DNA of 64,000 bases from Macrostomum lignano. Taxonomy: Eukaryota. Positions 1 to 64,000 of this stretch are shown in pieces; position 1 is the stretch's first letter, and the number at the start of each line of letters is the position of its first letter. The stretch lies in contig NIVC01000981.1 in assembly GCA_002269645.1 (NCBI GenBank), positions 191,801 through 255,800 on the forward strand, in the 5' to 3' direction. A program made the position numbers and the translations under genes. The notes below the pieces were generated by a model. It did no database searches. It saw only the letters and a list, made by a program, of their open reading frames with translations, and was not told the origin of the DNA.

Positions 1-1199
1 TGTCTTAGACAAAAAGTAAAAGTATATTTAATTTATAGTTTTCCACCTTTGTTACATTCTTATCTAGCATTATTCTGAATGATGTCTACTTTAACAGTTG
101 TCATAAAGGCAAATATAAATACTATACCTTAGGCTTTATTGTGAGCTTAGTTTTTACTTTCATATACAATTATTTGCATATAACTAATTTTTCAACAATC
201 ACCTAGGTAATTCAGGAAATTTAATAAAAAATAACAAACAATTTTATATCTTAAAAAATTGCAACAAACAGAATTGAAAAGAATAATTTTAGTATGAGAA
301 GTCATTATAAAATAGAAGTAAAATACAATATATACAATATAATCATACATGCCCAACACCTGTCTAACCTGTCCAAACTGGTAGGAACCAAAGTTGCAAT
401 TAGGAGGAACTAAGTTGCAAATCTGGACAAAACTAAGTCACAAAATTAAGTATACCTAATACAAAATATAGATTAAAAATTTAAAAATAGCTCATTATAC
501 CAAAATAAAAAACTTAAGTTTTAGGCAAACATGATTTTTATAATGGGGACTCAAGTAAGATTTTTTAAAGTTATTTTAAATATTTTTATTAGATAAATAT
601 TCTATGTATAGATAAAAAGCAACTCTTACTTTTGAAAATTGTTCAAATAATCTTGCTTATGCATCTTGCCTATTAAGGACTATAATGATTTTTGCCCAAA
701 AATTGTTTTTTAAATGCAATAAAGCTAACCTATTAAAAAAATTAAGAACAATGAAAGTGTTGTCAAAATTTAGATACATATTTTGTTTACACTAGTACAT
801 TAAGCCCCCATAGGGGATTCAAATTCAAAATTCAAACATCAAATACATGAAAAATCTTTTTTGAACCATTTCCAAATTTGTTTTTTATTTTTCAAAATTT
901 TTGACTTAGCAACATAAAAAAATTGCCACTCTATTCACTAGTGAGTAATTCTGAAAAGGATATAAGAATCTATCCAACAAAACCCTTCATACTGTATCTC
1001 CATACTTTATTCCTGAACTCAAGCTTGCCACAGCATACAGGGTGCTTCAAAAGTCCTGCAACAAAATATATTGATCTATAACTTTTGATATACATGGACT
1101 ATTTATATGGCTTTATTGGAACTTATGAACAATACTATGCATCCTTTAAATGTGCTATAAAACTTGACAAATTGTACCTTTCAGCCAACTAATTAATCA

Positions 1200-2228
1200 A
1201 TGAATTGCCGACATGCTGCGATTGTTGATTTGCATCAGGCAGGCAAGTCAACGGGAGAAATTATTGCCACCCTGTCTCATGAGAACCTGCACCGATCAAC
1301 GGTCATCCGCACCATCAGCCGATGGGAGGTTACTGGAACATTGGAGGACAGGTCTCGGTCTGGCCGACCTGCAACTGCTAGGACTCCAGAACTGAAAAAG
1401 AAAATTGCCCAGAAGATTGAGCGCAATCCTGAATGCTCGATGCGCCAAATGGCAAAGGAGAACAAAGTAAGTGAGGCCACAGTCCGACGCATTGTACATA
1501 AAGACCTGGGACTGCAATTGCTCAAAAAAACCCCAGCTCGTCACTTGACTGCTGATGTTATGGCCACCAGGGTTGAGCAATCTAGTCTTCTCCTGTCTGA
1601 GCACATTGCTAACCATGAGGACTTTATCCTATGGACAGATGAGAAAATTTTCAATGTTGAGCGAGTGCTGAACCGCCAAAACGACAGGGTTCTGGCCCCA
1701 AGTGCCTCTGCTGTCCAGCCGGAGCATCGCTTTGCTGACTGGCTTCAGCACCCATCTTCAGTGATGGTCTGGGCCGGAATCAGCAGCAACAGCCGCACAA
1801 ATCTTGTTTTTGTGCCCGAGGGTGTCAAAATCCGGGCTGAATCCTATTGAGAACTGATTCTAGAGACAGAAGTTCTTTGAATAAATCGCGAAGTGTTCAG
1901 GAACTAGGTCTGGACATTCCAGCAGGATGGTGCCCCTGCCCACACTGCTCGAGCCACACAGGAGTGGTTTCAGCAGCATGGGATCCGGCTAATCGCCAAG
2001 GAAGAATGGCCGCCGTATTCCCCTGACCTAAACCCCATGGACTTCTATGTCTGGGGGGTTCTAGAGGCCAAGGCCTGTGCTACTCCCCACAGGAGTTTGG
2101 ACTCGCTGCGAGCTGCCTTTCGGCAAGAGTGGGAGTGGATCCCCCAGGATGTGCTGCGTGCCACAGCCCAGTCTGTGAGACGTCGTCTTCATGCTGTCAT
2201 TCGCAACAGGGGCGGCTACATTGAGTGA
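1200..2228 (+). pseudogene. maT/DD37D transposase, 342 codons, inactivated by three in-frame stops
   Basis: ORFs 1200-1850 and 2037-2228 share a frame. Stops at 1848 (TGA), 1878 (TGA) and 1905 (TAG). HTH with RSGRP; motifs WTDEK, FQQDGAPAH and WPPYSPDLNPMDF. 37 residues lie between the 2nd and 3rd Asp. Confidence 0.93.
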
Positions 2229-2323
2229 TACTTTGTGCCATAGACACTGACAGGTTTACCAACATCTCTGTAAAATTTCAACCTAATATCTTTTAGCATA
2301 CCATAGGTGGCCAATAATATGTG

Positions 2324-3005
2324 CAAGGACTACTTAAGAACACAGGACGTTACACTTGCAAATATTGGCAGAATTCTAAAAGGCCGCTTTGAATGCATGT
2401 GTCTATGGTTTAGTGGCCTTTTTGCTATTTGAAGCAATGTGTATAATACATGAATAGAAATTAAAGCCTAGTGAATAAAATTTTTATATGCATGTATACC
2501 AACAAAATATTTATATTTTCTCCAAAAGGTGATCGTGAACAGGGTGTAGAAGTTTAACGGTACAGTCAACTAGAAGATATTGCCAACAGAGTAAAAAACT
2601 TCCAACTGCCTGCTACCACAGCTGCAGCCGCTCATATCAGCTGCTTCTACATTTTAAACAAGTCCATGAATCAGGAAATGACCGAATAAGTATTATTTTT
2701 GTTGACCAAGTGTAGTTCCTATCATTCAATATTGTCATTCTTGTTATTTTTGGGTATTTCTTTGTTTTTTGTTAAACTTCTACACCCTGTTCACAATCAC
2801 CTTTTGGAGAAAATATAAACATTTTGTCGGTATACATGCATATAAAAACTTTATTCACTAGGCTTTAATTTCTATTCATATATTATACACATTGCTTCAA
2901 ATAGCAAAAAGGCCACTAAACCATAGACACATGCATTCAAAGCAGCCTTTTAGAATTCTGCCAATATTTGCAAGTGTAACGTCTTGTGTTCTTAAGTAGT
3001 CCTTG
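2324..3005. mobile_element. Non-autonomous hAT-type foldback MITE with ~235-bp TIRs
   Basis: Arms 2324-2558 and 2771-3005 are reverse complements with about 7 transition mismatches. 8-bp TSD AATATGTG at 2316-23 and 3006-13. Ends CAAGG...CCTTG. Confidence 0.88.
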
Positions 3006-4167
3006 AATATGTGTTGTTGCAGGACTTTTGACGCACCCTGTAGCTAAATTGTGTCACTTGCAAAGATAAGAGACTTTACCTGCATTTTCAAAAGGGGCAA
3101 CCACAGACGGAATCTTTTGTTGCTAAGTATGTAAGCACACTATAACACTAAGCCCTTAATAGTGGGCATTCAAATTAAAAGTTCAAACATTAAGCATTGA
3201 AAGCTTTGTTTTTTAATATTTGACCTACTAACAATTGGTATAAATTTTATATACCAATTTTCCAAATGAATCTGAATTAATTGGGCCCATAAGCTATTGC
3301 CCCCATCTACAACTGTGCCACATAATATTGTTTTCATAAAATAAGACAAATAAGATCAGAGCAGTTTAGGGGGTTGATACATTTCAGGCGAGCTTTTTAA
3401 GCCTTACCTATGCACACAATCTTTCATCAATTGTCTTTCAGACTAGTTGATAAATGATAATAACATTTAACCAACCCTACCATTTGTTAGCCCACTATAT
3501 GAAAGGTTATCAAACTCCTTTAGTCTGATTGTGATTGTACATTGTACACTGTATATTGGCCAAGAAAAGGCCTAAATGGTTAAATTAAACAATTAAATTT
3601 AGAAACAGAGCACCCATTAAAGGCATTAAAATGTTTTTTTTCAAATATTTGATTGACTGCTTTCCCTTTCAAATTTTTCTTTTAAAAAGTTATGCATGAT
3701 TGCCAAAAAGTTATAGTTTGTTTAAAGCTTACTTGAAAAAATGGGCTAGATGGTTCTTAAAAATCAATGATAGACAGATTGACTGACTGATTGGCAGACA
3801 AACAATACAAAATTAATATATAGACATGAAAACAAACTGTTGGCTAAGGATAAAAAATAAAAGTTTTTTATAATGATACTATAATATAATGTATAAACAT
3901 ACATAAATTACTGATTTTTCTATTCAATTCAAAAAAATACTAAAGCACTTATTTTTTTAGTGTCACAGTCAGTTTTTTAAGTTAATTTTGTGAAAAAGAA
4001 AACATAGTCTATTGTTATCCAAATGAAATTAAATGAATAAATGAATATTTCAAAAGTTTTTCTATGATATACTATTGGAATAAATTCTCAAATCTATAGA
4101 TGTGTACTAAGCATGACCTATAGGTACAGTGCATTGAGCATCCTACAAGGAGTTGCATACATAGGAG

Positions 4168-4409
4168 CAGGGGCGTAGCCAGGAATTTCCTACGGGGGGG
4201 GATACACCAAGGTGAATTTCCTATGGGGGGGATACACCAAGGTGAATTTCCTACAGGGGGATACACCAAGGTAAATTTCCTACGGGGGGATACACCAAGG
4301 TAAAAGTGCTCACATGGTAGCATGTATAGCGAAAAAGGGCACAAAAAAGTTTTGGTCAGGCTCTTCGGGGGGGATACATCCCCTCTGATCCCCCCTCCCT
4401 ACGCCACTG
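4168..4409. mobile_element. hAT-type MITE (CAGGGGCGTAG termini) with internal ~30-bp tandem repeats
   Basis: Ends CAGGGGCGTAGCC / CCTACGCCACTG. Perfect 8-bp TSD CATAGGAG at 4160-67 and 4410-17. About 4 copies of AAGGTGAATTTCCTAYGGGGGGGATACACC inside. Confidence 0.85.
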
Positions 4410-4792
4410 CATAGGAGAGGAGTCATGGCCCTTCCAATTAAATGGGAGGAGGGGTCATAGAGGTCTGTGGAATAATGGTGGTCCATTTGAATGTATCCCC
4501 CTCAATGTGGCATCTTCCCTAATAAAAACCATAAATATGCCAATAAGCCTATTCCTATTACAATAATAATATAATTTTGCCTAGCCTAGCCAAGAAGAAA
4601 GTGGAAAATTGTATAAAGTGAGGCTGCTAAAGTAGGCAAACATTTAACAGAGTTAAAAATTGATACTGTTTTTTTTTCTTAGAAGATTTAAACTTATTCT
4701 GGTATCTAGTTGTATAATGAAGTAGTATATATTCACAAAAAAGCCCGCAATATATCCAACTAGGACTCCTTGGCACAATTATCCACCAATTA

Positions 4793-6420
4793 GGGTGCGT
4801 TCGAGTGACTTAAAATGACTTAAACTGCCATTTTAACGTCCTTAGTAAAACAAATGTTAAGCAGACTAAATGTAAAAATAATCTAGGTAAATGATAGTCA
4901 AATTACAATTAAGAATTAATTCAATTTCTAAAACCGGTCTAAGATTAAAAAAACGTCGCCTATACTTCTTCCAACTCAACCTGAACGCCTAGGCACCGTT
5001 TTAACTTCGCTCGCAATTACCACATTTATCGTAATTGAATATTTTGTATTCTTCACCTTTGTTCTATCATTTGCTTTCACGTCTTTTTGCTCAGTTCGCT
5101 GCCCGTCATAATAGTCTTTGAATAATTGCTTAGTACTAATATTGTTTATTTATTGGTTGTTATTACGTAGTGGTTTGTTTGGACTTGGAATATAGTCACT
5201 ATTTCAGCTTGGTTCTTATTCTTCAATATAGTATCTGAGTGAACTTCATGTTATAGTTTTGTCTTTCTATTTATTCTATAGTATTGTATCTATAGTGTTA
5301 GCCTCAGCAATCCATTATCTTGCGTTGCAGTTGCTGGGTGTATGCAAGCAGGATATATTCAACTACATGTACGAAGGGGCAGCATCTATATAGCAGCATC
5401 TACTCAGATAATCTATATAGTAGTCATTTCAGAAACAAAAAGTTGCCTACCTCCGACCAAATACTGCACGGCGGTGTCGTAATTAGTCAACTCCACAAGA
5501 AGCCTACACAATTGTCCACCATTTTCCATGAAAACATCAAATACAGGCATTGTTATCCAGCGGTGCAGATTAACACTACTTGCAAAAAATGAGTATATGC
5601 AACAAGAGAAACTGTAAACAAATTTACAGAGATTGGCACAAAATACAAAAAATATATGAAACTTATTGATGCAGAGGTATATTTGAAAGAAATGTTTTTT
5701 TTGGTTTATATAAGTTGACTGTGATGAATAAAGATAATAAATAAGGAGCTAATTACTATATTCAAACAAGCAAAAGAATAAAAAACAAGGTAAGTCAGTC
5801 AACTATTCATTGAGAAAAAAATAGGCCAGATAGCAATAAAATAATATGATTTAACCAAAGTGAATAATTCCATGGTATTACAATAGCTACGGAATAAATA
5901 GAAAGACAAAACTATAACATGAAGTTCACTCAGATACTATATTGAAGAATAAGAACCAAGCTGAAAAAGTACAAAACTCCAATAGAAAAATAATAACAGT
6001 AGCAACAATAATAGTGACTATATTCCAAGTCCAAATAAACTACTATGTAATAACAATTAATAAATAAACAATATTAGTACTAAGCAATTATTCAAAGACT
6101 ATTATGACGGGCAGCGAACTGAGCAAAAAGACGTGAAAGCAAATGATAGAACAAAGGTGAAGAATACAAAATATTCAATTACGATAAATGTGGTAATTGC
6201 GAGCGAAGTTAAAACGGTGCCTAGGCGTTCAGGTTGAGTTGGAAGAAGTATAGGCGACGTTTTTTTAATCTTAGACCGGTTTTAGAAATTGAATTAATTC
6301 TTAATTGTAATTTGACTATCATTTACCTAGATTATTTTTACATTTAGTCTGCTTAACATTTGTTTTACTAAGGACGTTAAAATGGCAGTTTAAGTCATTT
6401 TAAGTCACTCGAACGCACCC
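4793..6420. mobile_element. Non-autonomous PIF/Harbinger-type foldback element with ~500-bp arms
   Basis: Arms ~4793-5276 and ~5892-6420 are near-identical reverse complements; the right arm has 45 extra bp. Termini GGGTGCG / CGCACCC. 3-bp TSD TTA at 4790-92 and 6421-23. Confidence 0.88.
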
Positions 6421-6610
6421 TTAAAGAAGTGCCAACAAGGCAAAGCTAAAACTCTAAATGTGATATTATGAAAAAAATGCAAACTTTGTTTTTAATTACC
6501 ACATTTACTTAACAGGACAAAAATAAATAAATAAAATTATAAAAATGTTTTGCTTTAAATAACAGTAGTTATTTTTTTAAAAAATTTTTCCATGAAATAA
6601 GATATTTTCT

Positions 6611-7429
6611 GGCAAAAGTGTAGTTTCGTTCGCGAAATTATTTTTCGTTTAAATTTGAAAGTTCGAAACCAGAAAACAATAACAACGATAAAAATTGATG
6701 TTTTAAACCATTCTAACGATTGTGGCAGACACCATGGCATCCATCAGGTCGCGCGCATTTAGCTCTAGTTGCGGTAGAGCATTCGCTGGCAGCACTTCAT
6801 TCGACGGAATTATCCACGAGGGTCTTTGTGGTCGTCTAGCCATGATACAATATGTTGTCCAAAAGAAAAAGCAGATATTAGCAGCTTCTCAGCTAAAGGG
6901 AAACAGTTCAAGCCCCCCACTTGACCCAAACTATTTTTTCCATAGACAAATTGCATTTCAAGTAGCATTCGAGCGTGGCACAGATTTAATGAAAAAAGTA
7001 TACTAATAGAGCGCCCATTTGCTTTAAAGTTCCGTGACCAGTGAGCTCTGGCACAGTCGCTAGAACAGGGGCGTAGCCAGGATTTTTTTGGGGGTATCGG
7101 TTAGCTGTTATCAGAAAGCAAGGGCTTGAGATCCACATATCCCCTTAATGTATTTCTAGTGCATAATACATATAATTACTCTATTTGTTTGTTAATTGTT
7201 ATTCTTTCGATTTGGATACCTTTCTCTTCCTTAACGGTCACAATTGCAACTGAAAAAAAGGAAAAAAATGTTGCTTTGGAAATTTGGGGGTATTGGCCGA
7301 TATACCGATACCCCCCCTCGCTACGCCCCTGTGCTAGAATGGTTTAAAACATTGTTGCTATTGTTTTCTGGTTTCGAACTTTCAAATTTAAGCGAAAAAT
7401 AATTTCGCGAACGAAACTGCACTATTGCC
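6611..7429. mobile_element. Inverted-repeat (MITE-like) element, superfamily unclear
   Basis: 6611-~6735 (GGCAAAAGTGTAGTTTCGTTCGCGAAATTATTTTTCG...) is the reverse complement of ~7045-7429 once the nested MITE is removed. No convincing TSD. Confidence 0.65.
7066..7331. mobile_element. hAT-type MITE (same TIR family as 4168-4409) nested in the right arm of the 6611-7429 element
   Basis: Ends CAGGGGCGTAGC / GCTACGCCCCTG with subterminal GGGGGTATCGG. 8-bp TSD CGCTAGAA / TGCTAGAA (1 mismatch). Confidence 0.82.
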
Positions 7430-8122
7430 TATTTTCTTTTAACTTTGTGATTATGGATTCTTTTAAGTGGTTTGAAGTTTGTACTTCAGTGATTGGCATG
7501 ATGTGATCCAGTATTGAAATTGGGTTTATTTGGTAGAGTTTAATAACCAAAGCAAATAAATAATATGCTTTAGGCCTAGTAAAATTTCTTTCTTTTTGGT
7601 TAAAATCATTTTTAGTTTTCTGAATATGTTGCAGAATTGAGCTTAAAGCCATTACCATTGAAGGTTTGTAGAAATAGAAAAAAATAGTACAACTTATATA
7701 TTATATAGAAAAACTTTTAGAGGCCAATTTTCTAATATTAACACTTACTATTTATAGGGAAATATAGAGATAATTTTTGCCAATAGGTAAATCACAAGGA
7801 CTCAAATAAGTAGAAAACTTTAGTCAACTTTTAGTTTGTGTGGCTTTTTCTTGTCGCTTTAATAGTATAGGCCCTAATACTCTGCTGTATTTTATAGCAA
7901 CATACCATATAGTAGTATAAATATACTTTTATACTGCTGACTTATTTAGAATCAATGATAATCTTTTGGCAGCCTTTGAAATACCCTAGATGACAATTAA
8001 GAAGAAGAATAAAATAGGCCTTTTCTAATTCTAAATATAGAAATTGACTTTACTTATAGGCCTATTTTCTGATTATGAAATCAGATTTGTAATCTAAATA
8101 TCTCTATATCTATAAACATATA

Positions 8123-9345
8123 CAAGGGTTGTTAGAAAAGTTCTGTGTATATTGTAATAACTTGAGAACAATAAACAGAAGAAACATGAAAAGTTACAAA
8201 TGTCTTCCTTAACATCTATTCACTCAAAGTATGAGCCTTCAGCTTCAATACACTTCTCCCAACGCTGCACTAGCCCATCAATGTTTGTAGTCATGCCATT
8301 GTTCGTTACGGCGGCAATGCCAGCCTTGTAGGCCTGATTCACGTCTTCCTCTATGCTAAAACACTGGCCTCGCATCGACTCCTTGATGCGAGGGAAGAGG
8401 AAAAAGTTGCATGGACTTAAGTCCGGGGAATAAGGCGGATGCGGAAGAATTTCCCACCCCCACGACTCAATCGTAGCCAGCACGCTTTGCTTTTGGTGCG
8501 GGGCTGCATTGTCGTGAAGCAGAATTGGGCCAGCCGCGTGAAGTGCAGGTCTTTTGTCCTGAATGGCACGCCAAACTTTCACCAAAACTGACAGGTAGAA
8601 ATCACCATTGACTGTCTGCCCCACTGGCACAGGCTGATCAAACAACAGACCCTCCTGGTTGAAGAAAGTCACGTGCATGACCTTCAGCTGGCCGATGCTC
8701 CGGATGGCCTTTTGAGGTCGCGGAGAACCTGGCCTGCACCAAGTGGCACTCTGCCGCTTCAACTCTGCCTCCCAAGAATGCGCCCAGGTTTCGTTGCAGG
8801 CAACGATCCTTTGCAAGAACGCCATGCCCTCCTGCCGACACCACTGCAGGTTGGATGCGCACATGGCGACCCGCCGAGCCCGCTAATCATCAGTGAGCAG
8901 ATGCGGCACCCACTTGGCACAGACCTTGCGCATCCCAAGGTCCTCGGTCAGGATCTTATGGACTGAGTTGTGGGACACCCCTAGTTCCCTATGGTATCAG
9001 CCAGCTGCCTGGTGGTCAGTCTCCGGTCCTGCAGCACGGCTGCCTCCACCTGACTCACTAGGCTGTCAGTCCAAGCACTCGTTGGTCGTCCACTGCGTGG
9101 CTTGTCGTCGAGGTCTTCTTTGCTGTTGCAAATGGCAATAGCCCAGCGGCGAATCGTCTCATAAGATGGGCAAAAGTCTCCTATGGTCTGCCGCATTTCT
9201 TCAAAAATCTCGGTTGCTGAATGCCCCTGAAGGACATGAAACTTGATGATCGCTCGATTGTCGCGTTTAGAAAAACTCTCTCGCGGGATGGAATGCACCA
9301 TGGGTGTGGTTGAAAAATTATTGCTATTTTGGCTAGAAATGATAT
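8123..9345 (-). mobile_element. DD34D mariner element, degenerate; TIR seen at only one end
   Basis: TA + CAAGGGTTGTTAGAAAAGTTC at 8121-8143 resembles a mariner TIR. No matching TIR found at the other end, so the upstream boundary is approximate. Confidence 0.85.
8220..9301 (-). pseudogene. Mariner transposase pseudogene
   Basis: N-terminal HTH...PRSGRP in ORF 8981-9430 (ATG at 9301). Frameshift near 8985, then WVPHLLT and an in-frame TAG near 8884. C-terminal ORF has HDNAAPH and HPPYSPDLSPC. First and third catalytic Asp are mutated to Asn. Confidence 0.92.
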
Positions 9346-9689
9346 GGTGCTCTAAAACTGAAGCTAGCGACTCTTTATATATGTATACAAGCTGTTGAAA
9401 CCCGCGGATTTTAAACCCGGGGAATTCCAATACCCGGAACTACTTTTGCATGTATTCTGAAATCTAAGGCCATACACAAACAAAAACTTGTTAATAGTTA
9501 GTAGGATAGAGGTAGACATAAAATGGAGCACATTCGTGTAAAATTAGGGTTTGAGACATTGTTGGCTGGGGTACTGCGCATAATGTCAGGCAATGTCTGT
9601 CTGACTCTAAAACATATATTGCTAAACTCTGGTCTCTCCCTGACTCTCCCTATGTCCCTTGGATCCTTTAAAATTTCTATCGTCTCTTT

Positions 9690-10054
9690 GTTTCCTCTCA
9701 TCTCTCTCATCCCTTGTCTCTCCTCTCTCCCCTCTTCTCTCGTATCTTCCCTCATCTCTCTTCTCTCTCTTCTCTCTTATCTCATCTCTTGTCTCTTCTT
9801 TTCTCTCTCCTCTCCTCTCTCCTCTCCTCTCTCCTCTCTCCCCTCTCCTCTCTCCTCTCACCCCCTCTTCTCTCTTATCTTCCTTCTCCTTTCTATTCTT
9901 TTCTCTCTTCTCTTAACTCTCTCCTCTACTCTCTCATCTCTCCCCTCTTCTCTCGTCTCTTCCCTCACCTCTTTTCTCTCTCGTCTTTGCTCTCTCATCT
10001 TTCCTTTCTCTTCTTTTATCTTTTCTCTCTTATCTCTTCTCATTTCTGTCTGCT

Positions 10055-10132
<78 letters not shown>
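9690..10132. repeat. CT-rich low-complexity tract ending in a (CT)n microsatellite
   Basis: Directly visible; pure (CT)n at ~10057-10132. Confidence 0.95.
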
Positions 10133-10135
<3 letters not shown>

Positions 10136-10790
10136 GCGGTCCTGAAAACTCCTGGTTGCCAAGGTGAGGGACGGCGTGGCACAGCACTGCGATGCCCCTG
10201 TACTGCCGGCCTTCACTAAAGGGAGGAGCCTTCGGGATCTACTCTGCCACAGCCAGCTCGAACCAGCTTCTGCCAATTGAGATCAGCTGTACAAAGGCTC
10301 CTTTACTGCTATTTTCCCCTCTGTGATTTTTTCATTGACTTTATTTCGATTTATTCAGATTATTTACCATATCTTCTGCTTTTTATTCATTTTTCTGACA
10401 CTGTGTACGGTGCACCTGCATTTTTGCTCTGAGCATTTAATAATTATTTTTATTTACCTTACCTATTTATTTCGCCATTTATTTTTACAATTTTTATTCT
10501 ACACTTAAAGGTCGTCTAGGCCCAATTGTACAGTTTTAGCCACCCCCGCTTTTCTCATAGTCTCCGACTCGTTTTAATGTACTGACCATGCGCACTGTTT
10601 TAAGTGCTTGAGCACATCAATTTATCGATCGTCTCTCCCTGGCGATATCGCCTTTATATTTTGACGGCAATTCGCGCCAAATAAACTTCACTCGCTTACA
10701 GCCCTGACGAAGAAATTTAATTTCGAAATATCGGCTACTCAATTTAAATTGACTTTTTTCAGTCCTTTCTGACTTTCTACCGTGTCAGTG
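10133..10790 (+). mobile_element. Truncated Penelope-like retroelement (PLE) remnant
   Basis: 10146-10280 reads KLLVAKVRDGVAQHCDAPVLPAFTKGRSLRDLLCHSQLEPASAN*, resembling the PLE post-RT linker (P..AF.R.KNLRDLLV.S.L). A hammerhead-like motif follows ~420 bp downstream. Confidence 0.55.
10700..10736 (+). ncRNA. Minimal type I hammerhead ribozyme motif (PLE-type)
   Basis: AGCC CTGACGA A GAAAT TTA ATTTC GAAA TATC GGCT: both core boxes, 5-bp stem II, palindromic loopless stem III (ATAT), 4-bp stem I. Predicted cleavage after C10732. Confidence 0.6.
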
Positions 10791-10811
10791 CCCGAGATTG
10801 GAGGCGCCCTC

Positions 10812-11560
10812 CTCTCTCTCTCTCTCTCTCCCTCTCTCTCTTCTCTGTCTTTCTCTCTTATCTCTCCTCCTCTCTCTACTCTCTTCTCCCCTCTCCATTC
10901 TCCTCTTTCCTCTCCTCTCTCCTCACTCACTTCTCTACCTTTGTCTCTCCTCTCTCCTCTCGTCTCTGTAACCTCTCCTCTGTTCTCTCTACTCTCCCAT
11001 CTTTTATCTGTTCACTCTCGTCTCTGCTCTCTCATCCCCCCTCTTTAATCTGGCATCTCTGTATTATATGTTCTCTCACCTCTCTCTCTTTTCTTTCCCC
11101 TCTTTTGACTCCTCACTTTCCTTTCTCCTTTCTTCTTTTCTCTTCTCTTCCCTTTTCTATACTCTGTCTCCCTCTCTTCTCTCACTCCACTCTCCTCTCT
11201 CCGTTATCTCTCATCTCTCATTTCTCATCTCTCCTTCCACCTCTCTCATCTCTACAACCTTAGAGATGTAGAGATGTATCTTTATCTCTTCTCTCTTCCC
11301 TTTACTCTCTCATCTCTTCTTTCACCTGTTTCCTCTCTGCTCTCCTCTCTGCTGTCTCCTCTCTCCTCTCATCTGCAGCTCTCTGCTCTCTTATCTCTAC
11401 TCTCTCCTCTCGCTTTTCCTCTCTCCCCTCTTCTCCCCCTCTCTCTCATCGTCCTCAGCCCCTCATCTCTCCTATTATCTTTTATCTTTTCTTTTATCCC
11501 CTCTGTCGCTTCTCCTCTCTTCGAATAGTCTATTCCTTCTCTCCACTCTCAACTGCCCCC
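10812..11560. repeat. CT-rich low-complexity tract
   Basis: Directly visible polypyrimidine sequence. Confidence 0.9.
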
Positions 11561-12229
11561 TCAGCCATAAGCTGGATTCTTTTCTGGCCTTTGAGGTAAA
11601 AGTATGCCCATTCCTGCTTGGAAAGCCAGTTTGTGGGACATAGTACTCTCATGGCTGTTCTCATGCTTTGATCATGTCATCTTTCTTGCCAATTTGCAAG
11701 CCCTGAAGAGAATTTGTGTATCTTCAGCTCCACTGCAGTCTGCATCAGTCTAACAACCAAGGAAATACGCATTTCTTAGGAGGCCATTTAAATTTTAAAG
11801 TACCTTATGCGAATCTTAATGTTAAAATTTTCATGGTGTAACTAATTTAGTAGGATTGCATTGTAGTAAGTTATTCATTAATTTTTCGCTATTTTTACAA
11901 ACCATCCCGCATCGCCTTGATTTGCCTGTTTGCCATCTACTGTTAAACTGCTGCAGACTTGTGTCTATACAGAGGACAGTGGTTTGAATCTCTTGCTGAA
12001 ACTGTCTCTCCTCTCCACGCCTCTCCACTAATGGGGGTGCAGAGAAGGCTATAAATAAAGTTATTCCAAAACACTGTACATTTGCTATGTACATTCAGTC
12101 CTATCGCCTGACCCTTCGTCTGGCTCTGGGGGAATGAGTGAGTGAGTGGCACAAACAACAGAAAAAGCAGACAAACTTCACATGCTTACAGTTTCCGTCC
12201 TGATTGAGTTAGAGAGTTGAAACTTTACA

Positions 12230-12773
12230 TTTAGATAGAGAATAAGTCAATAAAGAATTGTGTCAAGTTTGAAGTCAATCGCTTTACTTGGAGCAAACTT
12301 ATGGCAGCTGAAAGTTAGTCAATTTTGAAACCCTTCTATAAATCTGGGCCCAGATCGGGATCGGGAAAGAGAGGCAGGCGGGCGGAGGTTGGGGTGGCTG
12401 CCTCGCTGAAAAAAAGCAGACTAACTTTAAAAGTGCATAGCGCCGTTCAGGATTAACTTTGAGATTTGAAATTTTACACGATTGTGTCAAAATAGTTTAA
12501 AATTGCCTGTGTCAAATTTGAAGAGAATCGGTAGAAGTGGAGCGGCGCTATGGAGAATTTAGTGAAAAAATCACGCATTTTGAGCAGTTTTTTGTACTTT
12601 TAGGTAGGAAGACTTGAGTCTAGGAAATTAAAAGGTAGCCTAAGACATTCTCCGTAGTAAGTTTAGGGTGGGTGTAAAGTTTGGTGTCATTTGGTTGAGC
12701 GGTTTGGGAGTCCATAGCGAAGTAATTTGTCCACAGACAGACAGACAGAGTTTTGATTTTTATAGGTAGAGAT
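12230..12773 (+). mobile_element. Non-autonomous Helitron/Helentron-associated repeat (Lep1/DINE-1-like)
   Basis: Motif TGTGTCAARTTTGAAG..AATCG recurs at ~12259 and ~12508, with a diverged copy at ~12672. Ends with (ACAG)n and ...TTTTATAGGTAGAGAT, the typical layout of these elements. 5' boundary uncertain. Confidence 0.45.
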
Positions 12774-13757
12774 ATCTATGGCTAAAACCCCAACTCTTCA
12801 GCTATTCATAGAGCTGAGCTATTCTCTAATACAAAACTTTTCTGACGACCCTAGTACATGTATTGAGTTTAAAAAGATCATTTTTTAGCTTGGTAAGATT
12901 GCTATCTCCATTTTTGCCTAGATTTTAGGTCTAGAATAGATCATTTTACCTATAGCTACTATTCTATATATTATTGAGTATATTCATGTTTATGTCTAAA
13001 ATAGAATTTCTATGTACTTTACACCTTTGTAACCACCTTTAAAATCTATAGAATACATAAGAATAAAGTTGTATTACTATTAGTTATAATACAAAGAATA
13101 GGCAAATATTTCTTTTTACATTTATCAATTCCTTATTTAGAAAAAGCTATCACCAAGCAAAAGTGGTTTGGCATCTATTTTTCCTAATCTATAATAGTGT
13201 ATTATTAATAAGCAGAGCTGACCATGGACCAACAGCCTTTACTGCTGGTAATTTTTTGGAGTCTATGGTAAAAGAAAAGTTATCTGCTACATAGTAGCTA
13301 TTCTTGCTGAGTATGGTCAGCAATGCTGATCATACAAAAAATAGGTGAAAAAGTCCTAGTTATTTGCAATGTAATATACCAACTTGGTTTCAGCATTCTC
13401 TGTGATGATGTCATCAGTCTCAGAATCAAATGTATGCAAAATGTCCATGGTTGTAGCTGATTTAATTTTCAATAAAATTATGCACTGCTTTAATTGAGTA
13501 CTTATTAAGTAGGTATAGTGGTTTCTCTTTCAAAAAGGCATGCTTGTAGATTTTAAAGTGAACCATAGATTGTGTCTATACTCTATAGCTAGATATTGAG
13601 TATATACACTGTGTAATCTATTTAAAAAAAAACATTAAGTAAAATGCACTTTGAAACTATTTTTTTCATCCCTATGTTTGTCCAAGCTAAGTTTAAAATG
13701 CTCCTTTCTAAGCTAGAAAGGCTTTGCACAAGGGCACAATAAGATTCTACCTATGGT

Positions 13758-13899
13758 CAGTAGCGCAACCAGAAATTTTTCAAGGGGGGGGGGGTGGATT
13801 CTGAGGGTAAAGTCCCGGGAAAGGGGGCGGCAGAGGGGTGGCTCTGTTTTTGGCGAAAATTCGCTTGGTCCCCCTTTGATTTTTTTTGGTCCCTAACTG
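13758..13899. mobile_element. Small hAT-type MITE remnant
   Basis: CAGT...ACTG ends flanked by a perfect 8-bp duplication CCTATGGT (13750-57, 13900-07). GC-rich island in AT-rich DNA. Confidence 0.55.
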
Positions 13900-15128
13900 C
13901 CTATGGTCTATGGTTAGCCTAGCTGACCATGCTGGCAAGAATGGAGCTTTTGTATTTCTAGCTCTAGTGTGAAAGGGTTAAAGCTATATTAATAGCCTTA
14001 ATACTATATCAGCTCTATATTTTATACTAATATGTTTGACTGATGTCATTTTAATTTTCAATTTTAAAATAGCCTATTTGTTGTATAAGAAAATTCTACA
14101 TTGATTTATATAAGTCCTGCATTTGAGTTGCCAGCTATCTAGGAGAAGATACACATTAAGCCCAATTGGTTCACCTAGCTTTAGATATAAGATACTAATG
14201 GTATACTATAGTATAGTATTTTATAAATACTAATGGTGCTAAAATTATGCCATAGCTAAAGTTTAGATAGTATCATATGAGATTTTTGAAACTCAAGATT
14301 TGCACTCTAGAGATAATCAAGAATTTAGATTAGGTCTAATTGTCTAATTAGCATCTAGTCGGCCAATTTATACTAATTAATCTATTAATGCTAATATTTT
14401 TAATTGTTAAAGTGTACCATGAAGGAAGAATGCTTATTTAACATTGAGCTTGTTAATAACTTAATCTAAATATATCTTTATTTATATCTATAGCAAACTG
14501 TTTTCCTGTAATTTACCTTAATATTTAATGATATTAAATCCAACATTGCCAATACTTACTTTATAATTAACATTAAAATAATCAGGAAGTAAAGAATAAT
14601 AGCAATTATTTAACTTATTCATTAAATGTTTTTAGTAAAATGTTTGGAATAATTGCTATGATTGCATTCATCTTAACTTTAGTCCATATTAGAGATTTAG
14701 TATATGGTGATTATCTCCAAATAATACAATGTGCATATGGCATAAAATCTCTATTGCTTGAATCCTCAACCCTAGGGACTTTAAGGTTCCTATCATAAAA
14801 GGCTTGGAAGCTAGCAAAATTCAGTAACTTTCAATGCAGAAAAAGAAATAACAGTAGTTTCTTGTTATTTCTTTGTCCAATTAATAGGAAATACAACTTA
14901 AAGAAATAATGTGCAGCTATGTTCGATGATATATGATTGTTGTAGTTTAGTGCCATGAACAGGATTTTTGTAGGAAACATGGCCCGTCTCAGTCAGCACC
15001 TGGCATAATGACTGGCACACAATTATCCTGCAGAAATTATTGTTGCTTTAAGATGAAAATGAGTATGTCCAATAGATAACATTGTAAAGAGAAAAATTGT
15101 ATTCTGAATACAATACCAACAGCCAGTC

Positions 15129-15716
15129 ATGAAGTTCGGCATGCGCAGCCGATTAAAGTCTGGCGGTCAGGCGCGCCTATTTGAATTCTTCTACGAGCTG
15201 CATCGCAACAGCCCGGGAGCTGATCCCGTGTCAGAGTTTCGCTACTGCCCACTTGACGTCAGTTTAAATGTGCTTGAAGAGTGGGAGAAGCGCATAGTGG
15301 AGTACGCCATGCCCAGTTGGTATGAATTCGATCACCTCTCCGACTCTCTGTGCAGCGTATTCACTGACATCAATTCCGTGTTCACATTCCTATTTGTGAA
15401 ATATTATCGAGACGAGGATAATGCTAATGGTCTGCGCTGTTTAGCCATTGTGTCGCATCATCCTCTGTTCGAAGTGTTTCCGGAACTGTTGCAGTGTCTG
15501 TCTCACCTGTTGGTGCACAAATCTAGTAGGAATCTGTCTATGGTTAAGGGTGCCCTGACCAAACTGGCTGCCTGCGATAAACTGCGGCCTTCAGCCACCC
15601 TGACTGACCTGGCTGGGGTCAGCTTTCAACACTTCGTGCTGCGACGTACTGCGCCTCCAGACAATCAACTGCCCGGCCTGACTCAGTGCAGTCCGCTGAT
15701 GGAGCTGTTCAATAAG
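15129..15716 (+). CDS. DENN-domain protein (DENND1/connecdenn-like Rab GEF), exon 1 (uDENN)
   Basis: ATG at 15129; uDENN-like LFEFFYE...FTD...F.F...CLAIVSHHPLFEVF. Donor AAG|GTTGGT at 15717, phase 0. Full model is 5 exons, 709 aa. Confidence 0.85.
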
Positions 15717-15794
15717 GTTGGTGGACTCTGGAAAGGATACGGAGATTGAGTTGTTTTCTAGGAATCCGGATAGCAACCCCGAGCTGAAAGCTAG

Positions 15795-16115
15795 CTACCC
15801 GGTAAAGCAACCAGTAATCAGGGTTTTATCTACCCGGTAATCAGGGGTTTAGCCAACCGGTAAGGCAACGGGTAATCAGAGGTTTAGCCAACCGGTAAGG
15901 CAACGGGTAATCAGAGGTTTAGCCAACCGGTAAGGCAACGGGTAATCAGGGTTTAGCTACCAGGTAATCAGTGTTTAGCCAACCGGTAAGGCAACGGGTA
16001 ATCAGGGTTTAGCTACCAGGTAATCAGTGTTTAGCCAACCGGTAAGGCAACGGGTAATCAGGGTTTAGCTAACCTTTAAGGCAATGGGTAATCATTGGTT
16101 TAGCTACCCGGTAAA
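15795..16115. repeat. Intronic ~35-bp minisatellite (CCGGTAAGGCAACGGGTAATCAGAGGTTTAGCCAA and shorter variants)
   Basis: Directly visible tandem units. Confidence 0.9.
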
Positions 16116-16644
16116 TTAACCAGAAGCAGTGGGTGAGGCAGGCACATCAGTTTTTATCTCTAATTACGTAGTTTTGTGCTGGTTTAATCTAGAATGTCGA
16201 CTTTTTACCATCGAAATAAGGTTTAATTTCTCTCTTTCTGTCGCAGTTATCTTTTAGCGCATTTAATACATTTAACATTTCTGCTTTGTAAACCGTGATG
16301 TTTGCCTAACTTACTACGTCGTAATCACAACAACTATATTAAGAGTTAGTTCAAATAACTTCTTGGTTCATACTCCTAGTTCTGTACATGTAGATATACC
16401 GTATCATAAATCTCTGTGTCAACAAATGCAATCTTTGGAATAACGGCTTTATCTATGCACTCTCCGCATCAAGTCACCACTGACAATGTGCTAATAAGAC
16501 TGACTGCTTGAGATAGTAAAGCTACGACTTTGTTCTGTGGGCTATTTTTAACTACACAGCAGAACACAAGTGCTTGGAATGTTTTGAACTAACTAACTAC
16601 TTTAGTTTTAATTAAATTGTGTCTTCTATGCATCTATGGTAAAG

Positions 16645-17965
16645 ATCTAACCCTCTCCCTCCTCTGACCCTCTCCCTCCTCTGACCCTCTCCCTCCTCTG
16701 ACCCTCTCTCCCTCCTCTGACCCTCTCTCCCTCCTCTGACCCTCTCCCTCCTCTGACCCTCTCTCCCTCCTCTGACCCTCTCCCTCCTCTGACCCTCTCT
16801 CCCTCCTCTGACCCTCTCCCTCCTCTGACCCTCTCTCCCTCCTCTGACCCTCTCCCTCCTCTGATCCTCTCCCTCCTCTGATCCTCCCTCTGATCCTCCC
16901 TCCTCTAATCCTCCCTCTGATCCTCCCTCCTCTGATCCTCTCCTCCTCTGATCCTCCCTCCTCTGATCCTCCCTCCTCTGACCCTCTCTCCCTCCTCTGA
17001 CCCTCTCCCTCCTCTGACCCTCACTCCCTCCTCTGACCCTCTCCCTCCTCTGATCCTCTCCCTCTTCTGATCCTCCCTCTGATCCTCCCCCTCTGATCCT
17101 CTCTCTGATCCTCCCTCGTCTAATCCTCCCTCTGATCCTCCCTCCTCTGATCCTCCCTCCTCTGATCCTCTCCTCCTCTGATCCTCCCTCCTCTGATCCT
17201 CCCTCCTCTGATCCTCCCTCCTCTGATCCTCCCTCCTCTGATCCTCTCCTCCTCTGATCCTCCCCTCCTCTGATCCTCCCTCTGATCCTCTCCTCCTCTG
17301 ATCCTCCCTCCTCTGACCCTCTCCCTCCTCTGATCCTCTCCTCCTCTGATCCTCTCCCTCCTCTGATCCTCTCCCTCCTCTGATCCTCTCCCTCCTCTGA
17401 TCCTCCCTCCTCTGATCCTCCCTCCTCTGACCCTCTCCCTCCTCTGATCCTCCCCTCCTCTGATCCTCCCTCTGATCCTCCCTCCTCTGATCCTCTCCTC
17501 CTCTGATCCTCTCCCTCCTCTGATCCTCTCCTCCTCTGATCCTCTCCCTCCTCTGATCCTCTCCCTCCTCTGATCCTCCCTCCTCTGATCCTCCCTCCTC
17601 TGATCCTCCCTCCTCTGACCCTCTCCCTCCTCTGATCCTCCCCTCCTCTGATCCTCCCTCTGATCCTCTCCTCCTCTGATCCTCCCTCTGATCCTCTCCT
17701 CCTCTGATCCTCCCTCTGCTCCTCTCCTCTGATCCTCCCCTCCTCTGATCCTCCCTCTGATCCTCTCCTCCTCTGATCCTCCCTCCTCTGATCCTCCCTC
17801 CTCTGCTCCTCTCCTCTGATCCTCCCCTCCTCTGATCCTCCCTCTGATCCTCTCCTCCTCTGATCCTCTCCTCCTCTGATCCTCCCTCCTCTAATCCTCC
17901 CTCTGATCCTCCCTCCTCTAATCCTCCCTCTGATCCTCCCTCCTCTGACCCTCTCCCTCCTCTGG
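16645..17965. repeat. Intronic 15-19-bp minisatellite (CTGATCCTCCCTCCT / CTGACCCTCTCCCTCCT)
   Basis: Directly visible; explains spurious ORF 16905-18017. Confidence 0.95.
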
Positions 17966-18113
17966 GCCTCTCTGCCTCCATTGAACTTCTCTCCACTCTT
18001 ATTCTGTTGAACTTCAAACCATCGCTTCCTTATTTAGTTGTTAAAATCTGATCCTAAACCTCGTGTATTACCCCACCTTAATCTCACTTGCCCATCTTGA
18101 ACTCTCAATCCAG

Positions 18114-18691
18114 GTGAGCTGTGCAGACACCCTGGTATTCATTCTGGCCGCGATGCTTATAGAAAAGAAGATATTGTTCGTTGGCAAGCGGCTTCGCCAA
18201 TTGAGTCTATCAGTGATGGGGCTCGTGTCGCTGCTCTACCCAATGTCCTGGGAGCACCTGCTGGTACCGACTCTATCCGACTCCAATATCGACCACATTG
18301 GCTGTCTGGTTCCCTACATCTTCGGTCTGGCCCAGCCTCTCTACTTAGCCAACGAGAAACAGATTGAAGCGAACTTCTCCGATCCCGATTTTATTCGAGT
18401 TGACTTCGAGTCTGGCGATATTTTTATGGCCCAAACCGATGGCGAACCTGACGAGCCCAGCCTGCCGACTTCTCTGGTTAAACGGGCGAAAAAGTCTTTA
18501 AAGCAATTGCAACTGCCTGCTGGCAGCAAGCAACAGGCTCCGGTGGCTGATACGCATTTCTCTCAGACTTTTCTGCGCATCAATGCAGAGCTATTGGCAC
18601 CGTTGAGGGCTCTGGCTATTAGAGGTGAACCGTTCGATGATGAGCAGTATCTGAAGCTTAGTCCGGATAGTTATCACAGCTTTCTGCGAAG
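18114..18691 (+). CDS. DENN-domain protein, exon 2 (cDENN core)
   Basis: Acceptor TCAATCCAG|. AAMLIEKKILF...LLYPMSWEHLLVPTL...VPYIFG is the DENN core. Donor AG|GTAATT, phase 2. Confidence 0.9.
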
Positions 18692-18714
18692 GTAATTAGA
18701 ATTTGCATTAGCAT

Positions 18715-19380
18715 TTGATTTATCCCCAGGGGGGAAACTGTCCCCAACCTGATTTATCCCCAGGGGGAAATTGCCCCCCACCTGATTTATCCCCAGGGGG
18801 AAATTGCCCCCCACCTGATTTATCCCCAGGGGGGAAACTGTCCCCAACCTGATTTATCCCCAGGGGGGAAACTGTCCCCAACCTGATTTATCCCCAGGGG
18901 GGGAACTGTCCCCAACCTGATTTATCCCCAGGGGGGGAAACTGTCCCCAACCTGATTTATCCCCAGGGGGAAATTGCCCCCAACCTGATTTATCCCCAGG
19001 GGGGAAACTGTCCCCAACCTGATTCATCCCCAGAGGGAAAATATCCGCTACCTGATTTAAACCCAGGGTAATATATCCTCCACCTGATTTATCGCCAGAG
19101 GGAAAATATCCCCTATTAAATTTATCCTCCTTAGGGAAATTGTCCAGTACCTTATTTATCCCAGAGGGAAATTTTCCTCTACCTGATTTATCCCCAGGGG
19201 GGGGATTGTCCCCTACCTAATTTATCCCAGAGGTAAAATATCCGCTACCTGATTTAAACCCAGGGGTAATATATCCTTCACCTGATTTATCACCAGAGGG
19301 AAAATATCCCCTGTTAAATTTATCCCAGTGGGAAAATATCCCCTATCTATTTTATCCTCAGTGGGAAATTATCCCTCACT
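18715..19380. repeat. Intronic ~33-bp minisatellite (CCTGATTTATCCCCAGGGGGAAACTGTCCCCAA)
   Basis: Directly visible; fills DENN intron 2 and degenerates rightwards. Confidence 0.92.
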
Positions 19381-19394
19381 GTTCCATTACCCAG

Positions 19395-19593
19395 GCTGTT
19401 CAGCTCGCAGATGTTCTCCGAATTCGTCTGTCGCTACCTGACGAGTCCCCAGGATGAGCAATACCTGATGTTCAATCGGGCAGCCGATGAAGCGCTGATT
19501 CGGCGCAAGAAGCTGCTGCCGAATTATCGGGCACTCAAGAAGTCTCTGCTGACTGCCACGGGAGAGGGGGCAAAGAGAGCGGCGACGGGGACA
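19395..19593 (+). CDS. DENN-domain protein, exon 3 (dDENN)
   Basis: Acceptor CCCAG|. Phase 2 join gives RLFSSQMFSEFV (dDENN xQMFxxF motif). Donor ACA|GTGAGC. Confidence 0.85.
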
Positions 19594-19699
19594 GTGAGCA
19601 GCTCTGCTTTTTGGGATTGGGGATTATTTTATCTGAGTTTGGGAGAATTTTAAGTTTGACGGGATTCTGCGATCTGAGTGTGGAAGAACACTTGGATCA

Positions 19700-20645
19700 G
19701 ATTATGGGGGATTCTGGGATCTGAGTATGGGGATTCTGGGATCTGAGTATGGGGATTCTGGGGTCTGAGTATGGGGACTCTGGGATCTGAGTATGGGGAT
19801 TCTGGGATCTGAGTATGGGGATTCTGGGGTCTGAGTATGGGGACTCTGGGATCTGAGTATGGGGATTCTGGGATCTGAATATGGAGGGATTCTGGGGTCT
19901 GAGTATGGGGAAATTCTGTGATCTGAGTATGGGGATTCTGGGATCTGAATATGGAGGGATTCTGGGGTCTGAGTATGGGGAAATTCTGTGATCTGAGTAT
20001 GAGGATTCTGGGATCTGAGTATGGAGGGATTCTGGGATCTGAGTATGGGGACTCTGTGATCTGAGTATGGGGAAATTCTGTGATCTGAGTATGAGGAAAT
20101 TCTGTGATCTGAGTATGGGGACTCTAGGATCCGAGTATGGGGAAATTCTGTGATCTGAGTATGGGGAAATTCTGTGATCTGAGTATGGGGACTCTGTGAT
20201 CTGAGTATGGGGAAATTCTGTGATCTGAGTATGAGGAAATTCTGTGATCTGAGTATGGGGAAATTCTGTGATATGAGTATGAGGAAATTCTGTGATCTGA
20301 GTATGGGGACTCTAGGATCCGAGTATGGGGAAATTCTGTGATCTGAGTATGGGGAAATTCTGTGATCTGAGTATGGTGACTCTGGGATCTAAGTATGGGG
20401 GATTCTGGGATCTAAGTATGGGGATTCTGGGATCTTAATATGGATGGATTCTGGGGTCTGAGTATGGGGATTCTGGGATCTGAATATGGAGGGATTCTGG
20501 GGTCTGAGTATGGGGAAATTCTGTGATCTGAGTATGGGGAAATTCTGTGATCTGAGTATGGGGATTCTGGGATCTGAGTATGGGGATTCTGGGATCTGAG
20601 TATGGGGACTCTGGGATCTGAGTATGGGGACTCTGGGATTCTAGG
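19700..20645. repeat. Intronic 22-24-bp minisatellite (GGGGATTCTGGGATCTGAGTAT)
   Basis: Directly visible; fills DENN intron 3. Confidence 0.95.
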
Positions 20646-20735
20646 ATCTGTGTTTGTGGGATTTAAGGATGTTTGTGATCTAAAGTTATTTCTTTTCTAA
20701 AATTCAAACAACCTTTACAAAACAATCTCCAACAG

Positions 20736-20975
20736 ACTGTGGCGATGCGCTCGTTTGCTCGCCATCTACCTAGCAACCACTCCGGCCCTCGAGCCACAAC
20801 CCTATATCCCGGCGAAAGCAGCAACCTGCGACAGCAGCAGCAGCAGGCGCCCGTATCTAAAACATCAACTTCCACTGATGATCTTGTTGACGGCGGGGGG
20901 ACCAGTTCTCCGCCTGTGATGACCCGGCCTAGGCCTGTCACAATGTCCGGTCTGCGCAATGCCGCAATCATTCAG
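20736..20975 (+). CDS. DENN-domain protein, exon 4 (low-complexity tail)
   Basis: Acceptor CCAACAG|, 240 bp open frame, donor CAG|GTAAGC. Confidence 0.75.
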
Positions 20976-21024
20976 GTAAGCTTTTATTGCGAGTACGAGT
21001 TACACGATGAACTATTTTAAGTTA

Positions 21025-21745
21025 GCGATGGCGGCGCCAAAATCAAATAAGTTGGCGGCGCCAAAATCAAAGTTAGAGATGGTGGTGGCGCCAAAAATCA
21101 AATTGGCAGATAGCGGCGCCAAAATCAAATAAGTTGGCGGCGCCAAAATCAAAGTTAGAGATAGTGGCGCCAAAAATCAAATTGGCAGACGGCGGCGCCA
21201 AAATCAAATAAGTTGGCGGCGCCAAAATCAAAGTTAGAGATAGTGGCGCCAAAAATCAAATTGGCAGATGGCGGCGCCAAAGTCAAATAAGTTGGCGGCG
21301 CCAAAATCAAAGTTAGAGATAGTGGCGCCAAAAATCAAATTGGCAGATGGCGGCGCCAAAATCAAATAAGTTGGCGGCGCCAAAATCAAATAAGTTGGCG
21401 GCGCCAAAATCAAAGTTAGAGATGGTGGCGCCAAAAATCAAATTGGCAGATGGCGGCGCCAAAATCAAAGTTAGAGATGGCGGCGCTAAAATCAAAGTTG
21501 GAGATGGTGGCGGCGGCGCCAAAAATCAAATTGGCAGATGGCGGCGCCAAAATCAAATAAGTTGGCGGCGCCGAAATCTAAGTTAGAGATGGCGGCGCCA
21601 AAATCAAATAAGTTATCGGCGCCAAAATCAAAGTTAGAGATGGCGGCGCCAAAATCAAAGTTGGAGGTGGCGGCGCCAAAATCAAAGTTAAGAGATGGCA
21701 GCGCCAAAATCAAGGTTAAGATATGGCGGCGCCAAAATCAAGGTT
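21025..21745. repeat. Intronic ~24-bp minisatellite built on GGCGGCGCCAAAATCAAA
   Basis: Directly visible; fills DENN intron 4, with 3 alternating unit types. Confidence 0.95.
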
Positions 21746-21823
21746 TGTGATTAATGTGCCAGACGCAAATGTCCCGGCTCTGCCAGAACTCAGATCTCCT
21801 AAAATCTCGACATCGCTTTCCAG

Positions 21824-22348
21824 AGCCCCACTGACAAGTCTAGCGTCGACTCCACTAAGATCTTCAACACCATCGGCAATCTGCAACGACAGCCGCCGAA
21901 ACGGCCGCCGCCGCCGCGACCTCCTCCGCCAAAGCCGTCGTCGATTGCCGCCGCAAGAGGATCGACGCCGCCGCTAGAGGCAGCTGAAGATGTCGAACAA
22001 CAAGACGACAGCAGCAGCGTTGACGACGACGGCGATGACGTGTCGACAGATTCGTCGCACGAATTGCGCGTCAGTTTGCACCTGGTTCCGACTTCGACGG
22101 CGCCAAAATTACCGTCGGCGGCTTCCTTTGATGTCGAAGATAATTATAGCGTCAAGGGCCGGCTGGCTTCCATGGCGTTTAAACGCAGTAACAGTTTGGC
22201 CACCAATCGCCTGATGCTGACTAACGGGCCGCCGCCTTTGCCGCCGTTGAGCTCGCTGCCCGATGAGGCGCCCAGCAGCCCGGCCCCGGTGGTGCTAGCG
22301 TCCAGCGGCAGTCAAAACTGCTGGGAGACGCAATTCTCTAAGTCCTAA
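21824..22348 (+). CDS. DENN-domain protein, terminal exon (Pro-rich and acidic tail)
   Basis: Acceptor CTTTCCAG|. SPTDKSSVDSTKIF...PPKRPPPPRPPPPKP...DDDGDD continues in frame into ORF 22040-22348 and ends at TAA. Confidence 0.75.
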   Translation, partial: SPTDKSSVDSTKIFNTIGNLQRQPPKRPPPPRPPPPKPSSIAAARGSTPPLEAAEDVEQQDDSSSVDDDGDDVSTDSSHELRVSLHLVPTSTAPKLPSAASFDVEDNYSVKGRLASMAFKRSNSLATNRLMLTNGPPPLPPLSSLPDEAPSSPAPVVLASSGSQNCWETQFSKS

Positions 22349-24770
22349 AAATTCAAAGTTTTAATAATTCCTAACTAAAATTCATGTATTTTCTTTTGGT
22401 GCCTACTTTGTAGTAGTATAAATAGTACCAAATGTGCCAGAAAAAGTTAAGTATAGTGTGTACTTTTGTTAAATGAACCCAGTTCCACGACTTTGAAATT
22501 TGTCTTTTGAGATTATCGATTGATTTTTTATTAGAAATTTGATCAAATTTGCATCCTGCGCTGTAATCGTGTGATGATCAATTTGTTTTACTAAGTGAGG
22601 CAGACTTCCGTTGCCTTTTATTGCCTTTTAAGATTTTTAAAAAGAAAAGAGTAACTGAATTTTATTTGCTTATTAATGGTTGTTGATGTTAAATGATTAA
22701 TAAGATCTGCCAGCAGAATATTTTTAACCTGTTTGTAAAAAAATTATTTTGCTCCCAAAAGCTACAAGTTTATTCATGCTATACAATTGTGCTACTTCTG
22801 TTGAGAGCATTTTGTACTTTAGTTTGTTCTTTTAATGTGCCCAATGTTGTTGCTTTCCGGTCTCGCTTTTGCCAGTGAATTCATCGAATTAAATTTATTA
22901 ATAACACGCATGTGATTTTAAAAAACGTAAATTTATCATCAGCTTTCTTGCAATTAACATTCAAGATATTTCTGTCTGATCACCTCCATCATTGAATTAC
23001 ATAGCCCCCATAATTTATTCATTCAGCTTTTTAACTATTTAATTTTATTGTGTCAAAGTCACACCGATATGTGATCTTTCATTTTAGATTTTTTAGTTAA
23101 TAGCTTTTTATTTCATGGTGTATTTTTCGGGTTTAAGACACTAAAAGTACATAAAAGCACGGGTTTAATACTATCGTGTTTGCAGTTTTAAATCTTGATC
23201 TTAATTATTTCTACTCCTATCTAGTTTGTTTATTATTTGACTGTTAATATAGTGACATTAACATAAAATTCACGCATCACTTAATTCCAGTTGTATTAAA
23301 TTTTTATTGTGTACTGACATTTTGTAAATAATGTGTAAATATATTAAATTGTGTAATTCTACATGTGAATATTCTGGCTTTCAATACAATCCAATTTTAA
23401 ATATATTGAAATTGCAATTTGCAAAGCAATTTCATATTTTATGATGCTATATATTTGCTATTAATTGATTTTTACATAATTGACGACTTTTGCTTTTTGT
23501 TTAGAAAATATTTGCATTGTACCACTTTAGGTAACCAAGTAAGATTATAACAGACTTAGAAGCAATAACGACGCTTTCATACAGTGACTGGACTGTACAG
23601 TAGGGCCCCGTGGTTCTTATATTAGCTCAGTCTCAGGGACGATTATTGTGCAGATTAGTTTGTATTGACCACCTTTTCGCAATGTTAGCATGTATACCAT
23701 TTTGAGTCTTAAACATCATTATATCTCCTTATATGGCAATCAGCGCAGCACTTTCATAAATCTTCATTAGATTCATAACTTCAGTCTTGTGAAAATAATT
23801 AGTGTGATGATGCGATATGAAAATTAAGTAGGGAGTCCCTAGCTTTATTGAATAAGTTTTGTATGTAGGTGCCGCCCCACTAGGGCCTCAAGAGGCGGGC
23901 ATCAGCTGAGATTTAATCGCCCCACCCACCACGCATTTGTTATCAAAAGATAAAGTTGTTTTGTTGGTCGTGGGAAATTCAAGGAATCGTGTTGTATTAT
24001 TACTGGTGCGCCTGTCTGTCTAGCCTTTGCGAAGCCATTATAATTACTAATCAATTAATTAGTCAAATAAAGTTGTTTTTATGAACCAATTCAACGTTTT
24101 GGTTATTTGGTTTGACTTTTGGTTTCGTGTTGAAAGTTTTATGACGCTACGGCCGAGGTTTGCTCCGCCAATTTGACCAATCGGAGCGCGAGCCAAAGTG
24201 TGAGAAAGTTTCAACCAAAACAAACCCCAAGTCGGGACAGCCAAGCCTCCTACCCGCCTCACGTGACCTCAGACTTGTTTTGAATATTGCGCTACTTATC
24301 GGGGCTGGGGGCGGTTGTCTTGAAATTTTATGACTACTAGCAGACTGGGGTCTCTACTTTCAGGAGAGGCAATAAAACCGTGTTTACTAGCGCAAGTGGC
24401 GCCACTTTGTCCCAGCTCTTTTAGATTATGCCGTGCAGTTGCACTAATATTGATAAACCGTTTTGTGTCTTTATTTTAAGCCACCTTTCGTAATTTAATT
24501 GCCTTAGTAGGTTTTAGAGACCCACTACAGGCTAGAGCTGGTACAATGGTCCGACCTACCTGGTACCTAAATGAAACATCTATTATATTCATTCTTTACC
24601 AGTTTTTTATTTTTTTTATTTTTCTGATGCTAAGATTGGATGCTTTGCAGAAAGCAACCAACATTTATGCTCGTTACTTTCAAGGCTCTCGCTTAATTAT
24701 TTGTCCTGGGGGTTCGCTAAAAACTGTTCAGCTTCAATTCACATGCGGCCTGAAATCTAACAGCGAAATC

Positions 24771-25103
24771 ATGGATGGTGACGCTAGTCCTAGTGCTTCA
24801 AATTGCAAAACCTCAACAACAGCGCAGGCTGCGCTTCCGCCAGAAGTGCAGCAGGCTCATAAATGTGCGGTTGACCGCGGCGAAGATACCTACATTGACC
24901 CCGCGACTGGTTATCGAGTATTTACTGAACTTGCCCACAAAAAACGTGGACATTGCTGTGGACACTTGTGTAGACATGTAAGTACATTATACAATCTTTA
25001 TTAAATTCAACTGTATACCATAATATTTTCGTTTAAAATCCTAAATATTTTGACGCATAAATTTCAGTGTCCTTACAACCACGAAGCTGTTAAGAAGAGT
25101 TGA
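24771..25103 (+). CDS. C1orf53: C1orf53/DUF5522-family small Cys/His protein, 80 aa, 2 exons (24771-24977, 25068-25103)
   Basis: AHKCAVDRGEDTYIDPATGYRVFTELAHKKRGHCCGHLCRH|CPYNH matches the family motif YxDPATGYxVxTxxAHxxRGxCCGxxCRHCPY. 90-bp GTAAGT...TTTCAG intron restores CPY. Confidence 0.92.
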
Positions 25104-26267
25104 AGCCTGCCTTCTAAATTGCTGCACTCTTTCCCATAAGCCGCAATTTCTGATGGATCATCAGCATCTGCAGTGCAGTGACTTGCAATTATACAATTGC
25201 AACATCCTATAAGTATTTTTCAGTTTAGATAACTATTTTTTGCGTCTAAACTTTGAATTATACGAGTTACATGATTTTATCTTATCTGTACTGTATATGT
25301 TTTGAGCCATTCTAGATTTTGTTTTATTAGGCTAATCTTCTACTTTCAAAAAGCACTTATATTTTACTTGTTTTAATATGCCCCTATTTAAATGAATGTG
25401 AACTGTCTCAATGCATGGCGATTTTGGTTAAATAGATTTTTAGTTGCTAACGTTGTCATCAACTCTTGCTCTCAGTTCAGTTTTCTCAGTTCATGCATAC
25501 TTGTTAAATTATTTGTATCGTAGTATTATTTAGTTGAAAGATCTTGTATAGTTGCGTGCTTGATGTGAGAAATAATCAATTTCGTATGCGCTTTAACATT
25601 TTGGAATTATATGTAATGATTTCGCGAAATCTGAACAACAAGAACAGTAAAAGTCCGTCCTTCCACCAGCAGAAGTAAATCGCAAAAATAAACTAGACGG
25701 CAAAACACGTTTTCATTTCGGCAAAAGGGAATTCCGTTTTTAAAACTATACAAGAACCTCGTGAAAATGGTATTTCAGGATTTTCAGTTTTCAGAATTTG
25801 TTATTAATTTTTCTTCGCATTAAAAATTCCCTGCAAATGGGTGCATAAACTTGCATAATGGATACAAGCAAATTCATTTCAATGGTAAAAAGCATATTCG
25901 AAATAATTATCCCATTAACATTAAGCACGTATGGTTTAACACTGCCTTTTAAAAACGATTGGGAATATTGGGAATAAGTTAAACGTTGAATCGTTCTTCC
26001 CTAGACCCTTAGGTCAGACCACAAGCCCTCCCCTCCCTGCCCCTCCCTCTGCACCGCAAACACGAACCCCCCGTCTAGCCCTCGACCAATCATGAGTAGT
26101 TGAGCGGTTTCAGCCAATAGGATTCCGCCTGGCGTCCTAACTGGTTCCAGCCATTAGTTTATCTCCTTATATACTAATAACTTTTTAGAGCGCCAGCCGC
26201 TTGAAAGTAACTCCGTTATTTTCTTTGCTCTGATTTTATTTCTGCTTTTCTACTAAAAACTTTAACA

Positions 26268-27639
26268 ATGTATCATCTACTGAAAGGACCCATTATGCGC
26301 ATCAACGTGTCTAGAGACGACCACAGTCATCTCATTGGGAAAAAGGGTAGCTTCCATAAGAAGCTTCAGGTGGCATCCAAGACCCTGATCAACTTTCCAG
26401 AAGTTGTCAACAAAGGCCGAAAGTTAAAAGGCAATTCGGAAGATGCTTTTATCCAGAGCGACTCTAGTTCATCATCTGCTGATACGCCTGGCATGTCGCG
26501 ATCAGACGAGGTTGTCATCACTCCGGCCGAGCTCGATTTAAAACGCGAGCCATGCCCTCCAGAAGCGGAAGATCGTCTGGCCGAGGTTCTGACCGCGTCG
26601 GTGCAAAACATCCGACGAAACCAGCTAGTCATCATCCGCATGGTATTTCCTAGTCTGCAATCGATTTCGGATGCCATCGCAAACGAGCTTAGTCGAATAG
26701 CTTCCATTGCTTGCTACGAATCAATCTCTATTTCCGTCGAGAAGGAAGCTCCCGCCACTTTTGTGCTCCGCGGCATCATGGAGAGCGGCTCTAAGGTTGT
26801 CTTTGTTGCCAATCTCATTCAGGAGAGCCTAGTTCGCAAGTTCAACCAGCCAATGTCGAAGCTCTACACTGCGGATCGCATTCCCGTCAATCACTGGAAC
26901 CAGGTAGTCCAGACTGTCAACGGAGCGATTCCAAAGAGCTTCCAACTATCCAGCATTGAATCCTCCACGCCAGCCGCCGCTGTGCACGCATTTTTCAAAG
27001 ACATCGGTGTCACTATCGAGCTGAAAGACGACTCCGTTGTGGAAATTTCTAGCCAGGATCCGATGAAGGTTCTAAAGACGAAGATTCTGCTGACCAACTC
27101 GCTGCCAATCAGCATGCTGATCGCTTCCAACACAGTGTCTGAGAATCTGACCGACTCAAACGCTATTCAAATCCTCGAGGATGTCTACAAAGTTCGAATC
27201 AAGTGCAACATCGGCGATGCATTCGGCAGCTCGAATGCGGCATTCAGCGATTCGGCTTATTTCAAACGATTCTTTGTCGGCCAGAAGATTTCTTTGGAGA
27301 CGCACGAATCGAATATTGCTGCACTATTCGATGTAAAATGGCTGCTTTCGCAGAAAAACATGCCACAGCTTTTGTCGCTATGGCAACGAGTTCGGCTTAG
27401 TTGGCCAAAGGCTAATTGTCCAGAGCTGCCATTCTATTTGAATTCGCCGAAGCAGTTCGTCATGGCTAACGCTCGCTCCGGCCCGCGCTCGCCTGAACTC
27501 CGGCAGCCGGCGAATTCCGAGCAGCAGCAGCAGCAGCGGCAGCAGCTGCGTATTCGACCAGCGGCTCTGCTGCTTCGACCCACTAAGCCAGTTCTGCCGT
27601 CGTCTGACCTGCTGAGGAACCTGCAGATATTTGAGTCTG
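26268..27639 (+). CDS. Divergent Bicaudal-C-family KH RNA-binding protein, exon 1
   Basis: RINVSRDDHSHLIGKKG...INFP resembles BicC KH1 (LDVSHTEHSHVIGKGG...IHFP). IQILEDVYKVRI and ISLETHESNIAALFDVKWLL resemble the BicC KH-like repeats. Donor G|GTGAGT at 27640. Confidence 0.75.
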
Positions 27640-27981
27640 GTGAGTTAGCTGCTTTTGCATCTTTGTTCGTAACTTTTTTCTAACCTGTGTACTTTTGGAA
27701 CTCTTTAGCCAACAATAAACATTTGAATTGGCGCCGTCCTTTCTTTTTCTTTTCTTTTTTCTTTTATTTTGATTGGCGTTAAATATTTATAATTTTATTT
27801 TTAATATGGCGCCACGCCACATTTTGTTCATGTTTATTTGGCGCCAGTTTTTCTTCGTTTGGATTTGGCGCTAAATTTTCTTAATTTTGACTCGGCGCCA
27901 GATTTTCTTCGTCTGGATTTGGCGCCAACTTTTGCTCTATTCGATACGACACCTCATCCCCTCTCTGCACACTCAACGCAG

Positions 27982-28188
27982 AGTCCCATCGGCTCCGAGC
28001 TCAGCCAGTGCTTCATTCGAACTCGAATTCGAGCCAGCCGAATCCATGCCGCCGCCGGCCGCAGGAGGCGCCGCTGTCAGCTCGAAAACTGGCGCCCGAC
28101 ACTGCGGCTTGGCGCTACGGCGGCGAGGCCGACGATGAAGAGGATCTTATGATGGAGATTCGCCTGCGGCATCTTCGGCTGCAGATCG
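27982..28188 (+). CDS. BicC-like protein, exon 2
   Basis: Acceptor CAACGCAG|; phase 1 join enters ORF 28008-28211. Ends at donor G|GTGAGC (28189), or reads on to TGA at 28211. Confidence 0.6.
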
Positions 28189-28419
28189 GTGAGCAGCAGA
28201 GTGAGAACTGACTGGTCTTAACTAACTTTATCTCTTAATTTAATTAATTTTTATTTCTCCGCGCATTTTGTTTGAATTGAAAGTGCAGGTCGCTCACTTC
28301 CATTTTTATTCTATTCCCAAATCCCAATCAATCGTTTTAACTTTATGATCCTAACAACGTTAAAATCCCATGTGGAGAATAGAAACTTTAATCTACAGAT
28401 TAGAATCCGAAATGATTTA

Positions 28420-28950
28420 TCCCCCATCAATAATCCCAAATCCCCAATCAATAAACTCAAATCCCCAATCAATAATCCCAAATCCCCATCAATAATCCCG
28501 AATCCCCAATCAATAATCCCAAATCTCCAATCAACAATCCCCAATCAACAATCCCCAATCCCCAATCCCCAATCAATAATCCCAAATCCCCAATCAATAA
28601 TCCCAAATCCCCATCAATAATCCCGAATCCCCAATCAATAATCCCAAATCCCCAATCAACAATCCCCAATCCCCAATCAATAATCCCAAATCCCCAATCA
28701 ATAATCCCAAATCCCCATCAATAATCCCGAATCCCCAATCAATAATCCCAAATCCCCAATCAACAATCCCCAATCCCCAATCAATAATCCCAAATCCCCA
28801 ATCAATAATCCCTAATCCCCAATCAACAATCCCAAATTCCCACCCATCAATAATTCCAAAACCCAATCAATAATTCCAAATCCCAAATCCCCAATCAAAA
28901 ATCCGAAATCCCAATCAATAATCCTAATTCCTCAATAAATTATCTCAAAT
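28420..28950. repeat. AATCCC-rich minisatellite (AATCCCCAATCAATAATCCCA)
   Basis: Directly visible; lies in the putative last intron of the BicC-like gene. Confidence 0.92.
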
Positions 28951-28995
28951 CCTCAAAACCCCATTGTTTTCATTTTCACGTCTTCACCTCTGCAG

Positions 28996-29018
28996 TAATT
29001 CAATATGTGGCTTTATAA
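28996..29018 (+). CDS. BicC-like protein, candidate terminal exon (VIQYVAL*)
   Basis: Acceptor TCTTCACCTCTGCAG|, phase-compatible. AATAAA at ~29354. Confidence 0.4.
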
Positions 29019-30044
29019 TACTGTAATTTGGCTTTATTTTCATACTGTTAATTTTATTGTCTATTTATTAATTATTTTATCATCGTTTTCCGTCAGCTAT
29101 TCGGGACTGATTTGATCATGCTTACGACTTACTACTATAAGTATATGAGGAAATATGTTTAAATTCTCGAATTCGCATTGAAAACCATATAAAGCGCTAG
29201 AATTTAACGAAGTTCGAAATGCTTTCTTTTATTGGTTAATTATTAATATTGCTCGAAAAGCCATTAGAATGAAACTGCATTGCAATGTGTTTTTTATTTT
29301 TGTTTTATTGTTTTTATTGCGGCAATTATGTACTTTTAATTGTGTTTTTTGTAAATAAAACTGTTCAATTGCTGCCAGTGCTTTTCTCGGCCAATTTGTT
29401 GTTATTTTCTAAAAAAGTACGATATACTTACTGTTTATCCTATTGTCAGTAGAATTCTTTGATTATTTGTCGTAAAATTTTAAAGATAAAGTGAGAAAAA
29501 TCGTCTGTTTAACGAAGCTACGTGGAACGATGTGGTAAAGGAAAAGCAGTTTAATTTCTGAATATAATTACTATTTTAATTATTACTGCAGTGCAGCAAT
29601 TGTCTAGTTGAAGTACTCGAATTCTACACAACGCAGCAATTAAAGCAGCTATGCATCATGCATAATGAGACAAAATTCGCTGTGCATAAAAATGTACATT
29701 TAGTTGCTGTCTTGAGTCCCTTGACCACAATACGCTATCAATTTGTGAGTACACGTACACCGCAAAGTGGCCAAAAAAGGTTTGCAATTGTGTGCACCAA
29801 CCCGCTCTCTCTGAGCTCTATTCGAAGGCCACACATTCTTAGCAACGCAGCTCTTCCTACTTGTGGCCTGTATCTAAGAGCAGGTTTTAAGCTTATCTAA
29901 CTGTGTCTTCTCAAGAGAATCGAGTGTGTAGAAGTAGACTTTGCTGCCGAGAAGTGTAAGTTATTGGCTGTCAATTGTGCTTTAAGATATGGATTAGTGG
30001 CAGCTTTTGCCACCGTTTTTTGAGCTTTTTTGTGTTAGACAATT

Positions 30045-33000
30045 GTAGCCTGAACATCTGTTAGACACAGCTGGCGTATCTGTTAGGCAGTTAGTTGGCA
30101 CCTGTTAGACACAACTGGGGCACCTGTTTATAGACACAGCCGGGGCAACTGTACATGTTAGAGACTGCAGCCGGGGCACCTCTTAGACACAGCTGGGAGG
30201 TACCTGTTAGACATAGCCGGGGCAACTGTTATACACAACTGGGGGCACCTTTTAGACACGTCAGCTGAGAGGTAACTGTTAGACACAATTGGGAACCTGT
30301 TGGACACAACTGGAGCAGCTGTTAGACACAGCCGGGGGGGCACCTGTTAGACACAGCCGGGGGGCACCTGTTAGACACAGCCGGGGGCACCTGTTAGACA
30401 CAGCCGGGGGGCAGCTGTTAGACACAGCCGGGGGCACCTGTTAGACACAGCCGGGGGGCACCTGTTAGACACAGCCGGGGGGCAGCTGTTAGACACAGCC
30501 GGGGGCACCTGTTAGACACAGCCGGTGGGCACCTGTTAGACACAGCCGGGGGCCGCACCTGTTAGACACAGCCGGGGGCACCTGTTCGACACAGCCGGGG
30601 GGCAGCTGTTAGACACAGCCGGGGGGCACCTGTTAGACACAGCCGGGGGGCCGCACCTGTTAGACACAGCCGGGGGCACCTGTTAGACACAGCCGGGGGC
30701 ACCTGTTAGACACAGCCGGGGGGCACCTGTTAGACACAGCCGGGGGGCACCTGTTAGACACAGCCGGGGGCACCTGTTAGACACAGCCGGGGGGCAGCTG
30801 TTAGACACAGCCGGGGGCACCTGTTAGACACAGCCGGGGGCAGCTGTTAGACACAGCCGGGGGGCACCTGTTAGACACAACTGGGGGGCACCTGTTAGAC
30901 ACAGCCAGGGGGGCAGCTGTTAGACACAGCCGGGGGTACCTGTTAGACACAGCCGGGGGGGGCAGCTGTTAGACACAGCCGGGGGGCACCTGTTAGACAC
31001 AGCCGGGGGGCAGCTGTTAGACACAGCCGGGGGGCACCTGTTAGACACAGCCGGGGGCACCTGTTAGACACAGCCGGGGGGCAGCTGTTAGACACAGCCG
31101 GGGGGCACCTGTTAGACACAGCCGGGGGCACCTGTTAGACACAGCCGGGGGGCAGCTGTTAGACACAGCCGGGGGCACCTGTTAGACACAGCCGGGGGGG
31201 CACCTGTTAGACACAGCCGGGGGCACCTGTTAGACACAGCCGGGGGCACCTGTTAGACACAGCCGGGGGGCACCTGTTAGACACAGCCGGGAGGGCAGCT
31301 GTTAGACACAGCCGGGGGGCACCTGTTAGACACAGCCGGGGGGCACCTGTTAGACACAGCCGGGGGGCCGCACCTGTTAGACACAGCCGGGGGCACCTGT
31401 TAGACACAGCCGGGGGGGCAGCTGTTAGACACAGCCGGGGGGCACCTGTTAGACACAGCCGGGGGCACCTGTTAGACACAGCCGGGGGGCACCTGTTAGA
31501 CACAGCCGGGGGCACCTGTTAGACACAGCCGGGGGGCACCTGTTAGACACAGCCGGGGGGCCGCACCTGTTAGACACAGCCGGGGGCACCTGTTAGACAC
31601 AGCCGGGGGGCACCTGTTAGACACAGCCGGGGGCAGCTGTTAGACACAGCCGGGGGGCCGCACCTGTTAGACACAGCCGGGGGCACCTGTTAGACACAGC
31701 TGGGGGGCACCTGTTAGACAGCTGGGGGGCACCTGTTAGACACAGCCGGGGGGCACCTGTTAGACACAGCCGGGGGCCGCAACTGTTAGACACAGCCGGG
31801 GGCACCTGTTAGACACAGCTGGGGGGCACCTGTTAGACAGCTGGGGGGCACCTGTTAGACACAGCCGGGGGCACCTGTTAGACACAGCCGGGGGGCACCT
31901 GTTAGACACAGCCGGGGGGCAGCTGTTAGACACAGCCGGGGGGCACCTGTTAGACACAGCCGGGGGGCACCTGTTAGACACAGCCGGAGGGCACCTGTTA
32001 GACACAGCCGGGGGGCAGCTGTTAGACACAGCCGGGGGGCACCTGTTAGACACAGCCGGGGGGCAGCTGTTAGACACAGCCGGGGGGCACCTGTTAGACA
32101 CAGCCGGGGGCACCTGTTAGACACAGCCGGGGGGCAGCTGTTAGACACAGCCGGGGGCACCTGTTAGACACAGCCGGGGGGCACCTGTTAGACACAGCCG
32201 GGGGGCAGCTGTTAGACACAGCCGGGGGCACCTGTTAGACACAGCCGGGGGCACCTGTTAGACACAGCCGGGGGCCGCACCTGTTAGACACAGCCGGGGG
32301 CACCTGTTAGACACAGCCGGGGGGCAGCTGTTAGACACAGCCGGGGGCACCTGTTAGACACAGCCGGGGGGCAGCTGTTAGACACAGCCGGGGGGCACCT
32401 GTTAGACACAGCCGGGGGGCAGCTGTTAGACACAGCCGGGGGCACCTGTTAGACACAGCCGGGGGGCAGCTGTTAGACACAGCCGGGGGCACCTGTTAGA
32501 CACAGCCGGGGGCGACTGTTAGACACAGCCGGGGGCACCTGTTAGACACAGCCGGGGGCACCTGTTAGACACAGCCGGGGGGGCAGCTGTTAGACACAGC
32601 CGGGGGCACCTGTTAGACACAGCCGGGGGCACCTGTTAGACACAGCCGGGGGGCCGCACCTGTTAGACACAGCCGGGGGCACCTGTTAGACACAGCCGGG
32701 GGGCAGCTGTTAGACACAGCCGGGGGGCACCTGTTAGACACAGCCGGGGGCCGCACCTGTTAGACACAGCCGGGGGGCACCTGTTAGACACAGCTGGGGG
32801 GCACCTGTTAGACACAGCCGGGGGGCAGCTGTTAGACACAGCCGGGGGGCACCTGTTAGACACAGCCGGGGGGGCAGCTGTTAGACACAGCCGGGGGGCA
32901 GCTGTTAGACACAGCCGGGGGCACCTGTTAGACACAGCCGGGGGCACCTGTTAGACACAGCCGGGGGGGGCACCTGTTAGACACAGCCGGGGGGGGCAGC

Positions 33001-34237
33001 TGTTAGACACAGCCGGGGGCACCTGTTCGACACAGCCGGGGGCACCTGTTAGACACAGCTGGGGGGCACCTGTTAGACACAGCCGGGGGGCAGCTGTTAG
33101 ACACAGCCGGGGGCACCTGTTAGACACAGCCGGGGGGCACCTGTTAGACACAGCCGGGGGCACCTGTTAGACACAGCCGGGGGCACCTGTTAGACACAGC
33201 CGGGGGCACCTGTTAGACACAGCCGGGGGCACCTGTTAGACACAGCCGGGGGCAGCTGTTAGACACAGCCGGGGGGCACCTGTTAGACACAGCCGGGGGC
33301 ACCTGTTAGACACAGCCGGGGGGCACCTGTTAGACACAGCCGGGGGCACCTGTTAGACACAGCCGGGGGGCACCTGTTAGACACAGCCGGGGGGCAGCTG
33401 TTAGACACAGCCGGGGGCAGCTGTTAGACACAGCCGGGGGGGGGCAGCTGTTAGACACAGCCGGGGGGGGCAGCTGTTAGACACAGCCGGGGGGCACCTG
33501 TTAGACACAGCCAGGGGGCCGCACCTGTTAGACACAGCCGGGGGCACCTGTTAGACACAGCCGGGGGGCAGCTGTTAGACACAGCCGGGGGCACCTGTTA
33601 GACACAGCCGGGGGCCGCACCTGTTAGACACAGCCGGGGGCACCTGTTAGACACAGCCGGGGGGCACCTGTTAGACAGCTGGGGGGCACCTGTTAGACAC
33701 AGCCGGGGGCACCTGTTAGACACAGCTGGGGGCACCTGTTAGACACAGCTGGGGGGCACCTGTTAGACACAGCTGGGGGGCACCTGTTAGACACAGCCGG
33801 GGGCACCTGTTAGACACAGCCGGAGGCACCTGTTAGACACAGCCGGGGGGCAGCTGTTAGACACAGCCGGGGGGCACCTGTTAGACACAGCCGGGGGGCA
33901 CCAGTTAGACACAGCCGGGGGCACCTGTTAGACACAGCCGGGGGGCAGCTGTTAGACACAGCCGGGGGGCACCTGTTAGACACAGCCGGGGGCCGCACCT
34001 GTTAGACACAGCCGGGGGCCGCACCTGTTAGACACAGCCGGGGGCACCTGTTAGACACAGCTGGGGGGCACCTGTTAGACACAGCTGGGGGGCACCTGTT
34101 AGACACAGCCGGGGGGCACCTGTTCGACACAGCCGGGGGCACCTGTTAGACACAGCCGGAGGCACCTGTTCGACACAGCCGGGGGCACCTGTTAGACACA
34201 GCCGGGGGTACCTGTTCGACACAGCCGGGGGCACCTG
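30045..34237. repeat. 4.2-kb 23-26-bp minisatellite (CACCTGTTAGACACAGCCGGGGGG), ~180 units
   Basis: Directly visible. Variant units CACCTG / CAGCTG / CCGCACCTG, variable G-run length, degenerate left edge. Unit count estimated from length. Confidence 0.98.
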
Positions 34238-34377
34238 ATAAAAGCTTGAGTCGATAAAGTCGTCCCTAAAGCTGGTCTCCTGTTTCTGTTTAAATTTTCT
34301 AGATATTTTAAGCCCAAAATGTCGTTGGGTTCGCCTTATCCCTATTCCTATAATTTTCATACATTTTTCTAGTTGCC

Positions 34378-34647
34378 ATGGAGACGTACCGCTTTGCCTG
34401 TCCCGGCGCCCCGGCCTGCCACCGTGCCTACGCGGAGCCGCAGGCGCTGAAGGCGCACACCCTGTGCTGCGAGCACGCCCAGGCTCGAATCCTGCCAGCC
34501 TGGAACGCCAGCATGACGCCAGCCCAGGGATTTGCCGCCTCGCGCGTCTTCTATCACGACAGGAGTCTGGGCAACATCACTATCTGCCGGCGCGGCGTTG
34601 TAGAGTTCAACCGAGGTCGCGACCGCTTCATACATTCGTCCTATTGA
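34378..34647 (+). CDS. Small hypothetical protein (89 aa) with an N-terminal C2HC zinc-finger-like motif
   Basis: Strongly GC3-biased codons on +. Acceptor TTTTTCTAG| at 34372, then GCCATGG. Motif C-x5-C-x12-H-x3-C (CPGAPAC HRAYAEPQALKA H TLC C). Confidence 0.75.
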   Translation: METYRFACPGAPACHRAYAEPQALKAHTLCCEHAQARILPAWNASMTPAQGFAASRVFYHDRSLGNITICRRGVVEFNRGRDRFIHSSY

Positions 34648-35904
34648 ATTTTGATTCAAATCGACCATTGAGTAGAACTGGGAATTCAGATTTTAATAGC
34701 TTCAAAACAAATTAATATTTTTAGTAGTTCATCGGAAATCATGCTACTTTAAGTAGCGAAAACGAGTTTTTTTCGTAATACTTCCTACCGTGTAGAAAAA
34801 AAAACTTAAAACAGATTTTCTATAAAACTTTTAAATAGACTCAGAAGCTGTACAAAATCAATGATCCAGTTTTTTATTTGTTAGAACTTTTATTTTTCCA
34901 GACAAGTAGAGGTTCGAGTTTCTTACCTTATCATAAAAGTACAAAATATTTTAGCTACACTCGTATAACAAATTTATTCGAAGGTAAAAATACATGTTTA
35001 CATATATTGCAATGGGAAATTTCCAACAGCGAATTATTAACAATTATACTAGAGAATTAATACAGAAAGTTTTACAACACAAAACTTGGCAGGCTTGAGG
35101 TTAACTTTAACTTTGAGACGGCATTTGATTTGTTATAATTGGCTACCCAGTCGATCAAACAGAGCAGTGATAAATAAATTAATAAGATCATCAGAACACT
35201 GATAAGATAACTTATCATTATAATTACAGATAAGCAAATTAATCCCTCTGTACAATCTGCGCTTCACAAATATAACTTTGTTAATATTGCTGCTTTGTTA
35301 AAATGGCATGGTCTAACATTTTTGACTAGATTGTGCGAGTGAGCAGATATATGAGCATGGCGGGGTGAATGAAATTTAGCCCAATTTAATCGCTGATTCG
35401 CAAAATTATGAGCTACGCAAAAGATACAGCTTCGAATAAAATTGCAATTCGCGCTATAGATTCTACTCATAAGTAGGAGAATTTGAGTTTTAAAAATCAA
35501 TCAAATACAGTTAGCAGATGAATTGTGACAATCCAGTACATGCGGAGAGACCTGAAAGACAAATTCTTGGCGATTTTTAGCCGCCCAAAAATTATTTTTC
35601 AAAATGTGCGCTCCAGAAATTATACTACTGTCGTTAATGGCGTCGTGAGTAGTATGTATACACTATCGTAGATATATGCGGCGATTTGTTCGCGGCATCA
35701 GACGACAACTTCATAAATGACTTTTCTTTGCCGGCCCGGGTGCAGGAATGTGCCGCTGTTGTCTGACCCCGACTCCAGGTCTGCAATCGGGGGTGACATT
35801 GGGAAGCGACATAAAATTAATTATCTGTAGCAATTGTGTAACAAAAATTTATATTGAAGGTTAAAACAAGTCTAAAAATCTTCTACGAACGATTGATGGG
35901 CATC

Positions 35905-36145
35905 AGGAGTGACTGCAGATGGGTGTCAGGAGTGTCTATAAATGGGTGTCAGGAGTGTCTATAAATGGATGTCAGTAGTGTCTATAAATGGGTGTCAGGA
36001 GTGTCTATAAATGAGTGTCAGGAGTATCTATAAATCGGTGTCAGGAGTGTCTATAGATGGGTGTCAGAAGTGTCTATAAATGGGTGTCAGGAGTGTCTAT
36101 AAATGGGTGTCAGTAGTGTCCATAGATGGGTGTCAGGAGTGACTA
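35905..36145. repeat. 23-bp minisatellite (ATGGGTGTCAGGAGTGTCTATAA), ~10 units
   Basis: Directly visible. Confidence 0.9.
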
Positions 36146-36996
36146 GATGCGTCTGGATTGATGGTTTATAGATATAGTTCTTGTAGAAGCAGAAATATTA
36201 GCATTTTTGTTGCCTAGCTGCTATTTACAACTACCAGTGTGAGTTGTGAATTACGATCTGCATTAGCGCCGCACTACTGACCAGCAGTATGAGTAGTATA
36301 GCTTTTATATAGTAAAGTTTCGAAGGTTAACAGGCTATGTGAGGTTTTGAGTCAAATTTATCCCACATAGTTCCGTAAACTGCTATCAGGTTGCCAATGT
36401 GATAGAATTAATTGAGAGGCCAGTTACAGGTGAGATTATCCCTGATTAATTGGTTAATTTCAGGGGTTCACAGACCATAATTACGACAATCGCATAGCTC
36501 CATTTCAATGCAATCTGATGCCAGGGAGCCTGTAATCAGATTTTGCCGAAAAAAAGCTTATAAAATTCCTATATTTCTACTGACTAGACTTCAGCTCAGT
36601 AGTTAAGTTTGTACATAACTATGCTTTCCGTTACACTGGGTTATAAAATCAAGTCGTATTCAGATTTAGGATTGACAAAGTGACCTCAGATGAACCTGAA
36701 CTGGCTCTGATGGCATGCTCAGGCTTGGCGTTTACCGAATATATAAAAATTCTAGTTGAACGCTGCCTAATAATGATATGCTAGTATCCTTAGCCATCAC
36801 TATAGCTTAATCCTAATCCGGGCCTATTCCTCTTGAATGAGCCGGGAGCCGGGACATCCACAGCCAATCAATCAGCCTTTGTGTGGGCCACCCCACCCTG
36901 GCTCAGGGCAGGCGAACTTGGCCCGACAGAATAAATTGATTCAATTAACGAATTTATCAACTTTAATGTGGAGTCTGAAGCACTGAACTTTGCTAA

Positions 36997-37109
36997 TCAA
37001 GTACGTGTTATACTCGTAAGTTGCTGATGTTTGTGGGATAAGTGCGGACGAAACAGTGCAGACTGTTCTTGAACTGAGGTTAGAAACTGACTGGTGTCTC
37101 TTCTAGAGA
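36997..37109 (-). CDS. Echinoid-like Ig/FN3 receptor, terminal exon
   Basis: Acceptor TCACCAG|; phase 1 join gives ISRRDTSQF...QQLTSITRT*. Confidence 0.55.
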
Positions 37110-37121
37110 CTGGTGATAGGC

Positions 37122-37410
37122 CCCTCCTCCCCTCTCTTCCGCCCCCTCTCTTCCCCCTCTCTTCTCCCCTCTCTTCCGCCCCCTCTCTTCCCCCTCTCTT
37201 CTCCCCCTCTCTTGCCCCCTCTCCTCCGCCCCTCTCTTCCGCCCCTCTTTTCCGCCCCTCTCTTCCGCCCCTCTTTTCCGCCCCTCTCTTCCGCCCCTCT
37301 CTTCCGCCCCTCTTTTCCGCCCCTCTTTTCCTTCCTTCCTCTCTTCCACCCTCTCTTCCGCCCCCTCTCTTCCGCCCCCTCTCCTCCACCCCTTCTCTTC
37401 CGCCCCCTCT
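37122..37410. repeat. CCCCTCTCTTCCG-type pyrimidine-rich repeat in the last intron
   Basis: Directly visible. Confidence 0.9.
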
Positions 37411-37497
37411 TGCCATTCAGGGATCTAATTCCAGCCTCTCTGCACTCCATCACTGGTAAATTTGAGATCCAGCTCACTGAGCGCAGAGGTCACTCAC

Positions 37498-37679
37498 TGT
37501 TATTCCCAACAATGGGATGATTCGCGCTGAGCAGAGTGCTGAACACCTTGTTGGTCTGGTCAATGGAGGTCTCGTCTGTGCTGGTCAGGCTGGGGTGGGG
37601 GGAGACCATGGCGTAGGGCTTGCCGGAGCTGAAGGACTTGTAGGTGGAGGCCATGAGGTCCGGCTCCGGGTGCCGGCGC
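37498..37679 (-). CDS. Echinoid-like receptor, cytoplasmic exon
   Basis: Acceptor CACCCGCAG|, phase 2. RRHPEPDLMASTYKSF...; donor A|GTGAGT. Confidence 0.75.
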
Positions 37680-37740
37680 CTGCGGGTGAGGAGATGGGAA
37701 GGAGCCGAGCTGGGTGGAGTGGCAGTTTTCAGATTCATAT

Positions 37741-38368
37741 CAGGTAGATTGGGTAGACAAGTATACTGGGTAGACAGGTATACTGGGTAGACAGGTAGAT
37801 TGGGTAGACAGGTAGATTGGGTAGACAAGTATACTGGGTAGACAGGTATACTGGGTAGACAGGTAGATTGGGTAGACAGGTAGATTGGGTAGACAAGTAT
37901 ACTGGGTAGACAGGTATACTGGGTAGACAGGTATACTGGGTAGACAGGTATACTGGGTAGACAGGTATACTGGGTAGACAGGTATACTGGGTAGACAGGT
38001 AGATTTGGTAAACAGGTAAATTGGGTGAGCATGTAGATTATGTAGGCAGGTAGATTGGGTAGACAGGTAAATTGGTTAGACAGGTAGATGGGGTAGACAG
38101 GTAGATTAAGTAGACAGGTAGATTGGGTAGACAGGTAGATTGGGTAGACAGGTAGATTGGGTAGACAGGTAGATTGGGTAGACAGGTAGATTGGGTAGAC
38201 AGGTAGATTGGGTAGACAGGTAGATTGGGTAGACAGGTAGATTGGGTAGACAGGTAGATTGGGTAGACAGGTAGATTGGGTAGACAGGTAGATTGGGTAG
38301 ACAGGTAGATTGGGTAGACAGGTAGATTGGGTAGACAGGTAGATTGAGTAGACAGGTAGATCGGGTAG
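37741..38368 (+). repeat. 17-bp minisatellite array (GGGTAGACAGGTAGATT), ~37 units
   Basis: Directly visible; GGTATACT variant units at ~37760-37990. Confidence 0.97.
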
Positions 38369-38376
38369 CAGCTCAC

Positions 38377-38590
38377 AGCCTGCTGTCCCGTCTGGCCGGG
38401 GGGCTGTCCAGCTCGCTGGCTCTCGCAGCCGATGTTGCGGCATCGCCGGAAGACGCGGCCTCCTTGCTGGCTAGCGGGCGATTCCGGCAGCAGAAGAAGA
38501 CCAGGATGGCCACCAGGCAGATGATGAGCAGCGTGCAGAACGCAGCCACTATGATGATGGTGAGCGAGCTCACCTCCGGGAAGCCCGACA
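38377..38590 (-). CDS. Echinoid-like receptor, transmembrane exon (214 nt)
   Basis: Acceptor AATTGCAG|. IIIVAAFCTLLIICLVAILVFFCC followed by RNR. Donor CT|GTGAGC; phase 1 to 2. Confidence 0.88.
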
Positions 38591-38627
38591 CTGCAATTCA
38601 GTGGGGAGGCTGCGGGGTAGACACTTC

Positions 38628-39640
38628 TCATTGACTAACCTGTTTACTTGTCTACCCAATCGACCTGTCTACACAATCTACCTGTCTAACCAATCTACCT
38701 GTCTACCCAATCTACGTGTCTACCCAATCTACGTGTCTACCCAATCTACCTGTCTACCCAATCTACCTGTATACCCAATCTACCTGTCTACCCAATCTAC
38801 GTGTCTACCCAATCTACGTGTCTACCCAATCTACGTGTCTACCCCATCTACCTCTTTACCCAATCTACCCGTCTACTCAATCTACCTGTCTACCCAATCT
38901 ACCTGTCTACCCCATCTACCTGTCTAACCAATCTACGTGTCTACCCCATCTACCTGTTTACTCAATCTACCTGTTTACTCAATCTACCTGTCTATCCAAT
39001 CTACCTGTCTACCCAATCTACCTGTCTACCCAATCTACCTGTCTACCCAATCTACCTGTCTACCCAATCTACCTGTCTACCCAATCTACCTGTTTACCCA
39101 ATCTACCTGTCTAACCAATCTACGTGTCTACCCCATCTACCTGTTTACCCAATCTACCTGTCAAACCAATCTACCTGTCTACCCAATCTACCTGTCTACC
39201 CAATCTACCTGTCTACCCAATCTACCTGTCTACCCAATCTACCTGTCTACCCAATCTACCTGTCTACCCAATCTACCTGTCTACCCAATCTACCTGTCTA
39301 ACCAATCTACGTGTCTACCCCATCTACCTGTTTACCCAATCTACCTGTCAAACCAATCTACCTGTCTACCCAATCTACCTGTCTATCCAATCTACCTGTC
39401 AAACCAATCTACCTGTCTTACCAATCTACCTGTCTAACCAATCTACCTGTCTACCCAATCTATCTGTCTACCCCATCTACCTGTCTAACCAATCTACCTG
39501 TCTACCCAAATCTACCTGTTTACCCAATCTACCTGTCTACCCAATCTACCTGTCTACCCAATCTACCTGTCTTACCAATCTACCTGTCTAACCAATCTTC
39601 CTGCCTACCTATTCTACCTGTCTACCCTGCCCAATATCTA
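38628..39640 (-). repeat. Same 17-bp minisatellite in inverted orientation (AATCTACCTGTCTACCC), ~60 units
   Basis: The unit is the exact reverse complement of the 37741-38368 unit. Confidence 0.97.
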
Positions 39641-40404
39641 CCCAATCAACTTCTTACAAAAACTTGCAAAAACATTGCACTGTTCAACTATAAAATTTCC
39701 TTCCTATTTCCTAGAAATGACCTAGTTCAGAAAAAAGCGTCAAAAATCAGTTTAAACAAACAAAACGCAAATCAAGTCAGCCTCTTTGCACGGCGAGGTT
39801 GATTGAAAGCTGTCCCCGTTCGAGAAGGGTATCCGGTGGGGTCGAGCAGAGATTATCGACACGGCTAATCCAGGCTAAAACAGGAATCAAGATCTGAACT
39901 CACGCATGTCTGACAGGACCGCTTTGACACGGTTTCCGCCACTGTCAGCTTTGGGCGGATTTGACATTACTTTTGGTGACTCTAACCTGCTGTCAGCTGT
40001 TAATTAATTCGACCAGATTGCTACCGATTTAACAGGCTGACTTTGCTAGCCGTGTGGGATCCGTGTTAGCACTGCTAGGTAGGGGAGCAGACTATAAATG
40101 GGTTTGGGGATTTGGATTCTACCGCCGTATTGGCTGGTGCTAAAAGGCGAGGGAAGGCGCTTGGGGAGCTGAGGCAGGGACAGAATTTAGGGCAGGCTCG
40201 ATCCCCATATGAGTCACTCACTGGCTCTACATGAAGGGCTTGGAGTTGGAGAGAGGTCCTGGCCGAGCTCGCACTTGGCTGGCGTGATTATTCGCGAACA
40301 TTTATCAAATTAGGCTTGATTGCGACCAGCTGACTGGGTCACTCTGGTGCTTTGCTGACGCTGACAGAAACTGCACCTGGCTCTGTGGTATCTTCTCTAC
40401 TTTT

Positions 40405-40740
40405 CTTCCTCACCTCTCCCCTCTCCCCTCTCTCCCTCAACCGCTCTCTCCCCTCTCTCCCTCAACCGCTCTCTCCCCTCTCTCTTCCCTCCCTCCTTCA
40501 TCCTCTCTCTCCCCACTCTCACCCTCTCTCTCTCACTCTCTCTCCCTCGCCCTCTCTCCCTCACCCTCTCTCCCTCACCCTCTCTCCCTCACCCTCTCTC
40601 CCTCACCCTCTCTCCCTCACCCTCTCTCCCTCACCCTCTCTCCCTCACCCTCTCTCCCTCACCCTCTCTCCCTCACCCTCTCTCCCTCACCCTCTCTCCC
40701 TCACCCTCTCTCCCTCACCCTCTCTCCCTCACCCTCTCCC
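40405..40740. repeat. 14-bp repeat (CCTCTCTCCCTCAC)
   Basis: Directly visible. Confidence 0.92.
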
Positions 40741-41054
40741 GACTCTGTTTCTCGCAGTTCTTACGGCTGCCTTCCGCCATTTTATCGCCCACTCAAATCT
40801 ACATCAGCATGATAGAAGATTATGCACTTGATTTGCATCTTGCGACTGATTTTCTTCTTGCCAAGAGACTACGAGCTAAAACGCGAGTTAAAGGCATCAG
40901 CGCAGAGGCACCCGGCCAAATCCCTAATCAATAGTGCAAATTGAGGTGATTAGTGGATAGAACTCGAACTCAATCAAGGGAATAATGTCCTCCGAGAACC
41001 CTAGTGGCCTTAGGGTTGCTTATTGTGAAGTATGATGACCTGAGGGTAGGAGGC

Positions 41055-41850
41055 TGAGTCCTGAAACTTAGGGACTCGACCTCTGGTAAGCCTAGGCTCT
41101 GAGTCCTGAAACTTAGGGACTTGACCTCTGGTAAGCCTAGGCTCTGAGTCCTGAAACTTAGGGACTTGACCTCTGGTAAGCCTAGGCTCTGAGCCCTGAA
41201 ACTTAGGGACTTGACCTCTGGTAAGCCTAGGCTCTGAGCCCTGAAACTTAGGGACTTGACCTCTGGTAAGCCTAGGCTCTGAGCCCTGAAACTTAGGGAC
41301 TTGACCTCTGGTAAGCCTAGGCTCTGAGCCCTGAAACTTAGGGACTTGACCTCTGGTAAGCATAGGCTCTGAGCCCTGAAACTTAGGGACTTGACCTCTG
41401 GTAAGCCTAGGCTCTGAGCCCTGAAATTTAGGGACTTGACCTCTGGTAAGCCTAGGCTCTGAGCCCTGAACCTTAGGGACTTGACCTCCGGTAAGCCTAG
41501 GCTCTGAGCCCTGAAACTTAGGGACTTGACCTCTGGTAAGCCTAGGCTCTGAGCCCTGAAACTTAGGGACTTGACCTCTGGTAAGCCTAGGCTCTGAGCC
41601 CTGAAACTTAGGGACTTGACCTCTGGTAAGCCTAGGCTCTGAGCCCTGAAACTTAGGGACTTGACCTCTGGTAAGCCTAGGCTCTGAGCCCTGAAACTTA
41701 GGGACTTGACCTCTGGTAAGCCTAGGCTCTGAGCCCTGAAACTTAGGGACTTGACCTCTGGTAAGCCTAGGCTCTGAGCCCCGAACCTTAGGGACTTGAC
41801 CTCTGGTAAGCCTAGGCTCTGAGCCCTGAAACTTAGGGACTTGACCTCTG
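41055..41850. repeat. 45-bp minisatellite (CTGAAACTTAGGGACTTGACCTCTGGTAAGCCTAGGCTCTGAGCC), ~18 units
   Basis: Directly visible; 15-aa periodicity in the spurious ORFs. Confidence 0.97.
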
Positions 41851-42498
41851 AGAACCACATATCGGTTATAGACCAACCCCTGAAGTTCGGAGTACCTCCA
41901 GCATGAACCTAAACACTAAACCCTCGATTTACTTCCAAGTAGAAGTAAGTATTGTAGCCATGTGAAACTGCATCTAGTATGACTCACAATGACTGAAGAT
42001 TGACGGATGGCTCTCCCCGCGAATGATCTCCTTTGCCCCATACGCTGTCAAGAGGCATCAAAGCTACAGGGATGGATGGGAGCGAGGATCAAACGACAAA
42101 GCCCATAATTTTCTCTCCCTTTTCTTCTCTTTGGCTAATCCCAACTTTTTGATTGATTTTTTTTCTGAGCCTTGATTCCTGGTCGATATTAGTGGAAGAG
42201 AACAAAGTGACCCTGTGTGGCTTGAAGAGGACTGCAGTTTGGGTTGCGTAATCAGGGTGTGTGAGAACGCGATTCGGGACAATTTTTTCGGAGCGATATT
42301 CTCTGTACAGTAATTACAAAGCATGAGAAGATTATTGGGACTGCTCTCTTTTTTCCTCTTTTTTCTGAGAAGCAAAAACAACTTAACAAGATGAGAGAGG
42401 AGAAAGGAGAGGGGAGAAAGGAGAGAGGGAGAGGAGAGAGGAGAGGGATATCAGGATAGGCTTGAGCAGGCGAGAGTGGCAACAGGCAGAGGCAGGGA

Positions 42499-42762
42499 GG
42501 CAGTGAGAGCAGTGAGAGCAGTGAGAGCAGTGAGAGCAGTGAGAGCAGTGAGAGCAGTGAGAGCAGTGAGAGCAGTGAGAGCAGTGAGAGCAGTGAGAGC
42601 AGTGAGAGCAGTGAGAGCAGTGAGAGCAGTGAGAGCAGTGAGAGCAGTGAGAGCAGTGAGAGCAGTGAGAGCAGTGAGAGCAGTGAGAGCAGTGAGAGCA
42701 GTGAGAGCAGTGAGAGCAGTGAGAGCAGTGAGAGCAGTGAGAGCAGTGAGAGCAGTGAGAGT
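42499..42762. repeat. 9-bp microsatellite (GCAGTGAGA)n
   Basis: Directly visible, about 29 perfect units. Confidence 0.97.
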
Positions 42763-43813
42763 ACATACAGGCAATAGATTTCTGTCAGATTTGTCGGGCA
42801 GAAGACAGGAAAGTCAGCAGACTGCAGAGGCGGCAAAAAGAATCGCATGTTGCAGCAGCGGCTTGCCACCAACCCTCCCCAGGCCCGTCTCAAGAGAACT
42901 TCACACAGCAGTGCGTGAAGCAGCCATTGCATAAATTTTTTGGTAGAATAAAGAACAAGAGGTGAGAAATGGCGCTTGAAACTGGGGATGAGGTGTTGCA
43001 AAGCAGGTAAACCGCAGCTCCCCCTGAAACTTTCTATTGATTCTGCATGGCGGTCTAGGCTTCTTGGGAAATTGACAAACCTGTGGAAGGTAAGGTGTAG
43101 AAAGGAAGTGGCTTTCCTGCCTCTGGCTAATTGTCTTGCCATTGCCGGGAGGGGTTGTGGGAGCCCTGGAGACTCAGGGCCAAAACTTGGAGTGACAGCT
43201 CTTTCGCACAGCAGGAGGTCTGTCAGCTTCCCTGGCGCAACGCCTTCGGCGACATGGTCCCACAACCGCTGCCCAGTTCGCTGACTTGAGCACACACAAG
43301 AATGAGGGATTTTGGGAAGAGTTTCCACTCCAGATTCTTAGTTCTTGGCCTCCTTGAACGAGGGTTAAGAAGAGAGTGGAAAAGACAACTGCAGAACCGT
43401 TACCTGAAGCTCTCACTGCCTTCCCCTGGTGGCCGAGACAAAATGATTGACATTTTCGGTTTTTACATTCTGTTCCACTCACTGCTAGATAGGTAGGTAG
43501 GCAGTCAGGGGACGGTTGGAGCTGTTTTTGCTGGGAGAAAAAATCTGTCAAAAAGTTGCCCCTGCAGCGGTGGTTGGTCTAAGCATGCGGCCCCGTTAAT
43601 TAGGGAGCTCCTGATGGGCTGCACTCTGCGACTGTCCGAAACAGCCGATGCGCATCTGACAGGTTTTGCGTGTTCTACAAAGCGCGGTCGCTGCGCAGCT
43701 GAACACAGCTGCCCTTAGTTGACCCGAACGGCTATCGTCAGCACTCAGTCTCGATACTTGCATTTTGCGGCCCTGAATTTCTCATCACCACACAGGCATG
43801 TACACACAATGTA

Positions 43814-44434
43814 ACGGAGCTTTTGTCTATGGTAGCAAGGCTTGGCACAGAAGCATTTAGTTTGGTCCAACAAGCATCAATTTGGTCCAAACGATCGTGA
43901 GCCATTCGGCAAATTCTTGCCCCCTAGCAACCGTCTGCAGGTTGTTGAGTACCGCTGGAATATCAGCGTCTCTACCATCAATTTTCAGTCGCCTTTCCAG
44001 AGCTCTGCTGATAGTCCAAATCTGAACTGTTCCTTCAATTTATCTGCTGCACTTCTACAACGTCAACAAAGGGTTCGTCTTAACTGCATCGAGTAGCAGT
44101 TGGACCTGAGGCTCTCGCAACTTGCCTTGGCGATTGCCACCCCTTTGCAAGCGATTTAGGCCGCCAGTGGTTTCAACGCGCTGATGGATGCTGTAAACCA
44201 TATTTTCTTTTACATTCAGCAGCCGTGCAATTTCCTTTGGGTGTTCATCTCTGTCGAGCGCTTCGATCACAAGCCAATGGCCTTGGTTCGACAGCCCAGC
44301 ATATGGTCCACAATTCTGGGTATGATGTTGCACCTCCGCAGCAGTTGCAGATGAAGCAATGGACCAAATTGATGCTTGTTGGACCAAATGAAATGCCGCT
44401 GTGCCAGCCTTGCTACCATAGACAAAGGCTCCGT
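43814..44434 (-). mobile_element. IS630/Tc1-family deletion derivative with ~75-bp TIRs and an HTH-only transposase remnant
   Basis: 43814-43889 and 44360-44434 are reverse complements, each with two TTTGGTCCA repeats, and are TA-flanked. Internal IEALDRDEHPKEIARLLNV...TGGLNRLQRGG...TISRALERRL with stops; no DDE domain. Confidence 0.82.
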
Positions 44435-44542
44435 TACATTGGCAAGCCTATCCTGGATTAAATTCAATGCGCTTAGGCACAAATGAGCGGCAAAAAGCTA
44501 ATGTTATCCGAAGGTCTCAAACACTATAATTCATCAACTCAC

Positions 44543-45445
44543 TATTCTCAGTGGTGGCAGCAGGGCCGCACACGGCTAGCCTGTCAGCCAGACAGAGGGA
44601 CAGTCGATAGGTCAGAGTGGATAGATCCAAGCCCGTTAGGCGTCCATCGCTGGGAGCGTCGCAAGCTGACTGCTGCAGCTTCACCTGACGCCACTGTCGC
44701 TCGGAGGCGTCCAACTTCTGCTGTTGTTGCTGCTGCTGCGTTTGACTTTTTTTTACCGACGCGGCAGCTTCCACCCGAAGGCAGTAGCCCGCCGGCCAAG
44801 CGTCCAGCAGCAGAGTTGTCGCGCTGTTGCCGTCTCGTCGCAGCCCCGTCACGGTGGGCATCGCCAGTTCCGACGTGGTGAAGCGCAACTCCGCCGAGTT
44901 CGAACCGGAACCGAGCTGGTTTCTGGCGAAGACAACCACGGAATAGTTGGTTGCCGGGAGCAGATTCGTCAGGTTGGCTGCCACCGTCCGCAGCGATGAG
45001 TCGTGCTCGATTCGAATTGGTTCGTCAGCTGATCGACCCTCAGGCGGCGGAGTGCAGCGAAGCCACATCGATGCCTGTAGGCCTCCGTCGAATCCTGGTT
45101 GCCATGACAACGAGACTCGATCCCAGTTCGGAGGCGACAACATTCTCAAGTTGGTTGGCGGATCCGGCGGTCCTCTAGGGACCACGTCTACGCTGTGTCT
45201 GGCCTCGCCCAGGGCGTTCCTAGCAACGCAGGTGAACCGACCGTGCGAGCGAACGCCGAACAGCGTTGCTCGGTGCTTGTACGGCGTCAGCGTGTCCTGA
45301 CTGACGTTGCTCACGTAGCTGTTCGACCCGACCTCCCAGGTCACTTTTGGCTTTGGCTGAGCCAGGATTTCGCACTCCAGCGAGATCTCGGAGGCTGCCG
45401 GATCCAAGGCCAGCTTGGTGGTGCTGGTCTGAATCAGCGGCGGAA
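44543..45445 (-). CDS. Echinoid-like receptor exon: Ig7 + FN3 + degenerate second FN3
   Basis: LECEILAQPKPKVTW...GRFTCVARNALG, then PPDPPTNL...LSWQPGFDGG...LTNLLPATNYSVVVFARNQLG. 903 bp, phase 1-1, AG/GT ends. Confidence 0.92.
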
Positions 45446-45667
45446 CTGAAGCGTTTTTTGAGGCGTAATTGGTACTTGAAGTAGCATGCAGTTGTTATGC
45501 TCAATCGACTGACCTCACTCTGCTTCGGGGGTTGGCACGACCGCTACCCAGCCTCTAAGGCTATAGGAAACTCAAAGCTTACTCAAATCGATCCTGAGAT
45601 GTTTACGCTATGTCCTCTCCCTTTGGCTGTTCTATAGTTGATAAATACTTTCAACAGCACTACTTAC

Positions 45668-45804
45668 ACTTGACAACTAGATTAAAAGTTCGCGTTATTT
45701 TGCCGTGCGAATTCTGTGCCGAACAGCCGTACGCCCCGTTGTCTTTCGGCTGTAGAATGCTGCGACTCGGGCCAACGAAGCGCAGGGTGCTTCTCGTCAC
45801 AAAG
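45668..45804 (-). CDS. Echinoid-like receptor exon: second half of Ig6
   Basis: FVTRSTLRFVGPSRSILQPKDNGAYGCSAQNSHG...; not in the ORF track. Phase 2 to 1, CACCAG| and |GTAAGT. Confidence 0.88.
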
Positions 45805-45919
45805 CTGGTGCATTGGTGTGGTCAGGTGAGTGGCATTGTGTATATGCGACTTTAATAGTTGATAAGAAAAGCGTTCGTTAACTCTCGCCCACTCGTTTTA
45901 AATGTGAACGCTGGTCTCT

Positions 45920-46442
45920 GATTTGCCAGTGGCACTTTTCTATCCCCTATTTGGTGTCTGATTGGCTAGCGGCACTTCTCTACCCCTATTTGGTGTCTGA
46001 TTGGCCAGTGGTACTTCTCTACCCCCTATCCGGTGTCTGATTGGCTAGCGGCACTTCTCTATCCCTTATTTGGTGTCTGATTGGCAGTGGCGCTTCTCTA
46101 AGTCCTATTTGGTGTCTGATTGGCCAGTGGCACTTCTCTACCCCCTTTTTGGTGTCTGATTGGCAGTGGCGTTTCTCTAAGTCCTATTTGGTGTCTGATT
46201 GGCAGTGGCGCTTCTCTAAGTCCTATTTGGTGTCTGATTGGCCAGTGGCACTTTTCTACCCCCTATTTGGTGTCTGATTGGCCAGTGAAACTTCTCTACC
46301 CCCTATTTGGTGTCTGATTGGCCAGTGCCACTTCTCTACCCCCTATTTGGTGTCTGATTGGCCAGTGGCACTTCTCTACCCCTATTTGGTGTCTGATTGG
46401 CCAGTGGTACTTCTCTACCCCCTATCTGGTGTCTGATTGGCA
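45920..46442. repeat. 39-40-bp minisatellite (CTATTTGGTGTCTGATTGGCCAGTGGCACTTCTCTACCCC), ~13 units
   Basis: Directly visible; fills the intron 45805-46455. Confidence 0.95.
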
Positions 46443-46455
46443 CTTCCCAACTCAC

Positions 46456-47329
46456 AGCGCAGGGTCGAACTCTCTGCTGACACTATACGCCCCAGGGTCG
46501 AGCTCGCGACCATTTCGACTCCACGCAACTTCGCAGGCTGGCCGACCGCGCACCGCGCAAACCAAAGCAAAGCTGCCCACTCCGACACTGGTCGTAGTTG
46601 TCGTTGTCGTCGCTGTAGAATCGTCTAGCCACCGCGGCGGCTGCTGCACCGTCAGGCTGACGCTGGCAGCGGGACCTCGGCCTGCGGAGTTCTCCGCCAC
46701 GCAGGCGTACTCTCCGCTGTCCTCCAGACCCGTCGACTCAATTGTCAGAGCCGGTCCCGTAGCCACCCTGGTCGACGTGGATGTCCTGATAGTCCACGAG
46801 AAGCCCGGCTCGGGTACACCTGGGCTGAGCAGGCTGGGCCTGCACACCAGAGCAACCCGACTGCCCGACTGAACCACCGAGGTGCCTGCGGTGAACGCCA
46901 CCACCGGCATGCCCGGCGGGTACTGCACCGTCACCTGGACGGTGGCCGAGCCTCGGCCGTTCCTTGGCTCTCGGCCATCGCTCGGTGACATCAGGTTCTG
47001 TGCCTCGCAGGTCCACTCGCCGGCGTCTGTTCTCGCGGCCGCAGTAATGAGCAGCTGGCTGGAGTTGCCGAGGAGCCGGCCGCTGCCCGGGTGCCGCCAG
47101 TTGACGGTAAACGGTGGCGGCTCGGCCTCGACGTTGCAGCCGACCTGCAGGCTGGCGCCTTCGCGAACCATCACGGAGCTGGGCGCCTGGACAGCCGGCG
47201 GGTACAGCACCGTCAGGCTGAAGTCTCGACGTGCGGAGCCGATGGAGTTGCTGGCCAGGCAGCTGTAAGCTCCGGTGAGGTTCCGAGTTACCGAAGGCAC
47301 AGAGTGCAGCAGAGTCGGCTGGGACGCCT
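46456..47329 (-). CDS. Echinoid-like receptor exon: Ig3 (end), Ig4, Ig5, Ig6 (start)
   Basis: Repeated C...W...D.G.Y.C Ig signatures. 874 bp, phase 1 to 2. Confidence 0.93.
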
Positions 47330-47430
47330 CTGCCATGAAATTTCAATTCGTTTTTTAGTTTTTTGAATAAAATTTCCTACTTGCTACTGGTGAGAGTAGT
47401 GCAGTGCGATAGATTCTGCTTGTTTTTTAC

Positions 47431-47559
47431 CTGACAAAGTGGAATTGGATTTGAGCAAAGTTAGTTTGGCTACTGGGTTGGCATCGGCGGTGCAGTTGAT
47501 GCCGACGGAGCTGCCTGCGATGGCTCGCTGCGACGCCACCCGCGGCAGCTTAGGAGCGT
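47431..47559 (-). CDS. Echinoid-like receptor exon: first half of Ig3
   Basis: (Y)APKLPRVASQRAIAGSSVGINCTADANPVAKLTLLK. 129 bp, phase 1-1. Confidence 0.85.
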
Positions 47560-47624
47560 CTGCGGCGGTGGAGAGCGACGGGGGGCGTAGAGGTAGCGAA
47601 ACATTCAGGCCGCTCTATACTCAA

Positions 47625-48880
47625 GCCAGTGTACCGCAAACCTACTCAAGTCAACCACAAACCTACTCAAGTCTACCGCAAACCTACTTAAGTCTACTGC
47701 AAACCTACTCAAGTCTACCGCAAACCTACTCAAGCCTACCGCAAACCTACTCAAGTCTACCGCAAACCTACTCAAGTCTACCGCAAACCTACTCAAGTCT
47801 ACCGCAAACCTACTCAAGTCTACTACAAACCTACTCAAGTCTACTACAAATCTACTCAAGTCTACTACAAACCTACTCAAGTCTACCGCAAACCTACTCA
47901 AGTCTACGGCAAACCTACTCAAGTCAACCACAAACCTTATACTCAAGTCTACCGCAAACCTACTCAAGTCTACTACAAACCTACTCAAGTCTACCGCAAA
48001 CCTACTCAAGTCTACTACAAACCTACTCAAGCCTACCGCAAACCTACTCAAGCCTACCGCAAACCTACTCAAGCCTACCGCAAACCTACTCAAGTCTACC
48101 GCAAACCTAATCAAGTCTACCGCAAACCTACTCAAGCCTACCGCAAACCTACTCAAGCCTACCGCAAACCTACTCAAGTCTACCGCAAACCTACTCAAGT
48201 CTACCGCAAACCTACTCAAGTCTACCACAAACCTACTCAAGTCAACCACAAACCTGCTCAAGTCAACCACAAACCTACTCAAGTCTACTACAAATCTACT
48301 CAAGTCTACTACAAACCTACTCAAGTCTACCGCAAACCTACTCAAGTCTACGGCAAACCTGCTCAAGTCAACCACAAACCTACTCAAGTCTACTACAAAT
48401 CTACTCAAGTCTACTACAAACCTACTCAAGTCTACCGCAAACCTACTCAAGTCTACGGCAAACCTACTCAAGTCAACCACAAACCTTATACTCAAGTCTA
48501 CCGCAAACCTACTCAAGTCTACTACAAACCTACTCAAGTCTACCGCAAACCTACTCAAGTCTACCACAAACCTACTCAAGTCTACCGCAAACCTACTCAA
48601 GTCTACTACAAACCTACTCAAGTCTACCGCAAACCTACTCAAGTCTACCGCAAACCTACTCAAGCCTACCGCAAACCTACTCAAGTCTACTAAAAACCTA
48701 CTCAAGTCTACCGCAAACCTATTCAAGTCTACCGCAAACCTACTCAAGTCAACCACAAACCTTATACTCCAGTCTACCGCAAACCTACTCAAGTCTATTA
48801 CAAACCTACTCAAGTCTACCGCAAACCTACTCAAGTCTACCACAAACCTACTCAAGTCTGCCACAAACCTTCTCAAGAGA
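47625..48880. repeat. 21-bp minisatellite (AAACCTACTCAAGTCTACCGC), ~60 units
   Basis: Directly visible; fills the intron 47560-48964. Confidence 0.97.
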
Positions 48881-48964
48881 ACTAAGGCTACCTCAAACTG
48901 TACTTAAGCCTACTAAAAGCTCACTCTAGGCTGACCCAATATACAAGAGCAAGGAGACACTCAC

Positions 48965-49291
48965 AGAGCACTTTAATCAGCAGCTCATTGCTAGTAGCAT
49001 TAGCCAGTGGGTGTGCAGTGTGACACACAATTCCTGCCAAATTAGCCGAAGATGCTGTCAGCACAGACACCGAAGCGACAGTGCTCCCGAATTTCTGTGC
49101 TGGCGGTTGCCAGCTGAAGACTGGAGACATTGAGTCTAGTGCCGAGTACTCAGTCTGAGACCGCTGCCGAACAGACCAGCTAATCTGGGGTGGCGGATTT
49201 CCGCCCACTGATTGACAGGTAAGATTAAGTCGGCTGCCTTCGGTGGCGGTGTCGGAGTCTGCGGCGGTCACAGTCGGTTGAGCCGGTGGTG
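48965..49291 (-). CDS. Echinoid-like receptor exon: Ig2 (C2-set, nephrin/CD80-like)
   Basis: PPAQPTV...EGSRLNLTCQSVGGNPPPQISW. 327 bp, phase 1-1. Confidence 0.9.
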
Positions 49292-50409
49292 CTGTGATGG
49301 GGAAAGTTATCGGGGTTGATGAAGCTGGTTTAGCGAGGTTTACGGTGAAGGTTTGGGGAAATTTTGATATAAAGTTCGGCTTCCCTAAAAAAGGAAGAGG
49401 ATAGAATCCGTTGTTAGAAGCACTGACAATTGGCAGCAGTGTGAAGGAGTTCAACCTGAGACTAATTAGGAATTTTATTTCACTCAATTTAATCCCGCTG
49501 AGAGAGGCAGGCAGTTCATGTGACGATGGCGCAACCACCAGCTTGTTAGCCGGGGCTGTGCGGGGTCGGTCCTGACTCATCCCAGACGCTCGATCGGCGG
49601 AGACGTCAGCACCTCGAGTCCCATCCTCCCGTCCGCTATTGAGCGGACACGAGTGCTCAGGAATTTCTAGTGTTTAGAGACGTAAAGAAAGGAATTTTCC
49701 AATGGGATTAAAAGCTTCTTGACACGCGACAAGAAGGCGAAATGAACGCAGAAAATATGAGACCAGCTGACTCACGGCGCTTCTCGTGACAACTGCATGT
49801 CCACTTCCTGCTTAGGGATAATCCTGAATCCTCTTTTCTCTATTTTATCAGACCTTAATCCCAGCTAGCCTCTAGCAGCCTCTTTAAGTCTACTCGCCAA
49901 CAAGCCCATTCAATTGAATTAAAAGCCTTTTGCTCATTTTTGTGCTCACAATTTGAATTGGCTTTTTCTTATATTAGCTCAGTGCTGAGAGGTGAGCAGC
50001 CAATGCAGCGTGTGTTGTCACTCAGCGCCGCAAATACCCTCTCAAGCCCTTCTGTTCCCAGGTAATTGACAGTCAATCCAAGCTCACTCGACTGAATTGT
50101 CTGAGAGAGAAAGTTAAAAAAAAGTTCATTCAAATCAAGTGTAAATACATCGTGTGTCTGGCGAGGCAGGAGCGGAGCTGCAGAGGGCAAGAGAGTGTGA
50201 GGCACTGAGGTTCTTCAATTACTGAATTACATCAATTTTATGCCTGCAATTTGTGTTCTGCCTGATGAAATTTCTTCTCGCAAAAAATTCAACTGTCTGT
50301 TAATAGGCTTTTGGATAATCGGTATTGAGTTATTGCTGCCGGACCGAGGCTGCTGGCTTGCGGTGAAGCTGCCGCTTTGCGATCTCGCAAGGCCCGAAAT
50401 CTTTGTCTA

Positions 50410-51150
50410 CTCTCTCCCCTCTCTCCTCTCTCCTCTCCTCTCTCCTCTCCTCTTCCCTCCCCTCTCTCCTCTCTCCTCTCTCCTTTCTCCTCTCTCCTCT
50501 CTACTCTCTCCTCTCCTCTCTCCTCTCCTCTTCCCTCCCCTCTCTCCTCTCTCCTCTCTCCTCTCCTCTTCCCTCCCCTCTCTCCTCTCTTCTCTCTCCT
50601 CTCTCCTCTCTCCTCACTCCTCTCTCCTCTCCTCTTCCCTCCCCTCTCTCCTCTCTTCTCTCTCCTCTCTCCCCTCTCCTCTCTCCTCTCTCCTCTCTCC
50701 TCTCTCCTCTCTCCTCTCTCCTCTCTCCTCTCTCCTCTCCTCTCTCCTCTCCTCTCTCCTCTCTCCTCTCTCCTCTCTCCTCTATCCTCTCTCCTCTCTC
50801 CTCTCTCCTCTCCTCTCTCCTCTCTCCTCTCATCTCTCCTCTTCCCTCCCCTCTCTCCTCTCTCCTCTCTCCCCTCTCCTCTCTCCTCTCTCCTCTCCTC
50901 TCTCCTCTCTCCTCTCCTCTCTCCTCTCTCCTCTCCTCTCTCCTCTCTCCTCTCCTCTCTCCTCTCTCCTCTCCTCTCTCCTCTCTCCTCCCTCCTCCCC
51001 TCTCCTCTCTTCTCTCTCCTCTCTCCCCTCTCCCCTCTCCTCTCCTCTCTTCTCTCCTCTCTCCTCTCCTCTCTCCTCTCTCCTCTCTCCACTATCCACA
51101 CTTCATCTCCACTCTCCTCTCTCCTCTCTCCTCTCATCTATTGTCTGTCC
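50410..51150. repeat. (CTCTC)n-like polypyrimidine tract
   Basis: Directly visible. Confidence 0.95.
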
Positions 51151-51448
51151 TCTCTCTTTAAATTCAAAGCATTATCTCTTTGTCTCCCACAAAAGGTTAA
51201 GAAAATTGAACAAAAATTTACGTGAATGAGCCCAGTTGACCTGAGCAGCCACAAAATCTTCCCGAGCAACAACTGACGCTTTGCTACTCTCTGCTCTCTT
51301 TAGCCTGTCATTCAGAATTTCTCAATTACACAAAAAGCACTTAAATTAGTCAAGGATTTCTTCAACTGCTTCAGTCTAAACCGTATATATTTTTTCAGAT
51401 ATTCAAATTCTTCTCGTGCCTCCGAGCTTCAAAGTATATTAGTAATAA

Positions 51449-51862
51449 ATAATAATTTTAGGAGGGCACCCTAGCGCAACGCCTTCGGCGACATGGTCCC
51501 ACAGCCAGCACTGAGTACACTCACTGTGCCTTTTGGGTTTGTGCGTGCGGTTCAGCAAAACGGGAGAGACTGCTTGCATAACTCTTTTAAAAGCCATGGG
51601 CTCACCATTGATAACACCTGCCCGAATTGGGCCAGATGAGCAACCGACAGCTCAGCCGCAGCTTTCTATTGCGCGGCGCATCTGAAGGCTGCGTACGGCT
51701 GTTCAGTCCAAGGACTGGGGGTCGCCACACACAGCCTCAATTGCCCCAGCTAATGCTGGCACCCATTTTACCGCTGGATGAGATGCTTCAGTGGGATCGA
51801 GAATCGAACCCCGGACCTTCAAATCGTGAGTCCGATGCTGTAAACACCAGGCTACCACCCCC
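51449..51862 (-). mobile_element. Full-length tRNA-derived SINE (~414 bp)
   Basis: The - strand head GGGGGTGGTAGCCTGGTG...CTCACGA...GGTTCGATTCT has A and B boxes. Body motif CAGCGGTAAAATGGGTGCC; AT-rich tail. 13-bp TSD ATATTA(G/T)TAATAA at 51436-48 and 51863-75. Confidence 0.85.
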
Positions 51863-52509
51863 ATATTATTAATAATCACTGAATTGATTTATTATCAGGT
51901 GTAATCAGTTACTATAACAATTAGTCATTAATACTCCAAAATTTCCTCGCAAGCCTTTGCAGAAATCAGGCAATTTGCTTTTTAAACAAACTCTGTTGCG
52001 GAAATGCATAACTAACGCCAGTTTCTATTCAACAGTGTCACCTTACTTGACCTCACAAGAGCAAACAATTCCCGGTGCTAAATTGTTACAATTAAAGAAA
52101 GCTGAAATGTTTTTGAAGGCCGGCTGCTTTGTCCGCTGCAACCCTAAAAGATCGCATGAAACAGCAGTTGAGATTTGCTAATTAATTAATGAGTAAAACA
52201 GGCCTGAGAGAAAACACACTAGATGGAAGGCCAGGGCAGGTGAGAATTGAAATGCAATTAACAATCTCACACAGAGAGAGAGAGCTTAAGCCCCATCTCA
52301 AAGAGCCATGCAGCCTGTAATGCTGCGTGTGTCTAAAAAATTGTGTAAAAAATAATAATAAAATATTTGTGACCATGTGCGGAGCGTGAGAAACATATTT
52401 GTGGAGATATAACTACCCACAATTAATAATGCCATCCAAGAGACACATTACAGCCTCTTAGTTAAGAAGCAGGCATTAAAAGAGGAGATCATTGTCAATC
52501 CTTTGCCTC

Positions 52510-53060
52510 CCTTATCACTCTTCCCTCCTTGTCACCCATTTTTTCTCCTCCTTGTCAATTCTCTTCCCTCCTACTAGTCACTCTTTTTCCCTCCTTGACA
52601 CCCCTCTAGCCTCCTTGTCACCCCTCTAGCCTCCTTGTCCCTCTTCCCTCCTCCTTGTCACTCCTCACTCCTCCTTGTCACTCCTCACTCCTCCTTGTCA
52701 CTCCTCACTCCTCCTTGTCACTCCTCACTCCTCCTTGTCACTCCTCACTCCTCCTTGTCACTCCTCTAGCCTCCTTGTCCCTCTTCACTCCTCCTTGTCA
52801 CTCCTTTAGCCTCCTTGTCCCTCTTCACTCCTCCTTGTCACTCCTCACTCCTCCTTGTCCCTCCTCACTCCTCCTTGTCACTCCTCTAGCCTCCTTGTCC
52901 CTCCTCACTCCTCCTTGTCACTCCTCTTTCCTCCTCCTAGTCACTCTTTTTCCCTCTTTGTCACTCCTCACTCCTCCTTGTCACTCCTCACTTCTCCTTG
53001 TCCCTCCTCACTTCTCCTTGTCCCTCCTCAATCCTCCTTGTCACTCCTCTTCCCTTCCTG
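52510..53060. repeat. 20-bp minisatellite (CTCCTCACTCCTCCTTGTCA)
   Basis: Directly visible. Confidence 0.92.
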
Positions 53061-53814
53061 TCTGTCCTCAATCACACTCGCATTCTGTTCCATATATACG
53101 AAACATTTAACCCTAACTCACATTTGCACAAGCAGCAGAGTGCATTGAAACATTAGCAAACTGTTTTAGTGCAACTTGTAACAGTCTGTGCACTAAGTGA
53201 ACCAATCATATAGACCATTCTGTCACTTTTCAATCGTCTGGCACATCTAATAAATTAATTTTATGATATCTACTGGATAATATAAGTAGTTACCAGGGCT
53301 TTACTTAATACCTATTGTAATTGCCCTTAGACCTGTATTCTCATAAGCTTCTCAAAGTTTCCCAGAGATTGACAACTACCGAGCTTACTGCTCTTATGCT
53401 TATACAAGCCTCTTAAGCCTTCTTATTCGTGCTCAACAAGCCAAGCCCTCCGCGCCGCCCCTGTGACCACCCACAAGCAACTAAAAAAATAATAAGCAAC
53501 ATTGACAACCAGAAAGAGACAGAGCTTGTAAGAGAAATTTAATGCATAGAAAACATTGTGCGTCTTGAACAGGGGCGGTCGCCCCTCTCTATCTGTCTTT
53601 TAGTCGAGTTGGTGCACAGAAAGTTGCGCTTCTCTTGTGGAAGGCAGTTTCTGATAATTATCGCATCTGCAGTCAGAAATGATTTATTGCCGCTTATGGA
53701 CGCGAGTTGATTGCGTATGTTATTCTGTAGCTGTGAGATTTATTCCCTCTCTTGTCTTCAAATCTCTTCAGCTGTTTTGTTTATTGCCTTGGGAGTTCTC
53801 GCTTTTTATCTCGA

Positions 53815-54725
53815 ATTCTATCTGTCACTATTATTTGTCACTTTCTATCTGACACTTTCTATCTGTCACTTTCTATCTGTCACTTTCTATCTGACACTTT
53901 CTATCTGTCACTTTCTATCTGTCACTTTCTATCTGTCACTTTCTATCTGTCACTTTCTATCTGTCACTTTCTATCTGTCACTTTCTATCTGTCACTTTCT
54001 ATCTGTCACTTTCTATCTGTCACTTTCTATCTGACACTTTCTATCTGTCACTTTCTATCTGTCACTTTCTATCTGTCACTTTCTATCTGTCACTTTCTAT
54101 CTGTCACTTTCTATCTGTCACTTTCTATCTGTCACTTTCTGTCTGTCACTTTCTATCTGACACTTTTTGTCTCTCACTTTCTATCTGAAATTTTCTATCT
54201 GACACTTTTTGTCTGACACTTTCTATCTGTCACTTTCTATCTGTCACTTCTATCTGTCACTTTCTATCTGTCACTTTTTATCTCTCACTTTCTATCTGTC
54301 ACTGTCTGTCTGTCACTTTCTATCTCTCACTTTCTATCTCTCACTTTCTATCTGACACTTTTTGTCTCTCACTTTCTATCTGACATTTTCTGTCTGACAC
54401 TTTCTATCTGTCACTTTCTATCTGTCACTTTCTATCTGTCACTTTCTAGCTGTCACTTTCTATCTGTCACTTTCTATCTGTCACTTTCTATCTGTCACTT
54501 TCTATCTGTCACTTTCTATCTGTCACTTTCTATCTGACACTTTCTATCTGTCACTTTCTGTATCTCACTTTCTATCTGTCACTTTCTGTCTGTCCCTTCT
54601 ATCTGTCACTGTCTGTCTGTCACTTTCTATCTGTCACTTTCTATCGCTCACTTTCTATCTCTCACTTTCTATCTCTCACTTTCTATCTCTCACTTTCTAT
54701 CTGTCACTTTCTGTCTCTCACTTTC
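53815..54725. repeat. 14-bp minisatellite (TGTCACTTTCTATC), ~65 units
   Basis: Directly visible. Confidence 0.97.
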
Positions 54726-56092
54726 ACAAAACCTCCCAGCCACAATACTCCTATTGTGATATTTTTAATCTCAATCAGTCTCACTTTGCAGCTGAACGTT
54801 TTCCACTGCATCGAGCCCAAGCCCCAGCTCAGTCTCTTTAGACATTTCTGCGGATTCCCCCACAGTGCTCAGGTTCCACTAAGCATCATGCATGACTTGA
54901 GACCAAGCTTGGCAGGAAACAATTATGAGAGCATAGAAATTTGCGTCACGTCAAGCATGCAAGCTCAGCTCAACTCAAAACAATGAAAGTGGGGGGGGCA
55001 TTTCTCTTATCTAGTTCTGCCTGCGCTTTGAGCAACAATTTCAATTTGTAGCAGAAAAATGATTCACCAGAAACCTATAATCAACTCCTTTTAGTGGAAG
55101 CCAGCCAATTCTTAACAGTGAAACAGGTCTCGCAGGCAGCGAAAAGATTCCACTTTGTCTTTAATTTTCTAAATTACTTAATTTTAGGCAAGCAAGTGCA
55201 TCAGATTTCAATCTCTCCAATTTTGCTTTGCTTTTAGAAGGCTTCAGCCGTCAACAGACAGCGTTGGCTGTTGTTCGCTCATCGTGTCATGCCCCCCCCC
55301 CCCCCCCTTGCAAAGAGATGAAGCCCTCGCACAGTGATTGGTATCAGCAGCCACGTGGTTAACACCTGTGTCTATAGAAGTAGAGAGATTCTAAGGACTC
55401 GGCCCTGCTCTGCTGGGTGACCACTTATTGAACTGATTGCGTAGGTGGGCATAGGTAGACAGGCTCTTGCCTTAGGGCGAGTGAGTGCACTAAGCTGCGG
55501 AAAGCTCCAGGTTCCTTACGTTCTTTCAATGTTTTTTAGCTTAGTAACAAGATAAACAAACACGGGCTAGTCAATATACTTTTAGGCTATCGTATGTACA
55601 CCTGTGCAGTCTGATAAAAGCGGTCTATTTATTGTTTAGCTAACCTCTAATAAAAAAATCAGCGATTGTATGTACACTCTTATCTCTCTAGTCAAAACCG
55701 GTGTACGCAAAAAATCTCTCCTTCAACCCCCCCCCAATTCGATGCACGATTTGGATTTCCCCCTTTCTTCTCTACCCGAATGTACATTCGTATTAAAGCG
55801 GACAAGCCAACCTCGCTCCAATCAAGTTCTGTTCAGCGTACATTCCTCAGTGTCCCTACCGTACAGTGTATGAAAAATCATTTAAATTCGTGCCATTTTT
55901 AAACAACCTTTTAACACCGGGAAGGTTTCAGTTTGTTAAAGTGATATTTTAATATTGTTCAAATTTTGCTTTGGCGCGAATTTGAATTTTATTAAATTTT
56001 ACGGAAGCATCAAGCTTTAGTAACTGCCTTTCTACCTGTATAATTGGTATTAAATAACGGATAAAAAAGGACATTGCGCTAGGATAACTCAC

Positions 56093-56452
56093 TGACAATG
56101 GTGATGCTGCGGTTATCCTTAGCCGCATCAGTATTCCGAATGCCTTCGCACTCGTAGACGCCATCCTGCTCTTTGCTGGCGTTCCACAGAGTCAGACTGC
56201 CATTAACTCGGGTGGCCAGCCTATCTGTCCAATTCTTGAACTGCTCCTGCAGGCTGCACTTGCCTGAATCGGCGTGGCACAGAGCCAGTTTGTTCCAGGT
56301 GACGCCGTTGTTAGACGAGAACCGCCAGAATATGTAAGTTGCCGGAGGGTCGAAAGCGCAGCTGATGTCAACTCGACCTCCTGGTTGAATGTCGGTTTGA
56401 GGACCGGCGCTCATTCGTAGCGTCAGAGCGGCAACTTCCGCCGATGCTGAGC
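56093..56452 (-). CDS. Echinoid-like receptor exon: Ig1 (V-set-like)
   Basis: VDISCAF...IFWR...GSLTLWNASKEQDGVYECEG. 360 bp, phase 1-1, AATTGCAG| and |GTGAGT. Confidence 0.88.
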
Positions 56453-57191
56453 CTGCAATTTCATAAAGTTGATGCTTAACCAAAGAAATCCTTATTTTGA
56501 GAGGTTAGTATTTAAATTTCGGAATAGCTTCGATATCATGGCTGTCAAATTACCTGCCTGAGTATGACTGTGCGACTGAGATCACCTGTCAAAATCAGCT
56601 ACCTGATCTCTATTACATGTACCTGACCTGCCCATGACCCCTATTACTTAGCCTTCTATGACCTCTATTCTATGGCCTGTTTATGACCTCTATTCTGTGA
56701 TTTGTCTAATGACATTTATTTTATTACCTGTCTAAGACCTCTATTACTTGACCTGTCCATGACCTCTATTTACCTGTCTTTTTATGACCAGCTACAACGC
56801 AACCACGTGTTTATGGTTATTCCTTCCGCTGAAAGGTGTCACAAAGCAGCAAACGCATAAAAGCAATTCCCCAATCTCTTTTTAGACTCGGGGTAGGGGC
56901 AGCAAAGTAAAGACCGGCTACTTTAAATTTTGCCAATTTCAATTTCGCTTTTTGCGTCTGGACAAGGCAGAAAACACACGCGGAGCTCGGGCGAGGAAGG
57001 AAGTGTCGGATGCACAGCACGGGAGGGTTGGACTGCGGGCAAACAGTGTGCCATTCAGCATGACGATGTTTGGAAAGATTTTTCGGCTTTTTTCTCTCTT
57101 GTATAGCTGGCGAGCTTTGTTTTACTAAACTGTCCGTGGATCGCGGGTTTCTTGTCGTGGGCTCGAGTCATTACCGGGATTGCTTCCTCAC

Positions 57192-57324
57192 TTTCAGTGC
57201 CGAAAACCGGGAGGAGGAGGAGCCAAGGGGCGCCTGAGTGCGATGAGGCAGACTTTGTTGGCACGCGATGTTGTAAAATTCCAGGCAGAAAGCCTTGCCT
57301 GGCCAGGGAGATTTGAACCTCAGC
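57192..57324 (-). CDS. Candidate leader/signal-peptide exon of the echinoid-like gene
   Basis: CACTCCAG| acceptor just after the (CAGT)n tract. Ends APWLLLLPVFGTE with a phase-1 donor A|GTGAGG. Could join a 27-nt MKMKPNSQQ exon at 58682-58656. The hydrophobic core is short. Confidence 0.35.
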
Positions 57325-57329
57325 CTGGA

Positions 57330-58606
57330 GTGACTGACTGACTGACTGACTGGCTGACTGACTGACTGACTGACTGACTGACTGACTGATTGACTGACTG
57401 ACTGACTGACTGACTGACTGATTGACTGACTGACTGACTGACTGACTGACTGACTGACTGACTGACTGACTGACTGACTGACTGACTGACTGACTGACTG
57501 ACTGACTGACTGACTGACTGACTGACTGACTGACTGACTGACTGACTGACTGGCTGACTGACTGACTGACTGACTGACTGACTGGCTGACTGACTGACTG
57601 ACTGACTGGCTGACTGACTGACTGACTGACTGACTGACTGACTGACTGACTGACTGACTGACTGACTGACTGACTGACTGACTGACTGACTGACTGACTG
57701 ACTGACTGACTGACTGACTGACTGACTGACTGACTGACTGACTGACTGACTGACTGACTGACTGACTGACTGACTGACTGACTGACTGACTGACTGACTG
57801 ACTGACTGACTGACTGACTGACTGACTGGCTGACTGACTGACTGACTGACTGACTGACTGACTGACTGACTGACTGACTGACTGACTGACTGACTGACTG
57901 ACTGACTGACTGACTGACTGACTGGCTGACTGACTGACTGACTGACTGACTGACTGACTGACTGACTGACTGACTGACTGACTGACTGACTGACTGACTG
58001 ACTGACTGACTGACTGACTTACTGATTGACTGACTGACTGACTGACTGACTGATTGACTGACTGACTGACTGACTGACTGACTGACTGACTGACTGACTG
58101 ACTGACTGACTGACTGACTGACTGACTGACTGACTGACTGACTGACTGACTGACTGACTGGCTGACTGACTGACTGACTGACTGACTGACTGACTGACTG
58201 ACTGACTGACTGACTGACTGACTGACTGACTGACTGACTGACTGACTGACTGACTGACTGGCTGACTGACTGACTGACTGACTGACTGACTGACTGACTG
58301 ACTGACTGACTGACTGACTGACTGACTGACTGACTGACTGACTGACTGACTGACTGATTGACTGACTGACTGACTGACTGACTGATTGACTGACTGACTG
58401 ACTGACTGACTGACTGACTGACTGACTGACTGACTGACTGACTGACTGACTGACTGGCTGACTGACTGACTGACTGACTGACTGACTGACTGACTGACTG
58501 ACTGACTGACTGACTGACTGACTGACTGACTGACTGACTGACTGACTGACTGACTGACTGACTGGCTGACTGGCTGACTGACTGACTGACTGACTGACTG
58601 ACTGGC
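57330..58606. repeat. 1.27-kb (TGAC)n tetranucleotide microsatellite
   Basis: Directly visible, with sparse TGGC/TGAT interruptions. Confidence 0.98.
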
Positions 58607-59234
58607 TATTCCATCTTTCCTGTCTCTCTGCCTTTTCTCCCCAAATTTTTACTACCTGCTGGGAATTTGGCTTCATTTTCATCTTTGAATTTTCGAGACC
58701 AGTTAGCTTAGCAACCTTTAGCCAACTGGTGTTGGTGGGCAGATTCCGAAAAGTTTTCGATAGAATGGAATGCCTGCTGAGACTGGGGTCAGTCTAACAC
58801 TAATTGCTGATCTGCTTGGGGGCCAAAGTATAGTTGCGCAAATTAGGACAGAGTAAAATAATTAATCCAAGGTGCCAGTCTAGTCCTGTGGAGGCAGTGG
58901 GACTAATTTCCCAAGAGAGGAAAATGCGATACAACTCATGTTTTTTGACCCCCACCCCCCAGGCCTGTGGAGCTTGAATCGTCCTCATAGAGAAAATAAA
59001 TGTTTGTCTTGGCACAGAAGGCCGGTTTGGGTTTGCGAGAGTGTGCAGTTAGGTTTATATTCACTGCTATCCCTCCCTTCTTTATCCTGATTCTCTAGAG
59101 AGTTTTCGTTCTTAGCAAACCTATAGATCTTAGTCTACTTTGTAGGTCTTTGTTTAGTCTGTGAAAAGAAAAGATTTTTTCTTTCATGCTTGCCGCCGCA
59201 CTGCAGAAATAACCGTTTTAAAAAGATGGAATGG

Positions 59235-59715
59235 GTGAGAGTAGAGAGGAGAGAGGAGAGAGAGGGGAGAGGAGAGAGGAGAGAGAGAAGGAGAAAGGAG
59301 AGAGGAAAAGAGAAGATGAGAGAGGAAAGAGGGAAGAGAGGAGGGGAGAGGAGGAGAGAGGGGGAGAGGAGAGAGAGGAGAGGGGAGAGAAGATCAGAGA
59401 GAGAGGAGTGGAGAGTGGAGAGGAGAGAGAGAGTAGAGGAAAGAGGACAGAGAAGATAGGAGAGATAATAGAGGAGAGAGGAGAGATAAGAGAGGAGAGA
59501 GGAGGAGAGAAGAGAGAGGAGAGAGGAGAGATGAGAGGGAGTGGGGCGAGGGGAGAGAGTAGTGGGGAGAATGGAGAGGGGAGTGGGGAGAATGGAGAGG
59601 GGATTGGGGAGAATGGAGAGAGTAGTGGGGAGAATGGAGAGGGGATTTGGGAGAGGGGAGAGAGGAATGAGGAGAATGGAGAGAGGAGTGGGGAGAATGG
59701 AGAGGGGAGAGTGCA
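59235..59715. repeat. GA-rich polypurine tract
   Basis: Directly visible. Confidence 0.92.
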
Positions 59716-60334
59716 GAGGGGAACAGAAGGGAAGAGACGAACAGCAGACAAGGTATACACGAGGCCTCTATGCTAAGACAGAAGAAGTCGCTGACGTAAC
59801 CGGCCGAAATGCCGATAATTAGATTGGGTAATAAATTCCCTCGCTCCGCTCAGTTCGGAACCCAAACTGGATAGCTACAGCATGCAGCTCCATAGTCATT
59901 ATCAATAATTGCTGCTTCATCAGCTTTTAGAAGCAGTCAGCAGTCGCTTGCGCCTACAGTGCATTTTACATATGGCCGTTTCCCTTGCCAAGGTTTGCAG
60001 CCAAGGTCGATGCAGCACTTGAGACTAATTATCCTTAGTCTGTGCAACACGGGCCAGTTGCCGTAGCCCAAAGGATGGTTTAAATTCTAAGAAAGGGAAT
60101 TTTTCAAAGCGGTGTGCACGGTTTATGAAGCGAGGTGTATCGCTGCCTTCAGAGTTTGATGAGATTACCATGAAGTCGAATGGTCCGTAGTTGCCTTATC
60201 TCTGTGTTTCGAACTTTTGCCGTTGCAAAACTCTGGTGTTTAGGGGGCAGATGCGTCAGACTGTCAGGTGAGGCCTTATGAAAGGAAGGGGCGATATGAG
60301 GGGAATGGGCGATATAGGGAGAGAAGAGTAGAGA

Positions 60335-60816
60335 AATGAGATAAGAACGGAGAGATAAGATAAGAACGGAGAGATAAGATAAGAGTTGGAGAGATAAGAT
60401 AAGAGTTGGAGAGATAAGATAAGAGTTGGAGAGATAAGATAAGAGTTGGAGAGATAAGATAAGAGTTGGAGAGATAAGATAAGAGTTGGAGAGATAGATA
60501 AGAGTTGGAGAGATAAGATCAGAGTTGGAGAGATAAGATAAGAGTTGGAGAGATAAGATAAGAGTTGGAGAGATAAGATAAGAGTTGGAGAGATAAGATA
60601 AGAGTTGGAGAGATAAGATAAGAGTTGGAGAGATAAGATAAGAGTTGGAGAGATAAGATAAGAGTTGGAGAGATAAGATAAGAGTTGGAGAGATAAGATA
60701 ATAGTTGGAGAGATAAGATAAGAGTTGGAGAGATAAGATAAGAGTTGGAGAGATAAGATAAGAGTTGGAGAGATAAGATAAGAGTTGGAGAGATAAGATA
60801 AGAGTTGGAGAGATAA
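60335..60816. repeat. 20-bp minisatellite (AGATAAGATAAGAGTTGGAG), ~24 units
   Basis: Directly visible. Confidence 0.97.
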
Positions 60817-61739
60817 GGGGCTACTGAGACCGAGAAAAGAGAATGAAGAGCTGAATAGATGAATAGTGCGGAGAACAGGTATCGGAGTTTATGGCAAAAA
60901 GATCCCATGGCACAGTCTCACACTTTCATACAGTGGTATTTTAACATTTCTAGAAATTAAACGCGGCATTCGAAGTTAGGGAAAATACAGTTCAAATTTT
61001 TTTTTAGAATCAATGAGACAAGGCGGGATGCTGTACTCCGCTGTCTTCTCCTTCCTTCCCTCTCATGGGTTAATTAAAACTCAGCAACACTGCAGGTTGC
61101 AGACAGCAGATCTATACACATACGGGTATAGATCCGATATTGACCGTGAATTTCTCGACTCTACCTAACATGCTTTCATCCAATTACGTGTACATTATAT
61201 CGGAGCTTACTGTACTCAACGCTGAGACCTACTCACGTATAGGTTGGGTTCTATCCAAAGCCAAAAAGGGGAAGTTAACTCTCTGTTATCCCCTGTTAAC
61301 GCGGCGCAAAGTGAAGCAGACATAACAGCCTCTTTCGCAACATACCCGGAACAAGACTGGCCTCTTGAAGATAAGAGAGAGAGAGACTGGAGAGAGCGAA
61401 AAAGTGGCGAAGTTCTTAAAAAAGAAGTTGGACTCCTGCCTACGTATAATAAAATTTGAGGCCTAACACTGTAGTCAACTGCGCGTGAAAATAAAATTAT
61501 ATAATTTTGGCTTTTAAGTCAAGCTCGCTAAAGCTCAATTGCTGTTACTAAGAATGAAGCACGAGAGAGAGAGAACAGGGGTAAAAAAATAAGATTGAAA
61601 AGAACTAAGTACCGATGCAGCTTGAAGTGGAGGCTGGTCCTGATCCAATGTGCTGCGCGTGCTCCCTGTGAGCGGCTGAGTGCCCGCCATTGCTTTCAAT
61701 TTGATTAGGAGGCTAGTATAGAGAGGTTGAGGGTTGGCA

Positions 61740-63848
61740 TGGGAGAGGAGAAAAGAGGAAAGGAGAAAAATGAGATGAGAGGAGAGGAGGACACAGGAGA
61801 AGAGAGGAGAGAAGAGGAGAGGAGAGGAGAGGAGAGGAGAGGAGAGGAGAGGAGAGAAGAGAAGAGGAGAGGAGAGGAGAGGAGAGGAGAGGAGAGGAGA
61901 GGAGAGGAGAGGAGAGGAGAGGAGAGGAAGAGAAGAGAGAGAGGAGAGGAGAGGAGAGGAGAGGAGAGGAGAGGAGAGGAGAGAAGAGAAGAGGAGAGGA
62001 GAGGAGAGGAGAGAAGAGGAGAGGAGAGGAGAGGAGAGAAGAGAAGAGGAGAGGAGAGGAGAGGAGAGGAGAGGAGAGGAGAGGAGAGGAGAGGAGAGAA
62101 GAGAAGAGGAGAGAAGAGAAGAGGAGAGAAGAGAAGAGGAGAGGAGAGGAGAGAGGAGAGGAGAGGAGAGGAGAGGAGAGGAGAGAAGAGAAGAGGAGAG
62201 GAGAGGAGAGGAGAGAAGAGGAGAGAGGAGAGGAGAGGAGAGAAGAGGAGAGAGGAGAGGAGAGGAGGACACAGGAGAAGAGAGGAGAGAAGAGGAGAGG
62301 AGAGGAGAAGAGAGGAAAGAAGAGGAGAGGAGAGAAGAGGAGAGGAGAGGAGAGGAGAGGAGAGGAGAGGAGAGGAGAGGAGAGGAGAGGAGAGGAGAGA
62401 AGAGAAGAGGAGAGGAGAGGAGAGGAGAGGAGAGGAGAGAGGAGAGGAGAGGAGAGGAGAGGAGAGAAGAGGAGAGGAGAGGAGAGGAGAGAAGAGAAGA
62501 GGAGAGGAGAGGAGAGGAGAGGAGAGGAGAGGAGAGGAGAGGAGAGGAGAGAAGAGAAGAGGAGAGAAGAGAAGAGGAGAGAAGAGAAGAGGAGAGGAGA
62601 GGAGAGAGGAGAGGAGAGGAGAGGAGAGGAGAGGGAGAGGAGAGGAGAGGGAGAGGAGAGGAGAGGAAAGGAGAGGAGAGGAGAGGAGAGAAGAGAGAAG
62701 AGGAGAGGAGAGGAGAGGAGAGAAGAGGAGAGAGGAGAGGAGAGGAGAGAAGAGGAGAGAGGAGAGGAGAGGAGAGGAGAGAAGAGAAGAGGAGAGGAGA
62801 GGAGAGGAGAGGAGAGGAGAGGAGAGAGGAGAGGAGAGGAGAGGAGAGGAGAGGAGAGAGGAGAGGAGAGGAGAGGAGAGAGGAGAGGAGAGGAGAGGAG
62901 AGGAGAGAGGAGAGGAGAGGAGAGGAGAGAAGAGAAGAGGAGAGGAGAGAGGAGAGGAGAGGAGAGAGAGAGGAGAGGAGAGGAGAGGAGAGGAGAGGAG
63001 AGAGGAGAGGAGAGGAGAGGAGAGAGAGGAGAGAGAGGAGAGGAGAGGAGAGGAGAGAGGAGAGAGGAGAGGAGAGAAGAGGAGAGAGGAGAGGAGAGGA
63101 GAGAAGAGGAGAGAGGAGAGGAGAGGAGAGGAGAGAAGAGAAGAGGAGAGGAGAGGAGACGAGAGGAGAGGAGAGGAGAGGAGAGAAGAGAAGGGAGAGG
63201 AGAGGAGAGGGAGGAGAGAGAGGAGAGAGGAGAGGAGAGAAGAGAGAGGGAAGGAGAGGAGAGGAGAGGAGAGGAGAGAAGAGGAGAGGAAAGGAGAGAG
63301 AGAAGAGGAGAGGAGAGGAGAGGAGGAGAGAGGAGAGAGGAGAGGAGAGGAGAGAGGAGAGGAGAGGAGAGAGAGAGAGGAGAGGAGAGGAGAGGAGAGG
63401 AGAGAGAGAGAGAGGAGAGGAGAGAGAGGAGAGAGGAGAGGAGAGGAGAGAAGAGTGAGAGAGGAGAGAGAGGAGAGAGAGGAAGAGAAGAGGAGAGGAG
63501 AGGAGAGGAGAGGAGAGGAGAGGAAAGAGAGGAGAGGAGACGAGAGGAGAGAGAGGAGAGGAGAGAAGAGGAGAGGAGAGGAGAGGAAGGAGAGAAGAGA
63601 GGAGAGAGGAGAGCGAGAGGAGAGGAGAGGAGAGAAGAGGAGAGGAAGGAGAGGAGAGGAGACGAGAGGAGAGGAGAGGAGAGGAGAGGAGAGGAGAGAC
63701 GAGAGGAGAGGAGAGGAGAGGAAGAGGAGAGGAGACGAGAGGAGAGGAGACGAGAGGAGAAGGAGAGGAGAGGAGAGGAGAGGAAAGGAGAGGAGAGGAG
63801 ACGAGAGGAGAGGAGAGGAGAGGAGAGGAGAGAGGAGAGGAGAGGAGA
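61740..63848. repeat. 2.1-kb (GGAGA)n-like near-pure polypurine tract
   Basis: Directly visible. Confidence 0.97.
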
Positions 63849-64000
63849 AAATAAAATATGACACTCATATGGGTAGAGAGAGAGAAGGGCAAAGCTAAAT
63901 TAGCCCACAAAGATGCAACGAAAGTCAAAAAAGGAAACTGGAGAGCAAGCGAAGCAAAAGAAAATTCGAAAATTTCTTTGCTGTTGTCGGTTTTTAAAAA

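What the first reader, a model, noticed from the sequence alone, without database searches (positions are those of the whole stretch)
37741..39640. Transmembrane exon clamped between inverted arrays of the same 17-bp minisatellite
Seen: the 214-nt exon encoding the receptor's only TM helix (38377-38590) has (GGGTAGACAGGTAGATT)n starting ~9 bp beyond its donor and the exact reverse complement (AATCTACCTGTCTACCC)n starting ~37 bp beyond its acceptor. No other exon in the window has this arrangement. The pre-mRNA could form a ~600-bp register-tolerant duplex with the exon as the loop. Established: inverted intronic repeats (Alu pairs in mammals) drive back-splicing, exon skipping and ADAR editing. 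Inference: a minisatellite-built RNA switch. It could yield a 214-nt circRNA and/or a TM-less mRNA, where the frameshift gives ...TTEN-SAGTRSRTSWPPPTSPSAPASPTPWSPPTPA*, i.e. a secreted ectodomain or an NMD target. Array length would tune the membrane/soluble ratio.
Basis: partly seen in the sequence, partly recalled or inferred. Interest (0 to 1): 0.85.

Follow-up and report, generated by a model that had tools for sequence, protein, structure and literature searches.

The report
Exon flanked by inverted minisatellite arrays
In a flatworm (Macrostomum lignano) cell-adhesion receptor gene, the exon encoding the membrane anchor lies between two oppositely oriented arrays of one 17-bp repeat that could pair in the RNA, but this is most likely a by-product of a very repeat-rich genome, not a proven splicing switch.

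Summary
Array A (37741-38368, 37 units) and array B (38645-39627, 58 units) have the same 17-bp consensus in opposite orientation. They bracket a 214-nt exon (38590-38377, minus strand) that encodes the only transmembrane helix of an intact Ig/FN3 receptor gene of Macrostomum lignano. The unit occurs nowhere else in the window. In silico, 592 of the 628 downstream-arm bases pair with the upstream arm.

The "RNA switch" reading has no support beyond this pairing potential. The only database protein for this gene includes the exon. One third of the window is tandem arrays, and six of the gene's seven introns carry minisatellites. Arrays crowding the splice sites are normal in this gene. A second complementary array pair (CT-rich against GGAGA) brackets exon A. 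The two arms carry different private variants and show no co-variation.

Best reading: a short inverted copy of a local repeat seeded the second array, and both arrays then grew independently. Any circular RNA, skipping or double-stranded RNA would be a side effect. This is a new variant of a known kind (intronic inverted repeats). Interest is moderate.

The parts
38377..38590 (-). 214-nt exon encoding the single transmembrane helix (..SSLTIIIVAAFCTLLIICLVAILVFFCC..). It enters in phase 1. Its length is not a multiple of 3.
   Evidence: Sequence and splice sites; translation and frame; hydrophobicity; junctions 100% identical to UniRef A0A1I8I8Q1.
37741..38368 (-). Array A. It fills 90% of the 697-nt intron TM->c1. 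In the transcript it reads (AAUCUACCUGUCUACCC)n, 37 units. Fourteen perfect units lie next to the donor, and a 68-bp higher-order repeat lies at the far end.
38645..39627 (-). Array B, at the 3' end of the 5952-nt intron D->TM. In the transcript it reads (GGGUAGACAGGUAGAUU)n, 58 units, with degenerate units continuing inward to about 38632. It contains a 187-bp higher-order repeat and runs of 5 and 7 perfect units.
38369..38376 (-). Donor GTGAGCTG. These are the only non-array bases between the exon and array A.
38591..38644 (-). Acceptor region (branch point, pyrimidine tract, AG). It holds a 9-mer GGGTAGACA in A orientation at 38615-38623 that is complementary to 38649-38657.
44543..45423 (-). 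Upstream exon D (Ig and FN3 domains and a stalk). Its donor is A|GTGAGT. It would be the 5' partner of a skip junction.
37498..37679 (-). Downstream exon c1 (cytoplasmic tail). In a skipped mRNA it holds the premature stop codon, 87 nt before the c1-c2 junction.
35697..35780 (-). Last coding exon c2, ending ..RKVIYEVVV*.

Best explanation
This is a real, non-artefactual pair of inverted arrays of one 17-bp minisatellite inside an intact Macrostomum lignano IgSF adhesion-receptor gene. It most likely arose without selection.

Inferred origin: a short piece of a local repeat was copied in inverted orientation about 280 bp away, on the other side of the exon (a snap-back or templated-repair type of event). 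Both seeds then expanded independently by slippage and unequal exchange until they filled all intron space not needed for splicing.

Shown: the anatomy, the independent variant sets of the two arms, the intact reading frame and the predicted pairing.

Inferred consequence: in the pre-mRNA the arms can form a duplex of about 590 bp with the TM exon in a loop of roughly 280-390 nt. Some molecules are therefore probably back-spliced into a 214-nt circle, or skip the exon to give a frameshifted, NMD-prone mRNA. The duplex may also be edited or diced. These are side effects tolerated by the gene, not a tuned switch. The main product keeps the TM exon.
For: Organism and gene: the sequence is 100% identical over 276 aa to M. 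lignano A0A1I8I8Q1 across the D-TM-c1-c2 junctions. An open frame runs through 8 exons, 1015 aa, with V-set, C2-set and further Ig domains, one fn3 and one TM helix.

Repeat-saturated context: 34% of the window and 36% of the gene span are tandem arrays. Six of seven introns carry minisatellites covering 31-90% of their length. Arrays lie 8-13 nt from donors and 54-68 nt from acceptors in three different introns. Simple and tandem repeats make up 15% of this genome (PMC5730564). A second complementary array pair brackets exon A.

Local common origin: the consensus is identical, the unit is unique to these two arrays in 64 kb, and one double-substitution variant is shared.

Independent growth afterwards: the private variants differ. 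Array A has G14T+T16C in 10 units. Array B has G3T x12, G10C x8, G6A x7 and T17G x6. The higher-order repeats differ and are not in mirror order.

Array A is probably the derived copy: four other arrays in the window share 7-mers with the unit, all in the B orientation (P about 0.006).

Pairing potential.

No flanking homology and no target-site duplication.
Against: I could not examine RNA-seq, small-RNA or population data, so an appreciable or regulated effect is not excluded. The arrangement puts both arms as close to the splice sites as splicing allows, and a run of 14 perfect units sits right at the donor. This is what a selected structure might also look like. The argument for local origin rests on one coincidence in one window; the genome-wide abundance of the unit is unknown. 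The inverted-seeding mechanism is inferred, with only a 9-mer relic (38615-38623) as a hint.
Confidence: 0.55

Rival explanations
1. The paired arrays are a selected RNA switch that sets the ratio of membrane-bound receptor to circular RNA or TM-less (secreted or NMD-degraded) product, with array length as the tuning knob.
For: A duplex of about 590 bp is predicted with the exon looped out. Inverted repeats of 30-40 nt close to the splice sites are sufficient for circularisation in human cells (PMC4201285). Skipping gives a defined frameshift product. The homogeneous runs of units imply fast length change.
Against: No TM-less isoform or other product was found; the only model keeps the exon. 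The skipped mRNA has a stop codon 87 nt before the last junction, which favours decay over a secreted protein (the NMD rule is from general knowledge). The arms show no compensatory or shared derived variants. The repeat context predicts such pairs by accident. Greater hairpin stability can inhibit circle formation (PMC4201285).
Confidence: 0.13
2. The intronic hairpin acts mainly as long double-stranded RNA. It would be a substrate for ADAR editing or for Dicer, like the hairpin-RNA loci that give endogenous siRNAs in Drosophila, and could feed back on this gene or on other copies of the repeat.
For: The predicted duplex has perfect stretches up to 135 bp. Planarian flatworms have ADARs that suppress the dsRNA response (PMC8797187). 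Flatworms respond strongly to long dsRNA (general knowledge).
Against: No small-RNA or editing data were available. The arms are purely intronic and the unit is not found elsewhere in the window, so no target is evident. ADAR and Dicer were not examined in M. lignano here.
Confidence: 0.1
3. A DNA-level effect. The inverted arrays recombine and flip the 276-bp centre, so that some chromosomes or cells carry the TM exon in antisense and lose the receptor. The pair would be a fragile or polymorphic site rather than an RNA device.
For: The arms are 628 bp and 89% identical, with identical tracts up to 135 bp, separated by only 276 bp. One double-variant unit is shared between the arms, which is compatible with past exchange. 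Inverted repeats are known to promote inversion and breakage (general knowledge).
Against: The window shows the functional orientation with an intact frame. The private variants are mostly not shared, which argues against frequent exchange. Divergence and a spacer of hundreds of bp are known to stabilise inverted repeats (general knowledge).
Confidence: 0.07
4. A foldback-type transposable element, whose arms are built of tandem sub-repeats, inserted here.
For: It superficially has the same architecture: long inverted arms made of short tandem repeats around a unique centre.
Against: The centre is an in-frame exon of the host gene with proper splice sites. There is no target-site duplication, no homology outside the arrays and no transposase. 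No second copy occurs in 64 kb.
Confidence: 0.03
5. An assembly artefact: a chimeric palindromic long read or a mis-joined repeat.
For: Tandem arrays are hard to assemble, and this genome's assemblies are known to be difficult (PMC5730564).
Against: The arms differ in length (628 against 983 bp), in private variants and in higher-order structure, and are not mirror images. The centre is unique, non-palindromic and keeps the reading frame across D-TM-c1. An independent protein model has the same exon order.
Confidence: 0.05

Closest known systems
Exons flanked by inverted intronic repeats that promote back-splicing (Alu pairs in primates, reverse-complementary matches in other animals, the long inverted repeats around mouse Sry)
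   Same: Complementary sequences lie in both flanking introns, close to canonical splice sites, and are predicted to bring the exon's two ends together (PMC4201285).
   Different: The arms are not dispersed transposon copies or a segmental duplication. They are two arrays of one 17-bp minisatellite, so pairing has no fixed register and arm length can change quickly. The organism is a flatworm, for which I found no circular RNA literature. No circular product has been shown.
Exon skipping by looping out an exon in an RNA hairpin (Solnick-type engineered hairpins; intronic stems that regulate FGFR2 or Dscam splicing)
   Same: The exon lies in the loop of a long stem formed by the two introns. 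Skipping is the predicted outcome and gives a defined product.
   Different: The natural regulatory stems are short, conserved and show co-variation. This stem is about 590 bp, repetitive and shows no co-variation. Alternative use of the exon is not documented.
Foldback (FB) transposons of Drosophila
   Same: Long inverted arms composed of short tandem repeats.
   Different: The centre is a host coding exon. There is no target-site duplication, no other copy in the window and no transposase.
Hairpin-RNA (hpRNA) loci that give endogenous siRNAs in Drosophila
   Same: A long inverted repeat, partly built from tandem units, transcribed on one strand.
   Different: This one is intronic, with a protein-coding exon in the loop. 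No small RNAs or targets are known.

Membership tests
Inverted-repeat-flanked, circular-RNA-producing exon | Reverse-complementary sequences in both flanking introns | tested here: met
   628-nt arms, 89% complementary; identical consensus unit.
Inverted-repeat-flanked, circular-RNA-producing exon | Canonical AG and GT splice sites on the exon, left free by the stem | tested here: met
   AG at 38592-91 and GTGAGC from 38376. The innermost predicted arm pair is 38754-38368, so both sites are in the loop.
Inverted-repeat-flanked, circular-RNA-producing exon | Back-splice junction detected in RNA, resistant to RNase R | not testable with these tools
   No RNA-seq access.
Inverted-repeat-flanked, circular-RNA-producing exon | Circle formation depends on pairing of the arms | not testable with these tools
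   Needs minigenes. Only an in-silico arm flip was done.
Structure-regulated alternative exon | Both inclusion and skipping isoforms exist | tested here: inconclusive
   Only an inclusion model (P0001) was found in 5.8 billion protein clusters. M. lignano is barely represented in that database.
Structure-regulated alternative exon | The stem is maintained by compensatory change or conservation | tested here: not met
   The arms carry different private variants, and only the consensus and one variant are shared. No orthologue or paralogue was available for comparison.
Foldback transposon | Inverted arms made of tandem sub-repeats | tested here: met
Foldback transposon | Target-site duplication at the outer ends, and a mobile, non-host centre | tested here: not met
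   No direct repeat or homology at the flanks. The centre is an in-frame host exon.
Foldback transposon | Multiple copies in the genome | tested here: inconclusive
   No other copy of the unit in 64 kb and none in metagenome contigs. The rest of the genome was not available.
Palindromic assembly artefact | Arms are mirror-image copies, including their variants | tested here: not met
   The arms differ in length, variants and higher-order repeats.
IgSF cell-adhesion receptor (the host gene) | Ig domains, an fn3 domain, a single TM helix and a short tail | tested here: met
   Pfam finds V-set, C2-set_2, 4-5 further Ig domains and fn3. One TM helix. The best solved relatives are contactin-2, DSCAM and titin, at the domain level only.

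The most novel reading that the evidence does not exclude
Two length-variable minisatellite arrays in opposite orientation act as a heritable, register-free rheostat. Their pairing diverts a variable share of this receptor's pre-mRNA into a 214-nt circular RNA or a frameshifted, decaying mRNA. Array length polymorphism would then set receptor dosage between individuals or homeologous copies, and similar pairs may be common in this repeat-rich genome.
Probability: 0.1. Interest if true: 0.75.

Novelty: new variant of a known kind. Interest (0 to 1): 0.4.

Why it matters
If the pairing has a measurable effect, it would show that ordinary minisatellite growth can create strong back-splicing or exon-skipping structures from nothing, without transposons. 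It would also tie a fast-mutating DNA length to an RNA-processing outcome. M. lignano is suited to test this, because transgenesis exists (PMC5730564) and a third of this locus is arrays. If there is no effect, the locus is still a useful example of how far introns can fill with repeats while splicing signals are spared. It also shows that a spliceosome can tolerate an intronic duplex of about 590 bp around an essential exon.

Tried and rejected
1. I looked for paralogues, orthologues and a TM-less isoform with two protein-database searches. Only P0001 and one distant Ig protein came back.

2. I tried to fetch other M. lignano contigs by exact protein look-up with P0001, the exon C ORF and the KH-domain ORF. 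Nothing was on record.

4. I scanned metagenome contigs for a two-unit 34-mer. There were no matches.

5. I ran Rfam over the whole window. There were no matches.

6. I searched for homology or target-site duplications outside the arrays to test the transposon and segmental-duplication readings. None was found, so both are rejected.

7. I tested the palindromic-artefact reading with a unit-by-unit variant map. It is rejected.

8. Literature searches for circular RNA in flatworms and for minisatellite-built inverted repeats in back-splicing found nothing relevant. One cited paper (Ivanov et al. 2015) was not held.

9. I considered that the 5' splice-site-like CAG|GUAGAU in each unit of the upstream array acts as a decoy. 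It differs from this gene's GTGAGT-type donors at positions +3 to +5, and I did not pursue it.

Full report
**What is there.** The window carries two arrays of a 17-bp minisatellite. Array A is at 37741-38368 (36.9 copies, 92% matches). Array B is at 38645-39627 (57.8 copies, 90% matches). After reverse complement and rotation their consensus units are identical, 17 of 17. The arms align as an inverted repeat of 628 nt at 89% complementarity in more than twenty registers. With up to three mismatches the unit occurs 92 times in the 64 kb, and every occurrence is inside the two arrays. The chance expectation is 0.2, and no shuffle out of 100 reached 92.

**The gene.** The arrays lie in a gene on the minus strand. 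I derived eight exons with AG/GT borders and one open frame of 1015 codons:
- A, 56452-56093
- B, 49291-48965
- B', 47559-47431
- C, 47329-46456
- D, 45423-44543
- TM, 38590-38377
- c1, 37679-37498
- c2, 35780-35697

Exon A begins in phase 1, so at least one more exon lies upstream.

Pfam finds a V-set Ig domain, a CD80-like C2-set Ig domain, four to five further Ig domains and one fn3 domain. The best solved relatives are contactin-2, DSCAM and titin, which is similarity at the domain level only. The protein has a single strongly hydrophobic segment, and the 214-nt exon encodes it.

A database search returned UniRef A0A1I8I8Q1 of Macrostomum lignano. It is 100% identical over 276 residues across the D-TM-c1-c2 junctions. 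This identifies the organism and independently supports the splice junctions. That model then continues into an ORF at 34.4-34.7 kb instead of the in-frame stop (..IYEVVV*) that I read. I take that continuation to be a prediction artefact.

- The exon borders, the single TM helix and the frameshift peptide after skipping are all correct.
- The premature stop lies 87 nt before the c1-c2 junction. By the usual rule (general knowledge) this makes the skipped mRNA a decay target rather than a good source of secreted ectodomain.
- Array A begins 8 nt beyond the donor. Regular units of array B begin 54 nt beyond the acceptor, and degenerate ones about 41 nt, rather than 37.
- "No other exon has this arrangement" is true for specific minisatellites. 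However, exon A is bracketed, about 5 kb away on each side, by a CT-rich array (50406-51158) and a (GGAGA)n array (61742-63848). These are complementary over about 800 nt at 82%.

**Pairing.** I folded 2001 nt of pre-mRNA (39660 to 37660). The minimum free energy is -1300.7 kcal/mol, and 592 of the 628 downstream-arm bases pair with the upstream arm. The innermost arm pair is 38754-38368, so the exon and both splice sites sit in the loop. Each arm alone folds weakly (-159 and -32.5 kcal/mol). With the downstream arm flipped the energy is -510.9. The longest perfectly complementary stretch is 135 nt. Whether it forms in vivo is not shown.

**Not an artefact and not a transposon.**
- A unit-by-unit map shows that the arms have different private variants. 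Array A has G14T+T16C in 10 units. Array B has G3T in 12, G10C in 8, G6A in 7 and T17G in 6.
- The higher-order repeats differ: 68 bp in A and 187 bp in B.
- The arm lengths differ and the variants are not in mirror order.
- Only the consensus unit and one double-substitution unit are shared.

A palindromic chimeric read would give mirror-image arms, so that reading is rejected. There is no homology and no target-site duplication outside the arrays. The centre is an in-frame host exon. This excludes a foldback-type element or a segmental inverted duplication.

**Context.**
- Tandem arrays make up 34% of the window and 36% of the gene span.
- Six of the seven introns contain minisatellites that cover 31-90% of their length.
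- In three different introns arrays come within 8-13 nt of a donor or 54-68 nt of an acceptor. Arrays have filled the space that splicing signals leave free.
- The published genome paper reports 15% simple and tandem repeats genome-wide and notes the assembly difficulties they cause (PMC5730564).

Arrays crowding an exon are therefore normal here. Only the same-family, opposite-orientation pairing is special, and the CT/GA pair around exon A shows that complementary pairs are not unique even within this gene.

**Origin (inferred).** The unit occurs only in these two adjacent arrays, and the arrays share one rare variant. I therefore favour one local origin over two independent arrivals. The statistical weight is modest, because it rests on one coincidence in one window.

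Four other arrays in the window share 7-mers with the unit, all in the B orientation (P about 0.006 against shuffled units). This suggests that B has the native orientation and A is an inverted copy. A 9-mer of the unit in A orientation lies at 38615-38623, between the acceptor and array B. It is complementary to 38649-38657 and may be a relic of small inverted templated copying. I propose that a short inverted copy seeded the second array and that both then expanded independently. The runs of perfect units (14 in A, 7 and 5 in B) point to recent expansion.

**Function.** The geometry matches what is known to be sufficient for back-splicing. Inverted repeats of 30-40 nt next to the splice sites are enough in human cells. 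The same study found that a more stable hairpin can inhibit circle formation and that thermodynamics alone does not decide the outcome (PMC4201285). Looping an exon out in a hairpin can cause skipping (general knowledge). Planarians have ADARs that deal with double-stranded RNA (PMC8797187); M. lignano was not examined.

Some circular RNA, some skipped and decayed mRNA, and some editing or dicing are therefore plausible side effects. I found no evidence for a regulated switch or for tuning by array length:
- The only protein on record keeps the exon.
- There is no co-variation between the arms.
- The repeat-rich context predicts such structures by accident.

RNA-seq, small-RNA data, other assemblies and paralogous loci could not be reached. 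I found no paper on circular RNA in flatworms or on inverted repeats built from minisatellites in back-splicing.

**Verdict.** My best reading, at 0.55, is a tolerated by-product of local inverted seeding plus runaway minisatellite growth, with RNA side effects. The switch hypothesis gets about 0.13. It is a new variant of a known kind, namely intronic inverted repeats around an exon. Interest is moderate: the test is simple (four junction counts in existing RNA-seq data) and the organism allows minigene experiments.

Noticed in passing
window 50406-51158 and 61742-63848: A CT-rich array and a (GGAGA)n array are complementary over about 800 nt at 82%. They bracket exon A (56452-56093, 360 nt, in frame) at about 5 kb on each side. 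This is a second possible intron-intron pairing in the same gene, if the upstream array is within the transcript.
   Followed up: partly
window 28419-28956, 45912-46442, 47628-48877, 56624-56778: Four other minisatellites share 7-mers with the 17-bp unit (TCTACCC, GTCTACC, CCCAATC, ACCTGTCTA). All are in the orientation of array B (P about 0.006 against shuffled units). This hints at related origins or a common sequence bias of arrays in this region.
   Followed up: partly
window 38615-38657: A 9-mer of the unit in array-A orientation (GGGTAGACA, 38615-38623) sits between the acceptor and array B and is complementary to 38649-38657. It is a small hairpin at the orientation switch point and may be a relic of inverted templated copying.
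   Followed up: partly
window 1-64000: 34% of the window is tandem arrays: 32 arrays, including a 4.1-kb 24-mer array at 30097-34237, (TGAC)318 at 57331-58604 and (GGAGA)415 at 61742-63848.
   Followed up: partly
window 34369-34668 (minus strand): The UniRef model A0A1I8I8Q1 splices from exon c2 into this ORF, which has no Pfam match, instead of using the in-frame stop after ..IYEVVV. This is probably a gene-prediction artefact. The hydrophobic C-terminus I read could be a PDZ-binding type tail; this was not tested.
   Followed up: partly
window 1200-1850 (+), 8220-9430 (-), 44055-44387 (-): Mariner/Tc1-like transposase remnants: HTH domains, a Mos1-type HTH and a partial DDE domain. The last one lies inside the intron D->TM.
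   Followed up: partly
window 15129-19653 (+), 24546-25004 (+), 26268-27683 (+): Neighbouring plus-strand coding pieces: DENN-domain exons with minisatellites between them, a DUF5522 ORF and a 471-aa ORF with a KH domain.
   Followed up: no
window 44517-44542 (minus strand): Reading through the exon D donor gives ..TTENSELMNYSV* after 8 codons. Intron retention or early polyadenylation could therefore also yield a TM-less ectodomain without exon skipping.
   Followed up: no
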